Shown: positions 1-64,000 of the stretch, piece after piece | Layout: every line of letters starts with the position of its first letter | Numbering within the stretch: the first letter of the stretch is position 1 | Program-made: the position numbers and the translations under genes | Notes under the pieces: generated by a model | Seen by the model: the letters and a program-made list of their open reading frames with translations, nothing else | Told to the model about the DNA's origin: nothing | The model's database searches: none | DNA from: a virus | DNA: 64,000 nt | IMG/VR virus record: IMGVR_UViG_3300045988_171858 | Strand: one strand, 5' to 3'

Positions 1-8730: not shown

Positions 8731-10738
8731 TGTCTAACCTTTCTATGTATTGACAGAAGACCTTGTTTATATCATCCCACATAGGATACCGCTCATCTAA
8801 GATTTTTCGTATTTGTTGTTTGATTAAAATAATACCAACAACAATAAGCGGGTGCATAATATCCGTAGTGGTAATAGCATCTCCGCTATTCAGAATCTCA
8901 AGACCGATTTCCTTTGCTCTATTTTTAAGCAAGTCGGATCTGCAGTATATAAATTCCGAAAACGAGATTGACTCTCCGCCAAATTCGCAGCCTGCATGAA
9001 TAGTGTGTTGACCCAATTTGCTTCTGAGGAAGCCCTTGCCGTATTTAATAGCTTCTTCTTTCACCTCGTCGTCCATAAACTCCATCAATTTGTGAATATA
9101 GAGCCGATTGACATCACCAGCAGTGAAAGTTAAAACATTTGGTAAGCCACATGCTATTGCTGCTTCGAATCCTTTTGGAGTTCCTCGGCCGGCATAGATA
9201 TCTTTGCCAGGGAACAGCTTCTTAAGGGCACTTATCGCATTAGAATAATGCACTTGGCTAGTGCTTGGAGAACCAACTACAAACAATTCATCTGGCTTGA
9301 TTTTATCTACATCATAGACGAGTTCTTTTGAACCATTTGATGCGAAAAATATTACATCTGAAAAGCGAATAGATTCGCCTTCGCCTACACTGAACTGTCT
9401 CTTATTGACCCGACTTAAATATCTACGGACCTTAGGGCTATCCATATTGACAATATTGCACTCTTTGCCAATGGAGGCTGCAAATCTTCTAAGCTCGTCT
9501 TCTGGTTTGTCGATAAAAAGGGTTATACCTTTGGGCATACATGATGGAGGGACGATTGTCTCGGAATCCTTTACCATAGATGTAGGCGCGAAGTTAATGC
9601 AATCTTCCTTCATAATCGACCAAATCTGACCCATGATGTAGCCTTTGAGCTCTTTCTTTTGGACATCGGGTTCTGAAGACCTCGTTGCCTTAGAGCAATA
9701 CTTGCCCATTCCTGATTTATTCCAGTAACCCCATTTAAGACCGTCAAGAGCATCAAATCCGAGTTTATCAAATATCTTATCCAGGATTGGCCTTGTTTCA
9801 GGGAACAATACGATCCCGAATACCCAAGGGTTATCCAGAAGTTCCTCTTTGGTCATCTTCTTAATCTTATCGAAGACTTTGGTCATCTTCTCTCTATGGA
9901 TTTTTAACGACAGACTTCTTAAATCGTCATCGTAGGTAATACTTTCTCGAGACAAAGACACTTTTACTTCGCCAATAGGAACATCAAGGATAATTTGACT
10001 GTTGAAATAGGTTGGTACAGTCCTCATGGAATAAGTCGGGCCGCCAACGGATATCATCAGCGCTGACCGATAGTGTCCAGGAATACTCGTAACTCTGAGC
10101 CCATCTGTCACTTCGAAAACATTAACCTTAAACTCTTTGCCATCCAGCTTTGTCAATTTCGGCAATGGCCAAAACCCAATTAGCTGGTTTTGATAGGCTT
10201 CTTCAAGCTTGACGATATCTTCTGACTTAATCGGAATACGAACAGTAGTACCGTTTGGTTCGTCCGTATCTGCATCTTTAAGCATAACCTGATAGCTTGG
10301 CATATCATTATTCTTGGAAGTCATAATGACGTTTTTCTTTCCATCTTTTACAGATGTAGAAACGAAATAGTCTGCATAAGCTAATGGGCTTTTAGAACCA
10401 ATACCAAAGCCGCCGATGTCTTCGTTGTTGTCGTCTTTGGTAGACTTGAAGAATGTAGTATAGACATTAACCATGTCTTCATAGCTCATGCCAATACCGT
10501 TGTCTTTGATTTGGATGTAGTGCTCTACTCCATCTTTATGAGCGGAGATTTCTACTGGGCCTGTATAACCGGCTCGGCGGTTTGCATCATGAGCATTTGC
10601 CACGATTTCACGAATCATAGATTCAAACGGTTTTGAATACAAATCACCAAATAAACTTCGAAATGTTTTAGCTGTTACTTCGATATTGTATTTATTCTCT
10701 GCCGTTGTTTCGGTCTTACTTGCATTTTCAATAATCAT
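8702..10738 (-). CDS. rIIA: rIIA-like GHKL (HATPase_c) ATPase
   Basis: Start moved to ATG 10738 (GGAGGA RBS). N-box REIVANAHDA, G1 box DNGIGM, G2 box GGFGIGSKS. Lies directly upstream of rIIB and overlaps it by 29 nt. Confidence 0.85.
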   Translation of the reverse strand: MIIENASKTETTAENKYNIEVTAKTFRSLFGDLYSKPFESMIREIVANAHDANRRAGYTGPVEISAHKDGVEHYIQIKDNGIGMSYEDMVNVYTTFFKSTKDDNNEDIGGFGIGSKSPLAYADYFVSTSVKDGKKNVIMTSKNNDMPSYQVMLKDADTDEPNGTTVRIPIKSEDIVKLEEAYQNQLIGFWPLPKLTKLDGKEFKVNVFEVTDGLRVTSIPGHYRSALMISVGGPTYSMRTVPTYFNSQIILDVPIGEVKVSLSRESITYDDDLRSLSLKIHREKMTKVFDKIKKMTKEELLDNPWVFGIVLFPETRPILDKIFDKLGFDALDGLKWGYWNKSGMGKYCSKATRSSEPDVQKKELKGYIMGQIWSIMKEDCINFAPTSMVKDSETIVPPSCMPKGITLFIDKPEDELRRFAASIGKECNIVNMDSPKVRRYLSRVNKRQFSVGEGESIRFSDVIFFASNGSKELVYDVDKIKPDELFVVGSPSTSQVHYSNAISALKKLFPGKDIYAGRGTPKGFEAAIACGLPNVLTFTAGDVNRLYIHKLMEFMDDEVKEEAIKYGKGFLRSKLGQHTIHAGCEFGGESISFSEFIYCRSDLLKNRAKEIGLEILNSGDAITTTDIMHPLIVVGIILIKQQIRKILDERYPMWDDINKVFCQYIERLDNELQRNGQP

Positions 10739-10818
10739 TGTTTTCCTCCAGTTTGAAAATAAATACAAAATCAAATAAGTAGAGGCGGCAAGGATTACTC
10801 CCGCCGCCATATTACCAC

Positions 10819-11460
10819 TTACAGGAAGTCGATATCGACATCCTTAGCCTCTACGGCATTGTTTTCGTTATCAGCTTCAGTTTCTTCAATGCTTAATTGG
10901 CCAATACACTGATTATATACGTCAAATGCAGGCTTAATCATTCGGCCCACAAATGTCTTTTCTACAATCAGGTTGAACCATTTAGCAATTTCAGGGTCTT
11001 TCAAATCAATAGGCTTGCCATCATTATCAACGGTCTGACCTTTATTGTGCATACGTAGGAAATCACCGGTAAGCTTAATCAGATTATGTTGGTCAGCCCA
11101 AATAGCAATATTGATAATGGTCATAGCTGTTTCACGGCTATATCCCATTTCATTCACAATCGCTTCTACTACTTCTTTATGGACTGTCTGGTCAGAACCT
11201 AATGTCCCTAACATGAACTTTTGATGTTGAGTCGCGCCGCCCTTGATATGCTTGATCGCATTGATTACATACCGTTCATTAGTTTCGGTATATACATGGT
11301 CACATTCTTGGGCAATATTTTCATTGAGCGGGATTTTAACAAACTCTTTACCGGTTTTACCAGAAATGGCGCGATAAGCCAAATCTGAGCCTTCATTCAG
11401 CAATGCCAAATAAAGCTCAATAAGCATACCGAACTGCCACGCGTTATTAGTGCCGGGCAT
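10819..11460 (-). CDS. hypothetical protein (213 aa)
   Basis: ORF track. Clean coding frame. Confidence 0.7.
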   Translation of the reverse strand: MPGTNNAWQFGMLIELYLALLNEGSDLAYRAISGKTGKEFVKIPLNENIAQECDHVYTETNERYVINAIKHIKGGATQHQKFMLGTLGSDQTVHKEVVEAIVNEMGYSRETAMTIINIAIWADQHNLIKLTGDFLRMHNKGQTVDNDGKPIDLKDPEIAKWFNLIVEKTFVGRMIKPAFDVYNQCIGQLSIEETEADNENNAVEAKDVDIDFL

Positions 11461-11732
11461 ATGTTATCTTAAGGGTTTTTTATCCCTTAATTCTAGGACT
11501 TTCGTCGCATTACGGAATGTCAATTCATTCCTAGTTCAGCATATATTTTCATTCCAGAGGAATGTCGGGAACTCGTGGAGAAATTATATTCTACAAAAGT
11601 AGGTTCATTCTCTATGCGTTACGGAATTAATGGCCTTAGCCAATATATACATCTTTTAAAACGTATACTTCCTCGGTATTCCCATATCCAAAGACTTAGG
11701 GTTCACCGATATTTCCCGATGCACCTATAAGC

Positions 11733-14558
11733 TTACACCCATAGGGGGCCCAATTGACCAACGGCTTTCTTCGCGTTAGCAGAGTTTGTAATCAAGTCAA
11801 TGTAGCTTTCATCACCAGGACGCTTACAATAGGTAGGAGTATAGTGCAACTTATACTTCTTGGTCCAATCCAATTTCTTAATGCTGTCGTATTCTGACTG
11901 CAGGAAATCTTCATCCCATTGATACATCTTTTCTGTGATGTTGCTAAGCTTGAACTCCTTCATCATTTGCTGAGCTTCTTCTGGCAATACAGTAATCTGT
12001 AACAGGTCGCCGTCAATATCTGAGTGGCTACCTTTGATTACGTCTTTACCAATCAATGCGCAGTGCAAATTGGATTTAATATCCAGATAATCTTCCAGTG
12101 CAAAACCATATTCTTGCTTGAGGTAAGTGTCGAATTTGTTTGCGTCCCACAATTCTTTAATCAGCACCTGCGTTTTCCACAAGAACGGTGAACGTAATGT
12201 GAATGCATAGAGCTTCTTAAAGGCCTGAATAATGCCTTGTTCAACCGGCAGGTTTTTGGTTGGATAGACATATTCATGCAAATCGGTATAAATACGGTTA
12301 TTCAATACAACGACGACGCCGTCTGGGACGTATACATCGTGCATCTGTTTCATATTCACGCCGCGCAATCGTGGGGTAATCATAGTCTGAATCAGCGTCT
12401 GTCCTGAAATCTCCGAAGAGTACAACATAGACTTCAAGGATGCCATATAATTGCCATAAGCACTTACACGGTTTTGGTTAGCCTCATTGCGGCTCGGAAT
12501 AATCCGATAGTAATAAGGTTTACCAAGCAAAGCATTCTGAATCATCTTGCAGACTTCAATCAGGATGCCGGGATAGACATATTCACCATTGGTTTGCTTA
12601 CTGCAAAACATACCCAAAGTTTTAGCATCTGGAATACAGACTAACGTATTTTGACGCTGTTCGCTCAAATTGATATAGAATCCTTTGTTAAAGTCTTCAT
12701 CAAGAAGCTTAGAATACAATGGAAAGATAGAGCTATGTTCCAGAATCAAATCTTTTTCGGAGAAGTGATTCTTTAAACTACTTAATGTATAAACAGGTTT
12801 ATGCTCGGCAGACACAAAGCGGCGCGTCTTATCATTCAGACATTTCATCAACTCAATTACTGCTGACTTTTCATCTGGGTCAATACAATGGTCCAATACA
12901 TATTGCGCCAATCCAGAATCTTTAGTCTGAGAAATATAGCGCAAAGCATTGAAACTCATCTTTTGGTTACGAACCACTGTAAAATGGCTACCAATTTCGG
13001 TATAGTTGATTTGAACAACACCGTATAATCGGGTTTTGAATTCGACTTCCTCCCCTTCACGAATCATCTTGAAGGTTACTTCCGGAATGGACTTAGCAGC
13101 GGCATTGATTTCCTCTTCATCCATAGACGAGAGAAGCTTATCGCCGGAGGTAGGCTTGTAGTAACCATACTTCAATGCAAATGCAGCCTGCATTAAACGT
13201 ACGGTATTTTCCTTAGCTTTGATGCTATTGACACCTGTTAAGATATCAACTTCCATTTCGAAATCATCGGAGTAGATATTACCACAAGTCATCATGGTTT
13301 TGGTTACGCCTTTCAGACCTGTATGAGAAGTGATTCGTGAATTGCCTACTTTATAGTATGCTACGAAATCAATACGGGCTGAATTGTTATAACCGTTTTG
13401 AGATACTTTGGTTACTTCAATTTTAACGACGTTATCTACTGAGATTGGACGGCGGTCGAATGTGCCTAATGTTACAGACCCATTTTTTGCTGTATACACT
13501 TCGCCTTCTTTCACGAGAATCTCATCGAATTCCGTTTCTTTATGACGATTCATGAATACGATTTGATTACCAATACGACGGTTTACTTCTAAGTCGCCGC
13601 CGACTTGGTGATAGCTTTCAAAATCAATATCTTGATATACAACAATAGCATCCAACCCTCCATTATCCAAAGGAACATGGTCGCCTTTATCATCAAAGAC
13701 AAACGAACCATCAGGATTCACTGCAGCATCTTCAATGAACAAAGGCTTAGCGGGTTGCAATACGCCAAAGTGGTTGCCGTTTACATGAGTCTTCAAACGA
13801 GCAGGCAACGCAGAGGCTCGAGGGAAGATAGAAGAGAAACCTACAATACGACCATCATCATCGTATTCAAATCCAAAGCCTGAGCACGAAATATCAGCAT
13901 TGCCATCAGAAACAACAATCTTATTGCTTTCAGAAAGCATAGTTTCAGAACCGGGCATCAGATTGAAGCAATTAGCCATAGCTGTAATAGCTTCTTTATC
14001 TGGACTTGTAATTACACGCTGATGGACCAAATCACCAATAGGAAGATTCTGGTTCTTATAAACCAAAGAGGTGCCGGTATTGGTGCTGTAAGGAGCCCAT
14101 AAGACCAGAAGATTTGAAGACTTCAGGTTCGCATTAAATGCATTAGGACTTACATATTCAACGAAATTGGTAATCAACTTGATATCACGGCGAATGTAGG
14201 TCGTAAAAATCTCGTTGTTCTTCAGAGCGTCTTCAAATCGTTCAGCCAAGAAGAAGAACAGCATTTCAAAATGGTTAATCATTTCAATCGGCGCCCGTTT
14301 ATTGATATGGCGCGAACAGAAAGCGAAATGAGGCCAATGGTTCTTCGGATTAAAGAACGATTCAGGAATAATAAATTCGGTCTCAACAGTCTTTTCGTTG
14401 ATAGTATTAATCACCTTGAATCCGAACGTATTAGGCTTCAACTCAAACTCAATGCGCCCTTCAGTAGTCAAATGCTCACGAAAGATTGCATAGACTTCTG
14501 CTGGTGTAGAGTTTTTGCTGATTACTGGAATATGCCCTTGGGAAATTCTTAAGTGCAT
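11733..14558 (-). CDS. single-subunit two-barrel (double-psi beta-barrel) RNA polymerase-like protein, YonO/crAss type, copy 1 (941 aa)
   Basis: Start moved to ATG 14558; the track start lies inside the upstream terminator element. Beta-type DPBB motif GNSRITSHTGLKGVTK (nt 13305-13325) resembles GDKMAGRHGNKGVISK. Beta-prime-type LRSPFLWKTQVL resembles RAPTLHRLGIQA. Metal motif HSDIDGDLL (DIDGD at nt 12006-12020) resembles NADFDGDQM. Confidence 0.8.
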   Translation of the reverse strand: MHLRISQGHIPVISKNSTPAEVYAIFREHLTTEGRIEFELKPNTFGFKVINTINEKTVETEFIIPESFFNPKNHWPHFAFCSRHINKRAPIEMINHFEMLFFFLAERFEDALKNNEIFTTYIRRDIKLITNFVEYVSPNAFNANLKSSNLLVLWAPYSTNTGTSLVYKNQNLPIGDLVHQRVITSPDKEAITAMANCFNLMPGSETMLSESNKIVVSDGNADISCSGFGFEYDDDGRIVGFSSIFPRASALPARLKTHVNGNHFGVLQPAKPLFIEDAAVNPDGSFVFDDKGDHVPLDNGGLDAIVVYQDIDFESYHQVGGDLEVNRRIGNQIVFMNRHKETEFDEILVKEGEVYTAKNGSVTLGTFDRRPISVDNVVKIEVTKVSQNGYNNSARIDFVAYYKVGNSRITSHTGLKGVTKTMMTCGNIYSDDFEMEVDILTGVNSIKAKENTVRLMQAAFALKYGYYKPTSGDKLLSSMDEEEINAAAKSIPEVTFKMIREGEEVEFKTRLYGVVQINYTEIGSHFTVVRNQKMSFNALRYISQTKDSGLAQYVLDHCIDPDEKSAVIELMKCLNDKTRRFVSAEHKPVYTLSSLKNHFSEKDLILEHSSIFPLYSKLLDEDFNKGFYINLSEQRQNTLVCIPDAKTLGMFCSKQTNGEYVYPGILIEVCKMIQNALLGKPYYYRIIPSRNEANQNRVSAYGNYMASLKSMLYSSEISGQTLIQTMITPRLRGVNMKQMHDVYVPDGVVVVLNNRIYTDLHEYVYPTKNLPVEQGIIQAFKKLYAFTLRSPFLWKTQVLIKELWDANKFDTYLKQEYGFALEDYLDIKSNLHCALIGKDVIKGSHSDIDGDLLQITVLPEEAQQMMKEFKLSNITEKMYQWDEDFLQSEYDSIKKLDWTKKYKLHYTPTYCKRPGDESYIDLITNSANAKKAVGQLGPLWV

Positions 14559-14590
14559 TTTATATACCTTTCTAGGGTTAAATGTTACTT

Positions 14591-14625
14591 CCGTAAAAAG
14601 ACCGACACTCAATCGAGTGCCGGTC
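14591..14625 (-). terminator. conserved stem-loop element (CSE) copy
   Basis: Minus strand reads GACCGGCAC-TCGATTGA-GTGTCGGTC-TTTTTACGG. 9-bp stem with one G.U pair, followed by a T-tract. Confidence 0.8.
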
Positions 14626-14628
14626 AAC

Positions 14629-14748
14629 TTATTCTTCCTTCTTTTTGTCAGCCCGTTTTTGAATGGCCTTCATAACCCACTTCAAACGTTCTGTAAGAAA
14701 TTTTATTCTTGCATAACTGTAGTTTCTTCTTCCTCTATTTGAGCGCAT
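14629..14748 (-). CDS. possible small basic protein (39 aa)
   Basis: My own translation gives MRSNRGRRNYSYARIKFLTERLKWVMKAIQKRADKKKEE. The ATG overlaps the stop of the upstream ORF (TAAAATG). Below the ORF-track size cut-off. Confidence 0.35.
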   Translation of the reverse strand: MRSNRGRRNYSYARIKFLTERLKWVMKAIQKRADKKKEE

Positions 14749-14749
14749 T

Positions 14750-14929
14750 TTACTTTCCCTCGGTTGTTACCTCTTTATGCTTTGAGATCAATGAGCAGAC
14801 CATTTCATGGCAACAGCCACAGCAAGTAGTCGCGCCGGTCTCTTTTTGTATTGTTTCCAATTCTGCACCATTAACAGCCATAGCAGCAATAGTTTTATCA
14901 TTAATGTTATTACAAATACAAACAACCAT
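14750..14929 (-). CDS. BFD-like [2Fe-2S]-binding domain mini-protein (59 aa)
   Basis: My own translation gives MVVCICNNINDKTIAAMAVNGAELETIQKETGATTCCGCCHEMV... This shows the CxC...CxxC spacing typical of bacterioferritin-associated ferredoxin domains. AAGAAAGG RBS. One residue below the track cut-off. Confidence 0.6.
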   Translation of the reverse strand: MVVCICNNINDKTIAAMAVNGAELETIQKETGATTCCGCCHEMVCSLISKHKEVTTEGK

Positions 14930-14956
14930 CAGTCAAACCTTTCTTAAAAATAGTTT

Positions 14957-14997
14957 CAAATAAAAGAATCAGCCCAACACCTTTCGATGCTGGGGCT
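14957..14997 (-). terminator. intrinsic terminator-like hairpin
   Basis: Minus strand reads AGCCCCAGCA-TCGAAAGG-TGTTGGGCT followed by GATTCTTTTATTT. Confidence 0.55.
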
Positions 14998-15410
14998 TCT
15001 TCCTTTTCCATTAACCATCAGGGGAGATAATAGGGTGCCGTCTTTCCGTCGTCCCTGCGAATGCAAACCGTCGCCTACATGCTGTCAAGAAAGGTATCAT
15101 GTCAGGATTTTTCGGAGTCATGGATAATCCTGGAACCACGTGCATTATCGTTTGTGATTGTGCGTAAGAATGGGGCCGAGTGAGCATCAAGTCAACTGCG
15201 ATAAGATAAGCTGTGAGACATTTGTGCCCTCGGCGAGTTTGGTTGTTGGCTGGCACCTTGATATATCCGAACTTGTATACAAGGAAAGTCTGAATGGTGC
15301 ACTATGCGGTTTATCGTGTAGTCAATACGAGCAGAACCACTGTTATTTAAAGACTATCATGGGGTAAGCGCCGCCCATATAGAACACGCCTACCACATTA
15401 ACTTGTTTTA

Positions 15411-15797
15411 TTATTCGAAGGCATTTTCGCCATTCAAGAATACGCCGGTGATTTTGAATTCACGTTTACCAAATTCTTCATTGTCAAGCTCAATTGTGCC
15501 AACGTCGTAAATCGTATCGGATTCGGCGAGACGGCGGATATGTGACGGCAATTCAGCAATACGCTTACCCTCTTTGGTCAAGAGGATATTGCAACCCAAG
15601 TCTTTCAGGTCTTCGTCATTCATATCGGCAATCGATTTGATATCTTCACTTGTCAGAACCATACGGTCGACTTCGGCCCATTGAGATTCAGCGAATTCAC
15701 GGAATTCTTTATCAGTAGGAGCGGAGAATGCCAGTTCTTGGGCAATAGCTAAACCCAATTTTGCATAAGCTTTGTAGAGTTTGTTAGGAGATTTCAT
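15411..15797 (-). CDS. hypothetical acidic protein (128 aa)
   Basis: ORF track. AAGGAA RBS. Confidence 0.7.
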   Translation of the reverse strand: MKSPNKLYKAYAKLGLAIAQELAFSAPTDKEFREFAESQWAEVDRMVLTSEDIKSIADMNDEDLKDLGCNILLTKEGKRIAELPSHIRRLAESDTIYDVGTIELDNEEFGKREFKITGVFLNGENAFE

Positions 15798-15811
15798 GAT
15801 TTAATTCCTTT

Positions 15812-16159
15812 TTATAAAATGTCGTATTTGATTTTGTATGTGTATTTGATTCCATCCAGTTGAAATTCGTACTGGATAGCCGGAAATTTGTAGTATGTTT
15901 GTCGGATTTCGGAATAGATGAAGTCCTTATCATATTTTTTCAATGCGGCGCGATGTTTAGCCAACCTGTTAAATAAGCTGTCCGATTCGGCATGAAAAGG
16001 GTCACGAGTTACAGACAGCGTCTTTTCAATTGACTCATCTTTTACCACTTCAATGTTTACGGAGCAAGAATACAGAGTCATTGCTCTTTCAAAGAAATCG
16101 TTTAAGGTTCGTATCATGTCCTTTTTGATTAGGACTAACTGGCTTTCAATTGACCGCAT
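15812..16159 (-). CDS. hypothetical protein (115 aa)
   Basis: ORF track. I prefer ATG 16159 over the TTG at 16174. The start remains uncertain. Confidence 0.55.
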   Translation of the reverse strand: MRSIESQLVLIKKDMIRTLNDFFERAMTLYSCSVNIEVVKDESIEKTLSVTRDPFHAESDSLFNRLAKHRAALKKYDKDFIYSEIRQTYYKFPAIQYEFQLDGIKYTYKIKYDIL

Positions 16160-16467
16160 GATGTATCGATCCAATTCTGTTTATATGCTTGCCAATTGAA
16201 ATGCACCTCAAGACCTTTATTGTGCACAATCCCCATGCCTTCTAAAAGCTCTTTGGGGTTAAACAGACCATTATTAAGGTCTTCTTTATATTGTGCAACA
16301 TCAATGTCTCTTAGCCATTTGCCAAAAGCAAATCCATTTCTTTGACGCATAGTTTCAAAAGCAGACTTACCGCCCGCGCCGGTGCTTTCATAGCGATACA
16401 GCTCTAAAAGGTCTTCATGTGAGAATTCAAAGTTTCCTCCCATGCCTCTTGCCAGTCGCCGATACAT
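16135..16467 (-). CDS. hypothetical protein (110 aa)
   Basis: ORF track. No strong RBS seen. Confidence 0.55.
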   Translation of the reverse strand: MYRRLARGMGGNFEFSHEDLLELYRYESTGAGGKSAFETMRQRNGFAFGKWLRDIDVAQYKEDLNNGLFNPKELLEGMGIVHNKGLEVHFNWQAYKQNWIDTSCGQLKAS

Positions 16468-16522
16468 AGCTGCTTTGGCTGCAAACTTCTTAGAGCAGCC
16501 GACTTTTCGTTTGTTAAAACTT

Positions 16523-16984
16523 TCATCGTTTAGACCTCAATTTATAGAAGACATGTTTACCGATACGCTTTGGCTTTACTGCACGAGGCGCCGGACGTTT
16601 ACCATTGGAGGAAAAGAAAATAGCTCCCCCGGTATTATCAGCATGCTTTTTCGCCTTATGGGCTGAATATATAGACCGGGCAATTTTCTCTGTTTCTTTG
16701 TCGTAACCAGTTTTAGCTCGTAACTTTTTATTACGATACCATTGGAACTGTCCACGCTGCGCAATAACATCATTTACCGTGTTCGGAAACTCTTTGTGCT
16801 TTACACGGTTCATGATTACATTGGCAACAGCTTTCTTGCCGGCTAACGACTCACCGCGAGCTTCATGATGAATAGCAGTTGCCAATGCTTTTACTTCAGA
16901 CGATGAAGAGCTTTGTTTCTTAGCAGCTTCAACGTTAAAACTTGCGGCCAATAAGAGGACCGCAATGAAGGTTTGCTTATTCAT
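16523..16984 (-). CDS. secreted SleB-family (Hydrolase_2) cell-wall hydrolase
   Basis: Start at MNKQTFIAVLLLAASFNVEA (signal peptide, GGAGAG RBS). Contains AIHHEARGES..GKKAVANVIMNRV...FPNTVNDVIAQRGQF, typical of SleB/CwlJ-type hydrolases. Confidence 0.75.
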   Translation of the reverse strand: MNKQTFIAVLLLAASFNVEAAKKQSSSSSEVKALATAIHHEARGESLAGKKAVANVIMNRVKHKEFPNTVNDVIAQRGQFQWYRNKKLRAKTGYDKETEKIARSIYSAHKAKKHADNTGGAIFFSSNGKRPAPRAVKPKRIGKHVFYKLRSKR

Positions 16985-17165
16985 CTTTCGGCTCTCCATA
17001 GACTACGATGTATTCTCCGCAAGAATGCGGCTCAAGAGTTATAGTCACATTCTCAAACTCTTTCTTAAGACCTTGCAGAACTGCAATAACTTCATCGACG
17101 CTATAATAGACACCTTCAGAAAGAAACTGTTCAAATAATCCAAGTTCTTTTAATTTTTTAGGCAT
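16977..17165 (-). CDS. hypothetical protein (62 aa)
   Basis: ORF track. Confidence 0.55.
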   Translation of the reverse strand: MPKKLKELGLFEQFLSEGVYYSVDEVIAVLQGLKKEFENVTITLEPHSCGEYIVVYGEPKDE

Positions 17166-17287
17166 AACAAGCCCGCCTTTCCCTGCAGCTGGCTTTGAAT
17201 CTCTGCCAACTTGTTTTTACTTTTCTGTTTAACGGAAGACAAAAATGCCAATAATTTCCGTACTGATAATGCAAATAATACTAGCAT
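17150..17287 (-). CDS. possible small hydrophobic protein (45 aa)
   Basis: My own translation gives MLVLFALSVRKLLAFLSSVKQKSKNKLAEIQSQLQGKAGLLCLKN. Strong GGAGG RBS 5 nt upstream of ATG 17287. Confidence 0.4.
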   Translation of the reverse strand: MLVLFALSVRKLLAFLSSVKQKSKNKLAEIQSQLQGKAGLLCLKN

Positions 17288-17307
17288 GATTGCCTCCGTT
17301 ATTTTAG

Positions 17308-17706
17308 CTACGAGCCTTCTGCAATATCAATAATAGCAGAAATTTCCTTCAGGATACGGACATAGTATTTAAGCCGCCCGAGAAATCGTTTCGTAGCCTC
17401 ACAATCAGGATAAATATTAGTGATAATGTCGCTAACACTGTATAAACGAATACGATGCTCATAAGCCTGATAGTAATAGTCAAGCAAAATCTTTTCGTTG
17501 ATTCTTGTGTTTTCTTCAATATCACGATTATGGCCGCAAACAACACTAGGACGAATCAAGTCTGTAACTTTGATATCTTCCTCAACGCCGGATGCACGCC
17601 TATTTAACATCCTGATTTTATTGAATTTCATATCCCTGAGAAGCTCTTCAAACGAATGAATATGCTTGAGGAACTTCTCATTGAATTTACGGTTTGTGGA
17701 TTTCAT
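17308..17706 (-). CDS. hypothetical protein (132 aa)
   Basis: ORF track. ATG 17706 overlaps the upstream stop (TGATG). Confidence 0.65.
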   Translation of the reverse strand: MKSTNRKFNEKFLKHIHSFEELLRDMKFNKIRMLNRRASGVEEDIKVTDLIRPSVVCGHNRDIEENTRINEKILLDYYYQAYEHRIRLYSVSDIITNIYPDCEATKRFLGRLKYYVRILKEISAIIDIAEGS

Positions 17707-18053
17707 CACTCTGACGCCTTAGGATCAGGCAATTGTTCCAACGCAGTTACAGCTTTGGCCGGTTTAGCTTCTTTCAATTTCGAAGCTTCAATCGCCTTAT
17801 TCATATGCTGGAATTGCATTTCTTCAAAAGTAGCCTTTGTGATTGTACGGCACAGGACTTTTGGCTCTTTGCCGGGAACGAGGTCGTTTACACATTCCTC
17901 GTAAAGGGTGCCGCCTCGATTTACGCCCATCTGAACCCAATGGTCGGCATTCAGATATACACGAGATGATTCATCAACCTTGCTACATGCGGCAATACCG
18001 GCTGCAATAGCCAAAATTGCCAATACTTTCAGTGATTTTTTATTTACTTGCAT
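17706..18053 (-). CDS. lipoprotein (115 aa)
   Basis: Start at MQVNKKSLKVLAILAIAAGIAAC (GGAGA RBS). Signal peptide plus lipobox IAAC. Confidence 0.7.
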   Translation of the reverse strand: MQVNKKSLKVLAILAIAAGIAACSKVDESSRVYLNADHWVQMGVNRGGTLYEECVNDLVPGKEPKVLCRTITKATFEEMQFQHMNKAIEASKLKEAKPAKAVTALEQLPDPKASE

Positions 18054-18055
18054 AT

Positions 18056-18961
18056 TTATCTCCATTTTACAATACGTGGATTCTTAGCTTCATTACGGCT
18101 AAGAAATGCTATTTTGCCGTCTTTTTCATAAATATAACGACCTCTAGCATTGTGCCCAATAATTTTGTGTGACCCATCTATGCCATCCCAAGTTAAAAAT
18201 GCTTCCATATTATAGGCAACTTTAAGGACAGTATCGGCCATGGCCTCAATAATTGCTTCCAATTCTTCGGGATCTGCATAGCCTTTGATTTCGCAATTCT
18301 CAAAACCATCAATGGTATATTTACCATTAGGCATCCATGAATCACAACAAAGATCACCATTGGGGTTAAATGTGCCGCCAATCAATGGCTTTGGAAATCC
18401 ATGAAACATAGGAAATTTGGAAATGTCCTCAACAATTAGGGCTAATCTCTTTCCTTTTGTTTCTAAAGCTCTTCCAGAAATAGCGCTTTTAACCGAGAAT
18501 CTTTCAGGGCTTTCTAATTTCCACAAAGGTTTCAGGTCCTTAATTGTCTCTGGCTTGATTTCTGCTATTCCATCTTCGCTTTGTATAATATAAGTGCCCC
18601 TTTCAGTCTTGAGGGTTAACTTCTGGATTTCAAATGGAGAGCCTTCCCAAACTACAGGAATATTATGCCATGTATAAAAGTTCAGGGAGTACATAAAAAT
18701 TTCTTGTTCAAATCGCTCAAGCTCTTCTTTGTTGGGATATTCAATCAAATCGAATGGAGACTCTCGGCCAGGGCTATCTTCTCCATTTTTATCCCAACTA
18801 CATCCAATCATTTGGCTTCCGCTAAAGAAAAACCCTACAAGCGGAGAGAGGATGCACCCAAATCCTTCAATCTTAGATGCGTCCCCGGCAATAAAAGCAA
18901 TTGCTCCATCTCTCATTTTTACTGGCTTTCCAATCGCCTCAGACCAATCTTTTACTTGCAT
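18056..18961 (-). CDS. hypothetical protein with internal two-fold repeat (301 aa)
   Basis: ORF track. GGAG RBS. The N- and C-terminal halves share a G..P.IGG/..NG(E/D)..C.SW pattern. Confidence 0.7.
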   Translation of the reverse strand: MQVKDWSEAIGKPVKMRDGAIAFIAGDASKIEGFGCILSPLVGFFFSGSQMIGCSWDKNGEDSPGRESPFDLIEYPNKEELERFEQEIFMYSLNFYTWHNIPVVWEGSPFEIQKLTLKTERGTYIIQSEDGIAEIKPETIKDLKPLWKLESPERFSVKSAISGRALETKGKRLALIVEDISKFPMFHGFPKPLIGGTFNPNGDLCCDSWMPNGKYTIDGFENCEIKGYADPEELEAIIEAMADTVLKVAYNMEAFLTWDGIDGSHKIIGHNARGRYIYEKDGKIAFLSRNEAKNPRIVKWR

Positions 18962-18974
18962 ACTTTACTCCGTT

Positions 18975-19475
18975 TTAAAGTTGATTGTGGTAATATTCCC
19001 TCACTTCCATGAGAGCTTTGCCAAGAAGATTGCGACCACGCCAATTGCGGCGGTCAAGGATTTCATTGCTTTTCCAGTCTAATTTAACGCCCCAAATAGC
19101 GTCATATGGCGAACCTTCAACTAATTCAAGGTCGCCGGTACCAATAAGGATTTGTTTCAATACTGGATTTGCAAATTTAGCTTTCAGGATATCGACCATG
19201 ATCTGATAACGGTTTTCATCCCAAACTTTAGGGTCAAAGTTTTCTACGGCCCGGCCCAATTTCTTCACTTCAGCTGGCGATTTAGCGGCTAAAATGAAAG
19301 GAATTTTGCTCTTGTCGAACATAATAGCCTTCTCAAGCATAAAGGCCTGCTCGCTATTGTTCAGATGATAACCCTTATATTCAAATCGGGAAGGATAGAA
19401 GTTACTGAACGGCGCATTGCCGGTAAAGAACGTCACCATATCATCTGTATAACGCATATTGTTTTTAAATTGCAT
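18975..19475 (-). CDS. NADAR-family (YbiA/DUF1768) protein
   Basis: Contains FSNFYPSRFEY.G..Y.NSEQAFMLEKA...KKLGR...FD..W...R...M...L.AKF....LKQ.L..TG...LVEGSPYDAIWG...W.G.NLLGKALMEVR, which is the NADAR consensus. Confidence 0.8.
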   Translation of the reverse strand: MQFKNNMRYTDDMVTFFTGNAPFSNFYPSRFEYKGYHLNNSEQAFMLEKAIMFDKSKIPFILAAKSPAEVKKLGRAVENFDPKVWDENRYQIMVDILKAKFANPVLKQILIGTGDLELVEGSPYDAIWGVKLDWKSNEILDRRNWRGRNLLGKALMEVREYYHNQL

Positions 19476-19694
19476 ATCTTACTCCAATGTTTATTTTACC
19501 AACAACTTACCGACACTTAATCTATAGTATAAGATGCCTGCGTTTATACTCCGCAGGCAAGAGTAGAACAACACACACGGTTGGGTCGTCATCCCGAGTC
19601 AGAGATAACATTTCAGCTACCAGCCTTTGTGACTAAATCATCGGCTCCATTCAGAATCTAGTTCTGAATCATATTAAGATAAAACTTTTATTGC

Positions 19695-19970
19695 TCATTT
19701 CTCATTTTCGCCTTTGATTTTTGAAATCAAAATAGAAAAAGGAAGAGAAATTATCATTAAAACGGCGAATAGTACATTCACAAGCACTGACGCTGGCCAT
19801 ATCAATGCAAACATGGTTCCCATTAAAGAATGGAACATCATATATTCGAAATAAGTCTCGCATTTCCCTTTTCTCATAAAGTCTGCACATGTAAGTGCAA
19901 AGACTCCAATTATGTGGAGGAAAAGGTAAACTAGGCCACCTATAATGTAAGCCTTTAATTCTGCGGGCAT
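19695..19970 (-). CDS. membrane protein (91 aa, 3 TM segments)
   Basis: ORF track. AAAGG RBS. The overlapping 94-aa ORF in another frame is rejected. Confidence 0.65.
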   Translation of the reverse strand: MPAELKAYIIGGLVYLFLHIIGVFALTCADFMRKGKCETYFEYMMFHSLMGTMFALIWPASVLVNVLFAVLMIISLPFSILISKIKGENEK

Positions 19971-19995
19971 ACCAAATACCTTTCACTATTTATTA

Positions 19996-20034
19996 CACCA
20001 AAAGAAAACCGACACCTTATCGAAGGTGCCGGTG
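19996..20034 (-). terminator. CSE copy
   Basis: Minus strand reads CACCGGCACC-TTCGATAA-GGTGTCGGT-TTTCTTTTGGTG. Confidence 0.8.
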
Positions 20035-20053
20035 GGGACTTTTTAGATAGCAT

Positions 20054-20668
20054 TCACAACTCTATGTTAAGGTCCTCTTCTTTTAGTCCAAACCTTTCCG
20101 TGATATTTGGATAAAACCATTTAATATCAGGATAGTTCTTTCTAAAATTAGAGAGCTTTTCATCGAATAGGTCGATATTATCATGCCTTAAATCATCTAA
20201 ATACAAGGCAATTATATCAGAACCTTTTGCAGATTTACTTAGTATGGATTCGCAATACCCAACGAATGACTCAAGGCGCAGATGAGATAGGCCTATTGTA
20301 TAATTAGCGCAATAAAAAGTTACTTCTGTATTGAACTCGAAATAACTATAAAGCTCTTCTTTGCTGGTATTTAACAATAAGGTGTCATTAGGATTGGTGG
20401 AGAACCATGACGAAATGCCTACAATATGGGTATCGTATCCCCTTTGAATCATCTTCTCAATAAACGCGTTAAGCATCTTTAATTGTCGGCGATTTACAAA
20501 ATTGCCATAGCAAACGCGGCCATCATTCATTTTTGAGAATTTAATCTCATCTTCGAGTGTATTGGCGATATCAGGAATACTCCCATTTATAGCAGAAAAC
20601 TTAGAATAATCCTGATTGCTATTTAGGACTCCATCTATATCCAATGCAATAAACAGTTTGTTTTCCAT
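20054..20668 (-). CDS. HAD-superfamily phosphatase-like protein
   Basis: The N-terminal LFIALDIDGVLNS matches HAD motif I (DxDGV). AAAGG RBS. Confidence 0.55.
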   Translation of the reverse strand: MENKLFIALDIDGVLNSNQDYSKFSAINGSIPDIANTLEDEIKFSKMNDGRVCYGNFVNRRQLKMLNAFIEKMIQRGYDTHIVGISSWFSTNPNDTLLLNTSKEELYSYFEFNTEVTFYCANYTIGLSHLRLESFVGYCESILSKSAKGSDIIALYLDDLRHDNIDLFDEKLSNFRKNYPDIKWFYPNITERFGLKEEDLNIEL

Positions 20669-20677
20669 ATCTAACCT

Positions 20678-20842
20678 TTACGACCTGATTTTAGTAAACA
20701 GCTTATGAATCATAGAAGCAACAATAAGCGGGGAAGTGAAAATAAAAACCATAACAACGTAGAATATGAAACATATGATGCTCACTAAAAATACAGGTAG
20801 AAATGCTACGAATTGGATAAAACCAAATAGAAAGTCTGCCAT
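20678..20842 (-). CDS. small membrane protein (54 aa)
   Basis: Start moved to MADFLFGF (AAGGA RBS), which avoids overlap with the upstream gene. Confidence 0.55.
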   Translation of the reverse strand: MADFLFGFIQFVAFLPVFLVSIICFIFYVVMVFIFTSPLIVASMIHKLFTKIRS

Positions 20843-20847
20843 AGAGC

Positions 20848-21306
20848 TTATTCCTTTATAATAACGCCGTTTCGGCAAATGTTTAGCTCTACACCTTCGA
20901 CCAATTGAGGTGTATGGATACTTACATACAACCGGCCGTGGAAATTACGTACCCAAGATACAATATAAGGCGTCTTAGGGGACATAAAGGTATAGCGAAG
21001 ATATGGGTCTCCATTATGGTCGGAGATTCTATCCATATACAATGGAACGTCGAAATTATGTTCAAGATCAGATAAGAACCAGTTCAGATTGCCATACAAA
21101 CTTTTGGCATCATAGTTCTTGGTGGCATACTCCATCATAGAATCAAAGATAGGGTCGCCGCTAAGAGATTTAATATAATCCGCATTGGACAATCCATCAA
21201 CAAATGTCTCAATAGCAGAAATATACTCTTTACCTACATCAGAACTCCAATCAAAAGGTTCAGCAGCAGGGTCAAACAAAGTGGAAAACAAATTCAAAGG
21301 AATCAT
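20848..21306 (-). CDS. hypothetical protein (152 aa)
   Basis: ORF track. GGAGG RBS. Confidence 0.7.
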   Translation of the reverse strand: MIPLNLFSTLFDPAAEPFDWSSDVGKEYISAIETFVDGLSNADYIKSLSGDPIFDSMMEYATKNYDAKSLYGNLNWFLSDLEHNFDVPLYMDRISDHNGDPYLRYTFMSPKTPYIVSWVRNFHGRLYVSIHTPQLVEGVELNICRNGVIIKE

Positions 21307-21407
21307 TTCAAAAGCCTCCGTAGGGCCTTGAAATAAGACCCGTCAATTAAAACTCATACATATACTGCAAAACAAAAGAATAGTGATATTCAACCTGCCA
21401 TGCAATA

Positions 21408-21692
21408 TCAGCTGTCAGTAGAAGAATAGGCATCGTCAATATTAGACTCAACTTCTTCATATTCGTTCCCTCCAAAGCCAGAGAACAGGGATGTCACTAC
21501 GGGAGTAATAACCCATATACAACCAATAAGGACAACAAAACCAGTTACCAATGAAGCAAAGGTAGAATTGTAAACAAAGCAAATGGCGGAAATACCTAAT
21601 ACGGCGCAAACCTTAAATATTGAAAGGCGCCCCTGTTTATTGTAGAACAAACGCGCCGCAATAAGATTAAAACGAGATTTCAAAAAGCTCAT
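21408..21692 (-). CDS. membrane protein (94 aa)
   Basis: Start moved to MSFLKSRF (GGAGC RBS). Two TM segments. Confidence 0.6.
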   Translation of the reverse strand: MSFLKSRFNLIAARLFYNKQGRLSIFKVCAVLGISAICFVYNSTFASLVTGFVVLIGCIWVITPVVTSLFSGFGGNEYEEVESNIDDAYSSTDS

Positions 21693-21830
21693 ATTGTAGC
21701 TCCAAAAGTAAAATAACAATCAGTTTTAGCTATCCAAACAACAGTTGTAATAGCCAATATAACATAAATAATAATGCCTGCGTAATAAGACCTTAAAATC
21801 AGCTACTTCTGACTGTTATATAAAACAGAA

Positions 21831-22172
21831 TCAAATATACTCGTATTTAGAGTACAATCCTTTGAAGAAATCACCAATAGGCCACTTAGCAGGATAGTAA
21901 ACCCAAGTCTTATTTTCATACTTCTTATAGCCAATCAGTTTCTTCAGGATGAACAAGGACGCGCCAAAGATAAGACCGGTCGCCGCGCCTATTACAAAGC
22001 CCGACATAGTTCCAGAAATACCACAAGCAAAACCAATTAACAAAGAAAAACAAAGGTCTACATAAGCTTCATAACCCAAAATCTTATAAAGCAAATCAAC
22101 ATTACTCTTAGCAAGAATAGACAATATAGCCAAAGAAGTAATAGCAGAACCAAACAGTATCATAGAAATCAT
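21831..22172 (-). CDS. membrane protein (113 aa, about 3 TM segments)
   Basis: Start moved to MISMILFG (GGGAG RBS). Confidence 0.6.
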   Translation of the reverse strand: MISMILFGSAITSLAILSILAKSNVDLLYKILGYEAYVDLCFSLLIGFACGISGTMSGFVIGAATGLIFGASLFILKKLIGYKKYENKTWVYYPAKWPIGDFFKGLYSKYEYI

Positions 22173-22195
22173 GATAACTCCCAATATAATATTTA

Positions 22196-22223
22196 CCATA
22201 GAAAAACCGACACTAAATCGGTT
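22196..22223 (-). repeat. CSE copy (alternative stem register)
   Basis: Minus strand reads AAACCGA-TTTAGTG-TCGGTTT-TTCTATGG. Confidence 0.7.
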
Positions 22224-22358
22224 TCAATGGAAGCAGACTCAAAGCAAGCAAAAGGACAAACAAAAGGCCGGCGCGGCCCATTATTCTTTTATTGGCGCTC
22301 TAAACGATCGATTGACCCAAAAGACAAAAACAAAAAACTTCAAAAACCATTATAACTG

Positions 22359-22509
22359 CAAAAACAACAATTCAATCCAAATAAAAACAACAAAACAAAA
22401 CCCAACAAAAATCAAAAACCAATTAAACATAATACAAATAAACTCCCATATCAACAAATAACAAATACAACTCTTATAATAAATCAAACAACAACAACAA
22501 CAATTATAA
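22359..22509. repeat. ~150-nt G-free A/C-rich low-complexity tract (CAAAAC/CAACAA motifs)
   Basis: By eye there is no G on the plus strand across this span. A similar A/C-rich tract lies at about 23895-24040. Confidence 0.8.
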
Positions 22510-23130
22510 GACTTATATCTAAATATACAATACAACAAAGAATATAAGCAGCTATACTAATAGAAGCGTAACAATAAACTTATACACTAATAAGTATAAG
22601 CATTCGATAGAGTCTACAAATACTAATAGAACCTTACATGCCATTTAATATAGACTGAATTATCACAATACTTCCCGCATTACTACAATACGGACTGCGT
22701 TACTATAATATAGACGATAATACCAGGAAGCCCAACGTATTGTAAGACTCCAATATATAATAAACTGATTTACCTCAATACAGACAGTAATATAGGCTCG
22801 GGCACTTATATAGTCTGCTAATATAGTCTGGACACCTGGAAGTCCAGCCAATAAAACCCTTGCTTCTATTGGCGTTAAGCCCATATAGTTGCTTATACTT
22901 GCATATACCTTATATACTGTAAGTATTGTATGCCTTGTATTATAAGGGTTTTAGCTTGTATAAGTACTTATATTAGTGCTTCTATTATACGTGCTATTAG
23001 TGTTATTGGTATAGTCTCTATTATGGCTTTTGTTTGTATTATTGGTATTAATCAATACAGGGCTGGCCCGCCCATGTTAACCTGTCTTTGCTCTTTTTGC
23101 ACTCTATTTTCGCTCTTTTTGAGTTATTTT

Positions 23131-23160
23131 CCGTATAATAACCGACACTATTCTAAGGTC
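23131..23160 (-). repeat. CSE core copy without a good 5' arm
   Basis: Minus strand reads ...TAGAATA-GTGTCGGTT-ATTATACGG. Confidence 0.6.
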
Positions 23161-23317
23161 TGTATCCGCTATAGGAGAAAATGATACTTTGAGAATTTCT
23201 CCCATTTGAGTCCTATTTTTAGTATTTTGGGCATGTTTTCTCCCTTTTTTATGCCCGTCTGCTTATTTTTTAAGCAAATATTGCCTTACTTTAGCATATC
23301 ATTCAGTTCTGAACGAA

Positions 23318-23560
23318 TATCTTGCTTCTATATAAATCAAGGACTTAGTATAAATCGCTCCCAAGGAATATAAGCCACATTGGAAGCAATCATTAATATG
23401 TTACATTACAGTATTTTAGGCCTTTTTATAGCCTATTATTTTAATTTGAACAAATATTGTGGTTCTATATAAATCAACAACTTAGATAAGGTCGCTCCCT
23501 TAGCTGTATCAAACGTTTTAAGTCGTTCATTAATATATTACACGTATCATAGTATAACCG
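23318..23560. repeat. two ~95-nt direct repeats, 137 nt apart
   Basis: Shared blocks are TTCTATATAAATCAA / ACTTAG / TCGCTCCC / TCATTAATAT.TTACA, at about 23325-23415 and about 23463-23555. Confidence 0.75.
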
Positions 23561-23574
23561 ACACTATTATGGTT
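23548..23574 (-). repeat. CSE core copy without a good 5' arm
   Basis: Minus strand reads ...CATAATA-GTGTCGGTT-ATACTATG. Confidence 0.6.
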
Positions 23575-24030
23575 GTTTGGGCTTATATCCAATCGGAAGT
23601 TTATCTTCCACCAATACAAGGATAGCCGCGCCCGTTCATATTATTTGTAAGTACAGTTCATATTGCCTGCATGTATATGGTCCCATTATTAGGTTCGCGC
23701 CATGTATTATATGTCCATATGTACTACCTGCACTCTATTATATACTAGGGCTATATATGCCCGTCTGTATTGTTCGTATATTAGCACCTTATTCTTTTTG
23801 TATTGTTCTATATGCTTCTATTGTTTCTCTTCTATTATTTGCTTTTCTTTTTATACAATAGGGACTGATTATATACGACTTCCCGCCGCGCCGGTCCACT
23901 CAAAACACCATCAAAAATACCAAAACAAATCACCAAAGTTATATATGACAAATAGAAATTTCAGAATTCAACGAGACTGCATTCAACCAGTCAAAAATCA
24001 AAAACAACAACTCAACCAACCTCAAATTTT

Positions 24031-24070
24031 TAAAATAAAAAATGCCAGTGCACCCTTATACAGGGCACAC
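24031..24070 (-). terminator. intrinsic terminator downstream of 24125..25504
   Basis: Minus strand reads GTGTGCCC-TGTATAA-GGGTGCAC followed by TGGCATTTTTTATTTT. Confidence 0.6.
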
Positions 24071-24124
24071 CAGCATTCAGTAGACTAATAGGGGCTCGCT
24101 TACGCTCGCCCTTATCAGACTCTA

Positions 24125-25504
24125 TTAGAACGGTTCGTCACCTTTCGGTTCAGCTTGTACAGGTTCCGCCGGTTTGGCTTGGCCACGACGAGGACGTTTG
24201 GTTTCTTTGGTAGCTGCAGGCTTCTCGGCTTCTACTTTTGCAGTATCAGCGAAGATATCTACATCACCCAAGTCCAGACCATTAACATCGATGCTGTCCA
24301 AATCAACATCAGCGGCAACAGTAACAGAGCCGGTTTCGTTACGGTTAACGATATAGCCGTCCATAGTTACGCGGGCGGTTACTACCCATGGTTGACCTTG
24401 CTCTTCGTCTTCACGAGGAGTGCGGCTTTCGAAACCCAAGACATTGTTCTCGGTGAACATGATTTCGTCCGCATTGGCGCTGACGTTATCAAAGGCTTCG
24501 GCACGGGTTTGTCCACGACCATTATTGCTGTTGCTGTACATTACTGCACGGACAGTAACATCATTACCGCGGCTGTCCTTGAAGTTCACGAACTTACGGC
24601 AATATTGGGTAGGATTAGTACCCTCAGTTACTTGGACACCAGCCAGATATCCTTCATGCAGTTCGTCTTGCTCCAGAGTAGTCATTTCGGCTTGACCAGT
24701 AATAGTCAGGCAGAAGTTAGGAGCAATGCGGCCGTATGCACGTGGGGTTGTACGGACATCGATTTGCTTACCGTTGCTAGTGGTTTTGTAGCTTGCTGCA
24801 GCAATTGGTACAATGCAAGGGCTCAAGCCATTTGCACCAACGTAGATTGTAGTAGAAGTGGCAATTGCACCGGCTTCAATCAGGCGTTTGATTTCGGCTT
24901 TGTAACCGGCAACGATTTTGGCCATCATTTCGGACAGCTGCTGTTCAGAGAAGGCTACACGTTCGCCGTCTTTTTCCTTGGCGGTAACGATGTTCTTCTC
25001 ATGGCTGATGAATGCAGAACCAGACAGCAGGGCTTCATAGGCCTTGGAGAGACTCAAAGCTTTCAGTGCCAGACCGTTTGCCTTTTCGTACCATTCGGCG
25101 CCAAATACAGGGCCTACAGGAACGGGGAAGTTTGCCAGCTTGCCGTTTTGGATAGACAAACCATTGAAGCCTGCATCCAGAAATTCCATTGCATTTGCAT
25201 TGGCATTACGGACAGATGCTACGATTTGGTTGGTAGTCATACCTTCAACGTATTGAACACCATCATCGGCGTTGGTAGCAATCCAACAGGGGCGTCCGTT
25301 GCCGCGAGACATCGGTTGGTTGGCGATCATGTGCACCAGTTTGTATACGGATACACGATAGCCCAAAGCCTCGGCTTCGTCTGGACGTGCATCCAGAACG
25401 TAAAAGGTGCGGCGACTTGCAGGCATTGGAGTTGCTACTTGGCCGGAGATAGAGTGGGATTTGCGGGCGCCAGTGTTCAGGTTGCCAGTTTCGATTTCAA
25501 ACAT
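24125..25504 (-). CDS. abundant-looking early/middle protein; possible ssDNA-binding-type protein with SSB-like C-terminal tip (459 aa)
   Basis: Start moved to MFEIETGN (AAAGGAAAA RBS). Strongly biased, GC-richer codon usage similar to the capsid genes. Disordered K/P/E/A-rich tail ending ...KGDEPF, compared with the E. coli SSB tip DDDIPF. The function is an inference only. Confidence 0.8.
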   Translation of the reverse strand: MFEIETGNLNTGARKSHSISGQVATPMPASRRTFYVLDARPDEAEALGYRVSVYKLVHMIANQPMSRGNGRPCWIATNADDGVQYVEGMTTNQIVASVRNANANAMEFLDAGFNGLSIQNGKLANFPVPVGPVFGAEWYEKANGLALKALSLSKAYEALLSGSAFISHEKNIVTAKEKDGERVAFSEQQLSEMMAKIVAGYKAEIKRLIEAGAIATSTTIYVGANGLSPCIVPIAAASYKTTSNGKQIDVRTTPRAYGRIAPNFCLTITGQAEMTTLEQDELHEGYLAGVQVTEGTNPTQYCRKFVNFKDSRGNDVTVRAVMYSNSNNGRGQTRAEAFDNVSANADEIMFTENNVLGFESRTPREDEEQGQPWVVTARVTMDGYIVNRNETGSVTVAADVDLDSIDVNGLDLGDVDIFADTAKVEAEKPAATKETKRPRRGQAKPAEPVQAEPKGDEPF

Positions 25505-25597
25505 AATGATTTTCCTTTTAGGTTGATTTAAAATAAAGATTCTTTCGGTCAAGATTCAGACCATAGAGCTGTTTTGTATTGAGGTCAGCTCTGTTTT

Positions 25598-25640
25598 CCT
25601 CATAAAAACACCGACACGACAATTTCTGCCGCGCCGGTAT
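25598..25640 (-). terminator. CSE copy
   Basis: Minus strand reads ATACCGGCGCGGC-AGAAATTGTC-GTGTCGGTG-TTTTTATGAGG. Confidence 0.75.
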
Positions 25641-25643
25641 CTG

Positions 25644-25943
25644 TTATTTCACCTTAACACTTCGCAGATAAGAATCCGCAAAATTAAGAGAACGTTCAAC
25701 GTAAGCTACACTAGGGTCATTAAGCGCAGTTACACTATTCAGGCTATCAGACAATACAACAGCCTCTGGATTGCATTGTTTAGCAAAACGAATTGCTTCC
25801 AGTTCAGCCGCATTATTATCAGAGGCCCGTATGATTTTATACCCATTGATGCCCATATTAAATGAGCAGTAACCAATAGCCCATCGGTTACCGCCCACTA
25901 AACGAGCATCGCAGTATATTTGATTAGGCTGCGGATGCTGCAT
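25644..25943 (-). CDS. minimal RNase H-like domain protein (99 aa)
   Basis: GGAGG RBS. Contains IYCDARL (catalytic Asp region), DNNAAELEAIRFA (the N.AEL.A motif) and VVLSDSLN (the DS motif). Confidence 0.65.
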   Translation of the reverse strand: MQHPQPNQIYCDARLVGGNRWAIGYCSFNMGINGYKIIRASDNNAAELEAIRFAKQCNPEAVVLSDSLNSVTALNDPSVAYVERSLNFADSYLRSVKVK

Positions 25944-26892
25944 TTACAGCCTCCACACGTTCTTTCATAGCCTTGATGATGATGCCATCACGTCCACTAC
26001 GACCAAAGTCACTGGTAGTTGCTGCATCGAGGATAGACAGCATTTTACCTAAGGTATAGCCGGCGATATCACGAGCAGTGCCCAAGATTTTGATTACACC
26101 CCCATAGACGTACATAACCAAACCTTTGGCCAAGTCGAGTACAAATGAACCGCCGCGTTTGCAGCCAACCCAAATCTTGTGGCTCCAACCTTCTTTGTCT
26201 TCTTCATCAGTTGCATCAACCAGAGCAGACAGGAATGTACTGAATTCACCGGCCACTTCTTCATCAGCTTCTTTCAAAGCTTCATAGAACATATTGGCGG
26301 CTTCGTTAACCGCATCATTTTCGGCGGTCAATGTAGATACGCCAGTAGCATCGGACTTACGTTTATAGTGAGCCAGAGCAGTGATGTAGGTTGCAACATC
26401 TTCATACAGCTCGGGCGTTACTTCTTCGCCTTCAAAGTTCAAGATGTTGGTTTTAACATCTTCAACGGCCTCGATGAATTTCTTCCCTTCGAAGCTTGCT
26501 TTTGCTGCTGCAATTGTTGCGGGAGTTGTTTTGACAACAGATTTCAAGTTTTTCATGATTGGATTTCCTTTAGCTAAAGTTTCAGATTTGATTTCGGTTT
26601 TGGACAATTCTTCTGCCCGTTTAAATACGGATAGAGTAACAGGTCCAATTTGCTCCGGATTTTTGAGCTCGGTTCCAGAGATGGTGACCGTAACACCATT
26701 ATTCTCAACAAAGCCTTTTTGTGTGGCTTCACCCAATACAGAGAGCCATAGGACGGCTGTCTGTGTAATCTTTGCTTCTAACGGACCTTTATTAAACCCG
26801 TTAGCCTTTTGATATTGAAGCTCCAGTTTGTGAAGCTCACCCTGTAATTGAAGCAGGACCCTTTTTGCCTGCTTTTGGTTTTTGATTTCCAT
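25924..26892 (-). CDS. hypothetical coiled-coil/acidic protein (322 aa)
   Basis: Start moved to MEIKNQKQ (GGAG RBS). The track start ATG lies inside the CSE motif. Confidence 0.7.
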   Translation of the reverse strand: MEIKNQKQAKRVLLQLQGELHKLELQYQKANGFNKGPLEAKITQTAVLWLSVLGEATQKGFVENNGVTVTISGTELKNPEQIGPVTLSVFKRAEELSKTEIKSETLAKGNPIMKNLKSVVKTTPATIAAAKASFEGKKFIEAVEDVKTNILNFEGEEVTPELYEDVATYITALAHYKRKSDATGVSTLTAENDAVNEAANMFYEALKEADEEVAGEFSTFLSALVDATDEEDKEGWSHKIWVGCKRGGSFVLDLAKGLVMYVYGGVIKILGTARDIAGYTLGKMLSILDAATTSDFGRSGRDGIIIKAMKERVEAVNAASAA

Positions 26893-26921
26893 AACGGACT
26901 CCAACAAGGCAACGTGCCTTT

Positions 26922-26960
26922 CCATAAAAATACCGACACCGAATCAAATCGGCGCCGGCA
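26922..26960 (-). terminator. CSE copy
   Basis: Minus strand reads TGCCGGCGCCGA-TTTGAT-TCGGTGTCGGTA-TTTTTATGG. 12-bp stem with three G.U pairs. Confidence 0.85.
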
Positions 26961-26967
26961 TTCTTTT

Positions 26968-27264
26968 TTAAACCAGTTCAAAATAGGGGTCGTAAATAGT
27001 GCCCTTATGCTTATATTTACCGTCCTCTAATTCATAGACGGTAACATTTTGTCCTACTGGTAACGAGGTGTCACAAACGTAGATTTTAGTGAAGCCCAAA
27101 GAACGCAGACTTTCATCTGCATTCTTATCAGACGAATGCTCATACATGTCAATCCACTCTGCCTCGAGCTTACCGATATTGGATTTCAATACGACAGTTT
27201 TACCGTATGCCCAATGGCGGATTTGACGTAAAAAGCGGTTAATAGAAGGGGTTTTCTTAGCCAT
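26968..27264 (-). CDS. hypothetical protein (98 aa)
   Basis: ORF track. GGAGA RBS. Confidence 0.7.
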   Translation of the reverse strand: MAKKTPSINRFLRQIRHWAYGKTVVLKSNIGKLEAEWIDMYEHSSDKNADESLRSLGFTKIYVCDTSLPVGQNVTVYELEDGKYKHKGTIYDPYFELV

Positions 27265-27302
27265 GATATTATCTCCATAAGAGGCTGTTGTTAAGATATT
27301 TA

Positions 27303-27340
27303 CCGCAAAATAACCGACACCTTTTACGGGCGCCGGTTAT
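27303..27340 (-). terminator. CSE copy
   Basis: Minus strand reads AACCGGCGCC-CGTAAAA-GGTGTCGGTT-ATTTTGCGG. Confidence 0.85.
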
Positions 27341-27346
27341 TGTTAT

Positions 27347-27781
27347 TTAGCCATTGATACGAATTGACTCAACAGCCTCTTGAATGCTGTCAAAGTCAGG
27401 GCCTTTAGCTTCTTGTTCAGGTTCGGTATCGATAGCTTCCATCAAAACTTCACCATATTCCGCATTCACGGATTTCATCTTGAACGCAAACAATGCAATT
27501 GCCGGAGCAACAGTAATGAGCATATTAAATGCTGCATCAACGCCTTTGTTATAGACGTTGCACAATTTGCAGAACCAGTCACTGTTGACTTTAATATCAA
27601 CAGCAACACCATCTTCGATGTTTTCTTTTTCCCAATGGATGATGTCTTTCTTAATTTTGACGTCATTGGTTTTGCTGGCATTCAGCATTTTCCGAATCAC
27701 TTTGGAATATTCGGAGAACGAGCCCATGATAGTGGACATGGCATTGATTTCAGCAGGATTGAATTCGAAACGGATTTTCAT
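27347..27781 (-). CDS. hypothetical protein (144 aa)
   Basis: Start moved to MKIRFEFN (GGAGG RBS). Confidence 0.7.
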   Translation of the reverse strand: MKIRFEFNPAEINAMSTIMGSFSEYSKVIRKMLNASKTNDVKIKKDIIHWEKENIEDGVAVDIKVNSDWFCKLCNVYNKGVDAAFNMLITVAPAIALFAFKMKSVNAEYGEVLMEAIDTEPEQEAKGPDFDSIQEAVESIRING

Positions 27782-27831
27782 GATTAACCTCCAGTGGTCA
27801 TAAATATTAAAAGTTTGCGGCATTTGCCACT

Positions 27832-27859
27832 CCACAAAACAACCGACACAAAACCGTTG
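27832..27859 (-). repeat. CSE core copy (weak stem)
   Basis: Minus strand reads CAACGGTTTT-GTGTCGGTT-GTTTTGTGG. Confidence 0.6.
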
Positions 27860-28061
27860 ATATTAAGTAACCTATATTCAATACGGAGTTTGTGAAAGTC
27901 TTAGCGGATTTGTATGCGTGGATATACAGCTTTGAGCTTAGGTTATTTGTCCAGCGGGCGGAAAAAGAATGGCCGCAACAATATTATCACAAGACAATAG
28001 AGTGCGGCCCAAAGTTTATGGAGGTAAAAAGATGAAAACAACGTTGGGAGTCCTTACTTTC

Positions 28062-28107
28062 CCAAAAAGGGACCGACACCAAGAGCAACAAGGCTCAAGG
28101 TATCGGC
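28062..28107 (-). terminator. CSE copy (long loop)
   Basis: Minus strand reads GCCGATACC-(loop 19 nt)-GGTGTCGGT-CCCTTTTTGGG. Confidence 0.65.
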
Positions 28108-28130
28108 AAAACTTACAAAAGGGAAATATG

Positions 28131-28163
28131 TCATAAAAGAACCGACACAAATTGCGAGGCCCT
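28131..28163 (-). repeat. CSE core copy (weak stem)
   Basis: Minus strand reads ...GCAATTT-GTGTCGGTT-CTTTTATGAC. Confidence 0.6.
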
Positions 28164-28177
28164 TCGTATTGGAATGC

Positions 28178-28387
28178 CTACTTAACTTCAGCATCCCCAC
28201 GAACCAATTCTTCAGCAGGAACACCTTTATAAGGGTCAGCTTCCTTAACAATGACAGGCTTACAGGTGCTAGGTTTAGTCATGGCCTTACCAGCCATAAC
28301 AAGATTGAATCCTAACATAATAAACCAAGAGCCAACAAGAATAATGGCCAAAGAAACAATAATCCAATCGGGAATACGTTTAAACAT
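28178..28387 (-). CDS. small membrane protein (69 aa) with N-terminal R.PDW motif
   Basis: Start moved to MFKRIPDWIIVSLAIILVGSWF (GGAGG RBS). The track start ATG lies inside the CSE motif. Confidence 0.65.
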   Translation of the reverse strand: MFKRIPDWIIVSLAIILVGSWFIMLGFNLVMAGKAMTKPSTCKPVIVKEADPYKGVPAEELVRGDAEVK

Positions 28388-28413
28388 CTGAAACCTCCAG
28401 AAAAATAAAATTA

Positions 28414-28452
28414 TCATAAAATAACCGACATCCTTTTACAGATGCCGGTTAT
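28414..28452 (-). terminator. CSE copy
   Basis: Minus strand reads AACCGGCATC-TGTAAAAG-GATGTCGGTT-ATTTTATGA. Confidence 0.85.
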
Positions 28453-28456
28453 TATT

Positions 28457-28804
28457 CTATTTAAGAGACTCCAAGACTTGCCAATGGGCCTGTACATACA
28501 GATCTTTGACATAGCTCTCTACAAGGCGATTAAAACTTTGTTCTGGGGTAATATCAGGATGCCCAGCTAAGACTTGTTCATCATCGCGTTCCTCTTGCAA
28601 TTCGTACATATCGTGGGCAATATCCCCATCACTGAACTCTGCTGCAAGATAGGACTTATAGTCGTCAACAGAGCGATAGTCTTCATCTTTCAGCTCTTTC
28701 AAGAACTCTTCTTTTGCTGCCTCTTCAGCAGCCGCTTCAAATTCCTTGCGCTCGGCAAGGTTATACCATACTTGCGACAAGTTTTTAGTTGGAACGTATT
28801 TCAT
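28457..28804 (-). CDS. hypothetical acidic protein (115 aa)
   Basis: Start moved to MKYVPTKN (GGAGG RBS). Confidence 0.7.
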   Translation of the reverse strand: MKYVPTKNLSQVWYNLAERKEFEAAAEEAAKEEFLKELKDEDYRSVDDYKSYLAAEFSDGDIAHDMYELQEERDDEQVLAGHPDITPEQSFNRLVESYVKDLYVQAHWQVLESLK

Positions 28805-28858
28805 TTTAGCCTCCATAGCTATTTAAAAATTATAATTGAGAAGAACAATTCTTCTCTT

Positions 28859-28894
28859 CCATAAAAGAACCGACACTTAAACTTTGGCCGGCTC
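28859..28894 (-). terminator. CSE copy
   Basis: Minus strand reads GAGCCGGC-CAAAGTTTAAGT-GTCGGTTC-TTTTATGG. Confidence 0.8.
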
Positions 28895-28904
28895 TTGTAT
28901 TGAT

Positions 28905-28991
28905 TTACTTAAACAGAAGTCCAATAATAAGACCTCCAAGAATTCCTGCAATCATAGAGATTACAGCCCAATCGGGAACGGAGCTTCTCAT
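28905..28991 (-). CDS. possible 28-aa membrane peptide with R..PDW motif
   Basis: My own translation gives MRSSVPDWAVISMIAGILGGLIIGLLFK. GGAGGA RBS 4 nt upstream. Resembles the N-terminus of the 28178..28387 product. Confidence 0.45.
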   Translation of the reverse strand: MRSSVPDWAVISMIAGILGGLIIGLLFK

Positions 28992-29021
28992 AAATCCTCC
29001 AGGATAAAAGATTAAATGCTT

Positions 29022-29058
29022 CCCATAAAAAGACCGACACCAAAATCTGGGCCGGTCC
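29022..29058 (-). terminator. CSE copy
   Basis: Minus strand reads GGACCGGCC-CAGATTTTG-GTGTCGGTC-TTTTTATGGG. Confidence 0.8.
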
Positions 29059-29066
29059 TGTACCTT

Positions 29067-29270
29067 TTAGATGAAAGCGAACTCTTCGATATGGTCAAAT
29101 TCCAAATGACCATCCTCGAATACATTAAACACTACAAGTTCATCATCATTAACGTGGTCAACAATAACCTCGCCATAGTGCTTCCAGACAGAGATAGAGC
29201 CAATTTTATTCATATCGGCCCTTAAACTCTCTATGGAATCGTAGCGTTTTTTGAATTCAAAACTAACCAC
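29067..29270 (-). CDS. hypothetical protein (67 aa; GTG start, uncertain)
   Basis: ORF track. Start is a GTG 2 nt after the upstream stop. Confidence 0.5.
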   Translation of the reverse strand: MVSFEFKKRYDSIESLRADMNKIGSISVWKHYGEVIVDHVNDDELVVFNVFEDGHLEFDHIEEFAFI

Positions 29271-29272
29271 GA

Positions 29273-29449
29273 CTAGTCATCCAGTCCTTTGACTTCAATG
29301 TCAACAACATCCATATCTTCCATGCATGCAACGGTTTCTGCATACTCGTATACATAGTCGACATCCATGGGTTTAACATAAGACACGAGACGGTCCTTAT
29401 GGCTACCGTCTTCGAAAGTGTATCGAATCAAGAAATCTGTGTATTTCAT
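29273..29449 (-). CDS. hypothetical acidic protein (58 aa)
   Basis: Start moved to MKYTDFLI (GGAGG RBS). Confidence 0.6.
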   Translation of the reverse strand: MKYTDFLIRYTFEDGSHKDRLVSYVKPMDVDYVYEYAETVACMEDMDVVDIEVKGLDD

Positions 29450-29478
29450 TTTGAAACCTCCATTGAAAGAATTATTAT

Positions 29479-29511
29479 CAGTAAAAGACCGACACATTCC
29501 TGCACCGGTCC
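29479..29511 (-). terminator. CSE copy
   Basis: Minus strand reads GACCGGTGC-AGGAAT-GTGTCGGTC-TTTTACTG. Confidence 0.8.
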
Positions 29512-29520
29512 AAAATTCTG

Positions 29521-29817
29521 TCAGAACGGGTGATCTTCACTCGCGTTCTCTTTGTGGAACTTCTCTGCATATTTAGAAGCCCACTTATTAGAATTCATGC
29601 AACCTTTACCTGGGGTTGCAAACTCATGAACGGCGGAGCAGTAAACTGCCATACCATCCTGAGTCGGAATCCTACGGAACCAGCCGGGGATGTCCTTTTC
29701 AGACATCTCAACGCCAACTGGCATAATGAAACTTACGCCACGATACGCAGCGCTGTTAACATCACCGGCACAAAGTTGTGCAAACGGTGAATCTGGGGTA
29801 ATGACGAATTGTCGCAT
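29521..29817 (-). CDS. hypothetical protein (98 aa) ending ...SEDHPF
   Basis: ORF track. GGAGGG RBS. Confidence 0.7.
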   Translation of the reverse strand: MRQFVITPDSPFAQLCAGDVNSAAYRGVSFIMPVGVEMSEKDIPGWFRRIPTQDGMAVYCSAVHEFATPGKGCMNSNKWASKYAEKFHKENASEDHPF

Positions 29818-29843
29818 ACCCTACCCTCCGAGAAAGAAAAGAA

Positions 29844-29870
29844 AACGGTAGGACGAATCCTACCACCGTT
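29844..29870 (-). terminator. intrinsic terminator directly upstream of 29817
   Basis: Minus strand reads AACGGTGGTAGGA-TTCG-TCCTACCGTT followed by TTCTTTTCTTTC. Confidence 0.7.
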
Positions 29871-29895
29871 GAAAGACCGACACCAGAACCGCTCC
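29866..29895 (-). repeat. CSE copy
   Basis: Minus strand reads GGAGCGGTTCTG-GTGTCGGTC-TTTCAACGG. Confidence 0.65.
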
Positions 29896-29974
29896 ACGTG
29901 AATACAGCCCCATATCGCTACGGAGCCGTATCCAGCGAGCAGTAACCTTTACCAGTTTTTATTTAGGTACGGAG

Positions 29975-32900
29975 TTACAGCATATCAATGGCTGCATCCA
30001 TATCAACTTCGTGGTAAGACTCGGTCTCAACAGCCTCACCATTAGCCAAAGCTTCTGCCTCAGCAGATTTAACCTCGGCAATAGTTTGGATTTGTGCAAT
30101 CACTTCGCGGCTCAGAGATTTTAAGATGAAGCTGAAAGGCGATTTGCCATTAACGTCCAGTAGGTTATTAACAGCTTTAACATCATCAAGGCCAAAGAAG
30201 AAGGACGTATTGTAAACCTCGGTCACATCTTTGGTGTAAACGGTAAAGTGCACGTTTTTCCAAGTGGCGGTGTGAGCCATACGGACTGCATTGGCTTTAT
30301 TCCAACGATAACCTTCTTGGCCACGGCTACGTTTGTCTTCCTCAAACAGTTCGACGAACAGCTTAGCGATCTCATAAGCCTTGGCATCGTCTTCGATAGA
30401 CATCAATTCGAATGCTTTTTCAAAAGCCTCGGTCATGCAATCAAGGTCAGTCTCCTTGTTGCGCAGGTTTAAATATTCGCAGAAACGAACCATACCATTG
30501 CTATGTTTCATATTCTCTACGACTTCTTTTTGCAGCAAGATGCCCATAGCATCAATAGCCAGGTTGGCCAACTCACTATAACCAGCTTTATTGCGGATCA
30601 AATGTGTCAGAGTAATCAGATTATTAGTCTCGCTACCAACACCAGTTTTTGCGGCGACAATTTCCTCCACTGCCGGTTGTACGTCCTCTTTGCCCCATAC
30701 CATAACAGATTTCTCACCAATCTCCTTGGTATTCAAAGAACCCAGCTCGTCTTCTACGTATGAGAGCTGTTGTTTGGCACTATTACATGCCAACAACTTA
30801 GACTCGCTCCATTGTTCTTGGCCTTCATAGCCTTTGGCCCAGAACAAAGTCAAACGGTCGCCGTCGGCGTCGTCCCTATTGGCCATATGAGACAGTGCGT
30901 CTACAAACACAACGCTCTCGCAGATGAAACGATTCAGCTCTAACTCAGCTTCTGACTCAAACGCCATCAGAGTTTTAACTTCCGCATTGTATAAACGGAA
31001 GTTATTTTCCATCAAAATTGGGAATTTGATGGCTCCGACTTCACCCTTCTTGGCGGCCTCTTTGTAGCTACGGTCCGCAGTTATCACTTTAAATCCAGAT
31101 TCAAAATGGTAGCTAACCGGCAAAGAACGACCTTTAGGCAAAGAGAATTTCAAACCTTTGTAAGCACCGAAAGTTTCCTCGATAGCCAGCAGGTGCTTAG
31201 CATGGGTTTTAACCAAGCCTACAGCTTCCCAAGTTTTAGTACCTCTGGTTTTAGCCATGAGTACAATAGAAGCGAGAGACTTGAAGAAGTCGCCACCAGT
31301 GTATTGTAGCCCGGATACATGGTAACCAGTGATTGTCTCTGGTTTATCCCAGAAGTTAGAGCCAGGGAATACAAAGCTGTGGTCTCCAGCTACAACTTCG
31401 AAACCGCGAGGCATATTTAACAGGCCGGGGAATTTACCTTTGCCATTAAACAGGTTAGTAAGGAATGTCTTCATAACAGACTCAGCGGTCTCATCACCAA
31501 CCAGAGACACGCGTTTAACTTGCTCAACAGACAAAGATCCATTACCTGCAAACATAACGGCGAACTTATCCGCCCACCAGGTACGAGTCATGGCCAAGAA
31601 TTCATTTGCAGTAACAGTCCAATCCACAGATTTAGCAGCAGCAACCGCTTTGGCAGTGCGTTTACCAGTGCGGCCTGCAATGAAAGTTTTGAACAAAGTC
31701 TCACCATATTGACGGATCATTTGGTCCGCCAAAAGAACACCACCTTCTGCAGAGTGAGACACTGCTTCAACAGTGCCAGCACGTTTCATCTCTAAAAGAC
31801 GAACTACAGGCGAATATGTTGTATCGCCAGCTTTCAACTCTGAAAGAAGCTCGTTCATCAAAGTCATTTCAGGCGCCTCAATTTCTACACCCTCGATTTT
31901 GTCATTGACGCTAATTTCCGCGCCAACTCGTTTGTGTCCTTGCAACGTATAGAAGTCAGAGACATAAATCTCCTCTTCAATCAGGGCAAACGTATAAGTG
32001 AGGCCATCGATATTTACAGACTTGCTATTAAGGGTAATCGCCGTATTGGCAGTTGCACGAAAATCAGCGTCCTCCAACAAACGCAACATAAATTGGCTTA
32101 AATCGCCACCCATAATTGCATGTGCTACACCTACCATCTTAGATTTAAGCATAGGAGACACAATATCAACGCCCAGATAGTCGATCAATGCGTCAACATT
32201 GGCAACGTTTGTTACCACACCTTTCAAGTGGTGGAAGCTAACCACGCGCATTTTGCCGTACTGCTGGATTAAGGTTTTACGGGCATAGCATGCACCACCA
32301 CCCAGATTCATTGCCAAGGGGTGGGCTTTAGCTTGTTCCAGGGTCTTAACTTTGTTGCCTTCTTCGTCCGTTACAGACAACAGCACCGCAACCTTACGTA
32401 CGCCAATAGATACCTTAGTGTCCAGATCGGGATTCAGGATGCCCCTAGCAATAGCCTTTTTAACATCATAAACGCTGATGTATTTACCAGTCAGCTCAGG
32501 ATGATTAACCGCTACCATATTATTACCAGCTTTGCGGCTAATGAACATAGCCTCTCCAACAGGCATTCCAAGTTTCCAACTGGTATCAGGAGACGTATTA
32601 AGCAGGTCGCCCTGTTTGACCACTACACCTTTAGGTGCAGGTTTATCGGCTTTAACAACTACGACACCTCCTGATTTACGCTTCAGGGCGTCTACCAATT
32701 TTACACCTTCAGTATTGATTCCGACCATCCAGTCGAGCAGAACTTCGATAGATTCTGTGACTGACGCAATCCCATTCTTGTAAGACACAAAACCGTGACG
32801 GACAACAGTTTCGCGGCCCAATGGAGAATTGATCAAAGAAGTTGCAATAGTCCCACGTTGTGCAACAACGCGAACAGAGCCCTTTTTAGGACGGCGGATG

Positions 32901-33382
32901 TTAATATCCACTTTACCCACGATAGGCAGGCTTTCACCGGCTTTGATAGTGCAGATTTCACGAGCCCAGCTTTTGATAGTATCCAGCTCCTCTTGTGTTG
33001 GCTCTTTGCCGGCTTTAACTTGCTCAATGCGCTGCACGTGGCAAGGCACACCTTCTACTTCAAAACTGTAAGCCATTTCTTCCTCCTTGGCTGTATTTAA
33101 AACAAGGGCCTCTACTTCTGCATTAGCCCAAGATAATGCTTCTTTTCTAGAGCCCACCTCTTTAACAGAAATGACAGTCCCGTCTTTGACAACCGCTATT
33201 AATTCAGGACGCATAGCAGCGGCTTTGCTATTACTCAGAGCAACAACCTCAACACCAGCTACGGCACGAATGCCGGCTTTGATGTGAGCTTTATGCTCGT
33301 ATTGTTCTACAGCAGCTTCGTAAGCTTTAGCAGCAGCAGCATTAACAGAAGAAACAAAGGTTTTGAAAGTAATAGTTGACAT
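29975..33382 (-). CDS. single-subunit two-barrel RNA polymerase-like protein, YonO/crAss type, copy 2 (1135 aa)
   Basis: Start moved to MSTITFKT (AAAGGAAA RBS). Beta-type DPBB motif GKMRVVSFHHLKGVVTN (nt 32213-32233). Beta-prime-type AIKFPILMENNFRLYNAEV. Metal motif ANRDDADGDRLTLFW (DADGD at nt 30857-30871). The motif order matches 11733..14558, but the two sequences are otherwise highly diverged. Confidence 0.75.
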   Translation of the reverse strand: MSTITFKTFVSSVNAAAAKAYEAAVEQYEHKAHIKAGIRAVAGVEVVALSNSKAAAMRPELIAVVKDGTVISVKEVGSRKEALSWANAEVEALVLNTAKEEEMAYSFEVEGVPCHVQRIEQVKAGKEPTQEELDTIKSWAREICTIKAGESLPIVGKVDINIRRPKKGSVRVVAQRGTIATSLINSPLGRETVVRHGFVSYKNGIASVTESIEVLLDWMVGINTEGVKLVDALKRKSGGVVVVKADKPAPKGVVVKQGDLLNTSPDTSWKLGMPVGEAMFISRKAGNNMVAVNHPELTGKYISVYDVKKAIARGILNPDLDTKVSIGVRKVAVLLSVTDEEGNKVKTLEQAKAHPLAMNLGGGACYARKTLIQQYGKMRVVSFHHLKGVVTNVANVDALIDYLGVDIVSPMLKSKMVGVAHAIMGGDLSQFMLRLLEDADFRATANTAITLNSKSVNIDGLTYTFALIEEEIYVSDFYTLQGHKRVGAEISVNDKIEGVEIEAPEMTLMNELLSELKAGDTTYSPVVRLLEMKRAGTVEAVSHSAEGGVLLADQMIRQYGETLFKTFIAGRTGKRTAKAVAAAKSVDWTVTANEFLAMTRTWWADKFAVMFAGNGSLSVEQVKRVSLVGDETAESVMKTFLTNLFNGKGKFPGLLNMPRGFEVVAGDHSFVFPGSNFWDKPETITGYHVSGLQYTGGDFFKSLASIVLMAKTRGTKTWEAVGLVKTHAKHLLAIEETFGAYKGLKFSLPKGRSLPVSYHFESGFKVITADRSYKEAAKKGEVGAIKFPILMENNFRLYNAEVKTLMAFESEAELELNRFICESVVFVDALSHMANRDDADGDRLTLFWAKGYEGQEQWSESKLLACNSAKQQLSYVEDELGSLNTKEIGEKSVMVWGKEDVQPAVEEIVAAKTGVGSETNNLITLTHLIRNKAGYSELANLAIDAMGILLQKEVVENMKHSNGMVRFCEYLNLRNKETDLDCMTEAFEKAFELMSIEDDAKAYEIAKLFVELFEEDKRSRGQEGYRWNKANAVRMAHTATWKNVHFTVYTKDVTEVYNTSFFFGLDDVKAVNNLLDVNGKSPFSFILKSLSREVIAQIQTIAEVKSAEAEALANGEAVETESYHEVDMDAAIDML

Positions 33383-33513
33383 AATAATTTCCTTTTTGTA
33401 AGTAAAATAAAAAATAAAAGATAAACTGTTTCGGATGTTTTCATCCATCATCAGCAGAGACACACATCTCTGGACAGTAAGCAGTTTATAGTCATGCTTA
33501 GGACATTAAGACA

Positions 33514-33669
33514 TTACTCTGGAGTGTATCCAGTTAATTCAGAGCACTCTTGAAGAGTATGATGGCTAGTTACCTTACAGTGCTGATAATCGCTTCTACG
33601 CATTGCATTACCAGCAGCGTTGAACAATACAACAGTAACGATGGCAATCAGGATGTAACGGATTTTCAT
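33514..33669 (-). CDS. possible small secreted/membrane protein (51 aa, 2 Cys)
   Basis: My own translation gives MKIRYILIAIVTVVLFNAAGNAMRRSDYQHCKVTSHHTLQECSELTGYTPE. AAAGG RBS. Below the track cut-off. Confidence 0.5.
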   Translation of the reverse strand: MKIRYILIAIVTVVLFNAAGNAMRRSDYQHCKVTSHHTLQECSELTGYTPE

Positions 33670-33690
33670 GATAATACCTTTCTTAGGTTA

Positions 33691-33725
33691 GGTTAAATAA
33701 AATAATGAGACAGAATTATCTCATT
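33691..33725 (-). terminator. intrinsic terminator
   Basis: Minus strand reads AATGAGA-TAATTCTG-TCTCATT followed by ATTTTATTT. Confidence 0.6.
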
Positions 33726-33757
33726 TATAATAACACTCTGTATTGAATGCCATTATA

Positions 33758-33805
33758 GATAAGATAAAAAGAGGATGTGTAAGACTGGAGTTTCCTACAC
33801 ATCCT
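33758..33805 (-). terminator. intrinsic terminator
   Basis: 10-bp stem AGGATGTGTA/TACACATCCT, followed on the minus strand by CTTTTTATC. Confidence 0.7.
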
Positions 33806-33835
33806 AAAGTTATTCACAACAATAAGAGAGTAAAC

Positions 33836-34000
33836 TTAGAGGTCACACTCTCCTTTTTTGCTTTTGCAGTATTTGTCAACAGAGGTCATGTTGACCTTAT
33901 CAGTGACCTTTTCTGCTGCACCTTTAGCTCCAGAGAACATGAATGAATAGAAGCTAAAAGCAAAGAATGCTACAACAGCGGCGATGATGAATTTTTTCAT
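33836..34000 (-). CDS. possible small secreted/membrane protein (54 aa, 2 Cys)
   Basis: My own translation gives MKKFIIAAVVAFFAFSFYSFMFSGAKGAAEKVTDKVNMTSVDKYCKSKKGECDL. AAAGGA RBS. Below the track cut-off. Confidence 0.5.
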   Translation of the reverse strand: MKKFIIAAVVAFFAFSFYSFMFSGAKGAAEKVTDKVNMTSVDKYCKSKKGECDL

Positions 34001-34123
34001 GGTAAGTCCTTTCGTGACTAATAAAGGTTAAAAAGAATTTATAAATGAAAGCTATCCAGTTCACCCCAGGGGGCAAATTCCGGATATATCCCCATGGACA
34101 GGGATATCATTAATAGACACCAG

Positions 34124-34340
34124 GTCCTCACACGCATTACATCAACAACTCCAACAACATATCCTGCCTGTTCTGGTGTTGAATGTCCTCACACACATTT
34201 TCATTCGATTCACTGAAACACCTTCATTTCATGAACTTTTCGGAAATACCGTCCTCACACGCATTACATTCACCTTTTCAAAAATACATCCATTTCATAA
34301 AACATTTTGCCCAAATATCCTCACACATATCACTCACACA
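34124..34340. repeat. four degenerate tandem repeats (61-66-nt period) with core (G/A)TCCTCACAC(G/A)CAT
   Basis: Cores start at 34124, 34185, 34251 and 34317. Copies 1 and 3 are identical over 19 nt (GTCCTCACACGCATTACAT). Confidence 0.85.
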
Positions 34341-34414
34341 CCTCACACACCTCAAGTTTCACGCCATACCATTAGCCCATTCTCACTTCACTTCCAACCA
34401 ACCCCCAATCAGTC

Positions 34415-34433
34415 TTTTTGCCTTCGGCAAAAA
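34415..34433. terminator. bidirectional hairpin TTTTTGCC-TTC-GGCAAAAA
   Basis: Perfect 8-bp palindrome flanked by T and A runs. Confidence 0.5.
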
Positions 34434-34689
34434 TGATGGGTCCGCCGCGCCGGTCAATCTGATTTTGGGTCAATTATCACCCATCTGACCCCTGGGGGCT
34501 CAAATCAATGGGGTGTGGGTGTTTGGTTTTGGTCGGGCCGCCCATTTTAAAATTTTGTCATTTTTCACAGTCCCACGGGTTGACTTTTCTCATTGTTTCT
34601 GTTCTAATTGTTTCTACAGGGAGGGTCGCTCCCTCTTCTGTCTATTGATTCAGATTTTTAAAAAGCTTTTTAGAAAGTGATTTTGTTTT

Positions 34690-35196
34690 ATGGCAAATTT
34701 GCGACAATCAATCTATGGCGGCATGTCTGAGTTTCTGCTTCGTTCGGAGAAACAGGCACAGTTCACCGCTGCTGCGGCTGTTGGCGCTGCCGCCTTCGGC
34801 GGATATGGTGTTGCTAAGGGTGCCGTCTCTGATAACACCACCATGTTTGGTGGTGGTGTTGGTGGTGCAACCTTTGGTGCCGCTGCCGGGGCCGGATTGG
34901 CTTATGCAGCTTCAGGTGCTCATGGGAAGGGTCTCAGGAATGTTCTGAGGAACCTGAACAACAAATTTTCGGGAGCAGATCTTGCTGCCGAAGACATGAT
35001 CCGCCGGACAAAAGAAATCGGCATGTCTCCCCAACAATGGGAGAGTGCTGCATTGGCGAGAAAACAATACCAGTTCGGCGATATGAACTATAACACAAAC
35101 GACCTTGTCCATTCTGTTAAAAAGAACCGTGGTTTCCAAGATGTTTCAACCACAGGAAAGAAAGAATGGGAAGCCTGGTTTGACGGAGGGAAATGA
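34690..35196 (+). CDS. Gly/Ala-rich (glycine-zipper-like) protein (168 aa)
   Basis: ORF track. Contains AAAAVGAAAFGGYGVAKG...FGGGVGGATFGAAAGAGLAYAASGA. Confidence 0.7.
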   Translation: MANLRQSIYGGMSEFLLRSEKQAQFTAAAAVGAAAFGGYGVAKGAVSDNTTMFGGGVGGATFGAAAGAGLAYAASGAHGKGLRNVLRNLNNKFSGADLAAEDMIRRTKEIGMSPQQWESAALARKQYQFGDMNYNTNDLVHSVKKNRGFQDVSTTGKKEWEAWFDGGK

Positions 35197-35795
35197 TGGG
35201 ACTGTTTAACACATTCAATCGTGAGAGGGCTGCTTATCGTTCTGCTGCCCGTGCAGCTGACAATTCCCTTCGTAACAAAAGGGCTGTTTCAAGTGCCGGT
35301 TTCACTCTTGCTTCTGATGTTAGGGGCAAGTTTGGTTCTGCTGCTTTGGCAACTGGTGCTACATTTGGTACCGTCGGGTATGCATATAACACGGCTACCG
35401 GCGGTGATGATTTTAGTGGGGCTACAAACGGCATGATGGCCGGTGCCCTTATCGGTGGTGCCCGTGCTGCCGCTTCACTCACTAAAGCCGGTAGAGACGG
35501 ACGTATCATCAAATCAATCAGTCAGTTTAACAATCGGGCTAGAAATCCTAGTGCCCCATTGGACACATCGACATTCACTGAAGCCCTCTTCGGGGGGATG
35601 GGATCTTCTCTTGGCAAATTTAACAATGCCAGCAGAAGTCCTGTGAATCGGACTGCGGCGGCAGCTAAAGCTGCTAATGCATCCGGAGCCGGAAGTCGTA
35701 ACACATATGCCGGCTACAACGCCAGGGTTGTTGGAGACAATTTGACTAACAACTATGGCAAGAATCCTGGTGCAGATGGATTCTTTAAACTTTAA
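35193..35795 (+). CDS. Gly/Ala-rich protein (200 aa)
   Basis: ORF track. GGAGGG RBS. ATGA overlap with the upstream gene. Confidence 0.7.
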   Translation: MMGLFNTFNRERAAYRSAARAADNSLRNKRAVSSAGFTLASDVRGKFGSAALATGATFGTVGYAYNTATGGDDFSGATNGMMAGALIGGARAAASLTKAGRDGRIIKSISQFNNRARNPSAPLDTSTFTEALFGGMGSSLGKFNNASRSPVNRTAAAAKAANASGAGSRNTYAGYNARVVGDNLTNNYGKNPGADGFFKL

Positions 35796-35812
35796 ACTAG
35801 GGGAAAATAAAG

Positions 35813-36127
35813 ATGTCTGAACAAGACGAAAGTGCCGTTCTTGGTATTAAAATCCCGAAAAGCTTTAGCATCATCGGGTTGTTCTCTGCTCTTTGCTCTA
35901 TTGTATGGGGTTCATGGATTGGAGCGACTACAATGGCAAGAATGGAGTCTCAACAGGCAGCTATGGCAACTACCCTTGAACAGATTAAGTCCGATTTGGT
36001 CACTAAGAATGAGCTAGAATCTCGCGTTCAACTTATTAATGGCATGATTGACCGGAACAAGGAAGATCTTCGTCGTCACGAAGATAGAATTTCCAATCTG
36101 GAGGGCGAGCGCCGTAGAGGCCAATAA
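35813..36127 (+). CDS. N-terminal TM plus coiled-coil protein (104 aa; lysis-accessory candidate)
   Basis: ORF track. TM segment FSIIGLFSALCSIVWGSWIGA followed by a coiled coil. Confidence 0.65.
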   Translation: MSEQDESAVLGIKIPKSFSIIGLFSALCSIVWGSWIGATTMARMESQQAAMATTLEQIKSDLVTKNELESRVQLINGMIDRNKEDLRRHEDRISNLEGERRRGQ

Positions 36128-36145
36128 GATATAAAAGGAAGCTAT

Positions 36146-36451
36146 ATGGGAACTGTAAAAGGAAACCTGATTGCTTTCATATCTAGAAAACTGTTCTTCT
36201 CACTGTTAATCTTTGGTGTCTGTGCCTGGCTTCTCTCTATTGGGAAGCTGGAATCAGGCTCCTTCGAGACTATCACTATTTCTATCATAGCCGTCTATCT
36301 AACTTCGAACATTGCAACCAGATATACGGTATCGAAAGGTAAGCTTATTGCAGAGGCTGGGCAGGGTCAGCTTGCCCCGCCGCCTTCTCATGCCGAACCG
36401 GCAGAGTATGAGGAATATGTAGAAGACATAGAAAATGAGCCAAAAGGTTGA
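36146..36451 (+). CDS. holin candidate (101 aa, 2-3 TM segments, charged C-terminus)
   Basis: ORF track. AAGGAAG RBS. Lies two genes upstream of the lysozyme. Confidence 0.6.
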   Translation: MGTVKGNLIAFISRKLFFSLLIFGVCAWLLSIGKLESGSFETITISIIAVYLTSNIATRYTVSKGKLIAEAGQGQLAPPPSHAEPAEYEEYVEDIENEPKG

Positions 36452-36492
36452 TTTATAACACTTTTCTTTGAAACAGAGGAAACCAGATTAAA

Positions 36493-36981
36493 ATGTTGTT
36501 AGAACGATTGAAACAAAACTCAGCGATTCGCAGGCAATTTGGCGTCCATGGTCGAATCAGACTTCGATTTAAGGATGGGAAAGAGGCCTTTATCTACACG
36601 CTGGAGTCCCCGTGGGACTATAATCATGACGAGCCTAACGGCATTGTTGGTCTTAGCTGTATTAAAGATGGTGTTTATCAACTTTCTATTGAAGAATCTC
36701 CCGTTCATAAGATAAAATTACCGTTTCTCGTCAATCCTCAAAATGGGGTCCAGTTGCATCAGAAGAATGCGGCAACAGACCGGTGTGGGCATGCCTTTTG
36801 CCATATTGTCGACAGGGATATTTATAGTATTTACGGGAGATATATTCTAATTGGGGCTGATACTAGATATAATAGCCAGGGTTTCTATGAGCCAATAGAA
36901 GGGTATAAGGCGTATACCCTATTGATGAAATATTTAGAAGAAACCGGCGATAAGGAGGTAAAGATTACATGGGTGAATTGA
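36493..36981 (+). CDS. hypothetical protein (162 aa), possibly DUF5675-like
   Basis: ORF track. The pattern YTLESPWDYN...GLSCIKDGVY... loosely recalls DUF5675 phage proteins. This is weak. Confidence 0.65.
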   Translation: MLLERLKQNSAIRRQFGVHGRIRLRFKDGKEAFIYTLESPWDYNHDEPNGIVGLSCIKDGVYQLSIEESPVHKIKLPFLVNPQNGVQLHQKNAATDRCGHAFCHIVDRDIYSIYGRYILIGADTRYNSQGFYEPIEGYKAYTLLMKYLEETGDKEVKITWVN

Positions 36982-37466
36982 TTAAGGATTTTAGCCCTAA
37001 CTGCGTCAAACTTACGGAACACTTCGAGGGTGTCGTTTTGCACAAGTATGATGACGGCGTTGGTAAAATCACCATTGGGATTGGGCACGCCATTAAACCT
37101 GGCGAAACCTTTCCTGAGAAGATTACCCCTGAGTTTGCAAGGGAATTGCTGATGAGGGATTTGCAGATTGCTAAAAATGCAATCCTGAAGAATGTGAAAG
37201 TTCCTCTGAACCAGTGTCAATTTGACGCTCTCGGTGTCTTCATTTTTAATGTTGGAGCATCTGCTTTTGCTAGCTCCACTCTATTGAAGAAACTCAATGC
37301 GGGCGACTATGATGGCGCCTCTAAAGAGTTTATTCGCTGGAACAAAGGGAGAGTTAAAGGTGTGCTTGTTGAAATGCCGGGTCTTACTAGACGTCGGTTT
37401 GCCGAGCAGAAGCTGTTTAACTCGAATCCAGCGTTTGGTAACCCTCTAAAATTCATTATCCAATAA
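36969..37466 (+). CDS. endolysin, GH24 phage lysozyme
   Basis: AAGGAGG RBS. Contains LTEHFEG (catalytic Glu), YDDGVGKITIGIGH (Asp/Thr) and FDALGVFIFNVGASAF, which is the T4/lambda-type lysozyme pattern. Confidence 0.85.
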   Translation: MGELIKDFSPNCVKLTEHFEGVVLHKYDDGVGKITIGIGHAIKPGETFPEKITPEFARELLMRDLQIAKNAILKNVKVPLNQCQFDALGVFIFNVGASAFASSTLLKKLNAGDYDGASKEFIRWNKGRVKGVLVEMPGLTRRRFAEQKLFNSNPAFGNPLKFIIQ

Positions 37467-37469
37467 AAT

Positions 37470-37505
37470 AAGCTCCAGGGTGTTTGCCCCGGAGCTTTTC
37501 TTTTT
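37470..37505. terminator. bidirectional intrinsic terminator between convergent genes
   Basis: AAGCTCCAGGG-TGTTTG-CCCCGGAGCTT followed by TTCTTTTT. On the minus strand the mismatch becomes a G.U pair, followed by ATTTTATT. Confidence 0.8.
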
Positions 37506-38370
37506 AGCTGATTGGATTAGAACGGAAGGAAGTTGAGAATGAGTACATCACCTCTCTGTAAACCAGAGGTAGATTTTTAACCATTCTTGCGTCGGTTGAA
37601 TCATCTACTTCTTTGATTCTCAGATTTGAGACGGAGAATTTATTTTCTAAGTCTCGGATAGAATCCTCGCCGTATTCCAATGCAAGGAAATCCATCAGTC
37701 CTGTTACTGTTTTGAATGGATTGTCTTCGCCGTCTTTTAGGCCGTCTTCAATTTCGGCGATTAGCGATTTTGGCATACAGAGATTGATTTTCATCTCTTT
37801 GTGTGGAACCCATTTCATCGCTCTATTGTAGTTGATTGCTGTATTGACCAGCATTGCAACCAATTCTTTCGGAGGAACCACATAGCCATCTAGGCTTTGT
37901 TCTACTACTGCTGTGTAGTTGGTTCTATATTCGCCTACTGCCAGTTTACGAAGCTCTGGGATCGGTTTATCTTTTAGAACTTCGTATGGCTGCTTGTATG
38001 TGTAACGGTAAACTGGATATTCAATAATTGCGGCGCTCAAGAAGTATTTATTTTTCAGCTCTTCAATTCCGCGCATTGAAGTTCGTTCTTCTCGGTTTAC
38101 CATATAGATCAATGGGTAAATATTAACTTCATCGCAGGCAAACAGAGGGTTGCGCATTTTTCTTTCGTAGAAGATTTTTCCGACCTCATTGTTTACAGTT
38201 TCATTTGAAGCCCATACATCACGAACACCAGTATTGTCATTATAAGCCACACGAGGAGTGAGACACATGGCACAGGTAGAGCCAAGGTTATAATAAGTAA
38301 TACGTTCTGGTTGTGATTGGAAAAATTGATCTTGCAGAAATTCGCTTTTGCTCATTTTGTATTCTTTCAT
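37504..38370 (-). CDS. hypothetical immediate-early protein (288 aa)
   Basis: ORF track. Start is ATG 38370 (or 38355), about 50 nt downstream of a near-consensus sigma70 promoter. The GTG at 38415 would sit almost at the transcription start. Confidence 0.7.
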   Translation of the reverse strand: MKEYKMSKSEFLQDQFFQSQPERITYYNLGSTCAMCLTPRVAYNDNTGVRDVWASNETVNNEVGKIFYERKMRNPLFACDEVNIYPLIYMVNREERTSMRGIEELKNKYFLSAAIIEYPVYRYTYKQPYEVLKDKPIPELRKLAVGEYRTNYTAVVEQSLDGYVVPPKELVAMLVNTAINYNRAMKWVPHKEMKINLCMPKSLIAEIEDGLKDGEDNPFKTVTGLMDFLALEYGEDSIRDLENKFSVSNLRIKEVDDSTDARMVKNLPLVYREVMYSFSTSFRSNPIS

Positions 38371-38426
38371 TGTTGTTATTATTCTTGTTATAAGGTTGCT
38401 TCCGACATCCCTCACTACAGATATGT

Positions 38427-38455
38427 ATTATACGGAAAATGAACATAAAAGTCAA
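38427..38455 (-). promoter_or_regulatory. sigma70-type promoter (minus strand)
   Basis: Minus strand reads TTGACT-17 nt-TATAAT. Confidence 0.75.
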
Positions 38456-38516
38456 GTTTTTTATGATTTTTCTTCTCTTTAAAATCAATGGCTTATAAAA
38501 TAGTCTAAAAATCTTC

Positions 38517-38546
38517 TTGACTTCAACCATATTTTTAGTGTACAAT
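38517..38546 (+). promoter_or_regulatory. sigma70-type promoter P1 (plus strand)
   Basis: TTGACT-18 nt-TACAAT, with TG immediately upstream of the -10 element. Confidence 0.65.
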
Positions 38547-38589
38547 TGATCATTTTGTTGATAAGAAATGTAAAGATTACAAATAGTGC

Positions 38590-38618
38590 TTGACAAGCGG
38601 GTTAAAAATCCGTATAAT
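38590..38618 (+). promoter_or_regulatory. consensus sigma70 promoter P2 (plus strand)
   Basis: TTGACA-17 nt-TATAAT, a perfect match to consensus. Confidence 0.8.
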
Positions 38619-38625
38619 AGCACCT

Positions 38626-39585
38626 ATGATGTTGATGACGGAAGAACACCGTGTCGGGATAATCTACGGCGTCCGGTCTTCAAGAGACATCATCTTACTG
38701 TGAATTAGTCCTAGAGAAATCTAAATAACCTCGAGAGGCGAGGTCGGATGAGACAGTAATGAAACTCCTAGACGTGGGCGAGCCTAACCAAAGGAGTCAG
38801 TCGAAAACTCGTTGTTGAAGTAGCGTAAACTCCCTGATACAAACTCCCTGATTCAAAGTAATGTATCAAAGTAATACGAGAGGTGGCGAGTATAAATAAA
38901 TTTCCTGTTATGCAGTGGATTGTAACCGAAAATGATACAAGTAGGCCACATGGGAAGATGAAACATCTCTGGTCTTGTAGAGATAGCATATTGAGCTACA
39001 AGATGATACCGAAAGGTATGACTATAAATGGAAGTATAAACGGTCCATGGATTGAGTTCCTTGGAGGGTCAAGATGGGTGAAGAAAAAGCCTAGGGCATA
39101 GTTCTCTTACAATTAGGATTATGTCAGTAAGACATCTACGTTGTACAACAAGGTTAGACTGGGTTTAGTTAGATTAGATTCTAACTAGAAGACTGTATCA
39201 ATTTTTGTCTTCTAACCGTGCTTGGTTAGGCCTAACTGTATCTACAGAAAACGTAAACTTCCATAAGAAACGTATAATAGAGGCAAGTTTACTAAGATAA
39301 CTTCCGATTATAATAATAGATCGGCCGCGCAGGAGCGGCCCGGATAAAAGAAAAGAAACTTCCCAAAGCAAAAAGAAACTTACTGCAGATAGATAATATA
39401 ATCTATCGATACAAAGAATACTTATTACCCTATTGATGTAGATAATACATAGGCTGCTACCGCAGCCCTAAGTTACCAATAGGAAAATAAACATAGGCTT
39501 AGGATACTTACTTAAGCTTGTTGTAGTCTACAATTATATTTGATAATATTTGGAGGTAGCTTGATGCTACCTCCTATTTTATTTT
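38626..39585 (+). ncRNA. candidate ~0.95-kb non-coding early transcript
   Basis: Starts just after P2 and ends at a strong terminator. No ORF has a credible RBS. Many local hairpins and short tandem repeats. Confidence 0.3.
39552..39585 (+). terminator. intrinsic terminator
   Basis: GGAGGTAGC-TTGAT-GCTACCTCC followed by TATTTTATTTT. Confidence 0.85.
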
Positions 39586-39894
39586 GCAAGAGAAACTTAC
39601 TTAAGCAAATAATACTTACTGCTTCCTGTATTGGATGTATCCTATGGAAGCTTTTTAGAGATGTTCTGCTAAATCGTGGTTACACTGTCAGATTTAGTTC
39701 CTAGGTCATATATCCGGTTATTGCCTATGACCATGATTTAGCCTATACTAAATTATTCGATAGTAAAATAAGAATTCAGATTCTATTGCAAATTATACGG
39801 ATCTACTGTCTGCATCTATTTCCGTTTCCCTTGTTTTTAGTATTATGATGTAGTAAGAATAAGAATAATAATTTAACTCAGGATAATTAGTTCA

Positions 39895-41220
39895 ATGGCT
39901 ATTCCAAATAAAGAAATCCAAGAAATGTTCGACTTATCTGCAGGTATTATCTCTGCTCATGAAATGAGGGAAAAAGAGAAAACTAAGACCAAAACAGAAG
40001 TTGAAAAAACAGTATCTATGATACAAGAAAAAGAATCCAAATCTATTCCGATTCTATTTTCAGCTAGAGGCATCAAAGTTGCTGACAATAAGATTACAAG
40101 AGCTAGATACCTAGATGCTCTATCTCTAGATAACAAATTATACGAAAGTATTGTTCTTACTGAATCTGAAGCATTGGCATTCAGTACAAGTCTACGCCGT
40201 TCTACAGATGGTGGTATTTCCACTTACTCACCTATGATTTGCAGAGGTTCAAACTGCAAAGTAAAAGAGACATGCTTAACTGGTGATGCAATGGTCTCTA
40301 TGCACGACGGTAAACAAGTAAGAATCGACCGTATTAAAAGCGGCGATAAAATCATTTCATTCAATACGAGAACAAAACGTATTGAGCAAGACACTGTATA
40401 TGCAACGGCATATGTTGGCGAAGAGTTGGTGTATGAAATTACCACTACCGCCGGCCATTGCATTAAGGCAACATCAAACCATCCGTTCTTTGCAATAAAA
40501 GGACGAGGTTCAAAATTCAAGTTCTTATCAATCGATGATGGACTTACAGTAGGCAGCAAGCTAGTGTATGAAGACCTATTCAGCGAAGAAGAGAATTCAT
40601 ATGGAGACTGCCTAATTACCAAGATCGAATCCATAGAGACTGTTGGTGTTCTTCCAGTCTATGATATTCAGGTCTTTAAAAACTCTAATTTCTTTGCAGA
40701 AGGGCTACTTGTCCATAACTGCCAGTTGCATAAGATGAACAAGGCCCCGGTGGGAGCTCCGTGTATTTATGAACAGGATTACTTGCGCAGCCAGACGGAA
40801 AGGTACTTCGAAGAGTTTAATGTTCAACCAGACAGCCCGACGGAAATGCAGATGGTTGCAGAACTCGCAGAAATCGACCTCTATGAAAGGAGAGTTACCC
40901 AAATCCTCTCATTGACCCACCAAGACTTTAGCCAAGAAGACCTGATGGGTTTTGATGCCGGCGGTAATATGATTGCCCGTGATGATATTTCAAGGTATCT
41001 AAACATCAAAGAGAAACTGAAGAACAGAAGAAGCAAACTTCTAGAATCACTAATGGCGACGAGGAAAGAACGTGCTAAGATTGCTGTTCAGGCATCTGGC
41101 GCAGGTGTCGGAAACGGAAGTCAGTCACTCAAAGATAAACTTGATATGCTTACTGCTGCAACACGAGGACAGTATAGAGACCCATCAGTGATAAATGGTT
41201 CGAAAAATGACACAAACTAA
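39895..41220 (+). CDS. intein-containing protein; Cys-rich extein (292 aa), possibly a packaging accessory or small terminase
   Basis: ORF track. First gene of the plus-strand packaging module. After splicing the extein would read ...ICRGSNCKVKET|CQLHKMNKAPVGAPC... The extein function is not recognised. Confidence 0.8.
   Translation: MAIPNKEIQEMFDLSAGIISAHEMREKEKTKTKTEVEKTVSMIQEKESKSIPILFSARGIKVADNKITRARYLDALSLDNKLYESIVLTESEALAFSTSLRRSTDGGISTYSPMICRGSNCKVKETCLTGDAMVSMHDGKQVRIDRIKSGDKIISFNTRTKRIEQDTVYATAYVGEELVYEITTTAGHCIKATSNHPFFAIKGRGSKFKFLSIDDGLTVGSKLVYEDLFSEEENSYGDCLITKIESIETVGVLPVYDIQVFKNSNFFAEGLLVHNCQLHKMNKAPVGAPCIYEQDYLRSQTERYFEEFNVQPDSPTEMQMVAELAEIDLYERRVTQILSLTHQDFSQEDLMGFDAGGNMIARDDISRYLNIKEKLKNRRSKLLESLMATRKERAKIAVQASGAGVGNGSQSLKDKLDMLTAATRGQYRDPSVINGSKNDTN
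40273..40719 (+). mobile_element. mini-intein (149 aa, no homing-endonuclease domain)
   Basis: Block A CLTGDAMVSM, block B TSNHPFF, block F VYDIQVFKNSNFFAEG, block G LLVHN followed by +1 Cys. Confidence 0.85.
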
Positions 41221-41722
41221 AAAGGTCACCAATAAGGTCAAGCGTAGTAAAAAGAGAAGCTTGCCAAAGCCTAAGAATACAAAAGAAGAGCATATTAAAA
41301 AGAACGGCGCCTATTTTAATAAGGGCAAGAAGTACCGCTCTGGGAAATACTTCTCCATAAAGGCCGGTAGAGAGATTGAGTACCGCAGCCTATACGAATA
41401 CGCGTTCTATAAAGGCATGGATTCTGACAATAGTGTTATCAAATATATTGTAGAGCCAATGAAGATTCCATATACAGACAGCTCTGGACTAAGAAGAAAC
41501 TACATCCCCGACGTATTGGTCCTATATACAACAGGCGAAGTAGAGCTGTGTGAAATCAAACCATCATCGGCAAAGAAAGCAATAAACGTACAGCTAAAAG
41601 CAAGGGCGGCAGTTGCATTCTTGAAAGACAACAGAATCAATGCCAAATATAGATTCATTACAGAAAAAGAAATCTTCGAGAAAGATGGCGACTACCGTAA
41701 ACTGCTCAAGGAAGTAAAATGA
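41195..41722 (+). CDS. TnsA-N-like / PD-(D/E)xK endonuclease-fold protein with basic N-terminus
   Basis: Contains YRSLYEYAFYKGMDSD..V..Y.VEP.KIPY......RRNYIPDVLVLY..GEVELCEIKP, matching the TnsA-N / restriction-endonuclease-like pattern. The start could be 41195 or 41207. Confidence 0.65.
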   Translation: MVRKMTQTKKVTNKVKRSKKRSLPKPKNTKEEHIKKNGAYFNKGKKYRSGKYFSIKAGREIEYRSLYEYAFYKGMDSDNSVIKYIVEPMKIPYTDSSGLRRNYIPDVLVLYTTGEVELCEIKPSSAKKAINVQLKARAAVAFLKDNRINAKYRFITEKEIFEKDGDYRKLLKEVK

Positions 41723-43407
41723 AACCATTTAGCAACGTTGTCTCACTTGACTTTGAAACAACCTCTACAAATCCGGAGGAAAGGATTAAAGACGTCAGAG
41801 ACGGCGTTGTTAAGTCCAGGCATAAAGCCAGGATATGGTCAGTAGGTTTAGCAACAAGAAGTGACGGCTCTGAGGCTATATTTAACCCATCACAAGAACA
41901 ACTGCAATCCGAGAAGATTGCATTGAATAGGAGAGGGTTCTACGCCCAAAACCAGGAGTGGCAAACATATGTATCAGGGCAAAAGAAACCTTCATCAGCA
42001 GAACTCCTGTTTGAAGCATCCGATAGGGCTATTTTAAAGCACCTGGATGACAGCTTGACGTTTGGCAACTCAGGAATGATCCTTGTACAAAACCTTGGAT
42101 TTGAACGTTCATTCTATGCAAGCCTTGAAGGCTCTTCATCGTCAAGATTGATGAATCAGATGTATGAGCGTTCTCCGGATGGCCAAACAAAACTGTATTC
42201 GCCGTCGGAGGTAGTAAAAGCAAGGGCCGCCGCCAAGGACGCTAAAACGCTCTCAGATTTAGATGCGGCTATGGACAAGGTAATGGCTGCCTACGAGAAA
42301 GTAGACGCATCTGTGATGAAATATGACGCAGAGAGAGCTACTAAGGGCGGACTGCCAATATTCTATGCGGCTGACCTTATGGATTTCACTAAAGCAACAT
42401 TCGTTAAGGCTGCTGCACAAGGCCATATTCCGGAAATGTACAAGGAAATGGGTCATAATGTAGATTTCCTTGCAAGCATGTTCTTGGGCGAAAAAGAGAC
42501 ACACGGCGCCTTATCAGATGCGAACCAACAGATTAGACTCTTTGATAAAATAATCGGCATAAGGCAAGAGCTAATTGCTGGCAATATTTCAGATGAAACA
42601 ACCGGTATCTTCAATAAGATGAAGACGGCATCTGGCATTGTTCGGGAAATACAGGCTGCAAAATCAATCATATCAAATATAGAAAAGTTCAAAGAGTCGG
42701 GCACTTGGGATTCTAAACAAAGAATAGATACAGTACAGGTTCCATTTGTAAACTCTTTAACAGGGAAAACCGGACACATAGAGACTCCAAGATTCTCCAG
42801 GGATGTTTCCAATGAGAGAGGATTGGCCAACTTCCTAACGATGTCAAAAGAGAGATATGGTAACACCCAGGCATATGCAGACCTGGAAAATATAATCAAG
42901 TCGGCACAAGGCAATCATGAAGTTGCACAGGAACTGTTGCGTAATCCCGACTCAACCGCAAAAATAGGTGCAGCCAATATTGATAACGGCGAGCTCCTTA
43001 GAAAGATTATTAGCGGCGAGGAATTATCAAACGAAGAGTTGCTAAAAATACGCAACACTAATATCTCTCACGGTTCAGAGCTTTCACTGTCTCAATTTAC
43101 AAAAGATTCATACAATAAAATACGTAATAGCCATGAAGCACTTAAATCAATCCTCCCTGAAAGTCACAGGGTTGGGATACCGGCAGTCGGGTTAGCAGCG
43201 GCGGGCAGCCTACTATACATGATGGCCGACTCTTTTGATGATGACATGAGAGTTAGGAAACTAAAAGACAGACAGGAAAGATTAGACTTCAACCAATATA
43301 ATGACCCTACTTTCAACAAATTCTCCGCATTGGATTATTCAATGGTAGCACCAGCAGGGTACATGGAAGCACAATATAGAGATTCAAGGAGGGCACATGA
43401 GTATTGA
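41719..43407 (+). CDS. DEDD (DnaQ-like) 3'-5' exonuclease domain protein with C-terminal TM segment (562 aa)
   Basis: ExoI VSLDFETTS, ExoII VQNLGFERSF, ExoIII HGALSDANQ. Hydrophobic segment IPAVGLAAAGSLLYMM near the C-terminus. Confidence 0.75.
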   Translation: MKPFSNVVSLDFETTSTNPEERIKDVRDGVVKSRHKARIWSVGLATRSDGSEAIFNPSQEQLQSEKIALNRRGFYAQNQEWQTYVSGQKKPSSAELLFEASDRAILKHLDDSLTFGNSGMILVQNLGFERSFYASLEGSSSSRLMNQMYERSPDGQTKLYSPSEVVKARAAAKDAKTLSDLDAAMDKVMAAYEKVDASVMKYDAERATKGGLPIFYAADLMDFTKATFVKAAAQGHIPEMYKEMGHNVDFLASMFLGEKETHGALSDANQQIRLFDKIIGIRQELIAGNISDETTGIFNKMKTASGIVREIQAAKSIISNIEKFKESGTWDSKQRIDTVQVPFVNSLTGKTGHIETPRFSRDVSNERGLANFLTMSKERYGNTQAYADLENIIKSAQGNHEVAQELLRNPDSTAKIGAANIDNGELLRKIISGEELSNEELLKIRNTNISHGSELSLSQFTKDSYNKIRNSHEALKSILPESHRVGIPAVGLAAAGSLLYMMADSFDDDMRVRKLKDRQERLDFNQYNDPTFNKFSALDYSMVAPAGYMEAQYRDSRRAHEY

Positions 43408-44521
43408 TAGAAGTCAACTTTGGGGTCAGGTAGCCCTAGAGTCAAAAGACGGCTTGCTGACAGGTGATAAGTCAAGATCAAAGCACGCCTCAAGGACGTC
43501 TAAACGCCTATTCGAAAACGGCCTGGGTAACGAGGACCATCCAGTAAAATGGGCATCAACCCTTTACGCTAAGAATGCAATCGAAGACTATACAGACGTT
43601 AGAAAGATGCTGGATAGTACAGATCCATTCTCAAAAGGCTCAATTGGTACAGCATTAAAAGCAGAGGCCATTACAAACTCTAGAAATAGGACGGCCGCAG
43701 AGCGAATATTTGGTGCGGCTCCAGGTTCAAGCAAATACAATTCGACACAGCCAATCAGGGGCGGCGGCATAAATAATATGTATGCCTTCAATAGCTACGA
43801 GTCATTTGTAACAGCAGGCGCAATGGACCATCTTGGTAGAGCCAGTAAATTCTTTAGAGGCTATGGCCTTCGAGATGACCTTATGAACTCTGTCGGGTTA
43901 ATGACTAAACACCAAAAGGCAATTATTTCCTCGTCTGCAACAAAAGCGACAGACAAACTGTTTACGGGTATGGCCCCAATACTTGGCGGTGTATTTGCAT
44001 TAACAGAGTCCGCAGATTATATTCTAGGGAATAAGGAATCGACGATTACAGACAACGCCGCAACTTCAGTGGCAGGCATGGCAATATCAGCTGCGGCCGG
44101 CACATACGGTTTTCGCGTTGGCAAAGAACTGACTCATGCCGGAACATCATTACTTAAGGGTGCACCGATAGTTGGTAAAATTGGCCGCGGAACAGCAGGA
44201 GAGGCCCTCGGTATGGCAGGAAGGGTTAGGGGTGCAGCCAAGCTTGCAACAGGTGCCGTAGGTGGTCTTGTGGTCGGCGGAGGGCTAATGATGGCTGCAG
44301 ACGCAGCAATAGGCCTGGCCAAAAGCATGGCAGATAGAGACAACAGGATTCTGCAACTGAGAAACTCACTATTCTCATCTACATCCGGTAATACCTCAGT
44401 TAATACATCCCAACTTGCCACAAGTAGACAAAGAGCATTCTCAAAATTGTCCAAATCCTCACTGAATGATAAGGGTTACATTCTTGGTAATGAGGCAGCT
44501 ATACTGAAAGGTATATACTAA
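43397..44521 (+). CDS. glycine-zipper/TM-rich protein (374 aa; internal virion protein candidate)
   Basis: AAGGAGGG RBS. Contains VAGMAISAAAGTYG...GAAKLATGAVGGLVVGGGLMMAADAAIGLA. Confidence 0.7.
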   Translation: MSIDRSQLWGQVALESKDGLLTGDKSRSKHASRTSKRLFENGLGNEDHPVKWASTLYAKNAIEDYTDVRKMLDSTDPFSKGSIGTALKAEAITNSRNRTAAERIFGAAPGSSKYNSTQPIRGGGINNMYAFNSYESFVTAGAMDHLGRASKFFRGYGLRDDLMNSVGLMTKHQKAIISSSATKATDKLFTGMAPILGGVFALTESADYILGNKESTITDNAATSVAGMAISAAAGTYGFRVGKELTHAGTSLLKGAPIVGKIGRGTAGEALGMAGRVRGAAKLATGAVGGLVVGGGLMMAADAAIGLAKSMADRDNRILQLRNSLFSSTSGNTSVNTSQLATSRQRAFSKLSKSSLNDKGYILGNEAAILKGIY

Positions 44522-46482
44522 TGTCAGAAGAATTAGAACAAAACACTGACCATATCCGTAAGGATATAGAAGAGGACGACGATAGGAAGCCGACGTCGTC
44601 CCTTATTCAACTTTATGAAATGCCCTGGCGGGACTATCTAAAGCACAAAAATTATGATACAGATATCAATAATATGTGCAGGAACTGCCAAAGGGAACAA
44701 ATCAGAAAGTACGGAGAAATTACAATTAAATGCTCTGGGCCTAAAGATATCAGTGTCCTGGATCAAAATATTGTAGCCGATTTAAACAAAGAAGAGCTTG
44801 ACGAAATTAAGCAAGCGATGGATCCCGTATACTGGGCAGAGAAGAACATCGATGTAAACCAGCCGGACCCGACGAAACGTTTATATGTTAATAGATGGTA
44901 CCAATCTATGCAAATTAAATGTTCTGCGTCTAAAAAAGCTATCCGGTGCGGGCGGCGTTCAGGTAAATCTTACGGCCTTGGTATTGATATTTCCAACAGA
45001 CTTGTTCAAAACAGTAACTATCAGATCCTTGTAGTAACACCGTTCCTATCTCAAGCAAAAGAGCTTACAAACGTAGTCAAAAAGATTCTCCGCTCTCTTG
45101 GCGATACAATAGGTACATGGGATGACCTTGTTGAACGCTCAGTTACATCTCCGTACCAAGAGATCCAGATGAAGAATGGCTCAACATTCAAAGCGTTTAC
45201 AGCCGGTAATGACAATGCAAACGCCGTCCGCGGTCAAGGTGCACACCTTATCATCATCGACGAGGCGGACTTCCTAACCCAAGAGGCATTTGACTCCATT
45301 ACTGCCATCTTGATGGATAAACCAAATACCGAAATTATTTGTACATCCACACCGATGGGCGAGGGCCTATTGTACAAGTTCGCAAACTCAAAAGACTACA
45401 AAGAGTTCCACTTCCCATCCTTCTGTATCCCCCACTACAATGATGACATGGACAGAGAGTTCCGCAACTCATTGTCCATGATGGCATACATCCAAGAGAT
45501 CATGGCAGAATTCGGCCTTTCAGATAACTCCGTATTTGATACAGACCTCGTGAATAGAAGTACGACAATTGGAACCTCAGAATCTCTACATGATGTAATC
45601 GTCAATAGAGATAGGTATATAGTGTCTCTTGGTTGTGACTGGAACGCCGATAAGGTTGGTACACGTATTTGTGTTATTGCATACGACAAAATTGAGCGCA
45701 AGGTTATCATTGCAAATCTTTCAAATGTAAGACGAGAAGGATGGACACAGGTTGCAGCAGTAGATAAGATTGTCGAACTTAATAGACTCTATGTCCCCGA
45801 TTATATTTATGTCGACGAAGGGTTTGGTGAGGCAAACGTTCAGCAATTAAAACTTATTGCCGTAAATCTATTTGGTAAAGTACCGACGAATCATCCGGAT
45901 TTGAGATTGCGCAATGTAACGCCGGTTAACTTCTCATCGACACTTGAGCTTCGAGATGTAATGACCGGAGAAATCCGTAAAAAATACTTCAAAAACTTCA
46001 TCGTAGAAACCACCAAGCGTGCATTGGAAACTGATTTACTGGCCTTCAAGGATCCAATCTCAGCACCAATTGTAGAGCAGATGAAAAACTATATTGTTAA
46101 ATCTCGCGCTGCAAACGGAAGAGAAGTATACGAAGCTAAGAACCACGAGATTGGCGACCATGATTTAGATGCATTTATGATTGCATTGGCTGGATTGCAA
46201 TTAAATGAGGATTCAATCCTAGACACACGGCGCTATTCTAATGTTACAATATTGCCACTTGAAAAACGCGGCTCTGAAGCGTATAATAACTCGAATAAAA
46301 TAGAAAAACGCTCGTATGCAAACGAGGAAAAGTACCATCGAACAGTTCGTGTTGCCCCTGGCATTAGTCGACGTTCGTCCATAACAGGTGGACCGATGGG
46401 TGGCAGAGGTTCTTTGTCTAGAGAGACAGCCTCTACGTTTATGAATAGGTACAGAGCTACAATGAGGTCAAAACCTAGATAA
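44521..46482 (+). CDS. terL: terminase large subunit
   Basis: Walker A CGRRSGKSYG and Walker B HLIIIDEADF. C-terminal RNase-H-like nuclease region (LGCDWN...DEGFGE...DHDLDAF). Confidence 0.9.
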   Translation: MSEELEQNTDHIRKDIEEDDDRKPTSSLIQLYEMPWRDYLKHKNYDTDINNMCRNCQREQIRKYGEITIKCSGPKDISVLDQNIVADLNKEELDEIKQAMDPVYWAEKNIDVNQPDPTKRLYVNRWYQSMQIKCSASKKAIRCGRRSGKSYGLGIDISNRLVQNSNYQILVVTPFLSQAKELTNVVKKILRSLGDTIGTWDDLVERSVTSPYQEIQMKNGSTFKAFTAGNDNANAVRGQGAHLIIIDEADFLTQEAFDSITAILMDKPNTEIICTSTPMGEGLLYKFANSKDYKEFHFPSFCIPHYNDDMDREFRNSLSMMAYIQEIMAEFGLSDNSVFDTDLVNRSTTIGTSESLHDVIVNRDRYIVSLGCDWNADKVGTRICVIAYDKIERKVIIANLSNVRREGWTQVAAVDKIVELNRLYVPDYIYVDEGFGEANVQQLKLIAVNLFGKVPTNHPDLRLRNVTPVNFSSTLELRDVMTGEIRKKYFKNFIVETTKRALETDLLAFKDPISAPIVEQMKNYIVKSRAANGREVYEAKNHEIGDHDLDAFMIALAGLQLNEDSILDTRRYSNVTILPLEKRGSEAYNNSNKIEKRSYANEEKYHRTVRVAPGISRRSSITGGPMGGRGSLSRETASTFMNRYRATMRSKPR

Positions 46483-46498
46483 GAGGAATCTTCTAAAT

Positions 46499-46918
46499 AT
46501 GGATTACAATCTAATCAGGATTACTGATAGCACCGTTTTGTCGGATGCCGGTATTTGCTACTATGACCCGATAGAAGAGGTTATCAAAGAAATTGGTTCT
46601 GGATATATGATGGGGACAAATCCAACGTCCCCTGTAATCCATAAGCTGATGCTAGTAATTAAGAACGGTTCTATCAAAAAGGTCAACGTCAAAGTAGTTA
46701 AGAATAAAGAGCTAGAGGCTCTATTCGATATCAAAATTTTACCTGGGGTTTCCGCCCCAGGGCTTTCTTCCTTCGCAGAAGTCGACGCTTTTAATAGTCT
46801 TGAGATAACAGACGGGTTGCAGCCATATTCGCTAATCCCGTTTCATGTTTATATCAAAACAAAAGGTCCTATTAATGCTTTACTAAATGCACCATTGGAG
46901 CTTACCTATGAGTTCTAG
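46499..46918 (+). CDS. hypothetical protein (139 aa)
   Basis: ORF track. AAGAGGAA RBS. Confidence 0.7.
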   Translation: MDYNLIRITDSTVLSDAGICYYDPIEEVIKEIGSGYMMGTNPTSPVIHKLMLVIKNGSIKKVNVKVVKNKELEALFDIKILPGVSAPGLSSFAEVDAFNSLEITDGLQPYSLIPFHVYIKTKGPINALLNAPLELTYEF

Positions 46919-47174
46919 TTTTACGGTAAAAGAAGTAAGCTCAATCCTAGAGGAGCTGGTTGTAGCTAAATCAGAAATCCTCGGGAAGCTAAAGGACCTA
47001 AAGGTTACGGCAACGGACGATAGGGATCCTGACGTTATGACGGCAGTACGAAACCTTTATGGGGAAGATGCCATAAAAGACGGCAAGGCCTCTATTTCAT
47101 TTGAAATGGTTGCACAGTGTATTGATATCGTAAGACGTGCAGGCAAGGCAAAGGCTGCGGAGTTAATTAAATGA
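46908..47174 (+). CDS. hypothetical protein (88 aa)
   Basis: Start moved to MSSSFTVKE (GGAG RBS). Confidence 0.6.
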   Translation: MSSSFTVKEVSSILEELVVAKSEILGKLKDLKVTATDDRDPDVMTAVRNLYGEDAIKDGKASISFEMVAQCIDIVRRAGKAKAAELIK

Positions 47175-47743
47175 TTGAGTTATGGGGCTCACAGAGTCAA
47201 AATACAATTGTTGACCAACAAAGGGCAGAGTTGTATATGAGGCTTTTCCAGTATGCCTCATCTGATTTCACAAACAATCAGGATATCAAAGTATTTGTAG
47301 AAGATGTTATAAGGTGGGCAAAATCTGTTGAAGACAGAATGAAGAAGCTTGAGCAAGACCTAAATGCTCATACTCATCAGATACCGGCACATACACATCA
47401 GGTTCCTCCTCATACTCATCAGATATTGCCTCATACTCATCCGACGGCTTGGGGTCCAAGTGGCCCTAATGTCCCCACCTCAACAGATACGGGAACATTA
47501 AAGACTACAGGTGTTAATGAGGTTTTTGATTCCATTAAGCCAACGCAAGAACTTAAATGGACCGAGGGGGAAATCCCAAAGATGTATCAAAATACGTCTG
47601 GCGCTACCACTAATCTTAACAATAAAGTAACAGCAGGCGCCGGGGTTATAGGTGATGTAGCCGTTCATCAGAGACGTTCTACGCCTCTTGCAAAAGCAGC
47701 GGCGCCGAATATCCCCCCGTATTTACTACCAACACCGCTATAG
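47171..47743 (+). CDS. HxH-repeat protein (190 aa; fibre/collar-like)
   Basis: Four tandem heptads AHTHQIP/AHTHQVP/PHTHQIL/PHTHPTA, encoded by 21-nt repeats at 47366-47443. Confidence 0.7.
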   Translation: MIELWGSQSQNTIVDQQRAELYMRLFQYASSDFTNNQDIKVFVEDVIRWAKSVEDRMKKLEQDLNAHTHQIPAHTHQVPPHTHQILPHTHPTAWGPSGPNVPTSTDTGTLKTTGVNEVFDSIKPTQELKWTEGEIPKMYQNTSGATTNLNNKVTAGAGVIGDVAVHQRRSTPLAKAAAPNIPPYLLPTPL

Positions 47744-47750
47744 GACACAG

Positions 47751-49661
47751 ATGGAATTAAGCAGAAAAGTTAGCCCAACGGCAAGTACAACATATGCAGT
47801 CGCCTATGCACAGCTTATTGTTGACCATTTCTCAAAAGCACTACAGGAAAACGGCTGCTTAATCCAAGTTCCTGTTGGGTTATATGTACAATTTGACGAC
47901 CAATATAACAGATTAGTAGATTATATAGAAAGCGCATTAAATGCTGGGAATATTGATAATGACCACAATGGGGATAAACTTGACTCTGTCGTTCATCCTA
48001 ACGGGGCTATTAACCCTAAGCACTTAGCTGCAATAAAGAGTGCAATCAGAAAGGCCAGTAACGACTGTTTTGCCTGTAATATTGAGAAGCCTAAGTTTGA
48101 TTTCAGTGGTATCTTCGGAAATCTGCTAAAAGATATTACGACATCGCTAGATCAATTCAGGAATATAGGTAAGTTCAATAAGGCATCGGTCTGCCAATAC
48201 GCATTCTTCCTATCGTATTTGTGCCTCCCTGATTTGCTTAAGTTGATAGCATTAATCCTGGCTGCAATCGTAAAGACGACGCAGAACATCCAATTACCAA
48301 GGCTAACGGTTGCAGTATTCATCAACGCTATTCTAGGCGCAATTATCGAGGCGCTAGTTAAAAATATTTCTGTATTGGCCAGATTTGCACTTACACCCGT
48401 GCTATGTATTCTGGATTCAATTGATTCTATTATTGACCAATTGCCAACTCCAGAGAATATCCGCAATACAAGTGCAGAGGAATTAAAGCAATTAGGCGTT
48501 AATAAGAAATTCCTTGATGGCGAATACGATACTAATCTCAAAAAGAAAACACAAGAGATTAGAAAACAATACACATCACGCGTAAACAAATATGCGGAAA
48601 CTGCCGAGCTGAATACAAGAAAACATGTAGAAGAGATTATGGGCCCTCTTCAAGAGACCATTAATCGCAGCGTTGAATCACTGAACAATTCAATTGCAGA
48701 GCTTACGGGCCTACTAAATCATTTTAGTTGTGAACCTGCTCGTTCAGGCTTGACTATTTCGCAATATCTGAGTAACCTATCAGAACTGATGGCAATGGCA
48801 AATCTTTTAAGGTACATTGTCAGAATGAAGTCTGGTAAAGCCGCAATTGAAAAAATTTGTAATGCTCCTGCCGGACAGCAAAACTTTGGCCAGGATAACG
48901 ACACAACCAATATAGACGGAAATTTATCAATCGGTAATATCGGCTCTGTAATAGCAGATACAATCGGTGCGGATATCGATCTAATTACAGATGAGAATGG
49001 AAACGCAATTGCTGTTGCAATCAAAGATAATGACGAGGGCAATAAAGACAACCTCTCATTCTATTCTTGTAATCTTGACGATTTTGCGAGGTCTGTGACT
49101 GTTCCAGGCCTAATTGAGGAGATCTCAAAGTACGATTTCCCAAGTATTAAAGTTGACGAATGGAATCCTTCTCCATGGAAGGTTACGGTTATTCCTGATT
49201 CTAAATACGACTACGGCCGCCCCAATACCTCTATTGTTCCATTGGTTATTAATACAGACGACCCAAATTGGAGTATTCCAAAACACATTCAAAATGTAAT
49301 AGGGTTTATAGATAAGTATAACGGAGCAACAGACCCTGCCAGAACATCTAATGATATTACATTCATTGATGAAGATCTAAATAGAATCATCAAAGACAGA
49401 CAAATCAAAACCGAAGACGACAACATCGTCGACGGTCTAACAGATTCCTCTGTAAGAATTGTTAATGAAGATGGCAGCGTTAAGATTATCGACTCTACTG
49501 GGCGTATACAGACAAACAACAGTGCACCAACACCGACTGCAGTCGAAAGCGTGGAAAGACTAATTGCAAACTTTAGCAATTCAAAAGCAAAAAATTCACC
49601 ACTTGGACAGCTAGACTGTATTACAGATATAGAAAACGTCCTTAATAAGCTCGGAGACTAA
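47751..49661 (+). CDS. large hypothetical virion-module protein (636 aa) with central hydrophobic region
   Basis: Start moved to MELSRKVS (AGGA RBS), just after the upstream stop. Confidence 0.75.
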   Translation: MELSRKVSPTASTTYAVAYAQLIVDHFSKALQENGCLIQVPVGLYVQFDDQYNRLVDYIESALNAGNIDNDHNGDKLDSVVHPNGAINPKHLAAIKSAIRKASNDCFACNIEKPKFDFSGIFGNLLKDITTSLDQFRNIGKFNKASVCQYAFFLSYLCLPDLLKLIALILAAIVKTTQNIQLPRLTVAVFINAILGAIIEALVKNISVLARFALTPVLCILDSIDSIIDQLPTPENIRNTSAEELKQLGVNKKFLDGEYDTNLKKKTQEIRKQYTSRVNKYAETAELNTRKHVEEIMGPLQETINRSVESLNNSIAELTGLLNHFSCEPARSGLTISQYLSNLSELMAMANLLRYIVRMKSGKAAIEKICNAPAGQQNFGQDNDTTNIDGNLSIGNIGSVIADTIGADIDLITDENGNAIAVAIKDNDEGNKDNLSFYSCNLDDFARSVTVPGLIEEISKYDFPSIKVDEWNPSPWKVTVIPDSKYDYGRPNTSIVPLVINTDDPNWSIPKHIQNVIGFIDKYNGATDPARTSNDITFIDEDLNRIIKDRQIKTEDDNIVDGLTDSSVRIVNEDGSVKIIDSTGRIQTNNSAPTPTAVESVERLIANFSNSKAKNSPLGQLDCITDIENVLNKLGD

Positions 49662-49663
49662 CA

Positions 49664-51412
49664 ATGAAAAATGAAGATATGGGAATTCTTCTGAATACCA
49701 ATTATTCTTCAAATCCAAAGGTAATTAAGGATGCTCTAAGCAGTAAAGCTCTAGGTATCAGAAGACAGTCCCTATCAAATCCGGGGCTGTCTTATTTTGG
49801 CAAAAGAACCGGCGGATTTAATGATGTAATCTACAGTGGCTTCAAAAATCATGAGTATGATCTTTTTGAATACTCAAGAATTATTGATACAGAAGCTATT
49901 GTAGCCAAAGCATTCGAACGCCAGCGGGCCTTAATTTTTAAAAACGGCTTCTACTTCGAATCCAATAACCCGAAAAACGTTGAATATATCAAATCTCGAA
50001 TTAGAGAGATTGAGTATGTTACAGGCCTAACATTCCGTAACTTTATCGAAGAAATGGCATATAACCTTGTGATGTTTCACAACGCCTATATCCTTATGGT
50101 TAGAAATGAGGATAAGTCTACCGGAGAAACGGTAAATGTAGGCAATAAAGAGTTGCAGCCAATAGCAGGATGGTTTAATCTTCCAACTGAAACGATTCAA
50201 CGTAAACTGAAAGAAAACGGCGATGTCGAGATGTATAAGCAATATCTTGACCCGGCCACATTTAGATTATTTTCCCCAGAGAAAGTAAGGCATCTAAAAT
50301 ACAATGCCCGTTCAGGCTTCACTATGGGTACACCTCCATTAGAAGCAGTAAAAGACGACATCCTTGCATTGAGACGAATCGAAGAGTCAGTAGAGACATT
50401 GATCTACAAGGGTATCTTCCCTATGATTCATGTCAAGGTCGGTACAGAATCAAATCCGGCCAAAATCCTTATTGACGGAAGGGACGAAGTCGAAACGATG
50501 GGCTATGTAATGCAAGAGCTGGATGAGTACGGCGGCATTACTACAAGTGAGCGCGTAGAAGTAAAAGCAATCGGCTCAGAGTCACTAGCACTACGGGTAG
50601 AAAGCTATTTAGAATACTTCAAAGACCGCGTAATGTTAGGCCTTGGTGTTTCAGACATCGACATGGGTATCGGTGATTCCTCTGGTAAGGCTACCGGCCA
50701 AATCATCTCCCAAACTCTGAAAGAAGCAGTAATCAATAAACAAGATGCAATATCAGAGTTTATTACTCATGTTTTGTTTAAACCGCTTCTAGTGGAATCC
50801 GGAATGTATGAAGCAGAATACATGATCCCGGAAGAGGACCTGGTTAAGTTTAAATTTAATCATGTTGACCAGGACGCCCGTATTAAGATAGAATCACATA
50901 TCCTTAATATGTTCAACAGCGGCCTATTGTCCATCAATGAAGCCAGACTCGAAATTGGCTACAAAGAAATCGGCGATAAGGAAATTTCCAGAATCGGTAA
51001 AGACAAGGAAATGATCCTTCCGACATACCAGGTAGAAACAGCCAAGGTAGCAGCGGCAGCTGCTGCACAATCCAAAAAAGAGAATAGTTCTGGCAATAAG
51101 ACAAAAGCCGACGGCGCGAAGAAAGCTTCCGCATCTAAGACGAATCCAAAGAATCAGTTCAGTGATTCGCTATTTCCAATAGAAGAAATTAAGGCTGCAC
51201 TACCGAACAAAACGTTACTATCTGAATACATTGAGAATCATATAAAATCAGTAGTTGACATATCTGATTCACAAATGGATAATAACGTAAAAGATATTGT
51301 TTCTGTCTTCTCTGACGCTCTATATTTAGCTGGTCAGTCCGAAGATATCTCAGATTCAGATATCGAAGATTCACTTATTGAAATGTATGAGTTAGTTGGA
51401 GGAGAGTCATGA
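49664..51412 (+). CDS. portal protein
   Basis: Size and position (after terminase, before protease/scaffold and capsid). Charged Lys/Ala-rich C-terminal region. Synteny-based call. Confidence 0.7.
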   Translation: MKNEDMGILLNTNYSSNPKVIKDALSSKALGIRRQSLSNPGLSYFGKRTGGFNDVIYSGFKNHEYDLFEYSRIIDTEAIVAKAFERQRALIFKNGFYFESNNPKNVEYIKSRIREIEYVTGLTFRNFIEEMAYNLVMFHNAYILMVRNEDKSTGETVNVGNKELQPIAGWFNLPTETIQRKLKENGDVEMYKQYLDPATFRLFSPEKVRHLKYNARSGFTMGTPPLEAVKDDILALRRIEESVETLIYKGIFPMIHVKVGTESNPAKILIDGRDEVETMGYVMQELDEYGGITTSERVEVKAIGSESLALRVESYLEYFKDRVMLGLGVSDIDMGIGDSSGKATGQIISQTLKEAVINKQDAISEFITHVLFKPLLVESGMYEAEYMIPEEDLVKFKFNHVDQDARIKIESHILNMFNSGLLSINEARLEIGYKEIGDKEISRIGKDKEMILPTYQVETAKVAAAAAAQSKKENSSGNKTKADGAKKASASKTNPKNQFSDSLFPIEEIKAALPNKTLLSEYIENHIKSVVDISDSQMDNNVKDIVSVFSDALYLAGQSEDISDSDIEDSLIEMYELVGGES

Positions 51413-53076
51413 GGCCTTTTAATGACCGCTTCGAGACAACTGCAAGAGTAAGTGTAGGAGAAGAGATTCAACAACGAATCTCTGATTCCTTATCTAATGG
51501 TTCAAAAGTAAAAAGCATCACTGTAAAAATGGAGGCTACGCACTCCGGTCGTCCAAATGGAAACAACTGGATTTACACTCCGCGCGGCATGGCTGATGGA
51601 TACGGTTCATTCGTATCCCCAGTATTCAAGCCTGTAACGGAAGAGCATAGACCAGATTCCAGAACACTGGGCCGCGTCATTTCATCTAAGTACGTTAAGT
51701 ACGAGGGTTTTAGTGATTCATTTAATAACCTATCTCCTGTAGAATATCTCAATAAAGTAAAAGAGCTAGGTCTAGATAAGAAATATCGAGAACGGGGCTA
51801 CAAAGGGCTTGGTCATATCGAGCTGGTTGCCAAGATTACAGATAAAGAGGCAATCGATAAAATTCTCGATGGAGAGTTTGGGTTCGTATCCGTGGATGGT
51901 AGAGTCCAGGATGCGTATTGTTCCATTTGCTCAACAAAGGTAAATTCACCCAATCGCTGCGAACACAGACGCGGCGTTAAATATGGGAATGAAAAATGCT
52001 ATTACGTCGGAGGCAAAATGCACTTCGACCACATATCATATGTTGCCACACCAGCAGATAGTAATGCTGTTGCGACATTAATTCGGGATAGTAAAAATAG
52101 TCAATCCCATCTACAGATATTAGATTTTGAAATAGAAGAAGGTAAACAGATGACAGTAAAAATCGAAGACATTAATAAGTCTAGCGAGCCACTTGTCGAA
52201 TATGCCAAAACTCTGGGGATTAAAGACTATCAGCTTCCCTCTGAGGAAGGCCTAACTGTTCTGGATTATGTTTTTGGCGAACAAAAAACTTTCCCGATTG
52301 CCGACAAATTGTCAGCAGCTCTGGCTAAGTCTTACTTCAGCACAAAAATCAGCGATTCAGCAGACAAAGAACCAATCCTTACGCTGATCGAAGACAAACT
52401 TCAAGAGCTTGGCGTTGAAGATCCAGATACAGTTATTGCTGATGCAGTTAAAGCCAGCGAAACTCCGGAAGAGCCAGAACAAAAGGTTTCTGACAATGTT
52501 GAGCCAGGTGCGGCTACCGCTACGTTCGATGCTGATGCCGTCGCAGAGAAACTTGCAGTCGCAATCGCTGACAAGCTCCAAGACATTATTGCCGGCAATG
52601 CAAACAACTATCTGAGCTCACAAAACAAAGTTCTGCGCCAAGAACTGGCCAATAAAACGATCGAACTTGTAAAAGTTCAGGACGCGTTGAAAGAGTCTGT
52701 GGTTACTCAGATTTCAGCTCTTGAAAAGATTTCAGACTCTGCTAAAATTGAAGAACTGAAATCACGAAGCCTTGATTCTCTTTCTGACAAACTGAAAGAC
52801 CTTCAAGCTGCAAACGCTGAAGTCCCTGCCGAAAAGGTTTCCGATTCAGCAGAAACTGAAACTAAAGAACCTCTAGAGCCTGGTTCCGTTAAAATCGAGG
52901 ACAGCGCAGGCGAAACTATTACTGAAGAAGGCGCAACCGAAGTTAAAATTGAAGACGGTTTAGTTTTCGCAAGTAAAGAAGAAGCTCGAAAAGAGTTCCT
53001 GAGCGTTCTAAATAAAAAAGGTGCTGCCGCAGCTAAAGCGTTTGCAGCAAAAGTAAAAATCAAAGGCGAAAGCTAA
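51409..53076 (+). CDS. prohead protease-like (XkdF/DUF2213-type) N-domain fused to an acidic scaffold-like C-domain
   Basis: Contains KPVTEEHRPDSRTLGRVISSKY, GFVSVDG and YVATPADSNA. Also an embedded Cys cluster CSICSTKVNSPNRCEHRR...KC. The C-terminal ~300 aa is acidic and coiled-coil. Confidence 0.55.
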   Translation: MRPFNDRFETTARVSVGEEIQQRISDSLSNGSKVKSITVKMEATHSGRPNGNNWIYTPRGMADGYGSFVSPVFKPVTEEHRPDSRTLGRVISSKYVKYEGFSDSFNNLSPVEYLNKVKELGLDKKYRERGYKGLGHIELVAKITDKEAIDKILDGEFGFVSVDGRVQDAYCSICSTKVNSPNRCEHRRGVKYGNEKCYYVGGKMHFDHISYVATPADSNAVATLIRDSKNSQSHLQILDFEIEEGKQMTVKIEDINKSSEPLVEYAKTLGIKDYQLPSEEGLTVLDYVFGEQKTFPIADKLSAALAKSYFSTKISDSADKEPILTLIEDKLQELGVEDPDTVIADAVKASETPEEPEQKVSDNVEPGAATATFDADAVAEKLAVAIADKLQDIIAGNANNYLSSQNKVLRQELANKTIELVKVQDALKESVVTQISALEKISDSAKIEELKSRSLDSLSDKLKDLQAANAEVPAEKVSDSAETETKEPLEPGSVKIEDSAGETITEEGATEVKIEDGLVFASKEEARKEFLSVLNKKGAAAAKAFAAKVKIKGES

Positions 53077-53098
53077 AATCTCCGGAGAATAATCCACA

Positions 53099-53977
53099 AT
53101 GTTCCAATATCAAAACGTAGCTGCTAACGCTCCTAAAACCAAACACTATAGCCGTGAGAACTGGGCAACTCCTAACGTCATGTTCTCAGAAGGTATGCAC
53201 CCAGCTGGTCAATTTATGCCAGCTCCTTACCTGCCGCTGATTCGTGTTCCTTCAAAAGATATTAAAACTCACGTCGTAATTTCAACTGGTAAAGTTGTTG
53301 CATTCGACAGCAATGGTTATCTGGTTCCTGCCGGTTTGGCCGAATCTGATGCAGTTTACACCGAACTGGACGTTCAAGAAGGCATCATCGGTCCTGATGG
53401 TCAACCAGTTACCGCCGGTCAAAAAGTCAAAGATAAACTGACCGCCGCTAACCTGACTATTTCTGCTCCTGTTGGTGTTGCATTGTATGACTTCTGGCGT
53501 CATCCAGGTGGCGACGGTATCAACCCTGCTCACTTCAACTACCAAAACCTGAACTACCAACACCGCGTTCAATTCGTATGCGACTACATGATCGAATTGC
53601 CATTGGTTGAATCTGACGCTGAGTACGAAAAAGCTCCTCTGAAAGGTATCTCTGCATTTATTGCTGCTAAAGGCGCAAATGCTGGCACCGGCACTCTGGC
53701 CGACTTCACTTCAGTTAAACCTGGTGACTTCGTTACCTTCGACAAAAACTCCAATATGGTTGTTGCTCAAGCTACGACCGCTAAAGAAAAAATCCTCGGT
53801 CAAGTTCTGCAAGTTGTTAAACCTCAAGAAGACAGCCTGTTGAAACTGGTTCGCACTAGCTCTGCTGGTGGCCATGACCTGGACAAAATGCCTGGTACTG
53901 CCACTAAAGGTGCAGAACATAAAGTTGCTTACTCTAACGGTTACGGCCTGGTTCGTGTTAACCTGATTAACCGCTAA
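53099..53977 (+). CDS. abundant virion (capsid-associated/decoration) protein candidate (292 aa)
   Basis: ORF track. Strong codon bias like the adjacent capsid gene. Lies between the scaffold and the major capsid gene. Confidence 0.75.
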   Translation: MFQYQNVAANAPKTKHYSRENWATPNVMFSEGMHPAGQFMPAPYLPLIRVPSKDIKTHVVISTGKVVAFDSNGYLVPAGLAESDAVYTELDVQEGIIGPDGQPVTAGQKVKDKLTAANLTISAPVGVALYDFWRHPGGDGINPAHFNYQNLNYQHRVQFVCDYMIELPLVESDAEYEKAPLKGISAFIAAKGANAGTGTLADFTSVKPGDFVTFDKNSNMVVAQATTAKEKILGQVLQVVKPQEDSLLKLVRTSSAGGHDLDKMPGTATKGAEHKVAYSNGYGLVRVNLINR

Positions 53978-54006
53978 TCCAACAATCATAGGAATAAATA
54001 AATAAT

Positions 54007-55263
54007 ATGTCTAAAAAATTCGACAAAACTTACGCAGACGAAGCACAAAGCATTCAATTTATTCGTGGTCTGTTTGACAACGGCGGCAAAACTGTAGACG
54101 GTGAGCAAATCTCTATCAGCGACGCCATGACCGGCAATATCGAAAGCCTGAAAGTTTCAGATGCTTTTGCAACTCCTAACTTCCCAATTGCGTTCAAACG
54201 CGTTATCGAAGAGTTCGTAATCGACGCAATCGAGCCGAACCTGATTGGTCACAAACTGTTGCAAACCATTCACATTGACCCGAACATCACTCAGGTAAAT
54301 ATCAGCACTTACGGTGCTATCGAAGTTGGTGACAACTCTGTTGCTGAAGGTGGCGAATACCCAGAAGTTAGCACCACTAACGGTGGTGGTCAACTCTACG
54401 CTGGAGTTGGCAAATACGGTAACCGTATGCGTATCACTGAAGAAATGCTGCGCAACTCCCAATGGGACGTTATTGCATTCCACCTGACTCGCTTGGGTCG
54501 TGCAATGGCTCGCGCTAAAGAGCAAAACATCTTCCGTATGATCAACTCTGCCGGTGTGGTTGTATTCGACAACGACAATCCTACTCAATCTATCCTGGGT
54601 CGTACTACCGGTCGTGATATCTCTGGTGCTGGTAACGGTTCCTTCACCGCTGACGATATGTACGATATGTATGCAAACATGCTGGAGCGTGGTTACAAAC
54701 CTAACGTTATCCTGTGTCACCCATTGGCTTGGGCTACCTTCACTAAAGACCCGGTTCTGCGCGAATACGCTCTGAAAAATGGCTCTTTGGACAAATGGTT
54801 TACCAGCATGCCTACCCAAAAAATCGGTGGTGATGTTCCAGAAGCATACCGTCGTTTCAGCCGTATGTCTGGTCGTCCAGCTACTCCGCTGGCTCCTGAA
54901 GAGCGCGTTGGTACTCAAGATACTCCGTTCGAGTTTCCTTCTTACTTCCCTGGTACTGCCGGTCTGACTATCATGACCTCTCATTATGTACCGTTCGATG
55001 CTGAGAAGAAAACCACTTCTATCATCATGTTGGACACCAACGAGTTGGGCGCAATCTTCGTTCAAGAAGAACCTACCGTTGACCAATGGGATGACCCAGC
55101 ACGTGACATCCAAAACATCAAAATCCGTGAACGTTACGGTCTGGCTCTGTTCAACGACGGCCAAGCAGTTTCTATCGCTAAGAATGTCAGCATTGAACCT
55201 AACGAAGTTGTTCTGCCTCCTCAAGCAGTCGTTAGCGATTTGCCACGTATTCAACGCAAGTAA
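54007..55263 (+). CDS. major capsid protein (HK97 fold)
   Basis: Size and position. Contains EGGEYPE...GKYGNRMRITEEMLRNSQWDVIAFHL..LGRAMARAKE, typical of the Phage_capsid family. Strong codon bias. Followed by a terminator. Confidence 0.85.
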   Translation: MSKKFDKTYADEAQSIQFIRGLFDNGGKTVDGEQISISDAMTGNIESLKVSDAFATPNFPIAFKRVIEEFVIDAIEPNLIGHKLLQTIHIDPNITQVNISTYGAIEVGDNSVAEGGEYPEVSTTNGGGQLYAGVGKYGNRMRITEEMLRNSQWDVIAFHLTRLGRAMARAKEQNIFRMINSAGVVVFDNDNPTQSILGRTTGRDISGAGNGSFTADDMYDMYANMLERGYKPNVILCHPLAWATFTKDPVLREYALKNGSLDKWFTSMPTQKIGGDVPEAYRRFSRMSGRPATPLAPEERVGTQDTPFEFPSYFPGTAGLTIMTSHYVPFDAEKKTTSIIMLDTNELGAIFVQEEPTVDQWDDPARDIQNIKIRERYGLALFNDGQAVSIAKNVSIEPNEVVLPPQAVVSDLPRIQRK

Positions 55264-55309
55264 TTTTTCAAAACTAGGTATATAATATACTCATAGTTGA
55301 TTAAACAAC

Positions 55310-55348
55310 ATGGGGGTAGGGCTAGAACTCCCTGCCCCCATTTTTATT
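55310..55348 (+). terminator. intrinsic terminator after the capsid gene
   Basis: ATGGGGGTAGGG-CTAGAACT-CCCTGCCCCCAT followed by TTTTTATTT. Confidence 0.85.
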
Positions 55349-55358
55349 TGGTGATTTA

Positions 55359-55931
55359 ATGAAAGCATTACAAGCAAAAGTAAAACTGCTGACGCAGACA
55401 TTCCTGTTTGGCGAAAAGATTCATCTGCGCCGCAACCAAGAGGTTGTGTATGATTTGTCCAAGCTGACTATCGGCGATTTGGAAATCCTTGCACACCATA
55501 TTCGTCGTGGCGAAATCGAGTCTACTATCCCTTCAGAAAAGTTCGTTGAACGCGCCGGTGCTCTTCGTAAAGAAGTCCAACAGGGCAAATACGACAACTT
55601 GCTGAAGATTGAAGATACCGAAGAAGTCCGTGTACTTGATGCAGAAATCGAACTCGAAGATGGCACTAAAACCACCATCGCTGCATTGGAAGAAGCACAA
55701 AAAGAAGATCCACGAGTTAAGTTTATCCAAGATAAAATCCTGGACGCTTCAACTTCTTTGGCAATGATTGCAGCTAAAAATATTCCCAATGTAGACTTGG
55801 AAATTATCGAGTTTGCAAAAACATCCGAAACTAACGGCAAAAACCGTAAAGGCGTATTGTCATCTCTGGAAGCAGAAGTTAAACGTTTAAGCGCAGAAGC
55901 TGAAAACCAAGCTGAAGAAAAATCAGAATAA
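55359..55931 (+). CDS. hypothetical virion-module protein (190 aa)
   Basis: ORF track. Confidence 0.7.
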   Translation: MKALQAKVKLLTQTFLFGEKIHLRRNQEVVYDLSKLTIGDLEILAHHIRRGEIESTIPSEKFVERAGALRKEVQQGKYDNLLKIEDTEEVRVLDAEIELEDGTKTTIAALEEAQKEDPRVKFIQDKILDASTSLAMIAAKNIPNVDLEIIEFAKTSETNGKNRKGVLSSLEAEVKRLSAEAENQAEEKSE

Positions 55932-55953
55932 TCTTATTCATGGATAGCAGATA

Positions 55954-57054
55954 ATGTCAGAAAAACTAACAGTAGAAAAGGCTCTAAACACACAAGAGCA
56001 ACTTGAATTCATGCCTCTTAAAGGGTCTTTGAAACTTAAGTTATCTGAACCGGTGAGCCTAGAGACTTTAAGGCCTCATGTTGCTATCCTTAGAGTCGGG
56101 AAAGCATCCGGACTAAAAGAGCTAAGAAAGTCTTATAGTGATGCCTATAAGACTGACCGCTCCGCCTACGTTGACTTTGACATTTCAATTAACGGCACAG
56201 AAGTAACAATAACTCCAATCAATCCATTCGAAGAGTTATCTGATTATGCCCTTTATCTAACAAGGGACATTAAATCCGTCTCTATGGAAATCCTTATAGA
56301 TGGAGAACCTGCTGAAGGAAAGGTTGAAGTAAATCCTCCAGTCGAGCAGGTTACAGAAATTGCTCCTGTTGGTAAGCCATTTACAAGGGGCGGAAAGAAA
56401 TACGTTCTAGCTGATATCTATATCGCCGGCAAGAAAGTAAAAGAAAAAAGTATCCTCAACCTAGAGGACGGATTTACAGTAGAAGAATCCACAATAACAA
56501 TTACCGACCCTTCTTCTATTGGAATTATCAAGATAACTCCGACAGTAAGGTCTGAATCTGAACACGACTATATTCTCAAATTTAAGACTGGTCAAAAACA
56601 TCCAATCGAAGATATCACGCCAGAGGGCACTTCGTCTAGAGTAACAGCAGAACAGCTATATGAATTCTACCAGAATCCATACGACATGATTCTGCATACT
56701 AAGTCTGGAAAAACAGACGTGCCATCCATTGGGTCAGCGTCCGCAAAGAAGGAGCCCGACGAAATTGAACCGGAAGTAGAAATCAGGCTCCCGAATAAAA
56801 TAATCTTCAACTTCGATAAGGAGCTGGCAGAGGTTCCTGTTGACCTGGCGGAATTTGAATTCGACATTACTGAGGCATTTGGCAATCAGCATCTTGGCCC
56901 TATGGGCTTATTCAAAGAAGATGCATCATATATCCTAGAGTTCTCTACAATTAGAAGAAACAAAGCACTGCAAATCGAAGTAATCGAAAACACCGACGAA
57001 GAGCCGCACGACCAATATGAACTGAGGTGGAAACATGAGCCTGATTCACAGTAA
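55954..57054 (+). CDS. hypothetical structural protein (366 aa)
   Basis: ORF track. Confidence 0.7.
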
Positions 57055-58519
57055 CACCTTAGCCGGTAAAAACTGGAAAGAACCAGACCCTAATACGGGG
57101 ATTCCATCTAGTAGGGTTTACAATACGGTTGGAACATTTGCAATTCCGTCTGTTCATGCATCATTTGATGGCTTTGAAGGCCCAAAGAAAAACAAGATTC
57201 TTATCTACGATGAGAAGCCGGGTCGCAAGAAAAGAGTGATTAAAACGGAGCTTACGTTTAGAGAGCCGTTTCACTCCTTCAAATATTTCGAGGCTCTTGG
57301 TTCTACATACGGTATGCACGAAGTCATCAACGAAAGGGAGACTATGGGTGAAGACCCATCCCCGATCGTTGAAAGATGGAAGGCCGAACCAGTATATATC
57401 GAGCGTTATTCTTCAATGCGTCCTTCTATTACCCTGAGCTATAACAATAGTGATGAAGATATTTGCGGCTTTATGGAGGAGATTACAAAGTCCAACGAAG
57501 CAACAGATAATGGCTTCAAGATTTCCTTTGAAGAGTTGGCCAAAGAAATTGACGGTAGAAAGTATATTGAGTTTCATATCGGCGAATTCCATCTTTTGCC
57601 CAACACCCCTCTAGCAATTCATCGCTGCAATCTTTCGGCGGATATCCTTACATTTAAAAAGGGATTCAAGGCGTTCAAAGATAGCGACTCCTTAAAATCT
57701 GACGTTATTCCGGTTCAAAGGATTTCTCCGACAGCTAACCACTTCCTGGAGTTCTACGTTGGTATCGTAAGAATGAAGGACAGCTCAGTTAGACCAAGAG
57801 AGTTTAACGATAAAGAAATCGACATTCGTCATCCAAACAATATGGAAGGCGGCGCCCAAATAAGATGGAAATCTCTAGCAGATTCGTGTATGGAATGGGT
57901 AAGAGTTTACGACGGCACAGACCTAAAAAGACTGTTGAGTAAAGACATCTACAGTTCCGGTCATTATGTATTAAACACCCGTTGCCGCATTGATTTAGAA
58001 AAACTCAAAGCACATCTAGCAACACTAGAACTTACAGAAGAATCTCAACTGATCATACATCCTCCATCATTCAATATCTTAGCGTTCGACACACTAAACC
58101 TGCTAACAGAGCCAAGACACTCCAGACTTATTACAAGGCTGGATAAAGTTGAATTTGAAGTCCAGCGCAACTACAAAAGTAACGGCGGGTTTCATTACAG
58201 GATTATGGTTCATAACGAGGATAAGACAACCTTACTATTCTCGGATTCGACAGACTCTGCAGTCGGCGTTACAATCCTTAAAGATTCTGGTGTGGCTGGC
58301 AATAAGGGCACATGGAGATGGTCTAGTCTTCAAGGTAGAGACATCGGTGGGCTTCCAATTCCGTTTAGCAACTCCTACGTTAATAACGCTGGCATAAACA
58401 CGGAACTATACGGTAAAATAATATACACATTTAATGAATCGGTCTCGGAGTGGTTAAGCCGTTACCGCAAGATATACATAACACTAGAAACAAACGACGG
58501 GACTGTATTAAATGGCTAA
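57035..58519 (+). CDS. hypothetical structural protein (494 aa)
   Basis: ORF track. GAGGTGG RBS. Confidence 0.75.
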
Positions 58520-59039
58520 TATCGAAGTCAGACTATCAACTGGTAGCACCACGTCAACAAACTTGTCAGAGCCAAACAAATCTCTTGGCGGCAAGATGGC
58601 ACAAAGTGCAAACGAAAATGTTTCCTTCATCCTCGGTCAAAACAGCATGGTTCTTAATAACCTCTGGGATGACATCACACAAATGGATAGCGAAAACAGA
58701 GCATCGGATTACCGATGTGTCTACATTTACAATAATCCTACCGGCTCCCGTAAAGGGCCGGCAATGGGTATGAAGTTTATTCTATCTTCAAACTCATATG
58801 CAAAATTCCAGGCTGGCAAGGCGCCGCTACCAAATACTGACGCAAATATCATCACGGATGAACTTCAAGCTCCAACAGGTATTTCATTCGAAGACCATAC
58901 AAAAGACAGCCCTCTCCTATTGGGCACACTAAACCCAGGTGAGTACCAGGCAGTATGGCTAAAACGAACACCAACAAATGTATCAGGAGCAGGTGAAGTT
59001 CGAGAGTTTATGGACTTTACTCTTACCGCAAGTACGTAA
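58512..59039 (+). CDS. hypothetical structural protein (175 aa)
   Basis: ORF track. The pattern LS.G......N.SLGG...YRC.Y..N...L.PGE...VWL.R recalls a conserved phage virion protein family that I cannot name. Confidence 0.7.
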   Translation: MANIEVRLSTGSTTSTNLSEPNKSLGGKMAQSANENVSFILGQNSMVLNNLWDDITQMDSENRASDYRCVYIYNNPTGSRKGPAMGMKFILSSNSYAKFQAGKAPLPNTDANIITDELQAPTGISFEDHTKDSPLLLGTLNPGEYQAVWLKRTPTNVSGAGEVREFMDFTLTAST

Positions 59040-59056
59040 TACAAAGAGGGCTGGCA

Positions 59057-60874
59057 ATGGCACAAACACTAGAATACTCACCAGACAGTACAGAAATTAA
59101 TGGTATACTCCAGCGTTATTTTGACATATATTTGCCGGCCAATCTTGATGACCAGATGGAAGAGAAGGGGGATAACCCCTTCTTATCTGTTAATGGCATG
59201 ATGGAAATGGTAGACCAGAATGACATCAATAATGCCAGAGAGGTTGTACAACTGACTGAAGGGTATTTCAAAGATATCCTTAACTCCAAGTATTACGAAT
59301 ATTTTATCGCCGATGCGGTTGGGGCGAAGAAATATATCTTCCAAAAGAGTGGTTCTATTATCGGAACTAAGGTTATTGCCAGCTCAGGCAATCCCGGCGC
59401 TGTTGAGCAAAAATATTCTTTTGAGGGCGATAATCCTATTATGTCCCTGTCAGACTTAATTAGCGATAAAGGACCAAGTTATGCGCAAGCTCAAGGCATC
59501 GATTACGACAGACAGGCCACATATTCCGCAAGACTCCTTACAAGACAGACATTTGACTCTAGCGAGGATTCACATACAGACTCTTCGCGCAATATTAAGA
59601 TATCCGGAGATGAGGCGAGCAAGTATTATATAGAATTCCCGATCCTAATAATGCGCAATGCAACACCGATGCATGAAGCGGACCTGCAAAGACTAAAGGC
59701 ATACAGTCAAAAGGTAGCCGGCGGGAAGTTGGAAATTGAGGTCTCAGTTAGCCCTTATACCGTATTGTACGTAGACGAGGTTCCAGGGTCAGAACAAACA
59801 ATTTCTTATACAGCCGGAATGAATAATACAGAGGATGCAGTAGCATCAGAGGGCGGGCTATATAATTCGAGGATGGACTTCTACATCAGAGCCGCTGACG
59901 GGCTTGTAGCGGATATCCTGTCGTATAAAAATAACGACGATGTTAGGTCTTCTGACCTGCTAGAAGCAGTAAGGGACATTTTTCCTATCGGCGAAGACGT
60001 TAGACTATTCGGTTCTAGCAATTCATATGAGGCTGCCGGCGCCATTGAGAAAATCTTTCTTGATGGAAGTGATGTAAAGATAAGGGTAAAATCAACAAGC
60101 TCTTCAAATGGGTTTAGGCTTGAGCCGGTATCTGGCGTATCATCTAAAATCCTTGGAATTACATCATCGAGTGTCAGGGTCGGAATCACGCAACCCGGTG
60201 CCGGAGGTAAAAAGGGCAGAGATTCAAAATCCTCTCGAAATTCCAAAGGCTCTGCAATTAAGACGATCAATATCTATTCCGCAACAGAAAACCGTTCGGA
60301 CGCTTTGAATCCTTTTCCTAGACAATTCCTTGGTCCAAAGCTTGATGACGTTGCAAAACTTGTAAACGAAGAAAAAGTCAAGAAAGAAGCAGAGCGAAAA
60401 GCCGCGGCGGAAAGAAATAGACGAGCCTACAAGTATAGCAGCAGCCAATACTATGCTCCTCCTATTGACTACCAAGACATTCTTATCGAAGGGTTTAATA
60501 GTCTGACAAATGCGTTTACTGGTGAAGAAAACGCGGGGATAAATAGGCGATTTAATGCGCTTGTAGAACCCCAGTTAAAATCAGACAGGGATAGATTCTT
60601 TGAAATTACATCATCAAAGATTTCCCCAAAGGAAGACATAAACGACTCACTTAGAAATTTGTATACATTTGATACGTCAAGAATTAGATTCTTCAAGGCG
60701 TATGATATGGTGGCGATCAAAATCAATATCTTTTATAATCCATTTAATTCATTATTTGATCGAAGCTCAAGAATAGGAAGAGGTAAGCTAAGACCTGATT
60801 TTAGAAGCGGGAATGGGCGTCTAAGTTGTTTTGACCTGTCGGGAGTCAAGATTGGTCTAAAAGTATCAAAATAG
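59057..60874 (+). CDS. hypothetical structural/tail protein (605 aa)
   Basis: ORF track. AAGAGGG RBS. Confidence 0.75.
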   Translation: MAQTLEYSPDSTEINGILQRYFDIYLPANLDDQMEEKGDNPFLSVNGMMEMVDQNDINNAREVVQLTEGYFKDILNSKYYEYFIADAVGAKKYIFQKSGSIIGTKVIASSGNPGAVEQKYSFEGDNPIMSLSDLISDKGPSYAQAQGIDYDRQATYSARLLTRQTFDSSEDSHTDSSRNIKISGDEASKYYIEFPILIMRNATPMHEADLQRLKAYSQKVAGGKLEIEVSVSPYTVLYVDEVPGSEQTISYTAGMNNTEDAVASEGGLYNSRMDFYIRAADGLVADILSYKNNDDVRSSDLLEAVRDIFPIGEDVRLFGSSNSYEAAGAIEKIFLDGSDVKIRVKSTSSSNGFRLEPVSGVSSKILGITSSSVRVGITQPGAGGKKGRDSKSSRNSKGSAIKTINIYSATENRSDALNPFPRQFLGPKLDDVAKLVNEEKVKKEAERKAAAERNRRAYKYSSSQYYAPPIDYQDILIEGFNSLTNAFTGEENAGINRRFNALVEPQLKSDRDRFFEITSSKISPKEDINDSLRNLYTFDTSRIRFFKAYDMVAIKINIFYNPFNSLFDRSSRIGRGKLRPDFRSGNGRLSCFDLSGVKIGLKVSK

Positions 60875-60883
60875 GGCTATAGT

Positions 60884-61867
60884 ATGATAACCATTTTTAA
60901 CGGAAGTCTGAGTTCTGAACACTTAGCCCTAGCTAGACATCAAAACGATGCAATTAAAATCCCTCTAACTATCTATTATTCGGACGTAGAGGAATATAAA
61001 TTCTCGGCTGGCTTTACTGTTGACACTGGTGAAGAGCTAATCCAAAGATATAGGGACTACTTCTGGATTAATAAACCAGAGCCACCAATGCAATACTTCT
61101 GCGGATATAAAGCAGGTGTCAGACCGGGCGCAATCGAACAAAGATATTCAGCGGGCTATAAGGTAAGATTTGCGGAGAGGATTGAGCTACGGTTCAGAAG
61201 TCTGTTTAGAAGACACTTTCTGCTCGGCGAAAAACTTAGGTACAACTACAAGGCGGGCTTCAAATTTAAACTTGGTGCTACAAGGCTAAGATTAAATTAC
61301 CGTACAGCGTTTAAGGTTGTTAACAGAAAAGAAGACCCGCTCGTACTAAGTTACAAGTGTCCATATAAATACAGTCGAAGAAGTGAGTCCGAGTACAGAT
61401 ACACAGATGCATTTAATGTTACGCTAATCAATAGGGTTGAGCTAAATTACCATACCGGGTATAGGCATAGCGTATCTAAATTTGTATTCCCACGGAAGTA
61501 CAATACGAACGCGGCGGGTGTTAACACTACTGTTGCAGAGCTGCCAATTCCATGGAAAGCAATTAAGCAAAAAGACGGCTCAAGCGGCATTAGGATTGCA
61601 TTGGACAAATCCAAGTTGGACCTAGGTTCAGACGGCCTAAGAATTTATATAAACTTCCCTCCAAAATACATTAACTATTGTGCAGTAATGAGGGGCAAGT
61701 TTGATAAGTTACCAGATGTACCTGTTGCACCCAAGCCGGCCGTGCCAATTACCAATAGACCTGGAGAAATAACTGAAACGACTCCTCCACCTATATCTGC
61801 AACGCCTAGCCATATTATAGAGGAACTTCCGTCTCCAGGCGGCTCTGAAACTGAAGAGGAGACTTAG
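60884..61867 (+). CDS. structural protein with repeated basic-aromatic beta-strand motifs (327 aa)
   Basis: ORF track. Repeats such as SAGYKVRF, NYKAGFKFKL, NYRTAFKV, SYKCPYKY and NYHTGYRH. Confidence 0.7.
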   Translation: MITIFNGSLSSEHLALARHQNDAIKIPLTIYYSDVEEYKFSAGFTVDTGEELIQRYRDYFWINKPEPPMQYFCGYKAGVRPGAIEQRYSAGYKVRFAERIELRFRSLFRRHFLLGEKLRYNYKAGFKFKLGATRLRLNYRTAFKVVNRKEDPLVLSYKCPYKYSRRSESEYRYTDAFNVTLINRVELNYHTGYRHSVSKFVFPRKYNTNAAGVNTTVAELPIPWKAIKQKDGSSGIRIALDKSKLDLGSDGLRIYINFPPKYINYCAVMRGKFDKLPDVPVAPKPAVPITNRPGEITETTPPPISATPSHIIEELPSPGGSETEEET

Positions 61868-61884
61868 TATATGGGTTACAAGCT

Positions 61885-64000: not shown

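Follow-up and report, generated by a model that had tools for sequence, protein, structure and literature searches.

A probable single-chain two-barrel RNA polymerase of a phage, encoded by a gene with a putative group I intron

Introduction

Does a long leftward reading frame of a viral genome, recognisable by a few short motifs, encode an RNA polymerase (RNAP), and does it encode the whole of it? The question arises from a 64,000-nt window, the whole stretch of DNA analysed here (IMG/VR record IMGVR_UViG_3300045988_171858), in which a first-pass annotation had noticed a 941-aa chain with hallmark motifs of both double-psi beta-barrels of cellular RNAPs. Single-chain two-barrel RNAPs are minimal relatives of the universal transcription enzyme, and each of them has yielded insight into the catalytic core and into how RNAPs evolved. 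Few lineages are known, namely YonO, crAss gp66, and P23-45 gp64 with the tape-measure-fused enzyme.

Gene structure and reading frame

In the list of open reading frames, the RNAP gene lies on the minus strand and extends over 11733..14627 from a TTG codon or over 11733..14558 (941 aa) from an ATG codon. Translation probably begins at the ATG at 14558, since homologs start with MHLRIS or MKLRIS, a ribosome-binding sequence (AGAAAGG) lies 8 nt upstream, and a hairpin with a T-run (14600-14625) sits within the TTG extension; the TTG start at 14627 was rejected on these grounds. The gene is placed among early/middle-type genes and adjoins rIIA/rIIB. Its two parts and the region upstream of it are the following.

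14567..14625, minus strand: 5' control region with the hairpin GACCGGCACTCGATTGAGTGTCGGTC and T-run (14600-14625), including GTGTCGGT (14601-14608), and the ribosome-binding sequence AGAAAGG (14567-14573); kept upstream of the gene in three relatives (L001, L002, L014)
11757..14558, minus strand: exon 1, 934 codons, with both barrel motifs (beta-like and beta'-like); from the reading frame list, the gapless alignment of the spliced product with the uninterrupted homolog P0001, and homolog N-termini
10819..11457, minus strand: exon 2, 212 codons and stop, encoding the C-terminal helical domain; from uninterrupted homologs that read AKKAVG/PGTNNSWQFGML (here and below, a slash within a sequence marks the interrupted site) and from the AF2 model, confident through residue ~1120

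The 941-aa frame described at first is real and does lie on the minus strand. The chain is an incomplete protein, because its final seven codons (QLGPLWV) and its stop belong to the intron and the gene resumes in the ORF at 10819-11457. Excision of the 299-nt insert at 11458-11756 leaves two exons that together encode 1146 aa, and the alignment of this product with P0001 is gap-free, at 93% identity. Homologs without the interruption (P0001 and P0003) have the junction AVG/PGT, and the empty site in the DNA of an intron-less allele (L014) reads GCGGTTGGT/CCAGGTACC.

A putative group I intron at site C

The insert interrupts the coding sequence at a position named site C, and its elements can be assigned as follows.

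11458..11756, minus strand: putative group I intron, 299 nt, no ORF, subgroup-IA-like topology (P1, P2, P3-P9, P7.1/P7.1a, P9.1); from the in-frame insertion relative to intron-less alleles, RNAalifold and a curated structure
11747..11759, minus strand: P1 helix, formed by exon GGU (11757-11759) and intron C1 with the internal guide GGCC (intron nt 7-10, 11747-11750); pairing computed for five copies
11539..11617, minus strand: P7 (GCAUA 11613-11617 with UAUGC 11539-11543), enclosing P7.1, P7.1a, P3' (11565-11570) and P8; from RNAalifold and the curated structure
11458, minus strand: terminal G of the intron (omega-G); nine copies compared

The assignment rests on comparative structure, because Rfam did not detect the insert: neither a group I (RF00028) nor a group II match appeared at the gathering threshold or at E<=10. 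RNAalifold recovers P2-P9.1, with compensatory changes in 28 of 76 pairs. The curated structure, which includes the P3-P7 pseudoknot, reaches 97.7% paired cells, with 30 of its 78 pairs changed on both sides, and slid controls of the same structure give 27-45% paired cells and 0-6 two-sided changes. In the pseudoknot, the 5' strand of P3 (11714-11719) pairs with P3' (11565-11570), and compensatory changes occur in five of the eight P3 pairs. P7 does not vary among the copies; it fits the structure but yields no covariation evidence. A long-range pairing of the internal-guide region with the 3' strand of P9, suggested by RNAalifold (A2 columns 9-12 with 277-280), was rejected for a local P9, since one copy (L008) breaks this pairing and another (L009) has a simple local P9 hairpin.

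Within P1, the U at the splice site forms a wobble pair with G, and position +1 covaries, being C-G in the window and G-C in L009. The 5' exon ends in U (GGU/) in all intron copies, and each of the nine copies ends in G right before exon 2, which begins with CCN GGN AC or GGT GCG AC. Taken together, the comparisons argue that the 299-nt insert is a group I intron, and from them we infer splicing itself. Inspection of the sequence led to the rejection of a group II intron (the insert is too short and lacks GUGYG...AY ends), of an intein (it contains in-frame stops), and of translational bypass (299 nt is far beyond known bypass elements). The intron is patchy in distribution, present in some close relatives and missing from others. 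An ORF-bearing variant carries a 361-aa ORF in the P1 loop; its PD-(D/E)XK-like signal is weak and does not reach the Pfam cutoff (PvuRts1I-like_N, E=0.003).

Other relatives are interrupted elsewhere in the gene. Different group I introns are found at R-x-P-F-L/W (site A) in relatives that include Acinetobacter phage ME3; the site is interrupted in ME3 and in the L033 lineage, with RF00028 scores of 51 bits and 36 bits (E 8.5e-8), respectively. A borderline group II D1-D4 match in L033 was dismissed as spurious, since RF00028 matches that insert along its entire length. In many relatives, moreover, fragment termini show that gene calls break within DxD/GD (site B). In the sequences compared, group I introns thus occupy two active-site motifs of the RNAP gene (R-x-P-F-L/W and the bridge-helix candidate AK-x-AVG/), with gene-call breaks at a third (DxD/GD).

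Conserved motifs and predicted fold

Conservation was assessed in a 20-sequence family alignment with identities down to 24%, and all counts refer to the sequences that cover the residue. The motifs considered are listed here.

13299..13346, minus strand: beta-type barrel motif GNSRITSHTGLKGVTK, residues 405-420, comparable with E. coli beta GDKMAGRHGNKGVISK (E. coli sequence checked); from invariant residues in the family alignment
12162..12197, minus strand: beta'-type barrel motif LRSPFLWKTQVL, residues 788-799, comparable with E. coli beta' NRAPTLHRLGIQ; intron site A in relatives; from the family alignment
11982..12029, minus strand: catalytic metal-binding motif SHSDIDGDLLQITVLP, residues 844-859, with DIDGD at 12006-12020; site B in relatives; from the family alignment and hhalign
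11437..11786, minus strand: bridge-helix candidate NSANAKKAVG/PGTNNAW, residues 925-941, with the intron between G934 and P935 (site C); from the family alignment and AF2
11236..11268, minus strand: VINAIKHIKGG, residues 998-1008, resembling the beta' trigger-loop sequence TFHIGG; from the family alignment

The three motifs quoted in the first-pass annotation are all present, their catalytic residues are invariant where covered (18-20 sequences), and the position given for DIDGD is right; such conservation goes beyond chance resemblance. In the beta-type barrel, R408, S411, G414 and K416-G417-V418-T419-K420 are identical in 20/20 sequences. Its basic residues R408, K416 and K420, likewise found in 20/20, would have their counterpart in the E. 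coli beta K1065/K1073 region GDKMAGRHGNKGV, residue for residue as judged from the motif. The beta'-type motif retains R789 and P791 in 19/19 and W794 in 18/19. In the Mg2+-binding aspartate-triad motif H-S-D-I-D-G-D-L (845-852), S846, D847, D849, G850, D851 and L852 are each conserved in 18/18, and this motif is also the top hhalign segment between the family profile and E. coli beta' (NADFDGD region).

Two further elements lie in the C-terminal part. A929, K930 and G934 of the bridge-helix candidate are conserved in 18/18 sequences and W941 in 14/14; the AF2 model places AKKAVG/PGT inside a predicted 37-residue helix (919-955), which could well be the bridge helix. In VINAIKHIKGG, I1002, K1003 and G1008 are present in 14/14 sequences and H1004 in 12/14. 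The E. coli sequence TMRTFHIGGAA was verified, and the loop would be the counterpart of the trigger loop.

The AF2 model of the protein has a pLDDT of 84.4 and a pTM of 0.80. In a Foldseek search of the PDB, the 19 best matches are without exception RNAP chains of the beta/Rpb2 type (E 1.8e-6 to 1.4e-4, probability 1.00), drawn from Bacteria, Archaea, Eukarya and ASFV (e.g., 7d58_B, 7l7b_C, 2waq_B, 8xxt_B), with low TM-scores of 0.13-0.23 for PDB matches. Weaker matches follow to beta' chains, to QDE-1 (E 5e-3 to 3e-2), to 6vr4_A of crAss phi14:2 gp66 (E=1.2e-2, probability 0.66), and to 8f5m_A of P74 gp62; PolD is absent from the top 50 hits. Among viral models (BFVD), segments of crAss-like virion RNAPs match at E 1e-9 to 1e-7, and further matches are to giant-virus (NCLDV) and poxvirus RNAP beta, to P23-45 A7XX94, to LEF-9, and to a 'minor tail protein' of Siphoviridae sp. 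ctnpt50 (E 1e-8). In terms of the model, the protein resembles beta/Rpb2-type subunits more than RdRP-type enzymes. The RNAP-like fold of the model and the conserved motifs support the reading of the 1146-aa protein as a two-barrel RNAP, with a beta-like and then a beta'-like half in one predicted chain, as had been proposed from the motifs. The likeness then drawn to YonO, crAss and QDE-1-type enzymes calls for a correction: crAss gp66 and QDE-1 match weakly, the best matches are of the beta/Rpb2 type, and no link to PF05183 or to the YonO-like gp99 of phage 0305phi8-36 was found.

Sequence searches and distribution of the family

Sequence searches with the RNAP ORF gave no match in Pfam or PHROGs, and none among PDB sequences (phmmer) or in a PDB profile search. 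The hhalign comparisons of the family profile with E. coli beta (E=0.38) and beta' (E=0.07) are not significant, PF05183 does not match even at E<=10, and hhalign against 0305phi8-36 gp99 (annotated as PF05183-like) returned only an unrelated region at E=0.22. This agrees with the earlier remark that nothing outside the motifs is recognisable. That remark came with the proviso that the polymerase reading would fall if double-psi beta-barrel folds, or any match to RNAP, YonO or RdRP families, were missing; the predicted fold clearly bears the reading out, but sequence profiles do not.

Among phage genomes, megablast found no match, and tblastn hits were limited to ME3 and a fragment in PBAB25. 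In a set of 1.84 billion proteins, clustering at 50% identity divides the family into 186 clusters, of which about 50 are full length; the protein is therefore conserved. The family has stayed hidden because gene callers truncate or split the gene in most genomes, owing to the introns. In the literature searched on ME3/Metrivirus RNAP and on HOLDH, the enzyme is not described. The family is newly recognised but of a known kind, and it has no annotation in any database searched.

Candidate promoters and a second polymerase candidate

The oriented motif GTGTCGGT-N2-TTTT-ATGG is enriched, occurring 16 times, upstream of 16 leftward genes that include the RNAP gene, and it may be a phage promoter. 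A simple sigma70 scan gave 12 sites where 23 +/- 5 were expected. The reliance on sigma70 promoters assumed in the first-pass annotation thus finds no support around the gene, and it is the phage-specific motif that is enriched instead.

Another large frame in the window, a 1162-aa ORF at 29975-33463, may be a distant paralog of the RNAP. Its profile comparison with the RNAP is only suggestive (P=21%), and its predicted structure is poor (pLDDT 37.7).

Proposed mechanism and alternative readings

Quite probably, the locus encodes a 1146-aa single-polypeptide two-barrel RNA polymerase that is produced from an mRNA spliced by a group I intron and transcribes phage DNA independently of the host. 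Self-splicing, initiated by guanosine, would ligate GUUGGU to CCCGGC and so re-establish the frame between G934 and P935. By homology, the three aspartates of H-S-D-I-D-G-D in the beta'-like barrel would hold the catalytic Mg2+, and R408, K416 and K420 of the beta-like barrel would make contact with the 3' end of the RNA and with the incoming NTP. The role of bridge helix would fall to helix 919-955, and the I-K-H-x-x-G-G loop would work in the manner of a trigger loop. Both catalysis and the DNA template being read from homology, the enzyme would most likely transcribe phage DNA without the host polymerase, with GTGTCGGT-N2-TTTT-ATGG as its candidate promoter.

The gene might also be truly split, with RNA between its parts that no longer splices, so that the 941-aa product (ending in QLGPLWV) and a 213-aa product, whose start codon would be the AUG that the three final intron bases make up, would assemble as two subunits. 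The insert does end in a triplet in the frame of exon 2, namely AUG (window type) or UUG (L006 type), gene callers routinely give two ORFs at this locus, and phage multisubunit RNAPs are known to function as split polypeptides (PMC7598289, PMC7824862). What makes this quite unlikely is that the ribozyme helices are all maintained by compensatory changes, in lineages whose host proteins are only 37-50% identical, and that the boundaries follow the U/G rule of group I introns with P1 maintained. Moreover, alleles without the interruption exist at 94% protein identity, the break falls midway in a continuous predicted helix, and no clear Shine–Dalgarno sequence precedes the AUG.

Other readings concern the activity of the protein. 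The two-barrel fold could belong to an enzyme other than a phage transcriptase, such as a QDE-1-like RdRP, a primase-like enzyme or a PolD-like DNA polymerase, given that sequence alone cannot provide template specificity, that QDE-1 chains appear among the structural matches, and that the related phage 0305phi8-36 encodes an RdRP-family-like enzyme. This is unlikely, as beta subunits of DNA-dependent RNAPs match better by two to three orders of magnitude, similarity to PF05183 and gp99 is absent, PolD is missing from the best hits, and the characterised phage two-barrel enzymes (YonO, crAss gp66, P23-45 gp64 and the tape-measure fusion) are all DNA-dependent RNAPs (PMC5467207; bioRxiv 10.1101/2022.12.01.518664). 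It is hardly credible that motifs and fold mislead altogether and that the protein is no polymerase, for instance a structural protein with beta-barrels. The low TM-scores and the missing significant profile match to polymerases would fit such an artefact; against it, three catalytic motifs stand in the right order with strictly invariant catalytic residues (18-20 sequences), RNAPs dominate the matches in both Foldseek libraries, and homing introns target exactly these motifs, as expected of functionally essential sequence.

A broader proposal, beyond the phage two-barrel polymerase itself, is tentative and on balance doubtful. It holds that the enzyme represents a new fused beta-beta' single-chain family, whose structure is nearer to cellular-type enzymes than to YonO- or RdRP-type ones and which perhaps keeps a trigger-loop-like H-x-x-GG; with the candidate paralog at 29975-33463, more divergent still, and its own promoter GTGTCGGT-N2-TTTT-ATGG, it would form a complete host-independent system in a widespread clade of uncultured phages of ~170-190 kb and in the 'orphan' Acinetobacter jumbo phage ME3. 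The gene would be an intron hot spot, one intron lineage of which is missed by the Rfam model.

The family may offer a compact model enzyme, possibly with a trigger loop, and would imply host-independent transcription in ME3-like phages and in a large group of uncultured ones. Through its candidate promoter motif, the system lends itself to direct testing. The gene is also a clear example of convergence by homing introns, which sit in the active-site motifs of a predicted RNA polymerase.

Comparison with known systems

Several known enzymes can be compared with the predicted polymerase. YonO of SPbeta and the YonO/RdRP-like gp99 of Bacillus phage 0305phi8-36 (ABS83659.1) are likewise single-chain two-barrel RNAPs of ~100-130 kDa from large tailed phages, and the capsid protein (31.7% identity) places 0305phi8-36 among the nearest cultured relatives. 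The present protein differs in that it matches neither PF05183 nor gp99, has its best structural matches among beta/Rpb2-type chains, and carries a candidate H-x-x-GG trigger-loop element; YonO is not known to have a trigger loop. The crAss phi14:2 gp66 (PDB 6VR4) is also a phage single chain with both double-psi beta-barrels that ordinary sequence searches miss, but it is a virion-packaged protein of ~2200 aa. The present protein has 1146 aa, is encoded among early/middle-type genes and shows no sequence similarity to it.

The P23-45 and P74-26 enzymes gp64 and gp62 (PDB 8F5M), with the tape-measure-fused virion RNAP, are similarly minimal and highly divergent phage two-barrel RNAPs, and a second candidate (29975-33463) exists here too. 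In P23-45, the virion enzyme of the two RNAPs transcribes the gene of the non-virion enzyme (bioRxiv 10.1101/2022.12.01.518664). Matches in this group are weak (E 4e-3 to 2e-2), apart from the ctnpt50 protein at 1e-8, their hosts and phage lineages are different, and the present protein is not fused to a tape measure. The multisubunit RNAPs of jumbo phages (phiKZ, AR9) are also large-phage enzymes that resemble cellular beta/beta' and are independent of host RNAP there, and virion and non-virion paralogs co-occur in such phages (PMC7598289). In contrast to the single fused chain described here, which sequence does not detect, they consist of 4-5 sequence-detectable polypeptides.

The putative intron, in turn, resembles the subgroup IA introns of phages (T4 td, nrdB and nrdD; RF00028). 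It shares with them the U-G wobble at the 5' splice site, omega-G, the P3-P7 pseudoknot, and P7.1 helices between P7 and P3'. The parallels extend to an optional homing-endonuclease ORF in a peripheral loop, to an insertion site among the best-conserved codons of a gene for an essential enzyme, and to a patchy presence in close relatives. What sets the present intron apart is that RF00028 misses it, that the ORF of copies that have one is located in the P1 loop, and that its host gene encodes a predicted RNA polymerase.

Extent of the Polymerase Gene

In the first-pass annotation, copy 1 of the RNA polymerase (RNAP) candidate was described as a single chain of 941 aa carrying both barrels of a two-barrel enzyme. 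The three motifs quoted there are found at the places assigned to them, but the extent of the gene has to be revised. The minus-strand open reading frame (ORF) occupies 11733..14627 when read from a TTG, and encodes 941 aa from an ATG at 14558. As judged from the sequence, this ATG is likely the true start: the N-termini of homologs read MHLRIS or MKLRIS, AGAAAGG is located 8 nt 5' of the ATG, and the TTG extension contains a GC-rich hairpin and a T-run (14600-14625).

A search of 5.8 billion proteins provided 21 homologs, none of which is annotated (0/21). The closest ones, P0001 (94% identity) and P0003 (89%), are 1146-1147 aa long and run uninterrupted through ...NSANAKKAVG/PGTNNSWQFGML..., where the slash, here and below, marks an insertion point or junction. 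In the window, exon 1 ends with ...AAA GCC GTT GGT, followed by 299 nt whose first codons produce the spurious tail of the 941-aa ORF (QLGPLWV and stop). After this insert, CCC GGC ACT... resumes within an ORF formerly listed as 10819-11460. The parts of the gene are as follows.

11757-14558, minus strand: exon 1
11458-11756, minus strand: 299-nt insert between G934 and P935 (site C)
10819-11457, minus strand: exon 2

The joined exons encode 1146 aa, aligning without gaps to P0001 (1068/1146 identical), and L014, a locus from a relative, represents an intron-less DNA allele with the empty site GCGGTTGGT/CCAGGTACC. Therefore, the 941-aa ORF is exon 1 of a split gene. Splicing would produce the exon junction ...AAAGCCGUUGGU/CCCGGCACU....

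Fold and Catalytic Motifs

Sequence methods revealed no match of the spliced protein in Pfam, PHROGs or PDB, and hhalign against E. coli beta' gave E=0.07, below significance, although its single best segment is precisely the catalytic aspartate motif, aligned with HSDIDGDLLQITVLP-EEAQ. Sequence-profile comparison is the sole check that the two-barrel reading failed. For the spliced protein, AF2 with a 20-sequence alignment produced a confident model (pLDDT 84.4, pTM 0.80). When this model was compared with PDB by Foldseek, all 19 matches at E<=1e-3 (E 1.8e-6 to 1.4e-4, probability 1.00) were second-largest subunits of RNAPs, from human Pol I, II and III as well as archaea, bacteria and ASFV; next came beta' chains, QDE-1, crAss phi14:2 gp66 and P74 gp62 (E 2e-3 to 3e-2). 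Among viral models, orthologs from Acinetobacter phage ME3 came first, then crAss-like vRNAP segments (E 1e-9 to 1e-7); other matches included a siphovirus 'minor tail protein', giant-virus and poxvirus RNAP beta, P23-45 A7XX94, and LEF-9.

The invariant residues were compared with the real E. coli sequences. R408, S411, G414 and K416-K420 have their counterpart in GDKMAGRHGNKGV of beta, while R789, P791 and W794 correspond to RAPTLH, and S846, D847, D849, G850, D851 and L852 to NADFDGD, both in beta'. Given these fold matches and invariant catalytic motifs, the two-barrel reading passes the structural test. Membership of the putative enzyme in the two-barrel RNAP superfamily is thereby supported by its predicted fold and motifs, and within that superfamily it stands outside every named family. 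In the model, the bridge helix would correspond to the 37-residue helix 919-955, which holds the invariant A929-K930...G934...W941, and I-K-H-x-x-G-G (1002-1008) is a candidate trigger-loop-like element, comparable to TFHIGG.

The Site-C Insert as a Group I Intron

Rfam did not recognize the window insert, whether at its curated thresholds or with the cutoff relaxed to E<=10. Copies of the insert from relatives all sit at the identical codon, and they fall into several types.

Inserts at site C in the window and in loci of relatives
Window type, 299 nt: L001, L002, L005
Window type with upstream ORF, length cut by locus end: L008
Second type, 371 nt: L006, L007
Second type with 361-aa ORF near 5' end, in P1 loop, 1382 nt: L003, L004
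Divergent type, 279 nt: L009 (host protein 37% identical to that of the window)

All copies are preceded by U and have G as the last base. P1 is formed by GGU/C with GGCC, in which the splice-site U faces G, and the +1 pair covaries in L009, to G with C. RNAalifold, applied to nine copies, independently recovered P2, the long-range P3, P4-P5-P5a, P6, P8 and P9.1, as well as two nested helices between P7 and P3', with compensatory changes on both sides in 28/76 pairs. An invariant pairing of GCAUA with UAUGC, added as P7, crosses P3 and so forms the group I pseudoknot. With P7 included, 97.7% of cells are paired, compared to 27-45% in slid controls, and 30/78 pairs are changed on both sides, compared to 0-6. 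The helix order is the canonical group I order, and extra P7.1-type helices are typical of subgroup IA phage introns in the Michel-Westhof classification. We assign the insert to the group I introns, in a lineage missed by RF00028; located inside the bridge-helix candidate, it had escaped the first-pass annotation. The intron is presumably self-splicing.

The 361-aa ORF of some site-C introns (L003 5857-6942; also L011 3174-3692 and L008) encodes repeated modules in its N-terminal part and, towards the C-terminus, an IDIYFP...GIECNG segment. Its sole database signal is a weak one to PvuRts1I-like_N (E=0.003, below the Pfam cutoff), and the product is possibly a homing endonuclease of the PD-(D/E)XK type.

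Relatives and Recurrent Insertion Sites

When 1.84 billion representative proteins were searched exhaustively with the family profile, 186 clusters emerged, of which 96 were at E<=1e-30 and about 50 were full length; Pfam domains are absent even from distant family members. The sole cultured carrier is the Acinetobacter jumbo phage ME3 of the genus Metrivirus, characterised as a genomic orphan (PMC8878043); according to the same paper, the isolate is reported as lost. Its RNAP gene (L012, NC_041884.1 222114-226849) is annotated as gp152, gp153 ('endonuclease') and gp154. The hypothetical proteins gp152 and gp154 together constitute one RNAP gene, in which the annotated gp154 start is about 20 codons too late, and gp153 is the homing-endonuclease ORF carried by the ME3 intron. 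ME3 is absent from the exceptions named by Iyer et al., so this RNAP family escaped a dedicated survey.

The ME3 intron is above the Rfam cutoff (RF00028, 51 bits, E 1e-11) and lies inside R-N-P/...L-W. In a 49%-identity lineage (L032-L037), a second group I intron of the RNAP gene splits R-N-P-F-L/W-K (for example L033 4865-5277; RF00028, 36 bits, E 8.5e-8). It measures 413 nt, or 1203 nt in L032, and in L035-L037 it is accompanied by the site-C intron. Throughout the family, fragmented gene calls have their termini at three places, namely R-x-P, D-x-D/G-D and AK-x-AVG. The many family members called as fragments ending with ...D-x-D or starting with GD... (P0128-P0141, P0178, P0182, P0205, P0218, P0226) suggest a third recurrent insertion site, within the catalytic aspartate triad. 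The site-C intron is part of a pattern of introns at catalytic motifs of the RNAP gene.

Genomic Neighborhood

The rightward block encodes the large terminase subunit, portal protein and major capsid protein. Among cultured phages, the closest capsid proteins are those of ME3 (35%) and of the Bacillus 0305phi8-36 group (30-33%). The gp99 protein of 0305phi8-36 is a YonO/RdRP-like single-chain RNAP, and it has no detectable relationship to either the RNAP or the 1162-aa ORF of the window. Other features were recorded as follows.

7963-10810 and 6423-7925, minus strand: homologs of rIIA (702 aa) and of rIIB (255 aa), adjoining the RNAP gene on its downstream side; beyond them, an adhesin-like gene whose L014 homolog has YadA-type domains
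14750-15410, minus strand: small genes upstream of the RNAP gene, including a basic peptide of about 38 aa and an ORF of about 59 aa matching, by position alone, a BFD-like [2Fe-2S] protein called in L001; about 400 nt (15011-15410) are without a convincing ORF
24125-25552: overlapping long ORFs (475 aa, minus strand, without family match; 458 aa, plus strand) in an island of 47% G+C, next to a 22-24 kb region of 33% G+C
38626-39019, plus strand: full-length HOLDH RNA (RF02997, 397 bits, E 1.6e-107), in an ORF-poor region of about 1.4 kb separating leftward and rightward gene blocks
39895-41220, plus strand: 441-aa ORF with an intein (Pfam Intein_splicing, E 2e-17, residues 134-275); weak PHROG similarity of the host protein to helicase and NrdD families

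In phages of the 45%-identity lineage, the RNAP gene is preceded, at a distance of about 2 kb, by a tmRNA gene of the permuted (alpha) type (L029 288-714, L039 308-734; RF01849 about 105 bits, RF04321 about 117 bits).

Candidate Promoter Motif

Reliance on sigma70 promoters, as proposed previously, is not borne out around the RNAP gene, where 12 sigma70-like sites occur against 23 +/- 5 expected. The 8-mer GTGTCGGT appears 17 times in the window, compared to 0.8 expected. Sixteen copies are on the minus strand (14.6-29.9 kb), and the 17th is within an ORF at 61888. The minus-strand copies share a common consensus.

Minus-strand copies of GTGTCGGT-nn-TTTTATGG
14608, 19516, 20015, 22213, 23148, 23564, 25617, 26939
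27320, 27849, 28079, 28148, 28876, 29040, 29495, 29883

Most of these fall between genes and precede leftward genes, and where an ORF follows, the distance to it is typically 14-66 nt; those at 23148 and 23564 are within an ORF-free 1.2-kb stretch. One copy, 50 nt upstream of the RNAP ATG, is kept in L001, L002 and L014. Roughly half of the copies can fold into a hairpin followed by a T-run, and the rest cannot; a strong complementary upstream arm is present in only about half of all copies. Therefore, terminator function alone leaves the conserved 3' sequence without explanation. We hypothesize that the consensus may act as a phage-specific promoter or as a combined terminator and promoter.

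A Possible Second Polymerase

The first-pass 'copy 2' is probably the 1162-aa minus-strand ORF at 29975-33463, with its true start, M28, at 33382. Its many homologs are unannotated and all at least 70% identical, and it has no match in the phage database, PHROG or Pfam; AF2 on this shallow alignment gave a pLDDT of 37.7. The protein carries RVVSFHHLKGVV (similar to RITSHTGLKGVT), NRDDADGDRLTLFW and AKTGVGSETNN in the order of the RNAP motifs. Compared with the copy-1 family by hhalign (P=21%, E=1e-3), RDDADGDRL is paired with HSDIDGDLL and AKTGVGSETNN with AKKAVGPGTNN, in the same order. On these motifs, 'copy 2' is plausibly a very distant paralog of the RNAP. If so, the phage would possess a system of two polymerases, like that of P23-45, phiKZ or AR9.

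Follow-up and report, generated by a model that had tools for sequence, protein, structure and literature searches.

Several phages are known to encode two RNA polymerases (RNAPs) of the two-barrel type. Thermus phage P23-45 has two diverged single-subunit two-barrel RNAPs, the tape-measure-fused virion enzyme gp96 and the non-virion enzyme gp64, and this pair derives from an ancient duplication (PMC10770324). The jumbo phages of the phiKZ/AR9 type encode virion and non-virion multisubunit RNAPs (PMC7598289, PMC4666361). For YonO from the Bacillus prophage SPbeta, the biochemistry of the aspartate triad has been carried out (PMC5467207). The preliminary description of the DNA studied here reported two YonO-like enzymes in one genome and regarded this arrangement as unknown from described phages, but P23-45 gp96/gp64 (PMC10770324) and the phiKZ/AR9 sets (PMC7598289) are precedents for it.

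The window, which is the whole stretch of 64,000 nucleotides that was analysed (IMG/VR record IMGVR_UViG_3300045988_171858), comes from an uncultured phage of ~185 kb whose head-gene order is like that of 0305phi8-36 and ME3. In addition to the enzyme termed copy 1, it very probably codes for another two-barrel RNAP, single-chain and highly diverged, which is termed copy 2 and is the subject of this work. As in P23-45, one phage carries two highly diverged single-polypeptide two-barrel RNAPs, and both P23-45 types are among the structural matches of copy 2. However, gp96 and gp64 have no detectable sequence similarity to copy 2, and copies 1 and 2 are both stand-alone proteins of ~1140 aa with equal layout and without a tail-protein fusion. 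The type of phage differs as well, since P23-45 is a long-tailed siphovirus. The phiKZ/AR9-type phages likewise encode two two-barrel RNAPs, although the temporal roles are established there and only proposed here, and their enzymes consist of 4-5 polypeptides that are closer to cellular beta/beta-prime, whereas the enzymes described here have one chain each.

Like YonO, copy 2 is a single chain in which the beta-type barrel precedes the beta-prime-type one, carries the RxP...DxDGD signature (YonO: RSPHLF...DNDGD) and lacks recognisable sigma-binding modules. However, it is ~300 aa longer than YonO, which is encoded singly and by a temperate phage, and hhalign comparisons with the single YonO sequence showed no profile similarity, aligning irrelevant segments (E 0.34 for the copy-2 family and 0.29 for the copy-1 family). 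Strictly speaking, assigning copy 2 to the YonO family is therefore not supported, and the term YonO-like is apt for its architecture only. In structure, copy 2 groups into one clade of single-chain two-barrel enzymes with gp66 (about 2180 aa) of phi14:2, a crAss-like phage, and with QDE-1 and RDR2; the differences are that gp66 is packaged, that RDR2 and QDE-1 take RNA templates, and that the Pfam RdRP model PF05183 matches neither copy 2 nor its distant homologues. In position, copy 2 corresponds to gp99 of Bacillus phage 0305phi8-36, annotated as a hypothetical DNA-directed RNA polymerase (RdRP-like), which opens the leftward block as its first large gene and adjoins the divergent structural module; hhalign found no profile similarity of gp99 to either family (E 0.38 for copy 2). 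Acinetobacter phage ME3 has a similar head-gene order of terminase, portal and major head protein and carries a copy-1 homologue. No copy-2 homologue was detected in ME3 by tblastn, the syntenic position leaves no space for one, and ME3 gp152 gave no bridge to other cultured phages.

Coding sequence and family of copy 2

The 1135-aa open reading frame (ORF) that had been described is real and runs uninterrupted on the minus strand from an ATG at position 33382. The homologues, which begin with MS, do not support an alternative, longer reading from a GTG at 33463. The gene and its flanks are as follows.

29975..33382, minus strand: copy 2 coding sequence, predicted single-chain two-barrel RNAP (from the ORF, homologues, AF2 and Foldseek)
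32633..33382, minus strand: N-terminal region, aa 1-250, conserved inside the close clade
29844..29883, minus strand: one GTGTCGGT element, then a hairpin and T-run resembling a terminator, in the 3' flank of copy 2
33752..33805, minus strand: 13-bp hairpin with a T-run overlapping a sigma-70-like site (TACACA-18-TATAAT), upstream of copy 2 and its small leader ORF; the site is a bare consensus match, and the promoter count is not above that in shuffled controls

Full-length copy 2 occurs in 81 protein clusters at 70-90% identity, from phage contigs of ~170-189 kb. The family is extremely rare: when 1.84 billion representatives were searched exhaustively with its profile, only 9 representative clusters were returned, 5 of them distant full-length lineages, and a profile search with a mixed alignment of close and distant sequences returned the close clade alone and added nothing. 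Neither megablast and tblastn of copy 2 nor tblastn of two of its distant homologues gave a match among 50,697 phage records. PDB sequences were matched neither by single-sequence queries nor by the profiles of the two families, and nothing relevant was found in Pfam, PHROGs or NCBIfam for copy 2, copy 1 or the distant homologues. The public copies of the family are labelled "hypothetical protein" (e.g., DAD57603.1). The copy-2 family is thus new and without annotation, but of a known kind of enzyme.

The distant homologues match copy 2 only from about aa 253 on; aa 1-250 align poorly with them, and their N-termini differ in length. A first, full-length AF2 model based on 33 close homologues was discarded as unusable (pLDDT 41.6), although residues 15-100 form a small alpha/beta unit with a pLDDT of ~80 within this otherwise poor model.

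Copy 2 had also been described as having a GC-richer codon usage than copy 1, which was taken as a hint at a different expression level. Its overall GC content is indeed higher (45.0% vs 40.5%), but codon choice does not differ in this way, as GC3 is nearly equal (0.44 for copy 2 and 0.43 for copy 1). The gap sits in codon positions 1 and 2 (GC1 0.55 vs 0.46; GC2 0.38 vs 0.33) and therefore reflects amino-acid composition, and codon usage was dropped as a clue to the expression class.

Motifs and predicted fold

The motifs of copy 2 follow one another in the order GKMRVVSFHHLKGVV (aa 376-390), IKFPILMENNFRLYNAEV (aa 785-802) and NRDDADGDRLTLFW (aa 835-848), as had been reported and as in copy 1. 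They belong to the following features.

32129..32257, minus strand: beta-type barrel motif, aa 376-418, GKMRVVSFHHLKGVV...VDIVSPMLKSKMVG, with invariant columns
30839..31030, minus strand: beta-prime-type barrel motif, aa 785-848, IKFPILMENNFR ... NRDDADGDRLTLFW, with invariant residues
30857..30871, minus strand: DADGD, predicted Mg-binding aspartate triad D838/D840/D842 (from translation and invariance)
30584..30691, minus strand: bridge-helix-like long helix, aa 898-933, with AAKTGVGSETNNLITLTH (from the AF2 model and conservation)
30503..30532, minus strand: QKEVVENMKH motif, aa 951-960, aligned between the families (cf. VINAIKH of copy 1)

In the beta-type motif, R379, S382, K387, K413 and G418 are invariant. 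By eye, GKMRVVSFHHLKGVV...VDIVSPMLKSKMVG parallels residues 1060-1110 of E. coli beta (GDKMAGRHGNKGVIS...VDIVLNPLGVPSRMNIGQ), and GKMRVVSFHHLKGVV...VDIVSPMLKSK resembles GDKMAGRHGNKGVIS...VDIVLNPLGVPSRM of the same subunit. The beta-prime-type motif is comparable to NRAPTLHRLGIQAF...NADFDGDQMAVH of E. coli beta-prime, and the AF2 model predicts beta strands on either side of it. The predicted bridge-helix-like helix has 36 residues (residues 649-684 of the model) and a motif comparable to beta-prime GARKGLADTALKTANSGYL, in which K912 and G916 are invariant within the conserved pattern AKxxxGxxTN; Q951 and K959 of the QKEVVENMKH motif are invariant as well. In hhalign comparisons with one sequence each of E. 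coli beta and beta-prime, the expected motifs were picked at nonsignificant values (E 0.1-0.2), the best match to beta being the beta-type motif region (E = 0.1, not significant).

All 33 close and all 5 distant homologues retain the signature K786-F-P788 ... D838-A-D840-G-D842 unchanged, so that the aspartates of the DxDGD motif, which the preliminary description had singled out for comparison among homologues, are conserved throughout. In the alignment with the distant homologues, in which the mean column identity is 37%, the residues R379, S382, K387, K413, K786, P788, D838, D840, G841, D842, K912, G916, Q951 and K959 stay invariant at identities as low as ~20%, and the motifs are therefore far beyond chance. 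Copy 2 passes the filter [RK]xPx{20,100}DxDxD that was used in Supplementary Data 4 of PMC10770324, and within the window [RK]xP...DxDGD is found in two ORFs only, copy 2 and copy 1.

An AF2 model of the core of copy 2 (aa 250-1010), built on an alignment of little depth (about six lineages), had a mean pLDDT of 71 and a pTM of 0.69. Its best Foldseek match in the PDB was Arabidopsis RDR2 (E 4.9e-3, probability 0.96); no match was below E 1e-3, and the TM-scores were 0.1-0.27. Two-barrel RNAP large subunits made up ~41 of the best 50 matches, and the matches included E. coli and M. tuberculosis beta-prime, Pol II, Pol III, ASFV RNAP, P23-45 gp96 and P32 gp64, with 8h2m, 8h2n and 8f72 representing the P23-45-type enzymes. 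In BFVD, the best match had an E-value of 7.2e-4, and segments of giant proteins from crAss-like phages, a "minor tail protein", P23-45 and phage RNAPs were matched. Single E-values are marginal, and the assignment is based on the near-uniform RNAP identity of the matches together with the motifs. A fold of the two-barrel RNAP type is thus supported by the model, which retrieves such polymerases almost exclusively, in agreement with the identity proposed in the preliminary description.

Copy 1 and the pairing of the two genes

Copy 1 has the motifs SHTGLKGV, LRSPFLW and SHSDIDGDLLQI in this order, and its coding sequence is interrupted by an insertion.

10819-14558, minus strand: copy 1, whole locus, with the same ordered motifs as copy 2
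11757..14558, minus strand: exon 1, 934 codons, SHTGLKGV, LRSPFLW and HSDIDGD in order (motif/ORF analysis)
11458..11756, minus strand: insertion of 299 nt without an ORF, candidate group I intron (presence/absence in relatives)
10819..11457, minus strand: exon 2, 212 codons and stop (splice reconstruction)

The insertion separates the G codon from the P codon in the bridge-helix-like motif (AKKAVG|PGTNN). It is cleanly absent from the relatives L026, L027, L032 and L033 and present in L030. U is the last base of the 5' exon and G that of the insert, whose RNA fold z-score is -3.2; no group I intron model in Rfam was matched, even with hits up to E <= 1 allowed. We regard the insertion as a candidate group I intron. 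The predicted spliced product has 1146 aa. Copy 2 had been thought to carry an extra N-terminal region of ~400 aa, but once the 299-nt insertion is removed copy 1 reaches this length with collinear motifs, and copy 2 therefore has no N-terminal extension.

BLASTP of copy 2 against copy 1 gave nothing significant, and at this level the earlier remark that the two share little else holds. By profile comparison, however, hhalign aligned the two families over 254 columns with a probability of 96.3% (E 1.6e-9), the beta-type motif aligned at E 1.7e-4, and the motif AKxxVGxxTNN, common to both proteins, was aligned as well. The motifs are collinear, as seen from the pairs K387/K416, K786-P788/R789-P791, D838-842/D847-851 and K912-G916/K930-G934 (copy 2/copy 1). 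Judged by their sequence profiles, the two proteins are true but very distant paralogs, as the preliminary description had proposed.

The pair also occurs together in related phages, where a search for it had been suggested. Copy 1 was present on 18/18 large IMG/VR contigs with a copy-2 homologue, a count that covers large contigs; the most distant copy-2 homologues lie on contigs of 7-12 kb, which are too short for this comparison. In three clades (~80%, 35% and 29% identity), copy 1 sits ~14-16 kb downstream of copy 2 on the same strand.

Proposed roles of the two enzymes

We consider it likely that copy 2 is a catalytically competent single-chain two-barrel RNAP and an ancient paralog of copy 1, and that the roles are split between the two. 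The N-terminal beta-type barrel of copy 2 would supply the basic residues R379, K387 and K413, and the C-terminal beta-prime-type barrel, followed by the bridge-helix-like helix, would supply the DxDGD magnesium triad; copy 1, which the same strand encodes 15 kb downstream, would be a second enzyme of equal length and layout. The analysis shows that copy 2 is conserved, resembles these polymerases at the level of the fold, is a paralog of copy 1 and occurs together with it; polymerase activity, a DNA template for it and the split of roles are what we infer. Since both enzymes have been kept by the phage lineage, they do not appear to be redundant, and a division of labour between them is plausible by comparison with described pairs. 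Most likely, they would serve different gene classes or different times, as in P23-45 and the phiKZ-type phages.

The flanking sequences may indicate the order of the two. Copy 2 stands first after the divergent junction, behind the sigma-70-like site, and no GTGTCGGT element lies upstream of it. A GTGTCGR element precedes copy 1 and each of about 15 small genes. These elements are strand-specific and conserved, come with a hairpin/U-run and punctuate the small-gene block; the signal is conserved across clades whose proteins have only ~30% identity, and its spacing to the flanking genes varies on both sides, which is compatible with a promoter or a terminator. Considering that copy 2 has a sigma-70-like site and no GTGTCGR element upstream, whereas copy 1 and the small genes are preceded by GTGTCGR, copy 2 may come first, and we tentatively suggest that it is made or acts first and that copy 1 belongs to the next class. 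It has also been considered that these ~170-190-kb phages run a largely host-independent cascade, in which copy 2 acts first, reading or stopping at GTGTCGR, and copy 1 drives the later genes. We think this unlikely, but if true, it would represent a new pair of polymerase and signal.

Another division is the one in which copy 2 would be the virion-delivered enzyme, packaged and injected for host-independent early transcription, and copy 1 the non-virion enzyme, in the manner of P23-45 gp96 and gp64, phiKZ or crAss-like gp66. Described phages with two two-barrel RNAPs split their enzymes in this way (PMC10770324; PMC7598289), giant proteins of crAss-like phages and entries annotated as tail proteins are among the best BFVD matches, and the GTGTCGR element is found before copy 1 and not before copy 2. 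Moreover, copy 1 is more widely distributed, seemingly occurring without a copy-2 partner in ME3 and in two contigs of ~230-240 kb, which fits copy 2 as a lineage-specific addition. However, the gene for copy 2 is not part of the structural module and diverges from it in transcription, in synonymous codon usage it falls with the non-structural minus-strand block rather than with the structural genes, and its product has the same size as copy 1, with no fusion to a tail or giant virion protein; we regard virion delivery as unlikely. Quite improbable, in our view, is a two-barrel polymerase with a role other than mRNA synthesis, either in priming replication at iteron-like repeats or in RNA-templated synthesis like that of QDE-1/RDR. 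Four to six GTCCTCACAC repeats, iteron-like and 61-66 nt apart, are present in the divergent intergenic region ~750 nt upstream of copy 2, priming by a phage RNAP has been suggested for primase-less jumbo phages (PMC7824862), and the best structural match, RDR2, is an RNA-dependent RNA polymerase. Likeness to RDR2 is, however, expected throughout the clade that phage and RNAi enzymes form, and the single-chain relatives that have been tested, YonO, crAss gp66 and P23-45 gp64/gp96, are DNA-dependent transcriptases (PMC5467207; PMC10770324).

That copy 2 is not a polymerase at all, its motifs being coincidental and its role, for example, structural or that of a scaffold, would agree with the lack of matches in curated family libraries, the marginal Foldseek statistics and the failure of the full-length model. 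It is hard to reconcile with three motif sets that stay invariant at 20-35% identity, with their collinearity and significant profile match with copy 1, and with the predominance of RNAP large subunits among the best PDB matches, and we consider it very improbable.

Two-barrel RNAPs are the enzymes of all cellular transcription, and their minimal single-chain relatives in phages inform both the core needs of such an enzyme and its evolution. The locus adds two families that are recognised by no annotation resource and, after P23-45, the second natural case of an ancient duplication of a single-chain RNAP within a phage. Because copy 2 and copy 1 are equal in size and layout, they offer a well-matched pair in which to follow the divergence of specificity. 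Annotation pipelines, which miss these polymerases, would count such phages as polymerase-less and would thus misjudge their dependence on the host.

Copy 2 as a predicted two-barrel RNA polymerase

Copy 2, the predicted single-chain polymerase, is encoded by an uninterrupted ORF on the minus strand that runs from an ATG at 33382 to 29975 (1135 aa) and is preceded by a Shine-Dalgarno-like AAAGGAAA. A longer form starting from a GTG at 33463 is possible, but the homologs start instead at the MS... position. The three peptides named in the preliminary description were located at aa 376-390, 785-802, and 835-848 of the translated ORF, in the same order as the motifs SHTGLKGV, LRSPFLW, and HSDIDGD of copy 1, its distant paralog (10819-14558, minus strand), as had been claimed. 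In a six-frame scan of the window, [RK]xP...DxDGD was found in these two ORFs only.

Four public contigs, the longest of 189 kb, encode exactly the copy 2 protein, and entries for its close relatives bear the title 'MAG TPA: hypothetical protein [Bacteriophage sp.]' (e.g., DAD57603.1). Among cultured phage records, neither megablast nor tblastn found a match. A word-indexed search yielded 81 homolog clusters, all full-length and with 70-90% identity, while an exhaustive profile search with the copy 2 family returned only nine matches among 1.84 billion representatives, five of which are distant full-length lineages of 1015-1581 aa. In an alignment of homologs spanning down to about 20% identity, the invariant positions nearly coincide with the motif residues (R379, S382, K387, K413, G418, K786, P788, D838, D840, G841, D842, K912, G916, Q951, and K959); the three aspartates of DxDGD, whose lack of conservation in homologs would, in the preliminary description, have refuted its assignment, are thus retained.

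Copy 2 was recognised by none of the sequence libraries searched. A full-length AlphaFold model built from close homologs only failed (pLDDT 41.6), whereas a core model (aa 250-1010) with the distant lineages added reached a pLDDT of 71 and a pTM of 0.69. The core model has beta strands around both motif regions and a 36-residue helix (aa 898-933), which bears the conserved AAKTGVGSETNN and lies at the place expected for the bridge helix. A Foldseek search of the PDB with this model gave nothing below E 1e-3; nonetheless, the ranking was very one-sided, with Arabidopsis RDR2 as the best match (E 4.9e-3, probability 0.96) and large subunits of two-barrel RNAPs making up about 41 of the first 50 entries. 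The RNAP matches include bacterial beta-prime, Pol II, Pol III, ASFV RNAP, P23-45 gp96, and P32 gp64. Against predicted viral structures, the best matches range from E 7.2e-4 to 0.06. Parts of crAss-like giant proteins are among them, as are one P23-45 protein and a 'minor tail protein', and several top entries are nameless.

Motif line-up of copy 2 with the real E. coli beta and beta-prime sequences
Beta-type barrel: copy 2, GKMRVVSFHHLKGVV...VDIVSPMLKSKMVG; E. coli beta, GDKMAGRHGNKGVIS...VDIVLNPLGVPSRMNIG
Beta-prime-type barrel: copy 2, IKFPILMENNFR...NRDDADGDRLTLF; E. coli beta-prime, NRAPTLHRLGIQ...NADFDGDQMAVH

When copy 2 was aligned by hhalign with the single E. coli beta and beta-prime sequences, the same motif regions were picked without significance, and we therefore regard the support for the two-barrel RNAP fold as good, though short of proof. 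As far as 'two-barrel RNA polymerase' goes, the function can be assigned with good confidence. The earlier identification was largely right in this respect, as indicated by the fold matches and the invariant motifs, but by sequence copy 2 does not belong to the YonO family.

Relationship between the two polymerases

No match between copy 2 and copy 1 was obtained by BLASTP. Comparison of the two family profiles gave a probability of 96.3% (E 1.6e-9, 254 columns), and the alignment begins shortly ahead of the [RK]xP strand, takes in DxDGD and the AKxxVGxxTNN helix, and ends with the xxMKH/xIKH motif; the N-terminal halves align across the beta-type motif (E 1.7e-4). It had been suggested that copy 2 carries an extra N-terminal region of ~400 aa. 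However, copy 1 seems shorter in the window because it is interrupted by an insertion; the spliced protein comprises 1146 aa with every motif within about 30 residues of its position in copy 2, and there is therefore no such region. Copy 2 is indeed richer in GC overall (45.0% vs 40.5%), but the difference is located in codon positions 1 and 2. Since GC3 is nearly equal (0.44 vs 0.43), it says nothing on expression, for which codon usage had been taken as a hint. With the exception of these two details, the preliminary observation is confirmed.

The insertion in copy 1 (11458-11756, minus strand, 299 nt) is ORF-less and lies precisely between the G and P codons of the bridge-helix-like motif, which reads AKKAVG/PGTNN in uninterrupted relatives (the slash marks the insertion point). 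The last base of the 5' exon is U and that of the insert is G, the pattern seen where group I introns are spliced, and the RNA is structured (z-score -3.2). No intron model in Rfam matched it. The insertion is absent in four close relatives and present in one (locus L030).

Co-occurrence of the pair and comparison with known systems

When IMG/VR was scanned with the two family profiles, 24 and 22 loci were recovered. Co-occurrence in related phages, which the preliminary description had proposed to search for, was found throughout: among contigs with a copy 2 homolog that reach the expected position of copy 1, all 18 of 18 hold both genes, across three clades. On contigs with compared coordinates, copy 1 lies 14-16 kb downstream of copy 2 on the same strand.

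Copy 2 and copy 1 identity in the three clades
Clade 1: copy 2, about 80-86%; copy 1, 80-98%
Clade 2: copy 2, about 35%; copy 1, 49%
Clade 3: copy 2, about 29%; copy 1, 45%

Copy 1 is more widespread than copy 2, and it occurs without a detectable copy 2 homolog on two contigs of ~230-240 kb and in Acinetobacter phage ME3 (vB_AbaM_ME3, NC_041884). ME3 holds the sole cultured-phage homolog of copy 1 (26% identity, 97% coverage), which is annotated at 5980-10715 as two hypothetical proteins with an 'endonuclease' gene between them; it is thus also split by an endonuclease-bearing mobile insertion, although at a site different from that in the window. The syntenic position in ME3 leaves no space for a copy 2 gene.

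Known phage examples of single-chain two-barrel RNAPs are YonO, crAss-like gp66, and gp99 of Bacillus phage 0305phi8-36, to which the structural genes of ME3 are linked by its annotation. The gp99 gene (39026-42682) carries the annotation 'hypothetical DNA-directed RNA polymerase, similar to RdRP Pfam05183'. It heads the large genes of a leftward block beside a divergent structural module and is the positional equivalent of copy 2. However, the two have no detectable sequence relationship and may be a case of non-orthologous replacement in which the genomic slot has been conserved. A two-RNAP arrangement had been considered unfamiliar among phages, but P23-45 has a documented pair of diverged single-chain RNAPs, in which the non-virion RNAP gene is transcribed by the virion RNAP (PMC10770324); the arrangement as such is therefore not novel. 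The survey of viruses with two RNAP polypeptides in that paper contains no DADGD or DIDGD motif and no 'Bacteriophage sp.' label, and the pair described here therefore appears undescribed.

Genome setting and possible order of action

The window is phage DNA with 41% GC. The large terminase, portal, and major head protein genes belong to a block on the plus strand that starts at about 39.9 kb. The minus strand has a long block between 34.0 kb and about 1 kb, in which copy 2 and copy 1 are found together with numerous small ORFs, a YadA-like adhesin, and an rIIA-like protein. Copy 2 comes first on this side of the divergent junction, with two tiny membrane-protein ORFs ahead of it.

6423-7895, minus strand: YadA-like ORF (domain matches), with YadA head, stalk, and anchor domains in one trimeric autotransporter-like adhesin, 50% GC
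8702-10810, minus strand: rIIA-like ORF (domain matches) immediately downstream of copy 1, containing a GHKL ATPase domain
14608-29883, minus strand: the GTGTCGGT element, at 16 intergenic sites (e.g., 14608, 20015, 25617, 26939, 27320, 29040, 29883), also in the related phage loci L014 and L021
34121-34354: GTCCTCACAC(R)CAT repeats, four to six in number at a spacing of 61-66 nt, within the divergent stretch of ~700 nt that separates the two blocks
34183-34488: 101-aa 'ORF', low-complexity and probably non-coding
38626-39019, plus strand: full-length match to HOLDH RNA (Rfam RF02997; 397 bits vs gathering score 319, E 1.6e-107), in a 1.5-kb gap ahead of the plus-strand block

The YadA-domain protein, possibly a receptor-binding fibre, is a hint that the host is Gram-negative. 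The GTCCTCACAC(R)CAT repeats could act as iterons of a replication origin or in regulation, and HOLDH is a large structured RNA carried by this phage.

Upstream of copy 2 lie a sigma-70-like hexamer pair and a strong hairpin, and a terminator-like hairpin follows the gene. A strand-specific element accompanies copy 1 and each of about 15 small genes located between the polymerase genes. In this element, a loop of about 4-12 nt joins the 5' arm (A)CCGGCAC to the 3' arm GTGTCGGT, and yTTTTATGG follows; one copy precedes copy 1 and another follows copy 2. Exact cores, 17 in all, occur solely on the minus strand, and 20 matches were found against 4.6 expected when one mismatch was allowed. The GTGTCGR core and U-rich tail are kept in three phage clades whose proteins share about 30-50% identity, and the stem has a G.U pair in most copies and a compensatory C-G to U-A change between clades. 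The element may be a dedicated sequence-specific terminator, promoter, or both; its spacing to the flanking genes varies on both sides and does not favour either role.

Copy 2 is most likely an active RNA polymerase, with a predicted active site formed between the two barrels, which the phage would need in addition to copy 1. With the flanking sequence as the sole contextual clue to the order of action, we put forward as a hypothesis a cascade in which the action of copy 2 would precede that of copy 1; confidence in a particular role for either copy is low. The copy 2 family is new, very rare, and unannotated, and together with its paralog it belongs inside a known kind of system; ME3 could provide an experimental model for the copy 1 family.
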